A DNA stretch of 64,000 bases, taken from NCBI RefSeq assembly GCF_006345805.1, contig NC_042997.1:107136001-107200000 (forward strand), in the 5' to 3' direction. This DNA is from Octopus sinensis (lineage: Eukaryota). Each line of letters opens with the position of its first letter. The stretch's first letter is position 1. The notes beneath the pieces are model-generated. The model did not search any database and was not told the DNA's origin. It saw only the letters and a list, made by a program, of their open reading frames with translations. Positions 1-64,000 of this stretch are shown in pieces. A program made the translations under genes and the position numbers.

Positions 1-2182
1 TTGCCTTTCGTCTATGCCTACATAGACGACATACTCGTGGCCAGTAACTCGGACGAAGAGCATAATCAACACCTTCACCTGCTATTCGAACGTTTACGTA
101 AATTCGGAATTGTTATCAACCCTACTAAATGTTTGTTCGGAGTTGCTTCCCTTCATTTTCTCGGCCATATAGTCGATAAAAATGGAATTCGTCCCCTTCC
201 CGAGAAAGTCAAGGCCATCGTGGATTTTCCACCACCCACATCTCTCCGCAAATTAAGGGAATATCTCGGTCTAGCGAATTTCTATCGACGGTTCGTGCCC
301 CACCTCGCTGAAATAGCGCAACCGCTCACGGATTTGCTACGTCAGCGAACCTGCAAAAACGCAGATATAGCTCTGACCGAAGATCAACTCGTTTCTTTCG
401 CTGCCCTGAAAAAAGCGTTATCTAGCGCTACCATGTTGGTTTATCCAAAACCAGACGCCCCACGATGTTTACTCGTTGATGCATCCGATTCCGGAATCGG
501 AGGTGTGCTACAACAGCTTGTTGACGGTATATGGCAACCGTTGTCTTTCTTTTCTAAGCGGTTAAAACCCGCGGAAACCAAATACAGCACATTCAGTCGG
601 GAATTATTGGCGGCATACCTGGCCGTTAAGCATTTCCGTCATATGCTAGAAGGTACCAATTTTGCCATATATACCGACCACAAGCCATTAGTATACGCAT
701 TTAACACCAAACCGGATCGCCATTCGCCGAGAGAAATTCGTCACCTCGACTTCATATCGCAGTACACGACGGATATACGCCACATCAAAGGGACGACCAA
801 CGTGGCAGCCGATGCACTTTCACGTGCGCAGATCAATGCTATCCACACCACGTCTACAATTGATCTGGCACGTATAGCAGCTGACCAGGAGAATGACGAA
901 GAACTTCTAAAGCTCCGGAATTCGTCATCTCTGAAATTTCAGCATGTTCCACTACCATCATCCACAGCCCATATATGGTGTGATATTTCCACTGGTTACC
1001 AACGCCCTTATGTACCACAGAAATATCGTCGAGAAGTTTTCTCCGCTCTACATTCTCTGTCACATCCTGGTATTCGCTCCACTCAAAAGCTAATATCGAC
1101 CCGTTTTGTGTGGACCAGTATCAACAAGGATATCAGAGAATGGACCAAGTGCTGTGTTGCGTGCCAAAAAGCGAAAATCCACCGGCACATAAAATCACCA
1201 ATCGGTTCATTTTCGCAGCCCGATGCACGATTTCAGCACGTTCACATTGATATCGTTGGACCCCTGCCACCTTCGCAGAACTATTCATATCTGCTAACTT
1301 GCGTAGATAGGTTCTCGCGATGGCCCGAAGCCTGGCCCCTATCTGATATATCAGCAGAAACGGTCGCTAAAACGCTGATATCACAATGGGTTTCGCGTTT
1401 TGGCACACCTGCAACAATTACCACCGACAGAGGACGTCAGTTCGATTCCCACCTTTTCACCGAGCTGACTCGTCTCCTCGGGTGTAAACACACCCGCACT
1501 ACAGCTTACCACCCTGCAGCAAATGGCATGGTGGAACGCTTTCACCGCCAACTCAAGGCATCTATAAAAGCAGCTCCAGACAGTTCTCACTGGTTGGAAC
1601 ATCTCCCTCTCATCCTCCTTGGAATTCGATCCACGATTAAGGAAGAACTGGGATATACTCCGGCCGAACTCGTTTATGGCACAACACTCACCTTACCTGG
1701 GCAGATGATCGAACCTGTTTCACAAAACTTCCCTGACCCACAACAATATGTGCACCGATTACGAACATCCATGTCGCAAGTATCACCCTCAGGCCCTAGA
1801 CAACAGAACGTCGTTTCACGTGTCCCAAAAGATATCAACACATGGACTCATGTCTTCGTGAGGAATGATGGGATACCCTCTCAACTTCGACCACCATATT
1901 CCGGGCCCTACAAGGTCATCAAAAGAGAACCCAAGTATTTCGTCCTCGATATTGGAGGTAAACGAAATACGGTCTCGATTGATCGTTTAAAAAAAAGCTT
2001 TCATCGAGGAGGACTTACATTCAGTCCCCTCTTTTCCTCAAACAGACTCGGCAACTCCAGCGAACACCACAGATTCTGCACAACCCCGACACACCAAATC
2101 AGGAAGAACAGTTCGATGGCCAGCAAGGTTTGTGCAAGTTTTTCGGGTAAGTTCTGAACTCCTAACGTATCCATCTTCCTAA
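1..2182 (+). CDS. pol: Gypsy Pol (partial): reverse transcriptase, RNase H, integrase; apparent +1 frameshift in the A8 run at 1989-1996
   Basis: YIDDILV (RT), [14 protein letters not shown] (RNase H), HSLSHPG...CVACQ (HHCC), HIDIVGPL / TDRGRQF / NGMVERFHR (DDE core). Removing one A gives DRLKKAFIEE...[14 protein letters not shown]..., stop at 2180-2182. Confidence 0.93.
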
Positions 2183-2737
2183 TGAACACATAACTGCATC
2201 ACCCACCCAGAGAAATCAAAGAACATTTGTGTACGTAAAGAAAAAAAAAATGAAAACAAAAACTGTCTGTATGAACTTTTACGGAACATTTCAAAATCGA
2301 ACTTTGCCGATGAACATTTCTTTCATTTTTGCATGTACATATTTTTTGTTTTCTCTTCAAAATGTTTGCTTTCTCATAAATATATTTTTTTGCTAACTGT
2401 ATATCCACACACATTTACAAATCTTGTTCTCATGCGTGCTATCACTCGATTTTTTTTTCGCCACTGAAAGATACCTTGTCTCTATTAGACCTCTAGTAGG
2501 TCGAGTAATCAATAGACGCACATCTCTTTCAACGCGCCAACATAATTCTGCCTGGGCACATATACATATTGCCCACCATATAGCACATACAAATTGTAAA
2601 CCTCATCCATATTTTTATCGTTCAATGTGTAAAAAAAAATTTTTTCTACATGCACACAATCAAAAAAAAAAAAAAATAATAAAAATAATAATAATAATAC
2701 ATTTCCAATATCGTTCGATCTCTGTGGCTTTCTCACT

Positions 2738-2750
2738 AGAAGGGGGGTAG
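2738..2750 (+). other. Polypurine tract (PPT)
   Basis: AGAAGGGGGGTAG directly abutting TGTAAG at 2751. Confidence 0.85.
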
Positions 2751-3335
2751 TGTAAGAATTAGCACTTCCTTCTCAAAGCTTGGATTCGAAATCAGACCCA
2801 AGAATCATTGGTCGTAAAATACCAATGCACAAAAAGGCGCGAAATCAGAATCTCTTTGTTCTGACAAAAAATGATGGATCGTCTCCCTTCGACCTCTGAC
2901 CCGAGCAGGTCAGGCGAAGTTTAACAGGACGACCAGCGACCTACTGTACGCAATAACACTCTTGCGGTATATCTATTTTTCTGGCTATTTGAGATGTTAT
3001 AAATAGAACGGAGAAATAGGTAACCAGAGAGAAGCCGAACCAACGTTTAAGAGAACGTCACGCATTTATGAGGACGACGAAAGAATATTCAGGAAGGTGA
3101 CTCTGTCATGCATGATTTACACACACGCACACACACACACCATCAAACATATTCTGCTTTAATGTGTATCCTGTATTATGCATTCCTTTAATATGTATTA
3201 TTTGCAACCACTATTTAATATGCATTTTGTACAAGCGATGTGTAACATTGCTTACAAATTGATGTAGTGATAATAAATCTTTAATTTATTACAAAGCACT
3301 TATGTATTTATTAATACATCCACGCATCCACTACA
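2751..3335 (+). repeat. 3' LTR, ~585 bp
   Basis: Starts TGTAAG after the PPT; AATAAA at 3272-3277; ends CCACTACA (TGTA...TACA termini). The right boundary is inferred because the second LTR is not in the window. Confidence 0.7.
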
Positions 3336-3999
3336 GAGTGATTCATGTCGCCGATGTCGTTGGATATTGCTAACCTCTTTGCACCGAGCTACACCACGTC
3401 TCGGATACTGGATCATGTCTTTCGCAAGAATAGATACAACAGACCGGAGTGTGGTAACTGTTCTCTTAAGCAAGTTTCTCCGAAGAGAATCACTAATCGT
3501 AAACTAACGATGGTTTTCACCTCGTCGATTGAACGGATGGCCGCCTGATGATAGTTTGTTTTTTTTTTTTCGCATGATCGGACGGTGACGGTAAGCGGAT
3601 TGATTTCGGATCACCGTTTGAGCAATTCCACTGAAACACGGTCGCACTCGCCAAAATTGGCGGGATGTTTATATTGTGGCCCACGAAAGAGACGGTTATC
3701 TGCGTCAGAGAAGCGGAAGCGAATCAACGGTTTGAATAATACTCGAACATACACACGCAAGAAGCGACCTTTGCAACTTCATTTTATTGTCCAATGAAGG
3801 ACGGAAAGAAAATTTGACTGAAACAGGTATCAATTCAATATTGAACCTCAACGAAAGAATTTAATTAACAACATTAAGGGAAGTATTACTGCTTATTCTA
3901 CAAGAGTTATTGCCCTTGAACTGTTAAATTAAAGTTTTCATCTTCAGGGCGATGATATCCAGTATTGCAGCTGTGATGGTTCCGTATGTATGAGTGTAC

Positions 4000-4005
4000 A
4001 TATAT

Positions 4006-4065
<60 letters not shown>

Positions 4066-4073
4066 ATACACAC

Positions 4074-4137
<64 letters not shown>
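4000..4137. repeat. (TA)n/(CA)n compound microsatellite
   Basis: Direct reading. Confidence 0.95.
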
Positions 4138-4144
<7 letters not shown>

Positions 4145-5310
4145 GTGAATTGAAGAAATGGAGCTGAACGCAGATTGAACAGAAATCGTTTTATTTCATT
4201 CTACACGTGTTTCGAAAGGCACAAATTACCAAAATCCGATTGAATAATTGGACCATATTGTGTCTTTCTCTTCAGAAGAAAAAAGGAAATCCGTTGGAAA
4301 AACAAAAACAGAACAGAGGCGGAGCAAAAACAAATCGAACTAAGCTCCTAAGAGCCCATGGCGAAACTGTTTATCAGTGTATGTTGAGAACCGGTGGCTG
4401 AAGAATTCAACGGGTCAGGCATCGGTCAATCATGTGGGTGAGGGTGTATAGATGTTCTTTGTGACCGAGAATAAAGTTCTGACTATTTAAGGAATATTGG
4501 ATGTTTTATAAGGGGCGAGAAAAAATCTACTTAGAGACGTGTGTGTGTGTATACTGTTCTATATATGTGTGTGTTGGCGTAGGGGTAGAAAACATTTTTT
4601 GTGTACGTGTGTGCGTTTGATCGTTCGGCTGTCAGTGGCTACTGCCGTGATAACCGTTGGGTGGCAGAAAGAAAAAAATATATATATATTATGTTTTATG
4701 TGTGTGTGTGTTCATCTAAGCCTGCCTTATCAAGGAAACCCCCCGCTGTGAAAAAACCAAGCCCCGTTTGTCTTACAGGAGTAATTCCCCTTGCAGTGGT
4801 TAATCGTAGATATCTTAAAGGCTATTTCAGAATTTGTTACCAAGGGCTATGGGTGCCGGTATTATTTATAAACGCTATTTGAAAGCCAGATAAGTGTAAC
4901 GCCGCCAATGGGGGCATCGAAAAGCCGACTGTAAGAGCCCGTTTTCCATCCGGCCTCTGGCAAACAAAATATGGAAGAGTTCGGAGACACAAAGGTTGCA
5001 CTGTCTTCTGCCCCTATCAAATGGGAGGGCCACCGACAAAATTGACCATTCCAGCCTATAGCTTAAGTTCGTATCCTTCAGTCGCCATATTAGCTTACTG
5101 AGTCCCGTGGTCTGGCGCTTGTTCACGTCCCGAAAAGTTGCGTAATGGTTGGAGACACGCAAAGACAATCTTGAGGATGATGCCCCTACATAAGTGAAGA
5201 CATCTGAGTCCGTGTAAACCTTGCATTGGTAGACGGCGTTTTTGATCTTGGAGTTCGCCGACGTGAATCTTAATCTGCGTTCAGCTCCATTTCTTCAATT
5301 CACCAATAAT
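4138..5310 (-). mobile_element. 5'-truncated Penelope-like element (GIY-YIG endonuclease end plus pLTR) with a 39-bp inverted terminal copy
   Basis: Minus frame 5270-4875 reads NAVYQCKVYTDSDVFTYVGASS...NH...LSKLIWRLK...CNLCVSELFHIL. 4138-4176 is the exact reverse complement of 5272-5310. Confidence 0.85.
4202..4275 (-). ncRNA. Type I hammerhead ribozyme motif (PLE-associated)
   Basis: Minus strand: CTGAAGA, stem II GAAAGACACAA/TTGTGCCTTTC (10/11 bp, G-C closing pair), GAAAC, palindromic loop ACGT, GTA cleavage triplet. Stem I is weak. Confidence 0.65.
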
Positions 5311-5444
5311 GTTTTAATTTCAATTATCCGCACCAACGCCAGATGGTTGTACCTCCAACCGTGCTGTTTACTGCTGTGATTTTTGCTACTAAGGTATCGG
5401 TTAAACTTTTGATTAATCTACTACAAGATTATTCATCTTTCTAT

Positions 5445-5476
5445 TTCACATAATATATATATATATATATACACAC

Positions 5477-5507
<31 letters not shown>

Positions 5508-5660
5508 ATATATATATATATACACACATATATATATATATACACACATATATATATATGCACACACACACACACACATACATAAATATATATATACTCA
5601 CATACATACATATATAAATACATACATACATATATACACACACACACACACATATATATA
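5445..5660. repeat. (TA)n/(CA)n/(TACA)n microsatellite
   Basis: Direct reading. Confidence 0.95.
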
Positions 5661-5796
5661 TATTATATTAAATTAGAGATAAAACCACTATTAGGCAAAT
5701 CATACAATGAAAAACTTAAGCCAATACATAAGATTAATTAATTTATATTATTTAAATATATATCAAAATTATTAAAAAAGATAATTAATATAACAC

Positions 5797-5854
5797 TACG
5801 ATCGTTTCATGGCTGTTCAATTCTTAAAATTTTCGAGTTACAGTCATTCTTCAG
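5797..5854 (-). ncRNA. Mirror-image hammerhead motif in the left palindrome arm
   Basis: Exact reverse complement of the 5909-5966 motif. Confidence 0.7.
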
Positions 5855-5908
5855 GTGGTTTACATATTTAACTTGATTAAACTTCGCCAAGTTAAATATG
5901 TAAACCAC

Positions 5909-5966
5909 CTGAAGAATGACTGTAACTCGAAAATTTTAAGAATTGAACAGCCATGAAACGATCGTA
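5909..5966 (+). ncRNA. Hammerhead ribozyme motif in the right palindrome arm
   Basis: CTGAAGA (5909-5915), stem II ATGACTGT/ACAGCCAT (7/8), GAAAC (5955-5959), loop GATC, GTA (5964-5966); stem I CAC/GTG extended by AA/TT. Confidence 0.7.
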
Positions 5967-6876
5967 GTGTTATATTAATTATCTTTTTTAATAATTTTGA
6001 TATATATTTAAATAATATAAATTAATTAATCTTATGTATTGGCTTAAGTTTTTCATTGTATGATTTGCCTAATAGTGGTTTTATTTCTAATTTAATATAA
6101 TATAATATTTTACTATAAAATTGGATTCAAACCTAAATCTGATTTTTCCCTGTAAGTTTGGATTTATTCCCTAATATTTTATTATATATATATATATATG
6201 TATATATATATACAGAGGTGAGAGAGGCAGAAATACACACAGACAGACAGATTCAACACATGATCTCAAGAGATTCTCAATGTAGAAAACACTTAGCAGC
6301 TACCAAACAGATTCAACTTACACTCCAAAAGCTTTACCGAGACCAAGTCCCCGACATGAAGACTTGTTGCAACAGAAATCCATGGATACACGGAGATAAA
6401 GACAAAGCAGAGAGTGGAACATTTTCAGTCTTTGCTTCCTCTCTAACTTCTATCCATTGATATTTATTTTACATATCAATCGCAAGAAGTTTTACATGTT
6501 TATTTGCATCATTCTCTCACTTTTTGTCTCTCTTTCTCTCTTTGTATCGGTGTTTGCCCCCATTATGTAGCGGTTCGGCAAAAGAAATCCGATAGAATAA
6601 GACATAGGCTAAAGAAAAATTACCGGAGTAAATTATTTTGGATTAAACCTTTACAAATTGTTGCCTCAGCATGATTGCAGTTTAATAACTGACTCACGGA
6701 AAACAAAAGATATGCATACATACATACATACAGAACCAGAATTTAGCATGGTATTATCCATATAATTCAAAATGAGGTGATTATAATCAAAATAAGCAAC
6801 AAGGATATCCATCCAGACGTAATGCAGTACGATCGTTTCATGCGACTCCATTTAATGGAATATATATATATAAAAT

Positions 6877-7412
6877 TATAAATTAGGGTATCTACGAGAT
6901 ACCACCATGCTGAAAATAGCAGCCATGAACCGACTCCAAAACCACCTTAAGTTTTCATATAGCAACATGGAGAACAGACAAAGAGACAAGATGAAACTAG
7001 TAAAAAATGACTGGATAATTCTAGATCCTGGATTTCTGACTTTGAATTTAGTAATGCTTTGCCTCGTCAGTAGAATACACTCAGAAAGAAACATAAATAC
7101 ATATATATAAATACAACATACGAATACTTTTATATACGAACGTAACGTATACATACATATATATGCATGTATGCATCAAGGCTAGTACAAAATGCCCGCT
7201 AATTCCATATGCTATATGGTAAAATATCACCGCAGTAGATACAGTGACGAAATAAATTTAAATTTATATAAATAAGGATAAGATCGTTAATTTAAAATAA
7301 AATAACGAACTTATCAAATGGTCAGCATGGGGAAAAAATAACCTTCAAGGAATTAATTTACAGTTGTTTCATGGCTGCTATTTTCAGCATGGTGATACCC
7401 TAATTTATAATT
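6877..7412. repeat. ~50-bp inverted repeat (6877-6930 vs 7366-7412) around a ~430-bp spacer, PLE-like
   Basis: AATTATAAATTAGGGTATC...CACCATGCTGAAAATAGCAGCCATGAA is inverted at 7368-7412; the left copy has a 10-nt insert. Confidence 0.7.
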
Positions 7413-7859
7413 TTAATAATTATTACCTTTGAAGGTTATGTTTTTCCATGTGTGTATATATATACATCTTTTGTTTTCCTTCTCACATAAATTGAATACC
7501 CGGTTTGGACTACCAAGAACTGTAGTTAAGCTGTGATCTTTGTGGATTTTAAAATGTTCGCAAATGAAATTTGGTACAGCAATAGAAATTTCACAAATTA
7601 TGCTCACACACAAAAGATATTGTTGAGATTCATTTTCTCGTTGGTAATAACATTTTTCTTTAATTTTGTTTTCAGTTTTGATTGGGTCATCCTGGTTTCT
7701 TCAAAACTTTCACTGCAATTTTGTTTGCCATTCAACTCAGTCTGAAGCAAGTGTTTCTATGGCTTTTGAATCAATTCCAACTTACACTCCATGTGATTTC
7801 CTTATACAGTCCTTAATATACCCCTCTCTCTCTCTCTTAATATATATATATATATATAG

Positions 7860-8240
7860 TTGTGTCTGTATATTTGAATAAGATTATTTTCTCTATTTAT
7901 TCGATTCGTGTTTGGTCTATGGTGTTGTCTGGGCATTGGTATAGTGGAGAAACTAAGAATTTGGGGGACTTATTGTATGCACAGAGGTCTAAGTGTCCAC
8001 TAAGTGGTATCTGTCTTGTGGTGGGGTCCCTCAGTTGTTGGCGGTGAACTGTCATCCTTTCTCTGGGGGTAAGGCTCGTTTGCCCTATGTAGACTTCGTG
8101 GCACCCTTCAAACCTTATGACATAGACTAAATTTTTTGATGCGCAGGTGAAATTCTTGAGAATGTATATATTTGTTGTAATCTTTTGTGCCCAATATTTC
8201 AATGAACTTGTTAAAATTTTTTATGTTCTTAACATGCTCT
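7860..8240 (-). pseudogene. Penelope-like GIY-YIG endonuclease remnant
   Basis: NFTCASKNLVYVIRFEGCHEVYIGQTSLTPRERMTVHRQQLRD...PLSGHLDLC. Confidence 0.85.
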
Positions 8241-8354
8241 TGTCACCAAAGATTGTATATATATGTATTGTAGTACTCTGTGACAACCAATATTGTGTGT
8301 GTGTTTGGATATACAGATGCAATACCAATATCCCACTGAACTTTTTATAGGCCT

Positions 8355-8635
8355 GCGCCTATAAATCGATATATTTTTTAGAAACATATGTAAGTATATC
8401 CAAATCGATATCGATATAATGACTCATATGGCACACACGAATTACTTCCTAGGATCAAACTCTGTCTGGAATAGCAGAATCGAAATGAATAATTAGTGAT
8501 AATATGAAGTAATTGGCTTCATTATGAAATAATTAACAAGTAAGTTACTCTGCTTACTTTGAAGAACTTCCCAATTTATCCCTAACTGAAGTCGATGATT
8601 CACACGCATTTAACAAGTGACAACTCCCTACTACT
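8355..8635 (+). repeat. Duplicated block Z (inverted copy at ~37298-37577)
   Basis: ~280 bp matching the reverse complement at roughly 90% by eye. Confidence 0.85.
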
Positions 8636-8903
8636 GTTGGCGCCATTCTCTCTTTCTACCCTCTCTCTCTCTCTTACAAGTAACACATACTCGCTCAGTA
8701 TCTCTCTATCGCTTATTGTCTCTCTCCCAATCAATCGCAATCACTCTTTCTCTCTCTCTCTGTTAACACATCACATTGACAAGTGATCGCATATATGTAA
8801 TTATGTACGCATAGATTTATGAATTTGTGTATGTTCCCTTTGTCTTTTTAATTTAGAAAGATGTTTGACTGAACATCTGTTTGGTAGCTGCATGTATGTA
8901 TGT

Positions 8904-8935
<32 letters not shown>

Positions 8936-9890
8936 GGGTTAACATGCAGTTTCCACACATAAAATAGTGAAAGCAAATTGCCCCTAAAAAAAAATGAAAG
9001 CATACTTTGATAGAAACCTGGAGCTGATAACGGTGACATCCCAGAATTTCATGCAAACAATGTATGTAATTATAACTAATGTATCCAATATATAAACGTA
9101 AATATATTTGATATGAAAACTGTACATGTATTTTATATAAGATGGAAACAATCACATTTGCAGGAAACCATAAAGAGTTATTGATGCACGAAATTAGATT
9201 CATAAAGATTTATTCTCGATCTCTAAAATTATTTCATTGCGGATGTTCAAGAACATGTGGAGTGAATAAATGATCACTGGGCACAATGTCTGTCTGTGTG
9301 ATAAAAAGCTTGCTTTTCAACCACCAAGTTCCAAGTTCAGTCCTACTGCATGTTACCTTGGGCAAGTATCTTCTAATACAGCCTCAGACCAACCAAAGAC
9401 TTATGAGTGGATTTGGTAGGCAGAAACTGAAAGAAGCTTGTCAAACATATGTGTGTGTGTGTGTGTGTGAGTGTTCCTGCATCTGTTTATCTCTGAATGA
9501 TCACTTGACGATCTGTGTTACTTTATTTAGCTCTCTGTAACTTAGTGGTTCAGCAAAAGGAACCACAAAAATGAGTACTAGGCTAAAAAATAAATCTCGA
9601 TGCCGATTTGTTCAAAGGCAGTGCTCCAGCATGGCCATGGTCAAGTGACTGATACAAGTAAAATAGTAATTCCGCATTGTTACTTTTCTTCTTGATGAAC
9701 ATCCATCGCCCTTCTATGGATGCTGTCATCATTTGGATCAACAAAACTGAGTGAATCGATGACAATTTAATGAGTATACAAGTTGCTGAAACCCACACAG
9801 GACCACCCCAATCGAATATTAAACATGTTTCATCAAATATTCGTATATTACTGTTGTCACTTCTGGTTTCCATTGTGAAATACACTTTTT
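8936..9890. mobile_element. Old MITE-like element with GATAGAAACCGGAAGT-type terminal inverted cores, containing a nested SINE
   Basis: Homologous to 32130-33044 (inverted), 56149-56946 and a stub at 17148-17210. Confidence 0.6.
9286..9663 (+). mobile_element. tRNA-derived SINE (paralogous copy at ~32372-32695, minus)
   Basis: CAAGTTCAGTCC B-box-like head, CTTGGGCAAGT / GAGTGGATTTGGTAG core, GTGCTCCAGCATGGCC tail. Confidence 0.8.
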
Positions 9891-11682
9891 GAAGCAACAT
9901 ACTTTTACAGGAATAAACAAAAGAAAAAGCATTAAAAGCAAAAAAGATTAAACCCCTCCCCACCCATTTTCTACTGGTTAATCCCGCCCCAATTCTTTCA
10001 CTCAGTTTGTTTCGTCAGAGAGGTACTTCCCTCTTTCTCTCTCAATAATTTCATCTTTTTATACTTTTCATGTTTTCTCTTTCATCTTTTCCTATAAAAA
10101 TATGTTGCCAAATAGAAAATTATATTCTATTATACGATCAAAAACAAAATCATCCACTTTCCATCCTTTTACGACAGTATACTACATTATACCCAAGAAT
10201 TGTAATGGTGTTCAGTGTCTTACAAGCAGGTAGGAATCAGATTTTCATAACTTTTTGATGAAAGGCTTCCTCATTGCCATCATTTTCAAATGCGTGGTGA
10301 AGATAATCTAAACCCCACCCTCACTCAAAACTAATAATATCCAACTTATATCGATGAGCTAATCTGACACTCCGCCTTATTTTTCAGCATAATTTTAAAT
10401 CTACAAGTATGAGGAAATAAAGTCGACATATATAAATTATCTATAACCTCCATTCAATTGTACTTTTCTTTTCACAACAAATTCCTACATAATCCTTATA
10501 TACACAGTAGCAAGTCATAAAAGGCGGCAATATGACGTAATGGTCATGTTGCCTGAACAAGCATAATTGTTGGTAATCTCATTGGTTAAAATGACTGCCC
10601 AGATACGAATTCTAAATTTTCGTCAATGAAATCTTTCATGAAATACAGTTCTTAGAATTCGGATATGAGCAGTTATAAAAGCCCTGATTTTTGAGAAATT
10701 ACTCAGTGTTTGTTGGATGTTACTAAACTCCACGTCACTCACAATAGTGATAGTTGGATGCACTAAACTCCACGGCAGTTTTAAGTCGTAATTCTCTACG
10801 ACAAAATGACTTTACTTTCCAATTGTACTATAAATGCTAAATGTACATTAAAAAACTAATGTAAGTATTTTCTCTTTCTTCACGTTCTTCAACTTTATTT
10901 CTGCAATTATGAAACTGTACTTTTTTTTTATAGGGATTAAAAGAACACGAATTTCTTTATCTTCAACATACATGCATGCATAAAATGTCCATTAGTGTTT
11001 CAGAGTATATATTTCTCGCTATGGCGCATATGTAGCTGGAGTCAGGATTTAGGTATAATAATAACACTTATAAGTAAGTTATAAGTGACGTGTTTATCAA
11101 TATATATTCCTACTTCAAAACTAAAATATATTTATTATCTATTTCCAAATAGGAAACATATAAAAGTAGTGTTACACAAACAGTAACAAAACCGACTATA
11201 AAAACACAATCTGAAAATTTTCATTTCAAATTACCCATTCATTTTTTGTGAAAGTTGTGAAGAAACAAATTACTATCTGGTGGGAACACATCGATAGTAA
11301 TTCCGAGAAACAATCGATAAATTAAAATAAAGTATTGGTTTCCAAACATTTCAGTGGTTGGAGTGTATTTTGAGAATATTCCTCAAACTAAAACATAAAA
11401 CAAACTAACCAGTCAGCGATGGAGAGGGAAGAAGATAGCTTCCATTGCTAGAAATAGCAGGCAAATATCAAATAAATCATAGGCATCGCTCTTCCATACC
11501 TGGACATATCAACAAAATATCACACAAATAATAGAATATCTCTTTCGTAACTAGAAATAGCAGCCAAATCCCGCACAAATTAAGGACATCTCTCATTCAA
11601 AAATCATAGAAAAGACACAACTGAGGCGCCAAAAACCGAAAGTCTACAAAATTAAAAACATTGAATATTTTCATTGTTTAAT

Positions 11683-12240
11683 ACTTACGGAAATGTTTCA
11701 TAAAGGATAGTGTTGTTTATATATGTGTGTGTGCGTGTGGTGGTTGAGAAATGCATTATGAGAATAAATAAAAGCGTGATTGTTACCAGCGTCGCCTTAC
11801 TGGCACTTGTGCCGATGATATGTGACAAACAACACTCAAGTGAGGGCGTTGCCAGTGCCACCGGACTGGCTCTTGTGGAGGTGACAAGTAAAAACACCAT
11901 TTGACCATGGCCGTTGCCAGTACCGCCTGACCGGACCTTGTGCCAGTGGCACGTAAAAACACCAACTCCACTCTCGGAGTGGTTGACATAAGGAAGGGCA
12001 TCTAGCTATAGAAACTCTTCCAGATCAAGAACGGAGCCTGGTGCAGCCATCTGGTTTGCCAGCCCTCAGTCAACCGTCAAACCCATGCCAGCATTGAAAG
12101 CGGACGTTAAACAGTGATGAGGATGATGATGTATTATCAGCTGATTGAAAGAAATTCATTCACAGGACATTTCACCAGATGTCAACATCTAGCAAGAAGC
12201 ACTTTCAATGCGCATGCATATCTCCTCTCCTAAAATATTT
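11683..12240. promoter_or_regulatory. Bidirectional promoter cassette copy P1 (degraded, SINE-interrupted)
   Basis: Minus-strand donor CC|GTAAGT at 11688; TGCGCATGCATA at 12209-12220; the plus-strand donor is mutated (AAAGCAGC). Confidence 0.55.
11770..12130 (+). mobile_element. SINE-like insertion with (GAT)n tail inside P1
   Basis: Absent from paralogues P2 and P3; same family at ~49000-49380 and ~61140-61460. Confidence 0.75.
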
Positions 12241-12422
12241 AAAGCAGCAACGTGTAATTATCCTCCTTTATGTAACAGTATAATGCTGTTGATTTTTAGA
12301 TTTTAGCTCCAGAAACAATCCATTTAGCCACAGCAACAAATCATTCATTGTGGCTCCGTTTTTTAAAGTGTTTACAGTTTGTTAACTTTCCTTGATGCCA
12401 ACCTCTTCCCCACCCCTTATAG

Positions 12423-12483
12423 CATAGACTAACATGGTTTACTGTTGAAATTCCTGCAATATGAAATAGAAAATCACCAATCA
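12423..12483 (+). other. Putative non-coding exon (paralogue of 17628-17700)
   Basis: Pyrimidine tract plus TAG acceptor at 12422; CA|GTGAGT donor at 12484. Confidence 0.45.
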
Positions 12484-13785
12484 GTGAGTCTATATTTATT
12501 CATACATGAAAACAAATACAATATTTGTTTATAACAGTTTTCTAGCACTATATTTTACATCACTCTATCTGTATTCTTTTATGTTTCAGTCATCTGACTG
12601 TAGCCATGTTGGAGCACACCTTGTGATAACTTACCTCTGTGATATTTATAATACAAATAATTTCTTCCAGGTTGAATTTATTTTGTGTGTGTTTGGTATA
12701 TATAAATGTTTGCCTGAGTCTGCAACTTTGTAAATATAAACATTGGTACACAGGGTGTTCCGGTTACATTTCAAGAGAGTTTTTATGTCTCTTTCATTCA
12801 GGAAAAACTATGTATTATTGAAAAGTCAATGGTGTTGGAGAGTTGAATAAAATTTATCTAACATGAACAACTGGAAACCATCTGAATATTGAACCCTTTC
12901 ATATGTTCACATTACAAAGGCTTTCTCCTATTCATGCTCCATATTGAGTAGTGTTTCATATTTGCACTTCCATGCATCTTTATTTTGAATCATGGAACTG
13001 AAGTATGACATTATCCTTCTGCACACACATCCCACAACTCAGTTTTCTCTGCTACACTATCCTGCAAAACAGAGTACTTCATATTTTTGGTCCTGAAGCT
13101 GTAGAATATTGGCATACCTCTTTCCATTGTTTTTTCCCCCTTGCTAAATAGACCTGTCTCTAAGCTTTTCTTCAAGCTACAAGCCATCCCCATTTTTTTT
13201 AATAGCGCTGTATACTTTCCTGTTCCACCATTACATTACACTTTACTTGGCTGGCATTTTGCACCAACAGATTTGTTCTGCAGCTCTACATGGGCTGTCT
13301 CAAAGAAACTTCCAGTTGTCCTCTATTTCCTCCATTTCAACAAAGGCTTTAAATAGTACATCACATCTCCAACTGTTTTAAGGATCCCTAAGTTTCTAGG
13401 AAATCTCTCAGACCTTCAAGCTCTCAGTCTCAAATCATTTACTGCCAACCTATGTTATTAAGTTCATTCTTTACAAGGGAATCACTGTACATTCACAAGG
13501 ATCTGCCTATCCTGTTTTCCAGAGAGAATGTAACCAGTGTGGCATGTGGGTCACCAGATTCATAGTAGATCAAGAGGCTGGTAATTTTCACCCTGTTCTG
13601 AAGTTAAGGTTGACAAAAACAAGGTGGGATTGAGAAAAAGCATCTCCTCTAAAATGCTTATTTTCAATTTTATGAAAAAAATCTTAATTTGGACATTTGA
13701 GAACTTATTTCTGCAAAGTTTAATTATGAAAAAAAAAACATTATTTACAAACTAACAAGGAATCAGTCTAGTGTGGGGCACTAAA

Positions 13786-13879
13786 CTATACTTATGCCAA
13801 AATGTTCATCCTTTGTGCTCTCTTCTGTTTTGTACTTGGGGTCATTGTTTATGTAAATATTTGACAACTTACAGTATTC
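13786..13879 (-). other. Conserved 94-nt block downstream of ZNF gene A, putative terminal exon
   Basis: CACAG|GAATACTGTAA...GTATAG; same length as the copies at 25985-26078 and 36524-36617. Confidence 0.45.
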
Positions 13880-14046
13880 CTGTGTATGAAACAGTTATAA
13901 CTTGTAAATGCATGAGTGGCCTAGGAAGGAGTGAGAGATGAATATTAGAAAAAGCAAAACTAAAAAAAAAAAATTTTTGTAAATACTTTAGTGATAATTT
14001 CCATTGCATAAAACAGGAATATTAAACGAATACAGCAAACAAGAAA

Positions 14047-14850
14047 CTATAGAAACTGCACTTTTCCTTTCTCACCTGTATGAATATGTTTGTGTTTGGT
14101 TAAGGTAGCATTTTGAGAGAATGATTTACCACAGATATCACAATGATATGGTTTCTCTCCTGTATGAATACGATTGTGCTTTGTTAAAGCAGTATTTTCA
14201 GAGAATGATTTACCACAGACATTGCAATGATACGGTTTCTCTCCTGTGTGAATACGTATGTGTTTTGTTAAGGTAGTACTTTCAGAGAATGACTTACCAC
14301 AGGTATCACAATGATACGGTTTCTCTCCTGTATGAGTACGTTTGTGTATAGTTAGGGTATAACTTTGAGAGAATGATTTACCACAGATATTACAATGATA
14401 TGGTTTCTCTCCTGTATGAGTACGTTTGTGTCCAGTTAGGTGAATATTTTGAGAGAATGATTTACCACAGATATCACAATGATATGATCTCTCTCCTGTA
14501 TGAGTATGTTTGTGTTTAGATAAGTGACTACTGCTAGAGAATGATTTACCACAGATATCACAATGATATGGTGTCTCACCAGTGTGAATACGTTTGTGTA
14601 TAGATAAGTTACCATTTTGAGAGAATGATTTACCACAGATATCACAATATGATCTCTCTCCTGTATGAGTACGTTTGTGCACTGCAACATCACTACTCCG
14701 AGAGAATGATTTACCACAGATATCACAATGATATGGTTTCTCCCCAGTATGAATATATTTGTGTCTAGATAAGTTACTCTCTTTAGAGAATGATTTATTA
14801 CAGATATCGCAATGATATACTTTCTCTCCTGTAGAAATATGTTTGTGCAT
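14047..14850 (-). CDS. C2H2 zinc-finger gene A: 9 complete fingers; ancestral start lost
   Basis: Tandem CxxC-x12-HxxxH with TGEKPY linkers; ends [11 protein letters not shown] like gene C. A degenerate first finger lies just upstream. Candidate acceptor at 15313/15314 and first-exon donor at 17286. Confidence 0.85.
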
Positions 14851-17280
14851 GATTAAGTTACTTTTCCGAGAGAAGGAATTTATACAAATATCACAGTCAT
14901 ATGATCTTATCTCTTTTAATTATGTGTTTAGTGCAAATTAATTCTATAATTTTCTCACTCTTTTCTATTACTTTTCCTCTCAAATCCCAGTCAATATATT
15001 TTTCTTGCTTTTGTTTTTATACTTTGTTCCTTACATACACTTCTGCTGCTGTATTTCTGTCCAGTGTTACCTTTGTTTAGCAACACTTTCATAAATTTAT
15101 CAAACTTTAATCATGACACAGTCTTATCTTCTTGACATTCCAGTCAATAATGTTCACAAATTTGGCTAATAATATTATTCCAGAGTAAATGTTTCACAAG
15201 AATTCTTCCACAGATTTGTACAAACAATGTTATACATCTGATTTGTATAATATTTTCCTTTAGTCTTTAAAACATGGTAGATATTGAGGATTCTTCTTCT
15301 GGCATCTGATGTTCTGAAATTATAGAGACACAACAGTGTAAAATGTAGAGACTGCTTAAAAAATACAAATTCATTTCTATTGAGATAAATTGTAGAAACA
15401 AACATTTACCGTAAAAACTGAGCTGGATGCCAATAGTTCCATAAAATGCCAATCTCTCAAAGTAGATAGAACAAGTGGAAGAGGGACACCAAAAATGACG
15501 CAGGATGAAGTGTTGATGAAAGAACACAGAATGCTGAACCTTTCAGGTAACATGATAATGACTGCGAGGCCTAACACCTTGCTGTGCTCAAGAAGACCCA
15601 TACTCGACAGCATAAGCATTCAGACTCATCCCTCTAGTAGTGAAAAGCACATGTGACCATTCTTCATAAAAGTGGATGTGCAGTGCCACCATGTTATGGC
15701 AACAGTGTGGTGGCACATGAAAATTATCCTGCAGTGCCACATAAAGGCACCTTGTGCACTGTGAAGTGGTTGGCACTAGGAAAGGTATCCAGCTGTAGAA
15801 ATCATTACAAACGAGACTGGAGTGTGTGGAAGCTCTACAGCTTGCTAGTTCGGGTCAAGCCATCAAACTATGCTAGCATGGACAACAGATGACAATGAAC
15901 TTAACATTTTAATTTATAAAAATTGACTTCAAAGAATTTTGTCTGAAGCTTCCATATTTGTAAACTACACTGACACCTTCACATAGAATATTGGACACTA
16001 ACATTAGTCTTTCACCATAAATATAACTTGACATTGTTGTTTACATCCAGGTCAGTTCTGACTGAGCAGGTATATGATTATAGACATTCCATCCATGAAC
16101 ATCCTGGCTATTTCTATAACGTTGTATATCTATCACTACATCATCCAATAGTCTTCAATATTCCTGACTGGAAGGGGAAATTTAAGGGAGATGTACTATT
16201 ATTTCCAGCAGGTCATACAATCATATGGATAATCGCAGGACCTAAAAATTTTTATGACAAATAAAACAAGAATAAACATCGACGAATAACAAAAAGCCAA
16301 CTGAATTAGAAAAACACAAAATGTTTAACAACTGATTTCCATCCATGTGATTTCAAGTTCAATTCCACAGAGCAGTACCTTGAGCAAGTGTCTTCTTTAA
16401 TAACACCAGTGCATCTAAAACCATCTGAGTGGATTTGATAGACAGAAACAGAAAGAACGTTGTCCTCTGTATATGTGTGTGTGTCTTCGTATCACTTAAT
16501 ACATGTCAATGCACATCAACATGAAGATATGTGCAGAGATGGGGAAATATTACCTTACTTGGAAACTAGTGATGCTTGATAACAAGAAGGCCATCTGGCA
16601 GGGAAAAAATGTCTCCTTGACCCACAAAAGAACGGAAAATTGGTTTTTCTTGCTGGGTACTTGTTTTGCACATCATCATCATCATCACCATAGTTTTATC
16701 ATCGAAATTTTTATGTTCGCATGAGCCAAATTCTTTTTCTGCACTATGCTTTTCAAACAATGCAGAAAGACTCTCTTTAAACAAACAAACAAAGAAGTCC
16801 ATGAAATTAGTGAAAATCCCCAATGAAGGAAAGCTGCTCCTTACTCCTTGTCCTTACAACAGTGATCACCATTACAATTCTTGTCCCCTCTTTTACTTTA
16901 CAACACAAAATGAAACATGTAATATTTGTTTGTTTAAACCTTTTCCATTCAACACAAACAAAAGAAATTAATGAATCTAAAAATTAACAATGGAACCATG
17001 TTTACTCTGTATTTATGATCTTCTTTTTACCCTGTAATCAAAATTACAGAGTAAATATAGTTCCACTCTTGTTTTTAGATTCAGTTATTCTTTCGTTTGT
17101 GTTAGATAAAGTCTGAAATAAAAATTGTTTCATTTGCAAATGAAACTGGGTTAACATGCAGTTTCCTCTCATAAAATAGCGAAAGTAAATTGCCCTTAAA
17201 AAAATGAAAATTGAGTCGCCAAAAACTGAAAGTCTACAGAATTAAAAACGGTAAAACATTGAATATTTTCATTGTTTAAT

Positions 17281-17489
17281 ACTTACGGATATGTTTCAGA
17301 AAAGATAGTGTTGTTATATATGTGTGTGTGTGTGTGTGTGTGTGGTTGTTGAGAAATGTAATGTATGTATCATAAATCTATTATTATCAGCTGATCAAGA
17401 GAAATTCTTGCGAAGAACGTGCGTCAACGTCGAGTGGAAGTACTTTCAATGCGCATGCGTATGTTCTATCGGAAATATGTAAGGTACGT
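17281..17489. promoter_or_regulatory. Bidirectional promoter cassette copy P2
   Basis: Minus donor CC|GTAAGT at 17286; TGCGCATGCGTA at 17450-17461; plus donor AAG|GTACGT at 17484. Confidence 0.65.
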
Positions 17490-17627
17490 AACTCTTTTTA
17501 AATCCCTTTATCTTTTAGAATAGTGAAGCTAATAAATTTTATGTATGACGTTTTAATAGGTCGCTGCTCACTATGCCCTGCCAGTTCTTTCTTAATTCTG
17601 GTATTCTTTTCTACTTGCTTCTTGCAG

Positions 17628-17700
17628 AATGAAGTAATATGGTTTACTGTCAAAATTCAATATATATGAAACAAACAAAAGAAATCACCCATCAATAAAG
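17628..17700 (+). other. Putative non-coding exon 2 of the rightward transcript from P2
   Basis: TTTTCTACTTGCTTCTTGCAG| acceptor and AAG|GTTAGA donor. Confidence 0.5.
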
Positions 17701-18509
17701 GTTAGATGAAAGCAAATACGACAGTTGCTGATAACAACTTTACCACACTATATTTTCCATTGTTCCATCTGTATTTACACTCTTCAGATAATTTACATCT
17801 GTTATATTTTTAATATAAATAGTTTTTTTTTATAAATTTTCATTTTATGTTGCAAGAGGTTTAATCTGACACTGTTTTGACTCCGATATTATTACATTTG
17901 TGAGGAGTCAGAATTAATTTTGGCTATAAACGCACTCACCAGTTGTTTGTGTATATTTCTGCAGTCTTCTCAATTATATCGTGAAAAATATTGTTGGTGA
18001 ACATAGTCAAACATTAACAAGGGAATGGAACTTATACAATCCACGACTACAGAGTGTGCTTTTGGGCATTAGAAACTGTTATTTCTCTCGAATTTTATCA
18101 ACATCTTGCCGAAAATTCATGTACGTTGTATGTAGAATATTATTGGAAATAAGGGCATCCAGTCATAGAAATCATACCACAGCTGAGGGTAGAGCTTGGC
18201 AGACAAAAAATAAGACCTGTTAAAGGGCGGAGGAACTACAACGTAGTCAACGGCCATTCAACTACGTGTGTTTGTGGAGTGTTTATATGTGTGTATTGTG
18301 TATGTTACATTTTAAACTGTGTGTGTGTGTATTTTATATGCTGTGTTTCGGCCTGTGTGTGTGCGTTTTTTTTTTTTATTGTATATATTGTATGGGTAGT
18401 GGGCATGTGCTTCTGGTCCTGTACGGGTAAAGACACGTCCCCTGCAAGAGTCTCCCGCTGCCTTGCCGGTAGGTTTTTTTTTTTTTTTTTTTTTTGGTTA
18501 ATCAAAGGC

Positions 18510-21500
18510 TAGGGAGTAATCCATATCCAAATCCGGAGTGGAGCCCCTAAGGCGGTTAGGTGATGAAATCCATCATCTCTCTGTCAGCGCCTGCAGTCTA
18601 GTCGTGGCTAGGATGTGTCATCCTGAGTCCCTTCTGGCAAGATCGGCTGGATCGAGACCAGGGTCCTGGGCTTGGGCAACTCGAGGCCTCCACAGTTCTC
18701 TTGCCCAGGAATCAGTGACTCCACCCCTCTACTTTTTTTTCTTCTAAGTCCTGAAGCAATGGGCAAGTGGTGACGGTGGCAGGTGCAGGATGGCGCTGGG
18801 AGCTGCTAGCCAGGGACCTGCACTCGGGCATTCAGGGTAGGATGGTCGTTCTACAGCCTACCTGGGTAAGGGCATAGTTCGGCAGCCACTCTGACGACGG
18901 AGCAGACCTCTTCAGGGATAGCACTGTCCCCCCCCCTTATGGGGAAGGGTCTAGAAAAAGTGACCTAAAGAAAGCTTGCCTCATCTCATCCTGTCAGCAT
19001 ACCGCTGCTGACTGGTCATCTACCATGCGGTCTTAACATGAAAGAAATACGGAAGAACTCAAATTCCTTCCTCCGGAAAAGCGCTTTATGCGTTGGAGTC
19101 TGGAACATCAGGACACTCATGGACAACCGAAACTGTGACAGATGAGAACGTCAAACAGCACTTGTGGGTCGAGAACTGCAGAGATACAGCATTGATGTTG
19201 TTGCCCTCAGCGAGACACACCTTGTTGACATAGGGGAGATCACCGGGGCTTGAGCTGGATGCACTTTCTTTTGGTCATAGAAGGCACCGGTTGAACGCAG
19301 GGAAGCAGGAGCTGGCTTTGCCATTCGCACCGCCCTCGTCAAGAATCTGGAGTCTCTCCCAAGAGGAATCAGTGACCGCCTGATGGTGATGAGAATTCCT
19401 CTCCAAGGCAAGATGCACCTGACACTCATCAGTGCTTACGCTCCCACCACAACCTACACTCTGGAGAAGAAAGAGCTGTTCCATCAGAACTTCATCAAAG
19501 TGCTACGGTCAGTTCCTAAAGACCACCAGCTTCTGATACTCGGGGACATTAATGCCTGTGTAGGCAGAGATGCCCAGTCTTGGCCAGATGTCATCGGACA
19601 TGAGAATACCAACTGTCAACTGCTACTCACCTTCTGCACTGAAAAGAGACTCACCATTACCTATACCCTGTACCAACTGCCTGACATCCACAAGGTTACC
19701 TGGATGCACCCAAGGTCCAAGAATTGGTACCTGATTGACTATGTGATCACCAGGTGCCATGACATCCAGGATGTTCACATCAACCTGTCTATGGGCAATG
19801 AGGTTAGCTGGCTGCTGGACATGTCACCTGCTGTTGAGGTGCAGACTGTTCTTTTCCATCGTCAGCAGACACAGACGCTAGAAAGCTGTTGTTAAAAAAA
19901 CTGGAAGAGCAGAAACCCAATGAACCCAAAACAAAAGAGACCCTCGTTTCCAACCTTGCAAACCAGCTTGAACATCTGCCAGCAGAGGGAAACCTTGAGA
20001 AGGCCTGGGCCAACTTCTGGGATGCAGTGTATGATTCTAGCAGCCTTACCCTTGGCCACACACAACGGAAACACCAAGATTGGTTTGACAACAACAAGGA
20101 GATCACCACCCTCTTCTAGGAGAAGAAAGAAGCCTTCACAGCCTGGCTCAACGAAAAAAGACTCCCAAGCCAAGCACAACCGCCTCAAGAACATCAGTTG
20201 CAGACTGAGCTGCAACAGATGAAAGACAAGTGGTGGGAAAACAAGGCTGCAAAACTACAGCATTATGCAGACGAGTGCAACTCCCAGAAGTTCTTTGCAA
20301 GCCTGAAAGACGTGTATGGCTCCACGCTAAATGCAATGGCACCGGTGCGCTCTGCCGATGGAACCCTGCCTACTGAGAAGAGCAACATCATACTGCGCTG
20401 GAGTGAACACTTCAGTCAGCTGCTAACAGACCTTCCCAGATTGACCAGCAGACCATCCAATATATGCCACAGTGCAAAGTTTCTAGTGTCGCTTGAGGAC
20501 CCTCCCCACAAACACTGGCAAAAATCCAGAAGGCCATCAAGCAACTACATGTGGGGAAAGCACCTGGTCCTGATGGAATACCCCCAGAGATCTTCAAAGA
20601 GGGAGGTGAAGCAGTTGCCATCAAGCTGACTGAGCTGATACAGCAGTTCTAGGATGAAGGGTCAGTGCTGCAGGACTTCAAGGATGCCAACATCGTGCAT
20701 CTGTACAAGAACAAGTGGGGCAGAGCTTCATGTGACAACCACAGGGGTATCTCATTGCTGAGCATTGCAGGAAAGATCATAGCCCGTGTTTTTATGAACC
20801 ACATCACACACCACCTGCTGGACGACGTGGCCTCAGAGAGCTAGTGTGGATTTAGGAACAACAGGCGGACAGTACACATGGCGTTTGCAGTTCGGCAGAT
20901 CCAAGAGAAGTGCCGAGGACAAAACCAGAACCTCTACATCCTCTTCATGCACCTGACGAAGGCTTTTGACAGCCGAGAGGGCCTGTGTGATATCTTGTCC
21001 AAGCCAGGCTGCCCACCAAAGCTCATCAGGATCATCCAGTCATTTCATGATGGCATGATGGCTCGCATTGTGGAAAACGGAGATGTCTCTGATCCATTCC
21101 CAGTCTCCAATGGCGTGAAGCAAGGCTGCGTGATGGCTCCCACACACTTCAGCCTCATGTTTGCTACCATTCTCTTCTGCACTGTTCAAGTCTGATGCTG
21201 GTATCACTATCCGCTACAGATGTGACGGCCGATTCTTTGACCTCAGACGTCTGAAGGCAAAACCCAAAGTCCTGGACACCCTAGTGAGACTTCTTGTTTG
21301 CAGACGATTGTGTGCTTGCAGCATTGAATGAACCAGGCCTGCAAGAACTTGCCACTTGTCTCACAGAAGCAGCAAAAGCCTTTGGACTGACCATTAGCCA
21401 GCGAAAAACAGAGGTGATGCCTCAACCTGCACCTGGCCTGACACCTCCTGAGCCTCAGATTAAGACTGAGGGTACAACTCTGAACAACGTGGAGAGCTTT

Positions 21501-22215
21501 ACATATTTGGGAAGCTGCCTGTCCTCAAACTGCAGATGTCTCCATGAGACTTGCAAAAGCAGGAGCTTCGTTTGGCAGACTTTGGACATGTGTGTAGGCT
21601 GAACGAGGCATCAGACTTTCCACCAAACTGGCAGTCGTCATCACCTCTCTGCTCTACGGCTGTGGGACGTGGACGCTGTATAGGAGGCAAATGCGAGAAC
21701 TTGACCAGTTCCACCTCCGCTTCTTGCGACGAATCATGGGAATTTCCTGGGAGGACAGAGTCTCCATCACTCAGGTGCTTCGCAGAGCCGAAATGTCCGG
21801 GATCAAAGCCTTCGTCATGATGACCCAGCTCCGGTGGGTCGGACATGTCCGAATAGACGACGCGCGTCTACCAAAGATGATCTTCTTTGGGCTGGCTTCT
21901 GGAGCAAGAAACCCTGGAAGGCCACTGAGGCGATACAAGGACAGACTGAAAACTTCCCTTTTGGCCTATGGCATTTCAGCCCATGGCTGGTAATCGCTTG
22001 CCTCTGACTGCGGTGCCTGGCGTCCAACAGTCCAAAAGGGTGTCAGGCTTTTCGAGGAAAAGCGCCTCAAGTGCCTGGACCAGAAGTGACAAGTCCAAAA
22101 AGAGAGGATCCCCAACCCTACTTCTGCTGTTATGTGCCCAACATGTGTCTGCCTTTGGTCTCCACTCCCATCTCTGGCGTCACTGACGTCATTGTCGAAC
22201 CCGACAGACTTCCAT
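18510..22215 (+). mobile_element. Near full-length, decayed RTE (BovB-like) LINE
   Basis: APE endonuclease (VWNIRTL, ALSETHL, LISAYAPT, LGDINA, WYLIDYVI), RT (RGISLLSIAGKI, LTKAFDS, GVKQGCVMAP, FADDC) and C-terminal LRWVGHV...GRPLRRYKD; many stops and frameshifts. Confidence 0.93.
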
Positions 22216-23209
22216 TATGACAGGAAAATATAAATGTTTCTGGTATTATTTATTCTCCATCACATGTGTTTTATTTTCTGATTGCAATTACCAAGATTTA
22301 CATGTTATGTAGACAACTAAGGAATTTCCCATTAGAAACAGTTTTCATAATACGAAAATACATTTGAATGAAGAGTTTACATTTAGATATTAATCAGGAG
22401 CATCCCCGAAACTGCTGGAGAAGGAAGGCGGGAAAAATAAACACATTTTTTAGCAGACATACAAACACATCGGTAGTGACATTGCTATTATTCACACACA
22501 GTAGTGTGTGAAGGGTGGTGCTCCAGCATGGCTACTGTCAGATGACTGAAACATGTAAAAGAGTTTAGGTTAACTCTTACTCACTCGCATCCAATTTGAC
22601 GCTTTACCGCTAATTAACTTTTAGCTTAATCTTAATTCAGTTATTTGTGCCATGATAAATCTGTGCTAAGCTATACTTTCACATAATATAATCGAAATTA
22701 GGTTCAGTAGAAAACAAGTTATGATAAAATATGTAGGGCCAAAAATGGGTGAGTAACACCTGATACTTATTTCGCCTCATAATTTCTCAGTTATTGGAAA
22801 AGCAAACTATAATTTAATCCTATTTTTTAAAAAGCATTTGATGAGTAGAAATTTTTAGTGAAAGTCTCTTTAAAAGATATTTGGTACTACAAACAGTTAT
22901 ACAGCTTTAGATAGCCAAATATTTGGTAAGTAATGCCTAAAATTGATTCTGACTCAAAATGTCTCGGGTATTTCATAAGCTGTACATTTTCACAGTACAA
23001 AAAAATTATTAAAAAACGTAGGGCCAAAACTGGGACAGCGGTGCCTAATATTTACTTTCTCATTTTAATTATGATGTTTAAAATAACTTAATGAGTAGAA
23101 TCTTTTGGTAAAAACCTTGCTAAAAGATATTAGATAGAAAAAAAAATTATGCAACTTTAAGTAGCCAGAAGATTTGTTCCAAAAAAGTGCAAGGCCGCAG
23201 TGGAGTTCC

Positions 23210-24060
23210 CACTAAAAAGAAACCACAGGAATTTGATGGAAAATGTGTCAAGGGAGGCCTACCATGTCCAGTTTGAACTATTGGCTGACTAGAACGGATG
23301 GGATGATGAGCAAAGAGCAGTTCAGCTTGCTACTAGTCTAAAGGGCACTGCACTAGAGGTACTGAGCCAGTTGTCTGTGGAGGACAGAAGCTGTTATTCT
23401 TCAATAGTTGAACTGTTCAAGAGAAGATATGGCACAATGTGCCTGAGTGAAGTGTACGGGTACGATTTCAGACCCACATAAGGGTTAGAGGAGCATCACA
23501 ACTGCTTGCCCAGGAACCTTTGGCTCTTCTTCAGAAAGAGCAGTTTATTGATGCTTAGGGCAGGGCAGTGCAGAGCTCAAAGTTCAAGTGAAACAAGCGG
23601 AGCCGAATACTATGCAAGGGGCATTGGCTAGAGCTCTGGAATTTGAGTTGTACGTAAGGTCTAGCACAGGAAGTTTTCAGGTGGACTACAGTCCTGATTT
23701 CAAAGCAAGGAAGGGGCAAGTACGTGAAGCAGAAAGAGTTAATGGAAGTTGTTGGTACCACGAGAAGATTGGACATAAAAAACAAAGCTGTTTGAAAAAG
23801 AAAGAACAAGAGACGGCTGGAATAAATTGTTGACATTGTGGGACACTGTACTGAACTGAGAGGATCGGTTGATGTCCTGATTGAAGTTGCAGGACAAAAG
23901 GTTGTGCTTCCAGTCTATGTGGTGATGAAGTATCCTTGTTTCTTAGGTCTGGACTACTTGTCGTTTATCAGGTGTGAACTGAATGTCTGCTTTATGAAGC
24001 TTTGGTTCAAAGAAAGATTAGACTGTGTCAAGGTGGTAAAGTGGATCCTACCGAAATCGG
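23210..24060 (+). pseudogene. Gypsy gag-protease remnant
   Basis: KPQEFDG...QFELLA..NGWDDEQRAVQLATSLKGTALEVL...FKRRYG; degenerate knuckle CWYHEKIGHKKQSC; protease end CFLGLDYL. Confidence 0.75.
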
Positions 24061-24114
24061 AACTACAGATCAAGTGTAGTGTGAAGCACCATATTGACAA
24101 AGGTGATCATTGGA

Positions 24115-24385
24115 GCAAGAAACCCTGGAAGGCCACTGAGGCGATACAAGGAGAGCCTGAAAACTTCCCTTTTGGCCAGTGGCATTTCAGCCCGTTGCTG
24201 GTGCCTGGCGTCCAGCAGTCCAAAAGGGTGTCAGGCTGTTTGAGGAAAAGTGACAAGCCCGAAAAGAGAGGATCCCCAACCCTACATCTGCTGTTATGTG
24301 CCCAACATGTGGCCGCATCTGCGCAACCACCTTTGGTCTCCACCCCCACCTCTGGCGTCACTGATGTCTTTGTCGAACCCAACAG
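24115..24385 (+). mobile_element. 5'-truncated RTE 3' end, same family as 21905-22210
   Basis: GCAAGAAACCCTGGAAGGCCACTGAGGCGATACAAGG...GTCGAACCCAACAGACTTCC matches the LINE tail. Confidence 0.88.
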
Positions 24386-24695
24386 ACTTCCAATCGAGCA
24401 ACCGCTTTGGAGGATGGTGCCAGTGCAGTGTAAAGAAACGGAACATTCTGAAAGAGAAGTCAATACGGAAAGATGTCAGAATTGCAAAATCTTCGTCAAA
24501 TCTTTGTAGACGAGACCAAATCTTTCCAGAAAGTCAAAGAATAGCATACACATGTGTTGCAGGAATGTGATAGGAAAACACTTGAACCAGAAAATAGTTC
24601 TTTTAATGAAATAAAATGGGAAACTAAAAGAGCAAATTTCCTCACTGAACAGTGATAAAAGCTGAAAGTCAAAAAGTAAATTTCAGTTGATCCGG

Positions 24696-25225
<530 letters not shown>

Positions 25226-25533
25226 TTTCTTGTTTGCTATATTTGTTTAATATTCCTGTGTTTTATGACAGAAGTATTTCCAGAAATTTCACATTTTTTT
25301 GTTTTGTTTCTGCAATATTCTTCTCCTCCTCATTTCTTGACCACGCATGCAGTTTCCTTTCAACGATAAAGGGACCTCCATTCCAAATTACTTTCTCACA
25401 ATCCTACATATTATTCTTGAAAATCGCATCTTGTGATTACAGTGCATTTGTTGTTTGTCTTTTTAATGCTTCACTCTTTAAATATGTTATACAATTATAT
25501 ATACAGTTCTATATTTAAGAGATGAGGAATTAT

Positions 25534-25675
25534 GTGCATTATTTACATTTGACGGATATTTGTCCTCATCTTGATTGTTGTTAACACAATGTTTTATCTG
25601 ATATACCCTCCAGCCTTCATCAGGTGTCTTGAGGAAATTTCGAACCTGGGTTCTCATTCCTAAGGTATTTTTCGA

Positions 25676-25719
<44 letters not shown>

Positions 25720-25777
25720 TCACTGCCTGGAATTGAACTCGTAATCTTGGGGTTAGTAGTTCAATTCCAGGCAGTGA

Positions 25778-25820
<43 letters not shown>

Positions 25821-25955
25821 AAATACCTTAGGAATGAGAACCCAGGTTTGAAATTTTCCCAAGACACCTGATGAAGGCTGGAAGGTATATCAGCCAAAAC
25901 ACTGTTAACAACAAACAAAATGAGGACAAATATCTGTCAAATTTAAATAATGTAC
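25534..25955. repeat. Palindrome with ~205-bp arms, 18-nt loop (25740-25757) and (ATT)n/(AAT)n tracts
   Basis: Perfect inner 26-bp stem TTCAGGTCACTGCCTGGAATTGAACT; outer arms visibly diverged. Confidence 0.92.
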
Positions 25956-25984
25956 GATTATATATGTTAATGTTTTATACTCAG

Positions 25985-26078
25985 GAATATTGTAAAGTTG
26001 TCAAATATGAATATAAACAATGACTCCAAATACAAAACAGATGAGATCATGAAAGAAGAACATGAGGCATATGTATAG
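25985..26078 (+). other. Conserved 94-nt downstream block of gene B, putative terminal exon
   Basis: TTTTATACTCAG|G then open frame NIVKLSNMNINNDSKYKTDEIMKEEHEAYV*. Confidence 0.45.
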
Positions 26079-26788
26079 TTTAGTGCCCCACACCAAACTG
26101 ATTCCTTGTTAGTTTCTGAATAATGGTTTCTTTAAATGAAACTTTACAGAGATAAGTTTTTAAGTGCCAAAATTATAATGATTTTCATAAAGTTGAGAAA
26201 CAACGTTTTGGAGGAGATTTCTCACTATCCTTTGTTAATTTTGTTCCACTCTGATAAATTTATCCACTTCTTCAACATGTGAGGATAAATCCAGTTCAGC
26301 CTAGATAACCTATGAAATCTCTTTTGTTACTGTGACCTAGCTTAGCTATGAAATTTTTATAAAAACGGAACAGTAAATAGAATGCTCTCTTTCTTTTACT
26401 TGACACCTGTAACAGAGGCAACATGCCTTGTGTCAGTAATGTCACAGACATAAAGATGTGCTTTCGTTGCTGGTTGTTACAGATGTAACATTTCTCTCTT
26501 ATCCTCTCTACTCAGAGATATTTACATGATGGACAAAAACTGTATGCCGTCATTATGTATTAACAACTCTAAATAGTTGTTTAGCTGATAATTCTAAACA
26601 AAAGCCAGATCACCTGTGATCTATTTCTAGTGTCCTTTATTCTATGTTTGATGAAGTTAACAACATGTGGCGTTATACATGCAGGGTCTTTGGGTTAAAT
26701 TTGACAGTTTGCATTAAAATTACATAAACCACAGTATCCTATCCAAAGACCAAAAATATCAACTAGATTATGACTGGGAGATAGCAGT

Positions 26789-27080
26789 TTACTCAAAGTA
26801 GCCACCCTCAGCTTCTACTATGGTCTGAAGACAGCTCCAGGGCCTGGCATATGTGTCCCTCACTTTGTCCCTGGAAAGATCTTGAAACACTTCTTTGATC
26901 TTGGTTACCAGCTCAGCATTGATGTTGAAAGAGAGCAGTTGGTGTCTTTCTCAACTGTGCCTAACAAATAATAATCCTGGGGATTAAAATTAGAAGGTCA
27001 GGAATTAGGGCTGGAGAAGTGGTCGAAATTTTCTGACAACCACTTCTGACTCTTTGCAGAAGTATGACAAGCAGTCAAGA
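26789..27080 (-). pseudogene. Tc1/mariner (DD37D/maT-like) transposase C-terminal remnant
   Basis: HTSAKSQKWLSENF...NFNPQDYY and KIKEVFQDLSRDKV...TIVEAEGGYFE*. Confidence 0.75.
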
Positions 27081-28425
27081 GACAGACCCAGAGATGAACC
27101 TTCTGTATTTCTTCCTGCTGTTCATGACTTTGTAGTCTCTGTTGCTGCTATCCATATTAGGCCTTATGTCTTTTTATGCCCAATGTGTATCATCATGATA
27201 CAGGTAACTCTCTTACATTATTCAGCTGGCTTCAAGTCCTGTTAGCTAATTTGTTTTTCGACTACAACGTTAATCTTTATGCTCTACCACATAATTAAGT
27301 GTTCACCAATACATAAAGATTTTTCCTGAAAAATGAAGACGTAAAATATTGTGAAATTTAGTCAGAACATCATGTGTGCCAATTTTTATAATTTAAAAAA
27401 TTCTAACCTGAATCTGTGATTGTCCATAAATAATAGTAAAAAACAAACTTTGAAGTGGTGTCTTCGGTTTCCAGCCATCCATATTACCTTGTTAGGTCTG
27501 CCTTTTCACAAGAGACTGGGAGGTTTATTACTTGCCTTGGAATCGATAGCAGTTGGAAGCAGAAAGGGAACCTGGCCACAGAAACCTCTGCACCAAATTC
27601 TTGTCTGACCCTTACAGCATTGTTAAGTAGAAGTTCAAAAACAATAGGACATAAGCATGTGTGGAAGGGGGTGTGCGCGCTCGTATGTATGTGTTTCGAA
27701 TATCTAAGGAATACACTTATTTCTCCTCGTCCTCATCATTATTAAACATCTGTTTTCCCTGCTGGTATGGGTTGGATTGTTTGATAGGCACCGTCAAGCC
27801 AGACGACTGTGCCAAACTCTACTCTCTGTTATGGTTTCTATGAATGGATGTCCTCATTTCCAATAATACTCTTCATCCAACCTACATGAATATTCTGAAA
27901 GTTTTGATCAAATTCGAGAGAAGTCAAATTCACACAGTTGCAGATCAGAATGCTTGCAAAATAAATTCAAAATTCCCAAGAAATTATTGATATTAAAAAT
28001 ATCACAGATGTAAGTTATCTCAAGAATGTAGATATAGTTGGAGCGCGGTAAAATATGTTTGGACAGCTTTTCTTCAAAATTGTATTTCTTTTCATGTATG
28101 ACTAAATCTAGATTGATTGGTGTAATATGGTTTAAACCATATTACTTCATGCTGGTAAAAAAGTTAATTTCAAGGAAGGTCAACCAACTGTAAACAAAAA
28201 CGGAGACACAAGGAATGAATTAATTGGAGCTAAAACCTACAAAACTAACCCCACACCAGACGGGCGATAAACATCTGTTTTTTGTTGTTATGAATTGTCA
28301 CATTTACACAGTTCAATTCCCATGAGAATTCAAACATGTGTAATTAAGATATTTACGTTGTGTGAATGATCTAACGCGGTTCATTTAAAATATTTGAGCC
28401 AAGAATACCAGAATTAAGAAAGAAC

Positions 28426-29213
28426 GGGGCTAAGGCAGTTTCGCACCTCTCCTTGAAAAATGCATTGCTAAAAAAAGTTTTTTTCCGGATTCCTACGTTT
28501 TAGATATCGGAGATTGCAAAATATCCATTAAAAAAATGTTCATTTCACCCCTCCATCTACAATTTAAATTTTTTATTTTGTTTACTTTAAAGAGTTTGTA
28601 GTAAATTGACGAACATATGCAAATCGAAATTAAATACAGACAAAAGCATTAAAGTGAAAAGAATTTGCGTTTTACTTGTGTTTGCCTTAAATAATCATAA
28701 AATCAAATATACACCATTTTATGAGAGACAAACATTGTTTAATAATTAATGTTATAAATTTTAATAAGGGGCTCAAATATCATTCCCTCCCCAATTTAAA
28801 ATTTTGAACATTTTCGTCCATTTATTTATTTATCTGTCTATCTATTTATCGCTTTCCGTTCATTCATAAAATATATTTGTCAAACTAAATGTGGCGGTCC
28901 TATAAAACACCGTGTTACTGTTGTTTTTAGCCCCAGGAAGAGATTCATTTCTATCTATCTATCTCTTTATACACCTATCTATATGCTTATTGAATTTAAA
29001 ATTTAGAAAACATGGTTTCTAGCATATTCGGAATCTCCATCATCTAAAACATACGGGAAAAAATTCGAAAAAGTTCCAAATTTTAAGGGGGTAGGAGTGA
29101 GGGTTTTTTTTTTTGCATATTCGTAATCTCCAACATCTAAAATGTAGGGATCCTAAAACTTTTTCTCGAAAAAATGCGTTTTTCAAGGAGCGGTGCGAAA
29201 CTGCATTAGCCTC
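28426..29213. mobile_element. MITE with ~100-bp TIRs and 8-bp TSD GAAAGAAC (Merlin- or Mutator-type)
   Basis: TIR GGGGCTAAGGCAGTTTCGCACC vs GAGGCTAATGCAGTTTCGCACC; TSD at 28418-28425 and 29214-29221; empty paralogous site at 17584-17591. Confidence 0.88.
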
Positions 29214-29336
29214 GAAAGAACTAGAAGGGCATAGTGAGCAGCGACGTATAACAGTGTCAGATAGGATGGTCAGTAAACGCTTAAAGACACACACGTCAAT
29301 TTATAAGCTGCAACACAAAGGGATTTAAACAGAGTT

Positions 29337-29530
29337 ACTTACCTTACATATGTCCGATAGAAGATACGCATGCGCATTGAAAGTACTTCCACATGATCTT
29401 AATTGTCTTTTGCAAGATTTTCTCTTGATCAGCTGATAATAATAGATTTATAATATTTATAACGCATTTCTCAACAACCACACACACACATATATAACAA
29501 CACTATCTGTTATGAAACATTTCCGTAAGT
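29337..29530. promoter_or_regulatory. Bidirectional promoter cassette copy P3 (best preserved)
   Basis: Minus donor AAG|GTAAGT at 29342; TACGCATGCGCA at 29365-29376; plus donor CC|GTAAGT at 29525. Confidence 0.68.
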
Positions 29531-30399
29531 ATTAAACAATGAAAATATTCAATGTTTTAATTTCTGGTTTTTGGCGTCTCAATTCTTTGTGTCTTTTTTA
29601 TGTTTTATGAATGAGGGATGTCCTTGATTTGTGCGAGATTTAGCTGTTATTTCTTGCTACGAAAAAGTTATTCATTGATTTGTGCGATATTTGGTCGATA
29701 TTTCTTGGTATGGAAGCGAGATGTCTTACTTATTCGAGATTTGGCTGCTATTTCTAACTACGAAAGATGTATTCTATGATTTGTTCGATATTTGGTCGAT
29801 ATTTTTCAGTATGGATGAGAAACGTCTTATTTATTCAAGATTTGGCTGCTATTTCTAGGTATGGAGCTACTTTCTGCCCTCTCCATCGTTGCCTGGTTAG
29901 TTTGTTTAGCGTTTTAGTTTGAGAAATATTCTCAAATACACTCCAAACACTGAAATATTTGGAAAGCAATACTTTATTTTAATTTATCGATTGTTTCTCT
30001 GTATTACTATCGATGTGTGCCCAACCAAATGGGGTACTATTTAAGAAGAGTGGTCCCTGTGCGCGCATCCGCGCTAGCTGGTCGTGACTAGCCGATCCTA
30101 CAACGACTACCTAGCGCGAGTGCGCGTATGCAAATTAATAGATGGTTTTTTTTTAAACAAAATAAATAATTTTTTACACAAAGTGGATCTTTTCCTTTTG
30201 AACGGCAGTTTTCAACACAATTTCTAGTTAACTAAACACTTTTAAACTTCGTATACTGGTAGAATGTGTCAAAATAAACATTTTTTTTCTCTTGGCTTTC
30301 CTGAGAAATTGTAATTTGTAAGTTTAACGTAGTTTAATTTTTCGAATTTTAACCAATCCTATCGCCTCTATTGAGCTAAAACAGACAACATCCTGTCAC

Positions 30400-30800
30400 T
30401 AACCCTCACCCTAACCTTAACCCTAAATTTTAGCCTTTCGGTTTTTTTTTCTTAATTGTTAAATTAATTTAAGGATAACAATTAAGAAAAAAAAACCAAA
30501 GGCTAAAACGAAAGCAATGGAAAATAATTTTAATTTAACAATTAAGAAAAAAAAAACGAAAGGCTAAAACGAAAGCAAAAGCTCAAAACAAAAACAAATC
30601 GAATAATTTTAGACACACGCCTAACAATTAAATTAATTTAACAATTAAGAAAAGACAAGAAGTCGAACATTTTTTTGCCCATGAAACTACATAGACCCTA
30701 AGTAAGGCATGTGTAAAATTTGAATGAAATTGGTTGTGTAGTTCTCAAGTTTTAGGGAAACACAGACAGACACACATTCTCAGTTATATATATAGAGAGA
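30400..30800 (-). mobile_element. Helitron-like 5' end fragment nested in the Merlin element
   Basis: Minus strand starts A|TCTCTCTATATATATAAC...TGTCTGTCTG; no CTAG 3' end found. Confidence 0.4.
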
Positions 30801-31010
30801 TGTGTGTATGTTTGTTTGTGTTTGTCCCCCCAACATCGCTTGGCAACTGATGCTGGTGTGTATATGTCCCCGTAACCTAGCGGTTCGGTAAAAGAGACTG
30901 ATAAAATAGGTATTAGGCTTAGAAAGAATAAGTCCTGGGGTCGATTTGCTTGACTAATGGCAATGCCCCAGCATGGCTACAGTCAAATGACTGAAACAAG
31001 TAAAAGAGTA
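30801..31010 (+). mobile_element. SINE 3' part nested in the Merlin element
   Basis: GCGGTTCGGTAAAAGAGAC...CCCCAGCATGGCTACAGTCAAATGACTGAAACAAGTAAAAG. Confidence 0.8.
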
Positions 31011-31070
31011 AACTAAATTTTTTTTCTAAACAACATAAATAAATTTGGAGTGCATAGAATGGGATTACTG

Positions 31071-31202
31071 AAATACACCCATTTCAAGGTGAACCCTTCT
31101 GAAAATTTTATCGATCCTATAACAAATGTTCATACAAATTCAGTTGAAAGTTATTAGAAGAACGTAAAATGACGTTTTAAGAGTATGATGGGGGTACCAA
31201 AA
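31071..31202 (+). pseudogene. Merlin/ISXO2-type DDE transposase remnant
   Basis: KYTHFKVNPSENFIDPITNVHTNSVESY*KNVK*RFK matches the HxxVNHSxxFVDPxTGxHTNxIExxW signature. Confidence 0.85.
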
Positions 31203-32129
31203 ACAGGTAGTGTGTTATTTTTATTTAATTTGTTTAGAAAAAGAAAATTATTTACTTTGTGTTTTATTTACTTTGTTTAAAAAAATTATTTTGTTAAAAA
31301 AAACCCATCTATTTGCATACGCGCTCTCGCGCTAAGTAGTCATAGGATTGACTAGTCACGACTAGCTAGCGCAAGTGCGTGCACCGGGACCACCCTTCTT
31401 AAATAGTACCCCAAATGGTAATTTGTTGCCTCATAACTTACTGGAAAATGGGTAATTTGAAATATAATTTTCTGAAAGTACGTTTCAATTAGTGTAGATA
31501 AGGATTATGTATGAGTTTGTGAAAAGAAAAGTTCAATTGAATGAGTGTTATGGATAATTTATACACCTCGACTTTATTCTTTCATACTTGTAGATTTAAA
31601 ATTATGCTAAAAAGTAAGTGTAGTGTCTGTATAGCTCGTCCACATAAATTGGATATTATCTGTTTTGCGGGGAATTTTTTTCAAATTATCTTCACCACGC
31701 ATTTGAAAAGGATGTGAGTGTGAGGCCTTCTATGAAAAAGTTATGAAAATCTGATTTCCACCTGCTTTTAAGACACCAAACACGATTACAATTCTTGGGT
31801 AGAATGTAGTATAGTATCGTGAAAGGATGGAAGTAAATGGAGGATTTTGTTCGTTTAGTAAAAAATAAATTTTCATTTGGCAACATTTTTAGAGAAAGAG
31901 ATGAAAGAGAAAACATGAAAAGAATAAAAGATGAAATTATTGAGAGAGAAAAAAGGGAACTACCTCTCCAACAAAACAAAGGGAAAGGAAGAAGTGGGGC
32001 GGGATTAACGAGTAAAAGATGGGTGGAGAGGGGTTTAATCTTTTTTATTTTTAATGTTTTTTCTTTCTTTTATTCTTGTAAAAATCTGTTGCTAAATAAA
32101 AGTATTCTGTGAAAGAAAAATAGTCATCT

Positions 32130-33044
32130 AAAAAGTGTATTTTATGATAGAAACCAGAAGTGATGACTGTAATATATGAATATTTGATGAAACATGATTG
32201 ATATTCGTTTGGGGTGGTCCTGTGTGGATCTCGGCAATCTGTATACTCATTAAATTGTCATCAATTCACTCAGTTTTGTTGATCCAAATGTTGACCGCAT
32301 CCATACACAAACTATAGAGGGGCAATGGATCTTCATTAAGAAGAAAAGTGACAATGCGGAATTACTATTTTACTTGTTTCAGTCACTTGAGTTTTATTTA
32401 GCCTAGTACTTATTCTTGTGGTTCCTTTTGCCGAACCACTATGTTACAGAGAGCTAAATAAAGTAACACAGATCGTCAAGTGATCATTCAGAGATAAACA
32501 GACACAGGAACACACACATATATATATATATGTATGACCGGCTTCTTTCAGTTTCCGCCTACCAAATCCACTCACAAGTCTTTGGTTGGTCTGAGGCTGT
32601 ATTAGAAGAGATTTGCCCAAGGTGACATGCAGTGGGACTGAACTTGGAACTTGGTGGTTGGTATGCAAGTTTTTTATCACACAGACAGACATTGTGCCCA
32701 GTGATCATTTATTCACTCCACATGTTCTTGAACATCCGTAATGAAACAATTTTAGAGATCGAGAATAAATCTTTATGAATCTAATTTCATGCATCAATAA
32801 CTCTTTATGTTTTCCTGCAAATATCATTGTTTCCATCTTATATAAAATACATGTACAGTTTTCATATCAAATATATTTACATTTATATATTGGATACATT
32901 AGTTATAATTACATACATTGTTTGCATGAAATTCTGGGATGTCACCGTTATCAGCTCCAGGTTTCTATCAAAGTGTGCTTTCATTTTTTTTTTTAGGGGC
33001 AATTTACTTTCACTATTTTATGTATGGAAACTGCATGTTAACCC
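32130..33044. mobile_element. MITE-like element, paralogue of 8936-9890
   Basis: Inverted near-identical match; GATAGAAACCAGAAGTG and CCAGGTTTCTATC at opposite ends. Confidence 0.6.
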
Positions 33045-35225
33045 AGTTCTTTTCCCCAGTTTCATTTGCAAATAAAACAACTTTTATTTCAGACTTTATC
33101 TGACACAAACGAAAGAATAATTGAATCTAAAAACAAGAGTGGAACTATATTTACTCTGTAATTCTGATTACAGGGTAAAAAGAAGATCATAAATACAGAG
33201 TAAACATGGTTCCATTGTTAATTTTTAGATTCATTAATTTCTTTTGTTTGTGTTGAATGGAAAAGGTTTAAACAAACAAATATTACATGTTTCATTTTGT
33301 GTTGTAAAGTAAAAGAGGGGACAAGAATTGTAATGGTGATCACTGTTGTAAGGACAAGGAGTTAGCAGCTTTCCTTCATTGGGGAATTTTACTAATTTCA
33401 TGGACTTCTTTGTTTGTTTGTTTAAAGAGAGTCTTTCTGCATTGTTTGAAAAGCATAGTGCAGAAAAAGAATTTGACTCATGCGAACATAAAAATTTCAA
33501 TGTTAAAACTATGGTGATGATGATGGGCAAAAGAAGTACCCAGCAAGAAAAACCCATTTTCCATTCTTTTGTGGCACAAGCAGAGGTTTTTTTCTGCCAG
33601 ATGGCCTTCTTGTTATCAACCATCACTAGTTTCCAAGTAAGGTAATATTTCCCCATCTCTGCACATATCTTCATGTTGATGTGCATTGACATGTATTAAG
33701 TGATACGAAGACACACACATACACAGAGGACAACCTTTCACTTTCTGTCTATCAAACCCACTCAGATGGTTTTAGATGCACTGGTGTTATTAAAGAAGAC
33801 ACTTGCTCAAGGTACTGCTCTGTGGGATTGAACTTGAAATCACATGGATGGAAATCAGTTGTTAAACATTTTGTTTGTTTTTCTAATTCAGTTGGCTTTT
33901 TGTTATTTGTCAATGTTTATTCTTGTTTTATTTGTCATAAAAAATTTTAGGTCCTGCGATTATCCATATGATTGTATGACCTGCTGGAAATAATAGTACA
34001 TCTCCCTTAAATTTCCCCTTCCAGTCAGGAATATTGAAGACTATTGGATGATGTAGTGATAGATATACAACGTTATAGAAATAGCCAGGATGTTCATGGA
34101 TGGAATGTCTATAATCATATACCTGCTCAGTCAGAACTGACCTGGATGTAAACAACAATGTCAAGTTATATTTATGGTGAAAGACTAATGTTAGTGTCCA
34201 ATATTCTATGTGAAGGTGTCAGTGTAGTTTACAAATATGGAAGCTTCAGACAAAATTCTTTGGAGTCAATTTTTATAAATTAAAATGTTAAGTTCATTGT
34301 CATCTGTTGTCCATGCTAGCATAGTTTGATGGCTTGACCCGAGCTGGCAAGCTGTGGAGCTGCAGCATACTCCAGTCTCGTTTGTAATGGTTTCTACGGC
34401 TGGATACCTTTCCTAGTGCCAACCACGTCACAGTGCACAAGGTGCCTTTATGTGGCACTGCAGGATAATTTTCATGTGCCACCACACTGTTGCCTTAACA
34501 TGGTGGCACTGCACATCCGCTTTTATGAAGAATGGCCAGATGTGCTTTTCACTACTAGAGGGATGAGTCTGAATGCTTATGCTGTCGAGTATGGGTCTTC
34601 TTGAGAACAGTGTGGTGCTAGACATCTTGGTCTTTATCATATCACCTGAATGGTTTAACATCCTGAGTTCGCTCATCAGCACTTCATCCCATGTCTTATT
34701 GGGTCTCCACTTCCACTTCTTCCAACTACTTTGAGAGGTCGGCACTTCTTTATGGAACCATTGGCACCTAGCTCAGTTTTTAATGTAAATGTTTGTTTCT
34801 ACAGTTTATCTCAATAGAAATGACTCTGTATTTTTAAAGTAGTCTCTACATTTTACACTTTTGTTTCTCTATAATTTCAGAACATCGGATGACAGAAGAA
34901 GCATCCTCAATATCTACTATGTTTTAAAGACTAAAGGAAAATATTATACAAATCAGATGTATAACATTGTTTCTACAAATCTGTCGTAGAATTCCTGTGA
35001 AACATTTGCTCTGAATTAATATTATTAGCCAAATTTGTGAACATTTCTGTCTGGAGTGTGAAGAAGAGAAGCTTGTGTGCTGATCAAAGCTTAATAAATT
35101 TATGGAATTGTTGTGAAACAAAGGTATCAATGGACAGAAATACAACAGCAGAAATATATGTAAGGAGTAAAATATAAAAACAAAAGCAAGAAGAATATAT
35201 TAAGTGGGATTTGAGAGGAAAAGTG

Positions 35226-36209
35226 ATGGAAAAGAGTGAGAAAATTATTTCCCTTGAAGACATGAGATCTTATGACTGTGATATCTGTAGAAAGTCCTTC
35301 TCTCGGAAAAGTAACCTGATTACACACAAACGTACTCATACAGGAGAGAAACCATATCAATGTGATATCTGTGGTAAATCATTCTCTCGAAGTAATCAGG
35401 TTGCTGTGCACAAACGTACTCATACGGGAGAGAAACCATATCAATGTGATATCTGTGGTAAATCATTCCCTAAGAGTAGTAACTTATCTAGACACAAATA
35501 TATTCATACTGGGGAGAAACCATATCATTGTGATATTTGTGGTAAATCATTCTCTTTAAGAAATCATGTTGCTGTGCACAAACGTACTCATACAGGAGAG
35601 AGATCATATCATTGCGATGTCTGTGGTGAATCATTCGCTCAACATATTCACTTAACTACACACAAACTTATTCATACTGGCGAGAAACCATATCATTGTG
35701 ATGTCTGTGGTAGACCATTCTCTCTAAGTAATACCTTAAAGAAACACATACGTATTCATACAGGTGAGAAGCCGTATCACTGTGGGATCTGTGGTAAATC
35801 ATTTTCTCAGAGTTTTAGTTTATCTGCACACAAGCGTATTCATACTGGAGAGAAGCCATATCATTGTGATATCTGTGGTAAATCATTCTCTCAAAATACT
35901 GCCTTAGCAACACACAAACGTATTCATACAGGAGAGAAGCCATATAACTGTGATATTTGTGGTGAATCATTCTCTCAAAATATTGCCTTAGCAAAACACA
36001 AACGTATTCATACAGGAGAGAAGCCATATAATTGTAATATTTGTGGTAAATCATTCTCACAAAGCAATAGCTTAAAGAAACACAGCTGTGTTCATACAGG
36101 AGAGAAGCCATATTGTGACATTTGTGGTAAATCATTCTCTCAAAATAGTAACTTAACCAAGCACCAACATATTCATACTAGGGAGAAAGGAAAAGAGCAG
36201 TTTCTATAG
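35226..36209 (+). CDS. C2H2 zinc-finger gene C: intact, 11 tandem fingers, short N-terminus, no recognisable effector domain
   Basis: ATG at 35226 ([18 protein letters not shown]...); 11 CxxC-x12-HxxxH units with TGEKPY linkers. Strong acceptor TTTGTTTCTCTATAATTTCAG| at 34880; candidate exon 1 ends at 29524. Confidence 0.93.
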
Positions 36210-36523
36210 TCTATTGTTTGCTGTATTTGTTTAATATTCCTGTGTTTTATGCAATGGAAATTATGACTTAAATATTTCCAAACATTTAAATTTTTTGTTT
36301 TGTTTTTGCAATATTTATCTCCTTGACTATTCATGCAGTTTCCTTTCTATTGATGTCAGAACCTCTATACCAAATCTCCTCCTCATAACAACCCTATGCA
36401 TTATTCTTTCTTGAGTGTCGCATCCTGTAATTACTGTATAATTAGTGCTTATTGTATTTTAAATGTTTCACTCATTAAATATTTTATACAATAACAAAAG
36501 TTATTAGTTTCTTTTATATTCAG

Positions 36524-36617
36524 GAATATTGTAAAATTGTCAACTATTGACATAAACAATGATCTGAAATATGAAACAGAAGAAATCGTAAAGGAAGAAC
36601 ATGAGACATATGTATAG
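36524..36617 (+). other. Conserved 94-nt downstream block of gene C, putative terminal exon
   Basis: TTTCTTTTATATTCAG|G then NIVKLSTIDINNDLKYETEEIVKEEHETYV*. Confidence 0.45.
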
Positions 36618-36817
36618 TTTAGTGCCCCAACCTGACTGATTCCTTGTTAGTTTCTGGATAATGGTTTCTTTAAATCAAACTTTGCAGAGATTGGTTTTGA
36701 AGTGTGCTTATTATGATGATTTTCATAAAATTGAGAAAGAACGTTTTGGAGGAGATTTCTGACTATTCATTGTCAACTGTGTTCCACTTTGATAAACTTA
36801 TCCAATTCTTCAACATT

Positions 36818-36940
36818 CTCTGACAACCACTTCTGAGACGCGTTTCAGAAGTATGACCAGCACTCAGATGTTGCTGCTACACGTATAGCCTTCTGGCAGT
36901 ATCCTTCTTCAGTAAGGTTTCTCCACAGTCTCTAGCAGGT
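36818..36940 (-). pseudogene. Mariner remnant paralogous to part of 26789-27080
   Basis: CTGACAACCACTTCTGA...AGAAGTATGAC is shared; minus frame RLYV*QQ...GHTS. Confidence 0.55.
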
Positions 36941-37589
36941 TCATGTAGCCACCTAAATTTGAGTGCACTTGGCGGTTATTTCTAGCTTGATGTGAAATCA
37001 TCCATAGGGCAATTCTTTTTATAAATGCTTCTACAATTATCCTTCAATATGTGAACTATTTAATTTCATCAATTATGAACTAAAAAGCAATTTAGTTAAT
37101 TAATTAATTTCTAATCAACATAAGATAGAGACAAATTTTCAGGCGAGTCGGAAAATATATTTCATTTGTAAGAAAATAGCAACTCTTAGAAATAAAGTGT
37201 CTCCGCTGTTCTGTTTCCTGGTGAGAATGTAGCCAACCTGGCTTGTGTGTCATGCCAACCTACATCTTTGAACATAGCGTGAGGCTCCATACAAACGGCT
37301 AGTAGGGAGTTGTCACTTGTTAAATGCGTGTGAATTGTCGACTTCAGTTAGGGATAAATCAGGAAGTTCTTCAAAGTAAGCAGAGTAATTTACTCATTAA
37401 TTCTTTCATAATGAAGCCAATTACTTCATATTATCACTAATTATTCATTTCGATTCTGCTATTCCGGACAGAGTTTGATCCTAGGAAGTAATTCCCATGT
37501 GCCATATGAGTCATTATATCGATATCAATTTGGATATACTTACATCTGTTTCTAAAGAAATATATCGATTTATAGGAGCAGGCGTAACT

Positions 37590-37930
37590 GTACGGTAAGG
37601 AGCTTGCTTTCCAACCACATGGTTCCGAGATCAGTCCCACTGTGTGGCATGTTTGGCAAGTGTCTACTACTATAGCCTCAAGCCAAAGTCTTGTAACTGG
37701 ATTTGGTAGATGGAAACGGGGAGAAGACCATCGTATACATCTATATATCTACGTGTGTCTATCTTTCTGTCTGTGGTTGTTACCCTCACTGCTTGACAAC
37801 CAGTGTTGGCGTGTTTACGCCCTTGTAACTTAGTGGTTCAGTAAACGGAACCAACAGAATAAGTTCCATTTCTTCGACTAAAACCATTTAAGGTGCTACT
37901 CCAGCATGGCCGAAGTCAATTGAACGAAAC
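37590..37930 (+). mobile_element. tRNA-derived SINE
   Basis: Same head, core and tail as 9286-9663. Confidence 0.8.
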
Positions 37931-37974
37931 TACACGAGCACACGCACACACACACATATTTAAATATATGTGTG

Positions 37975-38230
37975 TGTGAAGGCGGGTGGCTGAGTGGTTA
38001 GGGCATTCGACTCACGATCGTAATGTTGTCAGTTCGATTCCAGGCAAAGCGTTGTGTCCTTTCATTCACGTTTGAATTAAATGTTTCGCGGTATTTTGTC
38101 TGTCTTTACATTCTGAGTTCAAATTCCACCGAGGTCGATAAATTAATTACCAGTTGCGTACTGGGATCGATCTAATCGACTGGCCCTCTTCCCTGAAAAT
38201 TTCCGGCTTTGTGCCTAGAGTAGAAAAGAA
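37975..38230 (+). mobile_element. tRNA-derived SINE, second family
   Basis: A box TGGCTGAGTGG, B box AGTTCGATTCC, CTGAGTTCAAATTCCACCGAGGTCGA core. Confidence 0.78.
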
Positions 38231-39149
38231 TACTTATATACGGTTGTGTATTGTGGAACTTGTAGTCAATAAAGCTATACATAATAGGGGCTAAATATTA
38301 GGTTAAAAACCCTCTCAACAGACAAAGCTGAACGCTGCCCGTATGACTCGAACCAACATCTCCTGTAAATTACACAAGCGTTCTACCCCTGGACCAATGC
38401 AACCCAGCCAATTTCTGTATCCAAAGTGGATTTTAACCAAGTATTAAAGTGCTCTTATTTACAGCATCATTTATTTTGGGACTAACTGTTCCAAGAATGA
38501 ATTATTTCACCTTCTCTCTGATTTTATAAGACATTATTTTAAGGTTTCATGCAGGGGTGACTGAATCACATGGATTCCTACTCGATTCCACTAAATTGCC
38601 CCTTGGGGAGCGTGTTCAACTATTGACCAAAGCCTTGTGAGCGGGTTTGGTGTGCTTCAAGGGAAAAAACTATTACAGCGCAGCTTACATAAGGATACTC
38701 TCGTTACCTCCCGTACAAAAACAAAAAATAAATCAAATTTAAGGGAAGTAACTGTAACAAGAAACGTTTCACAAACATTTCTGACTTGTTTTGATATTAC
38801 CTCCCTTCCTAAGGAAGAAATGCAACTCGTGACAATTTTCTAAATGACAGGTGTATAAAGCTGATCTCCATTCGCTGGCAAGGGCTATAATTTCGGACGA
38901 TAATATTATTTCTAGATATGATTTTGCATTGTAGTTAAGTATCTGTTTTTCTCTGACAATAGAACGTAATAGTAATGGTTGTTTTCTCTTTTTCCAATCA
39001 ATGTCAATTCATAGTAGATAACATCGTGTATACATGCTTCCAGTGAGATGTCAACATTCACATACCTTTCTCCACTCGTGGAGAAGTTGGGAGGAATAAC
39101 CCGAGAGTGACACAGGCTTGCTTGGAGAGGAAAAGTTTGTCAGTTTAAG

Positions 39150-39690
39150 AATTGATGGGTTATGCACTTCACAGAGGATGGGACAGATATGCGTGGGGTT
39201 AGGACACCGATGAAATCTTTGGAGCTGCTGTTAGTAGCATTCATTTTCATGACATGGAAGACCATACATCTGCAATATTCAACAGCATAGGCTGTTAAAT
39301 ATTGCCTTCAGGTTCTTCCAGGAAAAAGGAGACATACCTTTCATCAAGTTTGAGAAAATTCCGAACATCAGTAATGCCAGATGGAATTCTCCAACAATCG
39401 TAGCCCTTCTTGCATTTTCCTTCATACCACATGTAAGACATTGCAGATGGGCAGCCAATTCATCTCATATGACAGAGCAGCCTACTGGGTCAGTGACCAA
39501 GTGTATAGAGCTGAAGATTATTCAGAGCTATTGCAAGCCTTACTACCCTGCAAGACTGCTTTGAAATACTTGACAAATCACTGGAAAGAAGTGAAATCAA
39601 AACTAAACATCAGCAGAAGTAATCAATGCCGTGAGAGAGCAATTAAGGTCATGCAAGAAACAAAGCCAGCCTGCCATTGAGTTTCATTCT
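39150..39690 (+). pseudogene. Probable DNA-transposase remnant, family uncertain
   Basis: Fragments IKFEKIPNISNARWNS and HWKEVKSKLNISRSNQCRERAIKVMQE recall NxxxERxxK DDE C-terminal motifs. Confidence 0.45.
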
Positions 39691-39736
39691 CTCCATTAGG
39701 CTTGCCGCAACTTCACTATTGACTAATGTGACTTAA

Positions 39737-39957
39737 CCCTTTAGTGTTCAGATTACTCTGTTAAATGTAATACTTTTTCACTCAAATTATTTTGAATTAA
39801 TCATGCATTATCTTATAGCTTTGAGGTTTCAATGACGTGATTGTTTATTTTTAGAATGTCAATGTAGGTTAGGTGTGAGAGGCTAGATATGGCCAGTTTG
39901 AATATAAAACATGTAGAATATATTGGGCCGGATGTGGCCGGTTTAAACACTAAAGGG
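39737..39957. mobile_element. piggyBac-type MITE, 221 bp
   Basis: TTAA|CCCTTTAGTGTT ... AACACTAAAGGG|TTAT. Confidence 0.8.
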
Positions 39958-41141
39958 TTATACGACTTACCTTCTTTTTATGGAAACTATATATAAATAT
40001 ATATGTGTGTGTATATGTGTATGTATATGTATATATAAATATATATATATAATATAAATTGGACATGGGTGATCATTGTATTCTTTCTTGTCTTAAGGCT
40101 CACAGCCAAACTGCTGGGTGGATTCGTGTGAAAAATGGCACACATGTGGAGATGGGTGCATAGATTGGAATGCAGTTTATATTTTTTCCTAGCTCCCATA
40201 CTTACCGAGAAAATCGATTATAACTTTTTCTAATGGAATTCACCTGTTTGTTCTGTCATTAAAACAACCAGTTGCTCACACAGCCGGCATATACCACTTT
40301 TCTAGCAAAAAGGGGAGTACAGTATGACAGTCAGCCAAAACTTGCGCTATGCTGTCTCTCTTCTTTCATTTCTGTGTGGGGTTAATAATCTTAATTTTTA
40401 GTTACAGTTTCTCTTTCAAACTACATTATAGGCAGAATTTTCAGATTAAGACAGTAGGGTGTTTTGAGAGAGATTTGACTGCTATTTCTGCCAGGTCTAG
40501 CTACCATGTAGAGGTCTGAATTTAACTTCCATTCACATATTTGCGTTTCAAAAATTTTAAATAATCTTTTCCATAAATCAACTATTATAAAAATTTTAAA
40601 AGATGACCTCACATTTTCTACGTATGTGTGTGTGTACCTTTAAAAGACGTTGATCATCACGACACACACCTTCACTCACTCACTCTATCTCTCTTTCTCA
40701 CTCCCTTTCTCTCTCACATACACATGCGCAAGTGCTCACACACAGGCACATAAACGCATACACATACATGTCCATTTCATGTATTTTCTTTCAATTTCTG
40801 CTCTCTGCAAATAAAAGTTTTATGGATACAACTGCTTACGAAAATAGGGATAAATGTATAATTTCTTTCTATGTTCATAATTAAATGTTTTAATGATTAG
40901 ACAGAAGTCCAATAGAATAGCTTTCAGAAACAGACTACGTACAAATTCGTTCTTCACAACTTCTGAAGCTGTTTTCTGACAGTGGGTGGGAAATCAGCAA
41001 ATTTTCACACAACTGGAGGCTCGAATTGGAACAGGGGACCGAAAATAAGGTTGAGAAACACTGCTATAGATTATGCCTAATCAAAAACGATCACAGCCAC
41101 ATCATCCAAACAGACCGGGTGAAACCTGGCTTAGCTGCTAG

Positions 41142-41181
<40 letters not shown>

Positions 41182-41829
41182 GGGAGAATTCACAAAAAAC
41201 CAAAAGACAAAGACTGGTGGTGTAGAGACAACAAACAGATTTATTAGTTTAACGCTTGGGAAGTAAAGAAGTCTTTAACATTTTAAACTTACGCTCTTCC
41301 ACAGAAAAGAATACAGAAAAAAACAAGGAAAGAAAATAAAGAATGTGTAGTGGCTAGCAATCTATCATAGTGAATGCCAAACAGAAGGGCCACAGAGGAG
41401 AGCTAGGAAGAAGGGGAGATAATAAACTAGTGATGATCCCAAAATGAAGGTGCGTGCGTATAAGAGAGTATATGCATGTGGAAGAGGGATGGTGATCTTA
41501 ACGTGTGCGTGTGTGTATGTGTAGGTGTGTGGATGTTGGTCTGGGAAGTGGTCAGTGCTAGTGTGGTGTGATGGTGGGGGAGGCGAGAGTGGGGAAAGCA
41601 AGGGTGGGGGTAGGTGGGATGGATAGGGAAGGTGGGGTTGGATTGTGTAAGGGTGGGTGGGGTTACAAGGGAGGGAGAAAGTGGGTAGAAGTGAAGAGAA
41701 GGGAGAAGGAGAGTAGGAGTGAAGAGAAGAATTAAGAGTCAGAGCAAGAGAGTAGAGGTGGGTGGGAAGAAGTAGGTATGAAGGGAAGAGAGGAGAGTTG
41801 AGCCCATGTGGTGCAAAGGAGTGAAGAGA

Positions 41830-42185
41830 GAAGATTAATTCCTGTACACGGTGCAAACAGGAGTCTGGATGGCCCCTGTGCAAGGACTATCCGAACACAG
41901 ACAGGTGTTGCAAAGAGTGACCGGTAGAGCAGAAATGGCACGAGACCGGGGTGTCATTGCCAAGTTGGATGTCTTGGAGGTGTTCTGCAAACCAGTCAGC
42001 ATGTTGTTATCCTCAGCCCATCCATAGATGGCATCTAGATCTTTCTGCAAGAGCGTAGCATCAGAGGTTTCCTTGACTGACTGTGCGACTTTTGCGTTGT
42101 CGGCATAGCTGGTAAGCATGGCTGCCTCTGTCACAGATGGCATATCCGATAGGGCTAGCATGAAAAACAGTGGCCCCAGAAGTAT
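41830..42185 (-). pseudogene. CR1-clade LINE reverse transcriptase fragment
   Basis: LGPLFFMLALSDMPSV...LTSYADNAKV...LQKDLDAIYGWAEDNNM. Confidence 0.8.
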
Positions 42186-42519
42186 TTATTCATAACATAG
42201 TAACAGATTCCTCTCCGTACATATTTATTTTTATCATCCCTGCCCTTAGTATTTAAGGCCACTTAGACAATTTCTTCTTAAATTTTCCTTCAATGTTTTT
42301 GTTTTGTATTTTATTGATTAGTTTTAACAGTCCCGATGGCATGCTATTGTTTTTAAATATTAGTTGACCAATTAGGTTGCAGGATCGACATTATACTTAT
42401 CATAGGAGTATAATGATGACATCACACTTAATTTATATCAAAATTATTTCTTTATTGATATAATTACATAATGATTTCCCCACTCTGTTTACCTTAACTA
42501 AATTTTATTACTATACTTA

Positions 42520-43860
42520 GCTTTTGTGGACTTGGAGAAAGCCTTTGACAGGGTCCCCTGATCCCTTATCTGGTGGGCGATGCGGAAACTGGAAATTGAC
42601 GAATGGTTAATAAGGGCTGTACAGGCCCTTTACAGAGAGGCCATTAGTAAGGTTAGGATTGGCAATGAGTTTAGTGAAAAATTCTGGGTAGAAGTAGGGG
42701 TCCACCAAAGTTCAGCCCTCAGTCCCCTTTATTTCATCATAGTCCTCCAGGCAATAACAGAGGAATTCAAGACGGGTTGCCCCTGGAAATTCCTCTATGC
42801 TGATGACCTGATCCTCATAGCAGAATCACTAACTGGAACTAGAAAAGAAATTTCGTGTGTGGAAGCTAGGTTTAAAATCAAAATGCCTTAGAGTCAATGT
42901 AGCAAAGACCAAAGTTCTAGTAAGTAGGAGGTTGAAATCATCACACATCCCTTTAGGTAGGTGGCCCTGCTTGATCTGTAGAAAAGGTGTAGGTAGAAAC
43001 TCCATAAGATGTACCCAGTGTAAGCTATGGACACATAAGAGGTGCAGCAACATCAAAGGAAAATTAACTGAGAAGATAGCTTTCGTGTGCGACAGATGCA
43101 CAGGGGCAATAGACACCATTGATACTCAGAAAACAGATTCCATTACACTCCTGGGAGAGAAACTAGAAGTAGTTGATAGTTTCTGCAACCTAGGTGACCA
43201 AGTTAGTAGCAGGGGTGGATGCTCATAGAGTGTTACCACTAGAATAAGAATAGCCTGAGCAAAGTTTAGGAAGCTTCTTCCCCTACTGGTGACAAAGGGT
43301 CTCTTGCTCAGAGTGAAAGGTAGATTGTACGACACATGTGTGTGAACTGCCATGCTCCATGGCAGTGAAACATGGGCTGTGACTGCAGAGGACATGAGTA
43401 GGCTTGGAGGAGAAATGAAGCTAGCATGATCGCTGGATGTGTAATGTCAGTGTGCATATACAACAAAGTGTAAGCAATCTGAGAGAAATGTTGAACATAA
43501 GAAGCATTGGATGTGGCATGCAAGAGAGACGTTTGCGTTGGTATGGCCATGTACTACGGATGGATGAGGAGAGATGTGTGAAGAAGTGCCACTCCCAACT
43601 GTTGAAGGAATCTGGAGTAGAGGTAGACCCAGGAAGACATGGGATGAGATGGTCAAGCATGACCTACAAATGTTGGGCCTCACAGAGACTATGACGAAAG
43701 ACCAAGATGTCTGGAGATATGCTGTGACTGCGAAGACATGAAAAATGATGTGAGTTCATGGCTCGCAGGATGGCCTGCTGTGCTAACCTTGGATCTTAGG
43801 GTGACCTGCTGTGCTTGAGGAGACCTATTGAGTCAAGTATGTCAACACCAGCATCAAAAT
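42520..43860 (+). mobile_element. 5'-truncated RTE-X-like LINE
   Basis: FVDLEKAFDRVP, GVHQSSALSP, LYADDL, Cys/His-rich insert, RLRWYGHVLRM. Confidence 0.88.
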
Positions 43861-44139
43861 AAAAATCAAATGGAAATTGTAGTTGTGATAATGATGGAAA
43901 GCATCCCAAAACAACTAAATGCAAACGTATTATATAAGAAAATAAAAGCAAATTTTACTGCAAAATAGGAGATCAATCTTGAATCTGTAATGTGGATTTG
44001 TAAATGAGAATGATTTCCTAACATGTTAAAATGGCTTAATGTAGCATAAAAATATTCTGCTTATCCCAGCACCTTACAGAGCCACAGTATTAGCTAAAAA
44101 TACATGACACACACATCGGCCTTCAACAAACAATTAAGA

Positions 44140-45080
44140 AGGCACGACACTGTGTTTGGTGACCTGGGTTGGCGTACTTGGTGAAGTTCGTCAAATCTTG
44201 TGATAGTTACCAGACAGTTACACCAAATTTAATGAAAGCAAATGATTCATGGCCTATTTCTGGGCCCTGGAAACGTGGGCATATGTTTCAAACATCAGTA
44301 ACATACTCGTAATTGTAAATGCCTTTTCAAAATGGATCGAAGCTTTCCTGTGTCAATCGCTTGACCGAGGCAGTAAAAAGCAAGTTGCTGGATGTCTTCA
44401 CTCATTTTGGTGTGTCCACAGTTTTACTATTGGACAACAGGCCTGAATTTGTCATGTTAAAGAATATGTTGTCATCAATGGGCTGCAGAAAACATCTGCT
44501 TACAGACTGGCATCTAACGGCACAGCTGAAAGAACCTTACAAACTATGAAAGCTGCACTGAAGCATTTTGATCCAAAGACAGGGAATTTCAGCAACTACT
44601 TGAACAAAATTCTGTTCAACCATTGGAGTGCCTTGGGTGGTTGTAAATTATCACCAGCCAAAAAGTTAATGAAAAGACCATTGTGGATTGCTGTAAACTA
44701 ATTCTTTAGAAGAGGTGAGGATGTGATACACAACACTTCATTCAACAAGGTTGCATCCAAAGCAAAATATGTGATACATGCCAGAAAGAATACTGCATAG
44801 ATTAAGGAGGGTCACCCACTTTAGTTAGTGGCAGTTGTGCAACTGGTCCTGCTGAACACACGAGAACCAGAATTAAGTGCAACACCTGGTACAATGGTTC
44901 ACATTGAGTCTGCAAGGATGCCTAACAGTGATGGTGCAACTATATCAAGTTCCTGGGCTAGGCATGATACCAACGCCAGAGTTTTAAAAGAATTGGACCA
45001 GAGTATTACTGACAATGCAAACCATTAAAGATAAAACATGAAAATTGCATCAAGTCCTCAGCTGAGGTGAAGCACAAGAA
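44140..45080 (+). pseudogene. Decayed Gypsy integrase
   Basis: GPWKR..., LVIVNAFSKWIEAF, DNRPEF, SNGTAERTLQTMKAAL, SPAKKLMKRPL across frames. Confidence 0.7.
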
Positions 45081-46039
45081 TTGTGGCAGGATGTAAAGTG
45101 TTTGGAATTTGAAAGGGTATCCAGCTGTAAAGATTCTGCCAAAACAGTCATAGAAGTCTAGTGCAAGCTTCTGCCAGGCCGGCTCATGTCAAACTGTCCC
45201 ACACATGCTAGCATGGAAGGTGGATGTTAAACATTGGTGATGGTTTTTTTTTAATATTTTCATTTCTATTTAAGCAACCAGATTTCCCTCAACTAAAAGA
45301 TTGTGTATGAACAAGGGGTCACAAAGCACCCTTCACATAGTAACCAAATCTCCCTCATAGCTTTACAGTAAGCCTAATAATTGAAATAACATTAAATATC
45401 TCAAGTTTCTCATTAAAATTGCTGCTTTACTGGCTTAGTAGGTGAAGATGTTTAGAAGTGAAGATTTCAAATCTCATCCAGGAATTACAAGGGGCCTTAT
45501 TAAATATTTTCATTCTATTTCAGCTACCAAGTTTCCCTCAGCAAAGAGATTGTATCTGTGAGTGTGTGAACAAGGGGTCACAAGGCAGCCTTGGCATAGT
45601 AACCACATCTCCCTAATATCTTTATAGTAAGCCCAATAATTGAAATGAATTTAAGTATCTTGAAAACTGTTGGTTATAGCTCTGATTAAGAATGCAAATA
45701 CCCAATTCTGTCTCATTATTATTATTACTATCTTTCATACCAGCAGCCTGAGCTTTTGCTGTTTTGCAGTGCATCTGCCCCCCCCCCCACCAGTACTGGA
45801 AGTCTTTATCCTCTGACCTCTATTGGATGTCTTTCCCATGAACACCTCCATAGGCTTAATGCTCCCTCATCCCAACTTAGGGTTTATCTCCTATCTAATG
45901 TAGTGATTATGTAGTGCATAAAAAATGATGGTGTAGTGTATGCAGATTGAAATCTATTGTAAGTTTATGGGTTCTGCCAAATGCGAGCTTTCTTTTCAAG
46001 TACATGATGCTGCTATCCCCCATCCCAGGATCTCATGGG

Positions 46040-48915
46040 CCCACACCTTCCACACCTTTAGTGTTGACACATTGAAAGGTAGGTTAGGTGCAATTGTTGA
46101 GATGCTTGAAAGAAGACGTGTAGATTTGTGCTGCATCCAAGAAGTAAGGTGGAGAGGCAGTTCTACTAGGTTCCACACAAGCAAAGAACATACGTACAAG
46201 ATTTTCTGGGCCAGGAACACTGATAGAGTTGGAGTCATGGGTATACTTCTTGTGAAGAAATGGGTTGATGAGATAATTGAGGTAGTCAGAGCCTGTGATA
46301 GAATACTTAGGATTAGATTAGTGCTGCAACATGGATTACCAACCATTATCTTGGCTTATGCCCCTCAGCTAGGGGTACCTGATGAACAGAAAGATTGATT
46401 TTATGACACCCTCATTGATGAATGACAGGGACCTTCTCTTTGTGGCTGGTGACTTCAATGGGCATGTTGGACAACATGTAGGGGTTTTCCATGGCGTACA
46501 TGGTAGCCATGGATTTTGGTTCCTGCAACCAGGAGGAAACCAGGCTGCTGGAGTTCTGCGATGCAAATGATCTTATGGTTTGTAATACCAACTTCAGGAA
46601 GCCTGCCAGCCACCTACTCACCTACCGGTCTGGTGGACACACTAGGCAAATTGATTACATCCTTGCTAGGAAAAGGGAAAGATGGCTGCTTATAAATGCC
46701 AAAACCTTCCTAGATGAAGAATGTACCCCAGAACATAGACTAGTAGTTAGTGACTTCAGAATCAGGGCTAAATGGATGCCCAGAAGACAACCAGCATGGA
46801 GGAGAAGAGTCTGGAAGCTTAAAGATCTTGTGAATGGACAGAGATTTAGAGACATATTACTCAAAGCCTTTGATGAAATAAAAGGGGATATAGCATTACA
46901 TGATGTGGAAGACAACTAGAGGTTTCTACGAGACAACCTGCTGAGGGCCACTGACCAGATCTGTGGATGGCACAAAGTCCCTTCTCGACACAAAATAATG
47001 TGATGATGGAACAATGTTGTTGACAGGGCTATTAGAAAAAAGAAACAGGCTTGGAAGGAATGGAAGAACGGTGGTAGCAGGGAATTGTATCAGACTGCCA
47101 GAAGCGAAGCTAGTAGACAGGTTTGTTTAGCCAGTGGGGAAGCAGATAAGAAAAAATTCGACAATGTTCTGCATCATGAGGACCAAAGACTTGAAGTGTT
47201 TCATGTTGCAAGACAGTGTGAGAGAGAGAATCATGATGTCATAGGAGAGAAATGTGTTTGCATGGATGATGACTCACATTTAATGAGGCTGCACAGAGAG
47301 AGACTTGGAAACACCACTATGAAAGGTTGCTAAATGAAGAGAATGAATGTGAGAAAGAGAGTCTGCCAAATGCGACCCAACAGAGGGACCAGCTATCCGA
47401 ATTGACAGTACCTTGGTAGATAAAGCAATTAAGGGTATGAAGACAGGAAAAGCCCCCGGCCCATCAGGAATCACCGCAGAGCTGCTTAAAATATCTGGTG
47501 GTGTCAGCTATAGTCTAGTCACCTGTATAGTCAACCAGGTGATACATGAAGGAGTCATACGCAATGACTGGTGTAGCAACACCAAAGTCAACTGCTCCAA
47601 AGGTAAAGGTGATGCATTAGATAAGAAGAATTACATAGGTATCAAGTTGTTGGATCAAGTAATAAAAGTCATGGAGAGGGTCATAGAGAGTTAGTTTAGA
47701 TGAGATGCAGTTTGGGTTCGTACCAGGGAAAAGCACTACTGATGCTATATTTCTGGTAAGACAGCTGCAGGAGAAATACCTAGCCAAAGATAAACCTCTG
47801 TATCTAGCTTTTGTTGACATGGAGAAAGCCTTTGATAGGGTCCTCCAGTCTCTTATCTGATGGTCAATGCGGAAACTAGGGATGGATGAGTGGTTAGTGA
47901 GAGCTGTAGAAGCCATGTACTGGGACGCTGTCAGTAAGGTGAGGGTTGGCAATGAGTATAGTGAAGAATTCCAGGTAGGGGTAGGGGTTCACCAAGGATC
48001 AGTTTTCAGCCGCCTCTTATTCATCATAGTCTGTCAGGCAATAACAGAGGAATTCAAGACAGGATTCCACTGGGGGCTTCTCTATGCTGAAGACCTTGCT
48101 CTAATTGATGAGTCACTATCAGAACTAGAGAAGTTTGAGGTGTGGAAGCAAGGTCTAGAATCGAAGGGCCCTAGAGTCAATCTAGCAAAGACCAAAGTCT
48201 TAATAAGTAGGAAGACAGACAAATCACAAATCCCTTCAGGTAGATGGCCCTGCTCGATCTGTAGAAAAGGCATAGGTAGAAACTCCATAAGATGTACCCA
48301 GTGTAAGCTATGGACACATAAGAGGTGCAGCAATATCAAAGGAAGGCTAACTTGGAAGATAGTTTTTGTGTGTGGAAAATGCTCTGGGGCAATAAACACT
48401 GAAAATGTGCAGAAAACAGCTTCTGTCAAATTCCAGGGGGAAAACTAGAAGTAGTTGATAGCTCCTACCTTTGCTAGTGACAAGGGGCCTCTCGCTCAGA
48501 GTAAAAGGTAGACTGTATGACGCATGTGTGCGAACAGCTGTGAAACATGGGCCATGACTGCTGAGGACATGCGTAAGCTTGCAAGAAATGAAGTTAGTAT
48601 ACTCCACTGGATGTGTAATGTCAGTGTGCATGCAAGACAGAGTGTAAGAGCCCTGAGTGAAAAGTTGGACACAAGAAGCATTTGGTGTGGAGTGCAAGAG
48701 AGATGACTACACTGGTATGGTCATGTGTTGCGTATGGATGAGGACAGCTGTGTGAAAAAGTGTCACACCCTAAGAGTGTAGGGAACCTGTGGAAGAGGTA
48801 GATCCAGGAAGACATGGGATGAGGTATTGAAGCTTGACCTTCAAATGTTGGGCCTTACGGAGGAATGACAAGTGACCAAGACCTTTGGAGATATGCTGTG
48901 CAGGAGAAGACCTAA
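46040..48915 (+). mobile_element. Near full-length decayed RTE-X-like LINE
   Basis: Endonuclease (CCIQEVRWRG, AYAPQ, AGDFNGHVG, QIDYIL), RT (GKAPGPSGI, QFGFVPGKSTTDAIF, FVDMEKAFDRV, GVHQGS) and C-terminal region. Confidence 0.92.
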
Positions 48916-48999
48916 CAAGCCAAGTGAGACTGTAACTATGACCTATGTCAGTGCAGCATAACCGGCCCTACAATGATTGGGCAATAAATTGTGATTGCG

Positions 49000-49380
49000 A
49001 TGACCTGTTGATGCAAGTGAAGTCATTGTTGTGGCCGAAAATCAGTACCGCCTGACTGGCACTCATGCCAATGGCATGTAAAAAGCACTATTGTAATGTG
49101 GTCGTTGCCAGAGTTGCCTGACTGGTCCCATGCTGGTGGCACATAAAAAGCCCCATTCAAGTGTGGTAGATGCCAGTACCATCTGACTGGCCCTTGTGCC
49201 AGTAGAACATAAAAAACACACACTACACTCTTGGAGTAGGAAGGGCATCGAGCTGTAGAAACTTTGCTAGATCAGATTGGAGCCTGGTGCTGCCTTCAGG
49301 CTTGCCATCCCTCAGTCAAACTGTTCCCCCCGTGCCAGCATGGAAAGCAGACATTAAATGATGATGATGATGATGATGTT
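49000..49380 (+). mobile_element. SINE-like element with (GAT)n tail
   Basis: Same family as 11770-12130. Confidence 0.7.
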
Positions 49381-50071
49381 GAAAATGATTGTGTGTGTGT
49401 GTGTGTGTGTGTCAAGAAGGGGTCACAGGGTAGCCTTGACATGGTAGCCAAATCACCTTCAAATCTTTATAGTAAGCCTAATAATTGAAATAAATTTAAA
49501 TATCTTAATTTTTTCATTAATATTGTTGCTGCTTTTGGGGCCCTGTAGTAAGTGTGTTTAGAAGTGGAGGCTTCAAATCTTTGACAGGAATTACAAGGGA
49601 CTTTATTAATTTTTTTTGTGCAGCCAAATTTCCCTCAACCAAAAGATTGTGTGTGTGTGTCTGCGTGTGAAGAAGGCGCTAAAAAGCAGCCTTAATATAG
49701 TAACCAAACCCTGCTCAAATCTTTATAGTAAACCCAATAATTGAAATAAACTTAAATATCTTAATTTTCTCTTTAAAGTTTGTGGTGTATGCGAGAGATT
49801 CAAAATAAAGGCACCTACCTTTTCTTCACTCAGATGGAGACCCTTCAGCGGTAACGGATCCTTCAACACAGCCCGACTCGAACGCTAGAGATAGCAGCTG
49901 CTTCACCCAACCTTAACAACGTGATGACCCATCTTAGCTCCTCGGCGACCTGACTCGAAAAGGTAGAATTTTCTGCTTGCTGCACACGCGTCATGGCTGC
50001 CTCTTCCGGTCAGCTCCCCAGCTGCTGATGTCATCCCACACGCCACCCTGATCTTAAAGATCACAATTTCT

Positions 50072-50433
50072 CTACTCCATGTCGCAGACCACCATCCAAC
50101 TGGGAGGGCGCCTTGTGCATCGAGATGTTCTCAAGCTGGGCACCTCGTTCTCCCCCTCTCCACAATTGTCGTACGTCAAAGCGACATTCCTGCGAAGGTC
50201 CAAGACATGTCGCGGCATTCCATCCACGGAGACGTTGTTTCTGGAATTGACCGCCGTCACCATTCCTCTGCTCCATTGAGACGTACAGCGCACCTTTCGT
50301 GGCTTAACCCAGACTTCCTCCCCTATTTTCATGCAAACGGGTCCCTTCTCTTCCTCGTGGCCCTCCAGCGCTTTGCTCGGGTGCCTCCATTCATATTTAA
50401 ATACAGCTCTCTGCGGCACAGATTCCTCAGCTG
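50072..50433 (-). pseudogene. Gypsy integrase C-terminal tail
   Basis: IGEEVWVKPRKVRCTSQWSRGMVTAVNSRNNVSVDGMPRH...RTSRCTRRPPSW. Confidence 0.75.
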
Positions 50434-50689
50434 TGTGGAATGACGTCAGCAGCTGGGGAGCTGACCGGAACTTGGGGCTGACCAGAAGGGGCAGCCGTGA
50501 TGCGCGCGCAGCGAGCGGGGGATTCTGCCTTTTCGAGTCGGGTCGCCGAGGGGCCAAGACGGGTCATCACGTTGTTATGGTTGGGTGAAGCAGCTGCTAT
50601 CTCTAGCGTTTGGGTCGGGCTGTGTTGAAGGATCTGTTACCGCTGAAGGGTCTCCATCTGAGCGAAGAGAAGGTAGGTGCCTTTATTTC

Positions 50690-51420
50690 ATTTGCAGGGA
50701 AAGTTCGAGAGGCAGCAACTTCCTCGCGGTCGTTTCCCTGGTTGCAATCACGGCTGATGTGCCCAGTCTGCCTGCATCGATAGCAAACGGGCCCCGGTTG
50801 CATACAGTCCAGCGCCATGTGCGACCCCTAACATCTAAAACACCGACCTGAGAACGGCCGCTGTTATTGCATGGTAGGCTTCTGTACGTCTTTACGCACC
50901 TCTGTCACCGCCATCGCCTTCCGCCCAGAGTGTCGCGTCAACATGCGGGCTTGAGTCACAAGTTCGCTCAGCGCCATCTTTTTAATCCCGAGCAATCGTT
51001 GTAGGTGAATCCCTACATCGTCGGGGAACCCATTTACAAACGCCAGTCGTACTGCTCTCTCCAGCCCTTCTCCTGTAAACCCAACTAGCGTCGCTAACCT
51101 TCGAACTTCTGCCGCGTACTCGTCCACTTGTCCTCCCATCCATCTGATCGTACCCAGCTTAGCAAAAGCTGTGTATTCACACTCTGTGTAGGCATCCCTC
51201 AGACGTTGCTCTATCTTTTCCTGCTCAGACGTTCTTCCTCGTCCATCTCAAGATATAGCTTCAACGCACTCCCTTCCAAATACAGCGCCATAAGACTTGC
51301 CACATCGCTTATACCTTGCAGTTTTGCCACCAGCTTGATTTTGCGAATCCAGGCCACTACATCGCCTTCACCATTAAAGGGTCTGATGATGTCGCTGGCG
51401 ATCCTGATTTTCGCTGCCAT
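50690..51420 (-). pseudogene. gag: Gypsy gag, frameshifted, with CCHC knuckle
   Basis: MAAKIRIASDIIRPFNGEGDVVAWIRKIKLVAKLQ...; VDEYAAEVRRLA...AFVNGFP; CYRCRQTGHISRDC. Confidence 0.85.
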
Positions 51421-54191
51421 CGTGGTGACGTCTTATATGGAGCGCTGAAATAGCTTGTGGTGTATGCGAGAGATTCGAAATAAAGGCACCTACCTTCTCT
51501 TTGCTCAGATGGAGACCCTTCAGTGGTAACGGATCCTTCAACACAGCCCGACCCGGATGCTAGAGATAGCAGCTGCTTCACCTAACCTTAACAACGTGAT
51601 GACCCGTCTTGGCCCCTCGGCGACCCGACTCGAAAAGGTAGAATCCCCTGCTCGCTGCCCCTTCCAGTCAGTTCCCCAGCTGCTGACGTCATCTCACAAA
51701 GTTGTTACTTCTTGGATGGCCCCTTGGTAAGTGCCCTCTGAAGTAGGAATAAAACACACCAGTAGAGTTTCAGATCTCTGCCAGGAATTACATGGGATCT
51801 CATTAAATATTTCTATTTAAGCAACCAAATTTCCCTCAATAAAAAGGAGTGTGTGTAAAGAAGTGGCCACAAGGCAGCCTTCACATAATAATCAAATCGC
51901 CATCATATCTGCTCAATAATTGAAATAAATTTCAATATCTTAATTTTCTCATTAAGAGTGTTGCTGCTTTGTTGGCCCAGTAAGTAAGGGTGTTTAAAAG
52001 TGGAGGTTTCAAATCAGTGCCAGGAATTAGAAGGGATCTTATCAAATATTTTTATTTAATCAACCAAATATCTCTCAACAAAAGGTTGTCTGTTGCATTA
52101 ACAAGGGGTCACAAGGCAGTCTTCACATTGTAACATTTCCTTCAAATCTTTATAGTAAGCCCAATAATTGAAATAAATCTAAATATCTTAATTTACTCAT
52201 TTTGGTTGTTGCTACTTTGCTGGCCCAGTATGTAGGGATGTTGAAAAGTATTAACACAATGCAGAAGTTGGGGTTTTCAGATCTCTGCCAAAAATTCCAA
52301 GTGATCATATTAAATAGCTTCATTTTTAGTTAAGCTGCCAAATTCCCCTCAACAAAAAGATTGTGTGAAGAAGAGTTCACAAGGCAGTCTTAACACAGTA
52401 ACCAAATTTTTATAGTAGGCTCAATAATTGAGATAAATTTAGATATCTTAATTTTCAAATTAAGATTGTTGCTGCTTTGATGGTCCAGAAGGTAAGGGTG
52501 TTTAGAAGTGGAGGTTTCAAATCTCTGCCAGGAATTACAAGGAATCTTATTAAATATCTTTATTTAAGTAACCAAATATCCTTCAACAAAAGATTGTGTG
52601 TTGTGTGAACAAAGGGTCACAAGGCAGCTTTCACATAGTAACCAAATTTCCTTCAAATGTTTATAGTAAGCACAGTAATTGAAATAAATCTAAATATCTT
52701 AATTTTCTTCTTCAGGTTGTTGAGGTTTTTGGTGGCCCAATAGGTATGGGTGTTGAGAAGTAGTAATACAACACATAAGTAGAGGTTTCAAGTTCCTACC
52801 AAAATTATTAGAGTTTTTTTTCAAAATGATTCCATTTTTAAGCAACTAAATTTCTATCAACAAAAAGATTCTGTGTGTCAAAGCAGCCTTGACATAATAA
52901 CCAAATCATTTTCATAATAACCCAATAATTGAAATAAATTTAAGTATCTTAATTTTCTCATTAAGATTGTTGCTGCTTTGGTGGTCCAGTAGTTAAGGTT
53001 ATTTAGAAGAGGTGGTTTCAAATTTTTGCCAGAAATTACAAGGGATCTTATTTTTATTGAAGCAACCAAATTTCCTTCAACAAAAAGATTGTTCATGAAG
53101 AAGGTGTCACAAGGTAGCCTTCACATAGTAACCAAATCGCCTTCAAATCTTTGTAGCAATCCCAATAATTAAAATGAATGTAAATATCTTCATTTTCTCA
53201 GTAGGATTGTTACTGCTTTGATGGCCCAGTAGATAACAGTGTTTAGAAGTGGTGGTTACAAAGGAAAAATATTTTTATTTAAGCAACTAAATTTTCTTCA
53301 ATAAATAGATTGTGTGTATGAAGGAGCCACAAGGCAGCCTTCACATACTTAACAGATCTCCCTCAAATTTTTACAGTAAACCCAATAATTGAAATAAATT
53401 TAAATATCTTAATTTTCTCATTAAAGTTGTTGCTGCTTAGGTAAGAGTATTTAGATAGTGGTATCATAACATAGAAGCAGAGGTTTCAAATGTCTGCCAG
53501 GAATTACAGGGTGCTCTGACTAAATATTTTCATTTTTTATCTTTAGAGATAAATAAACAAAAATTTTAGTAAGACTCCTATTAATACAGGCCCTAGGTGA
53601 GATTGAACCCTGTCAAGGATGGTCAATGCGATTGTCTGTTTATGTCTCTACCCATGAGATCACCAAGATACTCAAGGTAAATGTAGTAAATTAATGAATA
53701 ATCAAATCTATTATAACTAAAGATAAAAAAAAATCTATCTCACCACAGCTGTAGCCCAATAATTAATCACAGAAATAGGTTTTACATATCTCTGTTTAAA
53801 ATCCCAAATTTGGGGCTTAGAAAAAATTAAGGACACCTGCAATAAGTGTGTGAATCTAAGAGGGAATATTTTGAATAAAATCATACTTAACTGATCCTCC
53901 TGTATTTTCTGTTACCCAATGCCTAGAACTTTTCGGCACACCCTCATATATATGTATGTATGTATTCACTTTGTTGGACCACTAACCCTAACCCCATGTG
54001 GTTTTTTTCCATCCTTTCTCTGTTTATTTCCTCTTGTTCCTTTCTATTGCAGAACATAGGCTCAAACCGTAACAGATTTTTACGAAGCATCAAACTGATA
54101 CACTTGCTTGTTGTTCTTACACTTGTCTTTATCTTTTGTTTCTCTATAAATTTGAACTATGTATGTATGTACGTATGTATATATATATATA

Positions 54192-54265
54192 TATACAATT
54201 ATATGTTACATTACTCGATAGTCAAGATATCTTGACTATCGAGTAATGTAACATATAATTGTATA
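54192..54265. repeat. Perfect 74-bp palindrome with no spacer
   Basis: TATACAATTATATGTTACATTACTCGATAGTCAAGAT|ATCTTGACTATCGAGTAATGTAACATATAATTGTATA. Confidence 0.95.
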
Positions 54266-54569
54266 GATAAATTTCCTCTATTTACATAATATTGAGGTCT
54301 CTTTCTTTTGTTATCTTACCGTTTTACCAATATATATATATATATATACATTTAGCACATAAAAAAAATGATGGTGTAGTGCATGCAGATTGAAATCTAT
54401 TGTATGTTTATGAGTTCTGTCAAATGCAAACTTTCTTTTCAGGCACATGATGCTGCTGTCCCCCATCCCAGGCCCACACCTTCAGGGTTGGCACACTGAA
54501 AGGTAGGTTAGGTGCGATTGTTGAGATGCTTGAATGGAGACATGTAGATTTGTGCTGCTCCTAGCCATT

Positions 54570-55870
54570 GCAAAATGTCCTAACAGCACATCTTCACTTG
54601 TTCCAATTCAAAGCATCATTTTCCCAGTCACTTTTGTTCATATATAGTTTCTTCAGGATTTTCCTTCACACAATCTTATATTTATACCTTTTCCTTATGT
54701 TGTGATCACTTACCAGAGTTGAGCTCCCCATGAAAAAATGCTTTGGCAATCACTCGTCTTTCATTCTAATAACATGTCCAGTCCACCTCATTTGAGACAA
54801 GATGACATATTGTACAATTCAGCTACAACATGCTCTGTGCAAAACTTCTGTATCTGGTACAAAACATTCCCCACTTGACTCACAAGATATGCCTGAGGCA
54901 ATTTTGATGAAATCTCTCCAGCATTTTCATATGACGCCTGTAAGTGGTCCATGTCTCACTCAAATAAAGTGCAGTCATTACATTCATTTTATAGACACTG
55001 ATTTTTGTCTACAGTGAAATACCTCTATCTGCCCAGACTCACTTTTCGAGCTCTCCAAATGTAACACTTCCCTGCACTATTCAATAGTAGATCTCTACAT
55101 CAAGACTACCATCTCCTGACAGTGTGCTTCCAAAGTAAACAAAAATTTCAATGATTTCTAATTTGTTCCATTCACAAAAATGTTTCGCTCAGAATGCAGT
55201 TGTCCTGGCATGGAAGTAAACGTTATGTTGTCTGAAATGTACACATGCAGTGGAGAATCTGTCCATTATATATTGCATCTCCTCCTCCGAGTGTGCCAAC
55301 AATTCAGCATCATCAGCATAAAGTAATTTTCTTACAAGTGTTTTGAAAGTCTTTGCTTTGCAGTTAAACCAGGTAAAATTTAAAATGTGACCAGATGTCT
55401 GAAATCTGGTTTCAATTTTCCCTGTTGCTGTCTTTAAAGGCATACCAAAGCAATGCAGTAAAATAAATATAGAAAAGTGTATGGGTCAGGAATATCTCTT
55501 TGTTTGACACTGTTGTCTACCAAAAATTCACAAAATAACTTACCATTAAAGACTATCTGAGCTTTCCCGTTTCTATTTAGTTCCCTAAAAATACATACAA
55601 AATGTTTTGGGCAACCAAGTTTATACAAAACAATTCACAGCACCTCCTTGTTTACTGTGTCAAATGTCTTAGTTAAATCTATGAAGACCTGGTATAGTGG
55701 CATTTGTTCTTCTAAGCATTTCTTTTGAACCTGTCTCACAGAAAATGTCTATTGTTTCTTGCTCAGATCTGAAACCACACTGTTCTTTGGGAATCACATG
55801 TGGACACACATTTTCATGAGATGATCTCACATGATCCTTGAAAGTATCTTCCCAGTATGTGCCTAAAACA
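54570..55870 (-). mobile_element. Decayed RTE LINE fragment (RT to C-terminus)
   Basis: KTFKTLVRKLLYADDAELLAHSEEEMQYIMDRFSTAC and neighbouring RTE-like segments. Confidence 0.8.
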
Positions 55871-56148
55871 GATTGAAATGCAATAGATCGATACTAGGGT
55901 TATAATTATGGGTGACAATTTCATACGACACCGCTATGGAAAATGGGATTTTTTTCTAGCAGTGTCAAATGCTCGATTTTAAAGTGGAAATATCTTACAA
56001 ACTATAGAATTTTCTCAATAAAGGCCCCCCAAAATGATGTTTTATAAACACATTCTACCAGTATACGAAGTTTAAAAGCGTTTAGTTAACTAGAAATTGT
56101 GTTGACATATGCCGTTCAAAAGGAAAAGATCCGGAAATGGAAATAAAT

Positions 56149-56946
56149 GGGTTAGCATGCAGTTAAAATCGTAAAATGGTGAAAGTATATCACTTTTTAA
56201 AAATGAAAGTATATTGTGATAGAAACCGGAAGTGACGACAGTCGATTACAAATGGAACTCTTTTGATATCGATGGGTGGATTGCCTTTGTGTCTTAGTAA
56301 CTTCTGCAACCATGAACTTGTCAATCATCTACTCAAATTTGATGACAGCATCTATACAGACTATAGAAAGGCGAGAGAGGCTCGACAAGAAGAAACTTAG
56401 GCGACAATGTGGGTTTAGTGATGATTTATTTACATGAACATGTGTGACGAATCAAATTTAGAGATCGAGAAAATCTATTACAAATCTCATTTTATGCATC
56501 AATGACTGTTATGAATATTTGTATATCTAGTCTTAACACGCCTAAAATGTCGAGCGCTAGAGGAGGATAATTGCCTTCTTTTATACAACGGTGCGTCCAC
56601 ACACTCCTTTGCAGAAAGCATTCTGGGTTACCGGTGCTTCGTCATGTGTCTCGTCAGCCAAAAGTAGCCGGAACTTCGCCGCTATCTTTGTTTATGCCCT
56701 CAATGAATACTTGTCTGTTATGTTTTTATGTAAATGTGGGCGATCACGACCGCCTAAATGTGACTGTTTTCATCTTATATAAAATAGATTGCCAATACTT
56801 GTATAGTTTTCCTGTTAAATATATGCACGTTTATGTATTGGATACATAATATTATGAAATTACGGGATATAACTTCCGGTTTCTATCGCAATATAATTTC
56901 ATTTTATAAGGATAATTTTATTAAATTTTACGATGGTAAACTACCC
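56149..56946. mobile_element. MITE-like element, older relative of 8936-9890 and 32130-33044
   Basis: Inverted ends AAAATGAAA.TATATTG.GATAGAAACCGGAAGT at both termini; shared internal blocks (TTTAGAGATCGAGAA, CATCTTATATAAAATA). Confidence 0.65.
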
Positions 56947-58360
56947 TGTTGAACCAGTAAATATTTTGCAGAAAATTATGGAGGAAGAATGGTGCATTAG
57001 CGGGCAATTATGAGAGTTAAAGATAAGAAGTAGACCAGTGACAAGAACAGTAACTTATACTTGGGAGAAAAGCACAACTGACCGTCCCTATCATAGTTTT
57101 GAACGAGGAAGCCTCTACGTAGTGGAAATTAACTATAAATCGTAACTAAATTACTATATTACAAAAAAAGAAAAGAAAAAACTTGATTATAGCTGAATTG
57201 CATTTAATTATAATCAGCTTTCTGTGTTATAGCTAAAGAAATATAGTCGCCGAATTAGCAATAGTTTATCAATGAAAGATAAAGTTCAAATCTTGCTGGT
57301 AGCGACATCACATTTTCCCCTTTGATAAAATATATTCTAGTGAAATATTGAAGCCAGTCTAACCGACTTTGACTTTGTGCTTATCACAGAGTAATTGGTT
57401 TAAGTGTTTTTAAGTGGTTAATTGATCGAGCATTAATCGAAATCGGTTGTGGTTTTGAGTTACGTCCCCTGTTCTATTGAGTTATGGCCCTTTAAGACCA
57501 CCCGTTCTCTGATCGATTACTCCTAATCACGAACTGCAAAGAAATCAATAATAACCCTTTTCCCCTCCTCCAATCAAATGTCTGGCCTTATGCCTCCGAG
57601 TTATCGCTGGATCTGCTAGAGATAGCGAAATCTATCTTAGCATCCACAAAACAAAAATATGTGTTCAATGTTTCTAACCAGATGTGTGAACAGGAAAAAG
57701 ACGAGATGGGCATGAATAGAACGCTTTTTATAGTTTATCTTGATCGCGTCTAACATGGGCGTAGCAGCCAAACAAGGAAGAACACATCAGATAATGTACT
57801 CCTAGTTATTTCATGCTTAAAAATATAGACGAGATGGTTATTATTGAACATCTATGACGATAGATGTGCTAGATTAGGACGATAGCGCCAACTTAACAAA
57901 GACACAATAGATTTTGCACTTTGCGACACTGCCTAAAAATAAACGATTGGAAAGCACACCACTTGAATGTCTTTCATCACAGGTTTACTGGGCTGGTTAA
58001 TCGAGGAAGAGTAGAGGGATCCTAACAGCAACAAAGGCTACATTAATTATTGTATCCTACATGCACTGTACGTTCTATCTTTGGCCATCGCCTGCACATC
58101 AGCATTTCATCGTCCAATTTCTCCTTTATTCAAAGTAGTAGGTGAAATTCAAGAGAATTTAGCTGCTATATTTAGCAGGTCCAGCAACGGCGTAGAGAAT
58201 CCCCTCCACAACGGTGGCGGTGGTTATAGCAGCAGTAGTAGTAGTAGTAGTGGTGTTGGTGGTGGTGGGAGAAGAAGGAAGAGGAGGAATGCCTAATGAT
58301 CATTGCAGCGTAAATCGTGTAAGGAGAGAGAGTGAGTGAGAGAGGAGGAGAGGGAGAGAA

Positions 58361-58397
58361 TCACGTGATCGGCCGCTGCAAGGAGGTAAGATGGCGG
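58361..58397 (+). promoter_or_regulatory. Housekeeping-type promoter motifs: E-box TCACGTGA and YY1-type AAGATGGCGG overlapping the start codon; GA-rich tract upstream
   Basis: TCACGTGA at 58361-58368; AAGATGGCGG at 58388-58397. Confidence 0.6.
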
Positions 58398-58498
58398 TGT
58401 CTGAATCAACAGTCCAAAATGGTGATATTACAACGTTTGGGGAGAATACAAACATTGACGACGATGATGACTATGATCGAGATACGATATTAGAAGAG
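58391..58498 (+). CDS. First coding exon of an unidentified host gene (MAVSESTVQNGDITTFGENTNIDDDDDYDRDTILEE, phase 0)
   Basis: Good Kozak context (AAGATGG), acidic 36-codon frame, consensus GAG|GTAAGT donor; no later exon recognised in the window. Confidence 0.75.
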
Positions 58499-59145
58499 GT
58501 AAGTTGTTCGTTTCGTTTTATTCAGAGAGTCCTCTTTGAAATACTCTGTTATTTTAATGTGGTTGTTGTTGAGATTGTTATTATAAATGGAATGAGAGAT
58601 TGGAGCAAGTCGGGCTTCCCCCTTTTTTTCACTCCGATCAATTTCTCAAGTCTAAACCGAACGATCCATGTTGGAGATTAACTGAAATTTGACATTGTTA
58701 TATTACAGCAAACAGGTATTGACCAAAATAGAAAGCTCAAAACCAGAAGCTTAAAAAAAAACTGTGTATATACATACATACACACAAACATATATATATG
58801 TTTGTGTGTGTGCGCGCGTGAGTGCGTAAATAGATCTATATTTAGCCTCAGTATACACACAGTTTATATGTAAATATATATAATGTATGTATATACATAT
58901 GCTTTATGTGTATAAATGTAATCGATGTATTTTTTACTTGTTTCCGTCATTGGATCGCGGCCATGCTGGGGCACTACCTTGAAGGGTTTTAGTCGAACAA
59001 ATCGATCTTAGAGGGTTTTTTTAAAGACTGTTACTTAATCTATCGGTTTCTGACTGAACCGCTAAGTTACGAGGACGTAAACAAACCAACGGCGGTTGTC
59101 AGGCAGTGGTGGTGGTTCTAAATTGCGAATAGACACTTTAATAAT

Positions 59146-59198
<53 letters not shown>

Positions 59199-60089
59199 TA
59201 AATGCATACTTACACACACACAAGTGAGCACATAAATACGAAACAAGGTGTAAAAAAATAGTACTTCGGAGGTAGAGTGATATGTTTTTTTTATACTAAA
59301 GTCGAAAGAATGCCATGTAATTTATAAATTGTTAACGTATGTGTACATATATTTAATATACGTATATATAGTATAACAGCACAGACTCATGGTTATGTGG
59401 TTAAGAAGGCTTATAATTCTATTAACAAAATTTCAATCGCCACCGTTTCCTAACTCACGTTTACGTACATATATTTATTAATGTTTGTTTTTATGTTATC
59501 TTTGTCTTCTATCTTTTACTTGTTTCAGTCATTAGACCGCAGCCATGCCGAAAAGAACTAAAGTCGAACGAATCGACTGCATTATTTAACTTTTTAAGTC
59601 TGCTATTTTGCTATCGGTTACTATTTGCCGAACCGCTAAGTTACAGGCACGTAAACACACCAATACCGTTTGGAAGCTGTGGTAGGGACAAACACACTGA
59701 GACTGAATCCAGAATCATGTGGTTGGAAAGCAAACTTCTTACCACCCTGCCACGCCTACTCTTTTACATTGAACTAAAGAATATTGTAGAAAACAAATTT
59801 ATTATTTTCTAACAAGAATTGTATTCACTGTGACTTCAAACTTTCAACCAGTTAAACAATCGTTGCACTGTCCAGTGATGGCTTAGATCTCTCTCTCTCT
59901 CTCTGTATATATATATATATAGAGAGAGAGAGGGAGCATTCACACAACATTCCCTCATGACATAAATAAAGTGGCTAGGCTGCAAAAGATTGCTAGCTAC
60001 AGAAACTCAGAAACTGGAAAAGTGGTTTTAAGAATTCTTAAGAGATAGAAACCAGGCTGTAGCAGCCAATAGGGGCTCTCTCCAAAGAG

Positions 60090-61100
60090 ACATTAATAGC
60101 AAGCGGAGTGCCTCAGTGAACTGTCTTGGTGCTACTGCTGTTTATGATAGCTCTCTTGGACATGTCATCAGTTACACTGACACCCACTCTTACTAGCTAT
60201 TCTGATGACACAAAAGCAGTCAAGGAATGTTTTGATGCTAAAAACCTAAATGCCATATATAAATGGGCTTTAAAATAAAGCATACAGTTTAATACAGGAA
60301 TATTCCAAGCTCTCCACTATCAGTCAACTTGTGCTAACATGCTACAACAAAAATACTTTGGAGCCAAAGGAGCTGCAATCCCAGAGTCAGAGTGCATGAT
60401 CTGGGGGTTGATATGAACAATGATGCCTCATTTCATGTACATATCACCAAGAGGTGGCACTGTACAGGTAACTGGCCAGATGGATTCTGAGAACTTTCAG
60501 AACAAGGGACCAGGAAACTATGCTGGTTCTATGGAGGACATTTGTCCTCAGCTGTTTGGACTATTGCTCTTAACTGTGGTTGTCGCACAGTATCAAATCA
60601 ATAATGGAACATCAAGCAGTTTAGCAGTACTACACTAGGAAAGTTGCATCAATGAAACTGCTGAGTTATTGGGAAAGACTGAAAGAATTACACCCTTAGT
60701 CTCTTGAGCTGACAGGAGAGATATGCAGTGATATATATATGGAAGATCAAGAAGGGGTTGGCATTGAGAGTGATTTATACCAGCCCTGAACTGGACATCA
60801 CTGCTCTATCTCAACAGTCTCACATGTCCTGTCTAGAGTGGGAACCATGTACTGCAAGAGCTTGGGATTCAAAGTGCACCAGCTATTTAATATCATGCCA
60901 AAAAATCTGAGCAATTTACATGTAGTGGTGATAGATGTTTTCAAGAAACAACTTGATTGCCTGCTGTCCAAGGTCCCACCATGAACCTACATCACAACAA
61001 GAAACTCTAAAGAGGGCTACAATATCAAACTTCCTTCACCAAAACTAGCTGTTGAAAAGGTGATAATACAGACAATGTCCCAGCATGGCCACATTTTTTA
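60090..61100 (+). mobile_element. Decayed CR1-clade LINE 3' fragment
   Basis: LTSYSDDTK...NAIYKWA motif region, same family as 41830-42185; ends in a CCCAGCATGGCCAC tail. Confidence 0.65.
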
Positions 61101-61489
61101 AAGTCTAAAATGCATAAAAGAATATATGTATGTATATTATCATCATCATTTAATGTTCACTTTCCATGCTAGCATGGGTTGGATGTTCTAACAAGAGCTG
61201 GCTAGGTAGAAGAGTGCACCAGGCTTCAGTGTCTGATTTCATATGGTTTCTCTGGCTGGATGCCCTTCTTAACACCAACCACCCTGCAGAGTGGACTGAG
61301 TGTGTTTAACATGCCACAAGCACAGGCAAGGTCAGTTTTGGCATAGTTTTTGCAGCTGGTTGGCATTTGGAATGCTTTTTACATGGCACCACCACTAGCA
61401 GCATCAACAAATAACTTACATATCATAATCATCGATTAACGTCCGTTTTCCATGCTGGACATTAATATATATATAAACACACACACACA

Positions 61490-63128
61490 CTAGCATGCTT
61501 CCCAGCCTTTGGCCCGGTCTGTACAGTGTTGAAATGTATTCGTAAGGCACATATTGGCATCTTTTGTAATGCCCATTTTCCTTACAATAAAAGTTGTTAA
61601 AATGTTTTTAAATCTTGCATAACATAATTTTTTAAAACTATTTAGAATATCTAAATACAGAAAGTAATATGGATCATAATACAGAAATGTATTGTATGAA
61701 AATCATAAAACGTTTACAGAACCTCAGTATATACAGTGTTTTTAACATTTTTCTTTGGAGCATATATGAAGAGTTTCTGTGGGCTTCCTGCTCTGGAACA
61801 ACCTACATACAACTGACCGTGTGAGAAACAGTCCTCATCTGGATAGAGACTGACAACCCGCAGTGTTTGATCTTGTGACTTGTTAATGGTCAATGCATAT
61901 CTGTCACTGGGAATTGCCTTCATTTGAAATGAAAGGGGACATCTGTTGGTATTAGTGGTATTCGAGGTATAAATATGTCTCCCTTTACACATTCAGTCAG
62001 GATTTTTGCTTCAATAATGAGGCTGTAGTTCAGTCACAATCATATGTGTACCATTGCACAATCTTGACTGATCCAGGTTTGTGGTGGCGTACCTGATGGT
62101 TCCAGACGGTTGAGGAATTCAAGAGGATAATGAACAGTATCATCTGTGTTGACAACTTTATCAATAGATTTATAGATGTGGCTACCTCTATCCCTCCTTT
62201 GTCTCGCTTGTTTTTTTCCCCTAACTCCCTTTCTATCTGTCTCCATGTATTTTTTCACTAAAGAGAAAAAGAAGTAGAGGTAGTGAGAGAGACATATATA
62301 CAACCAGAGAGGGACATGTAGACAGAGAAAAAGCAGAGGTCTGGCAGTGATTTCAAAGGAATATATGTAATGTTAAACTTAGAGAAAGTTGGAGGTGGAT
62401 TGAGTATTTTTTCACTCTGTATAAAGCATTATGGTGAAATAGAGAGTACATGGATTGCTAGAAATAGGAGCCAATACACCACCAATCCAGCTCCCACCCC
62501 ACCAAAATTCCATTTTCAGTTATCTGTGGAATGGTTATATTTAAATGAAATGAAAACCTGAAATATTAATTTTATTTAGTGTTTTCAGCTGTTAACATAG
62601 AAACAAACAAACTTTGCTTTTTATATTGTGTTTTCAGTGGTCAACATACAAACAAACAAGGAATCTTTACTTTTTATAAGGATATATAGACATTATGGTG
62701 AAATAGACAGTACATGGATTGCTAGAAATACATGCCAATACACCATCAACTCGCCCTCCCCAATCCGTTTTTGGAAAATAAGTGCACAACTATTTACAGA
62801 ACGGTCAGATTAATTTAAATGATGCGAAAAACCTGAAATATTATCAATTTTATTTAGTGTTTTCAGCAGCCAATGTACAAACAAACTTTGCTTTTTATAA
62901 AGATGGAGATAAGATATAGACAGTACATGAATTGCTAGAAATAGGAGCTGATACTCTACCAACCAGCCTGTCTCCCCTCCCCTAATTTGTTTTTGGAAAA
63001 TAAGTGCACAATTATCAGTGGAATGGTCAAAATAATTTACAAAAAACTCGAAATATTCTCAATTTTATTTAGTGTTTTCAGCGGTCAACGTACAAACAAG
63101 CAAACTTTGTTTTTTATAAGGATAGAGA
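61490..63128 (-). mobile_element. Non-autonomous Helitron with PIF1 helicase remnant and tandem 5' termini
   Basis: Minus strand A|TC at 63128; GC hairpin CCGGGCCAAAGGCTGGG then CTAG|T at 61490. Confidence 0.85.
61714..62190 (-). pseudogene. Helitron RepHel PIF1-family helicase C-terminal remnant
   Basis: YKSID...[16 protein letters not shown]; IFIPRIPLIPTDVPFHFK*RQFP; TINKSQDQTL...CFSHGQLYVGCSR...KNTVYTEVL*. Confidence 0.92.
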
Positions 63129-63234
63129 TAATATATCAAGCCATTAAGAATGAAATATCCAATTTTGAACTGAAAGTTTATTTTACTTTATCTCAACAAA
63201 AAGCAATGCAGTTAATCAAAGTATGCACCTAAAT

Positions 63235-63680
63235 TATCAACACATTTTTGTCATTTTATCGGAAGTTTATTTATGCCAGCAGTGAAGAATTCTGGAGAGC
63301 AAGAGGTGATGAAATCATAAAAGGTTGTTTTTGCATCTTCTTCAGATTTGAAGTTTTTTCCTCGCAAAAACTTGTCTAATGCCTGGAAAGCAGGATAGTC
63401 AGTTGGTGCAAGGTCTGGTGAATATGATGGATGACAGAGTGCTTCCAAGTTCAGTTCCTGTAACATGAGTAATGTTCTTTGTGCATTGTGTGGTCAAGCA
63501 TTGTCATGCAAGAGAATTGGCCTGCCTCTGTTGACCAATCTTGGTTGTTTAATTGCAAGTTCATTCATCATTTCATCCAATTGGTTGATGCATACATCCG
63601 CTGTAATTGACTTACCGGGTCTCATGAATCTGTAGTGGATGACACCAGTGCAGGACCACCAAGCAGACACCATTAGCCTT
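63235..63680 (-). pseudogene. Mariner (DD34D) transposase remnant
   Basis: LLHDNA, HPSYSPDLAPTDY...FLRGKNF...GINKLP. Confidence 0.88.
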
Positions 63681-63809
63681 TTTTGGTAAATATTCTTTGT
63701 GTGTATATATATATATAGACACTATGTATATATACTATGTATGTGTGTATATATATATATATCATCATCATCAAAAATGCCTAGCCATCCCCCGATCCCT
63801 TATGTGGTT

Positions 63810-64000
63810 GTCAATGAGGAAACTAGGGATATGAATGGTTAGTGAGAGCTGTGGAAGCCATGTACAGGGACGCTGTCAGTAAGGTGAGGGTTGGCAACGA
63901 GTACAGTGAAGAATTCTGGGTAGAGGTAGGGGTCCACTAAGGTTCAGTCCTTAGCCCCCTCCTATTTATCATAGTCCTCCAGGCAATAACAGAGGAATTC
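63810..64000 (+). mobile_element. RTE-X-like LINE RT fragment running off the window edge
   Basis: Matches 47860-48050 and 42575-42770. Confidence 0.85.

Follow-up and report, generated by a model that had tools for sequence, protein, structure and literature searches.

An element of ~250 bp that occurs in three homologous copies in an octopus genomic region is probably (we put the odds at roughly 75%) the proximal promoter, non-coding first exon and 5′ splice site of one octopus-specific C2H2-ZNF subfamily, copied by way of whole-gene duplication. The cassette recurs because the whole gene unit was amplified. Self-alignment of the window, the entire 64,000-nucleotide stretch of DNA analysed here, places every cassette copy (P1, P2 and P3) within a duplicated unit of 6-9 kb, ordered as spacer, cassette, intron, single coding exon and 3′ flank. 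P2 and P3 align over 258 bp at 85% identity (E = 2e-65), and P1 and P2 over 133 bp at 86%. Judged from these alignments, the threefold recurrence is one of descent, not three independent coincidences.

Re-checking the sequence returned exactly the positions that the first-pass annotation had given for the three cassettes, the NRF1-like core, the donors and the acceptors. Cassette P3 (29317..29600, + strand) covers the proximal promoter, a putative 5′UTR exon 1 that runs to 29524, and ~75 nt at the start of ZNF C intron 1, and contains an E-box palindrome, ATCAGCTGAT (29428-29437), and a TATA-like TTTATAATA (~29441-29449). P2 (17209..17509, - strand) is the putative promoter and exon 1 of ZNF A, with its E-box at 17386-17395. 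P1 (11619..12240, - strand) has its E-box at 12136-12145 and is split by a ~355-bp SINE-like insert (11773-12127); its promoter arm is of the beta subtype, common to O. sinensis copies c2 and c3. A (CA)n microsatellite lies within the exon-1 part of the cassette. The ZNF-facing donor, CC|GTAAGT, has its first intron base at 11688 (-) in P1, 17286 (-) in P2 and 29525 (+) in P3, and the acceptor TTTCAG|AACATC begins an exon at 15313 (-) for ZNF A and at 34881 (+) for ZNF C. Second donors read AAG|GTACGT at 17484 (+) in P2 and AAG|GTAAGT at 29342 (-) in P3. P1 has none, and the earlier idea that it was lost there is probably wrong, the P1 sequence state at this place being common to two O. sinensis copies.

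The NRF1-like core TGCGCATGCGT lies at 17450-17460 in P2 and, reverse-complemented, at 29366-29376 in P3, and its counterpart in P1 (12209-12219) has decayed to TGCGCATGCAT. The cassettes had been said to carry an NRF1 palindrome. A palindromic NRF1-like site is indeed present, but it is one base off the consensus GCGCATGCGC, and its perfect palindrome extends only to the 8-mer CGCATGCG; compared with the NRF1 dimer site GCGCNTGCGC, ACGCATGCGC matches at 9 of 10 bases. The exact 10-mer GCGCATGCGC was not found in the window. With one mismatch it occurs three times against 0.21 expected, and two of these three occurrences fall in cassettes. CpG observed/expected ratios reach 1.2-1.6 in P2 and 0.9-1.5 in P3, compared with 0.53 over the whole window and, in the P1 promoter arm, 0.36-0.52. 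Rfam gave no match in the window, and JGI metagenome contigs, scanned with the donor block, gave none either. Folding of the RNA into a hairpin at the 5′ splice site was ruled out (z = -0.78), and a sigma-70 promoter scan was disregarded as irrelevant to a eukaryote.

Homology does not stop at the ~200 bp first proposed for the cassette but continues for kilobases on either side. Positions 14069-17211 match 36106-32983 at 88% over 3176 bp, 8935-11772 match 33045-29447 at 82-93% identity, and the spacer side of the cassettes is homologous too. What was duplicated is not a compact promoter, as had been suggested, but the entire gene unit, from spacer through intron and exon to 3′ flank, collinear over 6-9 kb both in the window and in an O. 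sinensis array. The cassette seems isolated because deletions specific to single units (ZNF A, the P1 unit) and insertions of transposons left nothing else in three copies.

ZNF C, the sole annotated gene in this region, is annotated as a bare single-exon CDS (35226-36209, + strand) of 327 aa with 11 C2H2 fingers; its exact protein has no entry in the clustered protein collection. Exon 2 (34881..36209, +) follows the acceptor TTTCAG|AACATC with a 345-nt 5′UTR that holds a 12-codon uORF. Intron 1 (29525..34880, +) spans 5.36 kb. Homology links its 5′ half (about 29600-33045) to the left flank of P1 and its 3′ half (32983-34880) to the ZNF A intron, and a ~1.4-kb insert with inverted repeats at its bounds occupies 30030-31413. 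ZNF A (14047..17286, -), whose exon 2 runs from 15313, has a shortened intron (15314-17286) without the 5′ half present in ZNF C; its start codon is lost, several stops lie upstream of finger 1, and for the residual ORF (14047-14850, 267 aa) no annotation was found. In the P1 gene-unit remnant (8351..11688, -), the coding exon and 3′ intron half are deleted, so that the 5′ intron half (8935-11688, matching 33045-29447) abuts almost directly the far 3′ flank (8351-8633, matching 37583-37300). ZNF B (24649..25200, +) is a pseudogene with about 6 fingers, broken by frameshifts (at least 3) and stops; homology ties its 3′ flank (25968-26278) to the corresponding flanks of ZNF A and ZNF C, and it takes the position of ZNF A in an inverted arrangement. 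The inter-unit spacer upstream of P3 (27200..29316, +) shares homology with the flanks to the right of P1 (12323-12842) and P2 (17546-18201) as well as with the O. sinensis array spacers, and holds the counterpart of a 'small exon' proposed at 17628-17700. Genes of the subfamily have one coding exon and an N-terminus like MEKSEKI...SYDCDIC, and ZNF A and ZNF C, the two in the window whose 3′ end is intact, end in ...EKGKxQFL. Transposable elements are abundant in the region.

The subfamily was sampled in two genomic neighbourhoods; six cassette copies were seen in 176 kb (64 + 89 + 23 kb). Searches with the full-length and linker-masked ZNF C protein gave a single useful octopus match, P0197, the rest being generic vertebrate ZNFs. 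An O. sinensis locus paralogous to the window (L004) contributes three more cassette copies, within an array of 4 or more head-to-tail units that are collinear with window positions 27200-36780. In each copy the CC|GTAAGT donor points downstream at a ZNF array, over a distance of 2.3-4.5 kb. ZNF A, ZNF C and unit 1 of the O. sinensis array all keep the acceptor TTTCAG|AACATC, and the uORF is also kept in O. sinensis. Units 1 and 2 of this array have decayed to pseudogenes, and unit 3 has an intact 265-aa ZNF ORF yet lacks a cassette. A chimeric query joining a short N- and C-terminus listed 9 short proteins, with lengths apparently no more than about 1.75x that of the query; its O. sinensis match, P0122, led to a locus of a different ZNF subfamily (L002), which was used as a negative control. 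This second O. sinensis ZNF cluster includes a divergent gene pair and contains neither the cassette nor CGCATGCG, which speaks against the cassette as a general design rule in the ZNF clusters of cephalopods. Neither the donor block nor CGCATGCG had a match at the Argonauta hians locus (L003).

Across the six copies, mean pairwise identity is 92% at the donor (-30..+33), 88% at the E-box, 75% in the surroundings of the NRF1-like site and 58-67% in the flanks, the NRF1 region thus being conserved less than the donor block. The donor TTTCC|GTAAGTATTAAAC is invariant in all six, the NRF1-like motif is perfect in four, and the second, opposite-strand donor is present in two (P2 and P3). Aligned locally in pairs, the cassette (77-85%) does not exceed alignable introns (78-98%) in conservation, so the peak in the multiple alignment may partly reflect poorly aligned, indel-rich flanks or gene conversion. 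Decayed NRF1 sites (P1 and Os_c1, the latter through CpG transitions) both precede dead genes, and intact sites precede damaged genes in two copies; that an intact NRF1 site goes together with an intact ORF downstream is, on these sequences, only suggested. The decayed copies may be methylated.

A probable promoter role of the cassette, with a non-coding first exon predicted to be spliced to the ZNF coding exon, is supported indirectly: donor, acceptor, NRF1-like site and E-box are conserved and CpG observed/expected is locally high. An NRF1/Ewg-type dimer would bind ATACGCATGCGCAT; this exact 14-mer binds human NRF1 with a Kd of 1.27 uM, and the consensus with 0.31 uM (PMC10810270). An E-box factor would bind ATCAGCTGAT about 60 bp downstream, ahead of the TATA-like TTTATAATA. 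Transcription would then start 40-150 nt upstream of TTTCC|GTAAGT, and exon 1 would be spliced to TTTCAG|AACATC, 345 nt before the ATG. The units themselves would have arisen by tandem duplication plus, in the window, one inverted duplication or inversion, with later deletions removing the 5′ intron half of ZNF A and the coding exon of the P1 unit. An antisense transcript from P2 or P3, if there is one, would be what divergent promoters commonly produce as a side effect, stabilised in that sublineage alone by a consensus 5′ splice site placed there by chance. A stronger proposal, which we consider speculative and rather doubtful, is that the cassette may be a dedicated co-regulation module of a young octopus ZNF subfamily, similar to the promoters that zebrafish chromosome-4 ZNFs have in common; it would comprise the NRF1-like site, ATCAGCTGAT and a 63-nt donor block of 92% identity among paralogues with flanks at about 60-80%, and the donor newly gained in P2 and P3 possibly turns antisense transcription into a stable spliced lncRNA.

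The conserved block could instead be an internal 5′UTR exon or a splice-regulatory element, with transcription starting in the spacer or reading through from the upstream tandem unit and the NRF1-like site being incidental. Conservation is strongest within 30 nt either side of the donor and not at the NRF1 site, the spacer was duplicated along with the unit, and the NCBI O. sinensis model P0197 joins exons of several units over 69 kb, all of which would fit. That model skips frameshifts and is unreliable, however, and in the six-copy alignment no polypyrimidine tract plus AG is conserved as an acceptor ahead of the exon-1 block. Just upstream of that block lie, as for a promoter, a CpG observed/expected peak and two conserved palindromic factor sites. 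We regard an internal exon or splicing element as decidedly unlikely.

The first-pass annotation had seen in the cassette a compact ~200-bp bidirectional promoter with two non-coding first exons, serving as the unit of ZNF expansion and wiring head-to-head ZNF genes, or a ZNF gene and an antisense partner, throughout cephalopod ZNF clusters. NRF1-type motifs are typical promoter elements across Metazoa (PMC4773876), consensus 5′ splice sites flank the NRF1-like site on both sides in P2 and P3, and the CAG acceptor of the 'small exon' is kept in five spacer copies; the donor of that exon, however, is not conserved among them. One ZNF-facing promoter and exon is probable, given its donor, acceptor, NRF1-like site, E-box and CpG content, but the second exon is not supported, its opposite-strand donor occurring in just two of six copies. 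Nor do the genes stand as the model would have them. Because the L004 units run head-to-tail, the far side of each cassette there meets the 3′ end of the upstream gene and has no head-to-head partner, and in the window P1 and P3 face the 3′ ends of ZNF A and ZNF B on that side. Facing P2 on the other strand, the nearest ZNF is the frameshifted pseudogene ZNF B, about 7 kb away; ZNF A on the near side lacks an ATG. The unannotated ORFs between P2 and ZNF B, without a Pfam match, are taken as LINE-like from sequence alone. No opposite-strand genes with starts less than 1 kb apart were found at P1, P2 or P3 or in the O. sinensis array. With homology running for kilobases on both sides of each copy as well, the 'unit of expansion' and 'head-to-head' parts of this model are largely refuted, and as a whole it is very improbable. 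Very improbable, too, is an origin of the cassette from a dispersed transposable element (say, part of an LTR or SINE with its own promoter) captured upstream of the founder gene and maybe scattered elsewhere: the region is rich in such elements and the exon-1 part has its microsatellite, but all six copies in 176 kb hold the same collinear place within ZNF units, none is solitary, no terminal repeats, target-site duplications or transposon ORFs are attached to them, and neither Rfam nor the metagenome contigs gave a match.

Most likely, then, the repeat is fully explained by ordinary whole-gene duplication that carried the promoter along, with no new gene-pair wiring. Duplicated genes keeping their own promoter are a textbook expectation, and little changes in principle. 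The practical gain is modest: a candidate promoter and 5′UTR exon for one octopus ZNF subfamily, along with the finding that two-thirds of the window's 'ZNF genes' are decayed. With the short, highly conserved tag TTTCC|GTAAGTATTAAACAATGAAAAT, members of the subfamily could be counted and their orientation recorded across the genome, and their possible co-regulation probed.

The cassette resembles NRF1/Ewg divergent promoters in its near-consensus ATACGCATGCGCAT and, in P2 and P3, in splice sites on both sides that fit U1-PAS logic, under which transcripts of either direction would be stable (PMC4773876; PMC10810270). It differs in having no second gene within 1 kb on the other strand, in lacking the opposite donor in four of six copies, and in a site one base off the NRF1 consensus, which is ~4-fold weaker in vitro on human NRF1 (PMC10810270). 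Duplicates of cephalopod C2H2 genes can be tandem and may share regulatory elements (PMC12513265). A parallel is offered by the zebrafish chromosome-4 ZNFs, described as having in common a TATA promoter of the 'sharp peak' type (Hadzhiev et al., cited in PMC10547256): going by that citation, this too is a recently expanded cluster with one recognisable promoter architecture, which its members share because the promoter was duplicated together with the gene, although the zebrafish promoter has a TATA-box where the octopus one has an NRF1-like site and an E-box palindrome. The units are also like those of C2H2-ZNF clusters grown by tandem or segmental duplication, such as vertebrate KRAB-ZNF clusters and the octopus C2H2 expansion, in which gene units are amplified locally with their promoter and diverge, many decaying (here ZNF A and ZNF B, the P1 unit, and units 1 and 2 of O. 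sinensis), with transposons interspersed. The genes described here lack a KRAB domain or any other at the N-terminus, and one predicted non-coding exon precedes their only coding exon; nothing essential differs.

Window self-BLAST, together with a more sensitive comparison of flanks, revealed kilobase-scale collinear homology around all three window cassettes (P1, P2 and P3), the repeated element carrying an NRF1-like core and a splice donor facing a C2H2 zinc-finger (ZNF) locus. The exon and intron of ZNF A (14069-17211) match the exon and 3′ intron half of ZNF C (36106-32983) at 88% over 3.2 kb, including blocks of 94-98% identity; P1 with the sequence to its left (8935-11772) is 82-93% identical to a stretch spanning P3 and the 5′ half of intron 1 of ZNF C (33045-29447); and 8351-8633 shares 94% identity with distal 3′ flanking sequence of ZNF C (37583-37300). 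Duplication extends to the far side of the cassette as well (17546-18201 with 29259-27810; 12323-12842 with 28234-27282), and the sequences 3′ of ZNF A, B and C (13613-13893, 26244-25971 and 36756-36512) are mutually homologous. Because this homology surrounds every copy, the repeating unit consists of spacer, cassette, intron, coding exon and 3′ flank, and the first-pass annotation's proposal that the cassette itself is the unit of expansion does not hold.

The unit is intact at ZNF C (27200-36780). The ZNF A unit lacks ~3.4 kb of 5′ intron (junction ~17209-17211), and the P1 unit is missing both its entire coding exon and the 3′ intron (junction between 8633 and 8935). Measured against ZNF C, the two deletions overlap by ~62 bp (32983-33045), which fits two tandem units, each deleted independently. 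P1, spacer and ZNF A mirror ZNF B, spacer and P3, giving an inverted arrangement with two units per arm. Each other part survives only twice, so the cassette alone is seen three times and is conspicuous to an unaided reader. Intron 1 of ZNF C also carries a ~1.4 kb insert (30030-31413) that the paralogous O. sinensis units lack; it has an inverted repeat of ~150 bp at each end (30030-30184 and 31270-31413) and probably represents a non-autonomous DNA transposon.

Only ZNF C is an intact gene (CDS 35226-36209, 327 amino acids, 11 fingers). Its protein is encoded at about 102.8 Mb on OX597814.1 (225.7 Mb; GCA_951406725.2), part of the chromosome-level Octopus vulgaris genome (PMC10700109), and it is annotated as a single-exon CDS, the sole gene within the surrounding 21 kb. 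ZNF A has lost its ancestral ATG and has several stops ahead of finger 1, leaving an unannotated 267-residue ORF that starts at an internal Met. ZNF B survives as about 6 fingers interrupted by at least 3 frameshifts; a 223-residue ORF without Pfam matches adjoins it upstream, and we take the unannotated ORFs between ZNF B and P2, judged by sequence alone, to be LINE-like. Given this decay, the supposed head-to-head pair A/B comes down to one damaged gene and, 7 kb away, a pseudogene. Directly 3′ of the exon-2 acceptor lies a 12-codon uORF (MTEEASSISTMF followed by a stop, and variants) at 34889-34927 (+) and 15305-15267 (-), kept in ZNF C and ZNF A; O. sinensis unit 1 also has its ATG, in matching flanking sequence (about 9668 of the locus described next).

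Protein searches otherwise swamped by generic ZNFs retrieved P0197, an O. sinensis protein whose N-terminal sequence marks it as the same subfamily as ZNF C. Its locus, L004 (89 kb of CM016862.1), is paralogous rather than orthologous to the window, since identity is 77-88%. Aligned to the ZNF C unit, L004 is a head-to-tail array of at least 4 units on a single strand, collinear over spacer, cassette, intron, exon and 3′ flank, with unit 3 lacking the cassette. In all three cassette copies (Os_c1, Os_c2 and Os_c3, at 5702-6096, 18392-18654 and 32950-33291), the CC|GTAAGT donor is aimed at a ZNF array 2.3-4.5 kb downstream. The acceptor is conserved in L004, as is the short uORF, judged by its ATG and flanking sequence. 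With this order, what normally lies beyond the far side of the cassette is the 3′ end of the preceding paralogue. The NCBI model of P0197, 'zinc finger protein 239-like' (L004 10001-79113), spans 69 kb; it stitches together bits of several tandem units and skips frameshifts, and is thus probably a chimera annotated in error across an array that has partly turned into pseudogenes. In a different O. sinensis cluster (L002, 23 kb, three ZNF arrays including one divergent pair), we found no cassette, no CGCATGCG and no ATCAGCTGAT. The cassette is therefore subfamily-specific and not, as had been suggested, a general principle of cephalopod ZNF clusters.

Each sequence feature listed by the first-pass annotation was recovered where it had been placed. 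ZNF-facing CC|GTAAGT donors have their first intron base at 11688 (-), 17286 (-) and 29525 (+), and exons beginning at 15313 (-) and 34881 (+) follow TTTCAG|AACATC acceptors; on the opposite strand P2 has the donor AAG|GTACGT at 17484, P3 has AAG|GTAAGT at 29342 and P1 has none. P2 and P3 are 85% identical over 258 bp, and P1 and P2 86% over 133 bp, making the three clear homologues by sequence. P1 is interrupted by a ~355-bp SINE-like insert (11773-12127) made of ~65-bp internal repeats, with related copies at 49015-49215 and zero Rfam or tRNA matches. P2 has the NRF1-like TGCGCATGCGT at 17450-17460, and P3 has it in inverted orientation at 29366-29376; the P1 counterpart is TGCGCATGCAT (12209-12219). 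To the NRF1/Ewg family site it is only a near-match: the consensus GCGCATGCGC is absent from the window, and the site is one base off, with 3 one-mismatch sites in the window versus 0.21 expected. Previously unnoticed was a perfect 10-bp E-box palindrome, ATCAGCTGAT (core CAGCTG), found once per cassette (12136-12145, 17386-17395 and 29428-29437) and nowhere else in the window, and also at L004 18518.

Across the six copies, mean pairwise identity is 92% over 64 nt around the donor (-30 to +33; 29495-29558, with equivalents at 11655-11718 and 17253-17316), 88% around the E-box, 75% around the NRF1-like site and 58-67% in flanks; the E-box region is thus better conserved than the NRF1-like site, which is perfect in 4 of 6 copies. 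Donor-block conservation reaches +33 in the intron, beyond splice-site recognition needs, and no stable RNA fold was found there (z = -0.78), so RNA structure offers no explanation. In pairwise local alignments the cassette (77-85%) does no better than alignable introns (78-98%), so gene conversion and alignment quality may add to the peak. Both decayed NRF1 sites lie upstream of dead genes: P1 (CG to CA), whose unit lacks an exon, and Os_c1 (GCGCATGCG to TCATATGTG, CpG transitions throughout), which precedes a frameshifted gene. This association is only suggestive, because two intact sites also precede damaged genes. CpG observed/expected ratios (P2, 1.2-1.6; P3, 0.9-1.5; P1 promoter arm, 0.36-0.52; window, 0.53) are consistent with P2 and P3 being germline-unmethylated, active promoters. 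The 14-mer ATACGCATGCGCAT, as in the cassette, binds human NRF1 in vitro with a Kd of 1.27 uM versus 0.31 uM for the consensus (PMC10810270), and NRF1-type motifs occur as promoter elements in animals ranging from sponges to vertebrates (PMC4773876).

At the level of sequence, these comparisons establish whole-unit duplication, unit-specific deletions and a conserved donor, acceptor and two palindromic sites. Indirect evidence makes it likely that the cassette combines a promoter and a first exon; this part of the original interpretation survives, and expansion unit, head-to-head wiring and generality do not. An NRF1/Ewg-type dimer and an E-box factor would recruit Pol II to start transcription 40-150 nt ahead of TTTCC|GTAAGT, and about 75 nt ahead of this donor there is a TATA-like TTTATAATA. 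Exon 1 would then be spliced onto exon 2, 345 nt before the ATG. The cassette may, less probably, be a module dedicated to co-regulation, its 5′ splice-site block being unusually conserved.

Two non-coding first exons per cassette are not supported. In the six-copy alignment the far-side GT donor occurs only in P2 and P3; Os_c1 has AAGGAAAGT at that position, and P1, Os_c2 and Os_c3 have another sequence in common, AAGCAGCAA, so the P1 donor was probably not simply lost. The proposed small exon (17628-17700) sits within duplicated spacer, its acceptor CAG kept in five copies and its donor not kept. Promoter-arm identities define two sublineages, {P2, P3, Os_c1} and {P1, Os_c2, Os_c3}, the P1 arm being 85% identical to Os_c3 and only 70% to P2 and P3; both subtypes predate the divergence of the two species. 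If P2 or P3 gives rise to an antisense transcript, this would be a case of ordinary divergent transcription, and the transcript could gain stability from the consensus 5′ splice site found only in the P2/P3 sublineage.

Other repeats populate the window. A 718-residue ORF (1-2157, +) running off the window start encodes a Ty3/gypsy-type LTR retrotransposon pol with reverse transcriptase, RNase H and integrase domains. A perfect 217-nt inverted repeat (5659-6104; 100% complementary, 12-nt spacer) flanked by long TA/CA microsatellites represents a foldback element, or else an artefact of assembly. A LINE-type element present in two copies (42500-43600 and 47800-48800; about 80% identity, 5.28 kb apart) has an ORF encoding a reverse-transcriptase fragment and a PHD-like zinc finger, and a satellite-like array of ~250-bp repeats (49300-53500; families D8-D13 and D19) has inverted copies around 49.8-51.7 kb.

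The cassette bears no transposable-element hallmarks, and with no second gene within 1 kb it is by definition not a bidirectional gene-pair promoter. Octopus C2H2 expansions are reportedly clustered and tandem (Albertin et al., 2015), and the window arrangement reflects local amplification, of the ordinary kind, within a ZNF gene cluster. For cephalopod C2H2 duplicates, tandem origin and perhaps shared regulatory elements have been raised, in a paper without promoter analysis (PMC12513265). The most similar specific case is that of the ZNFs on zebrafish chromosome 4, which have a distinctive promoter architecture in common (cited in PMC10547256).
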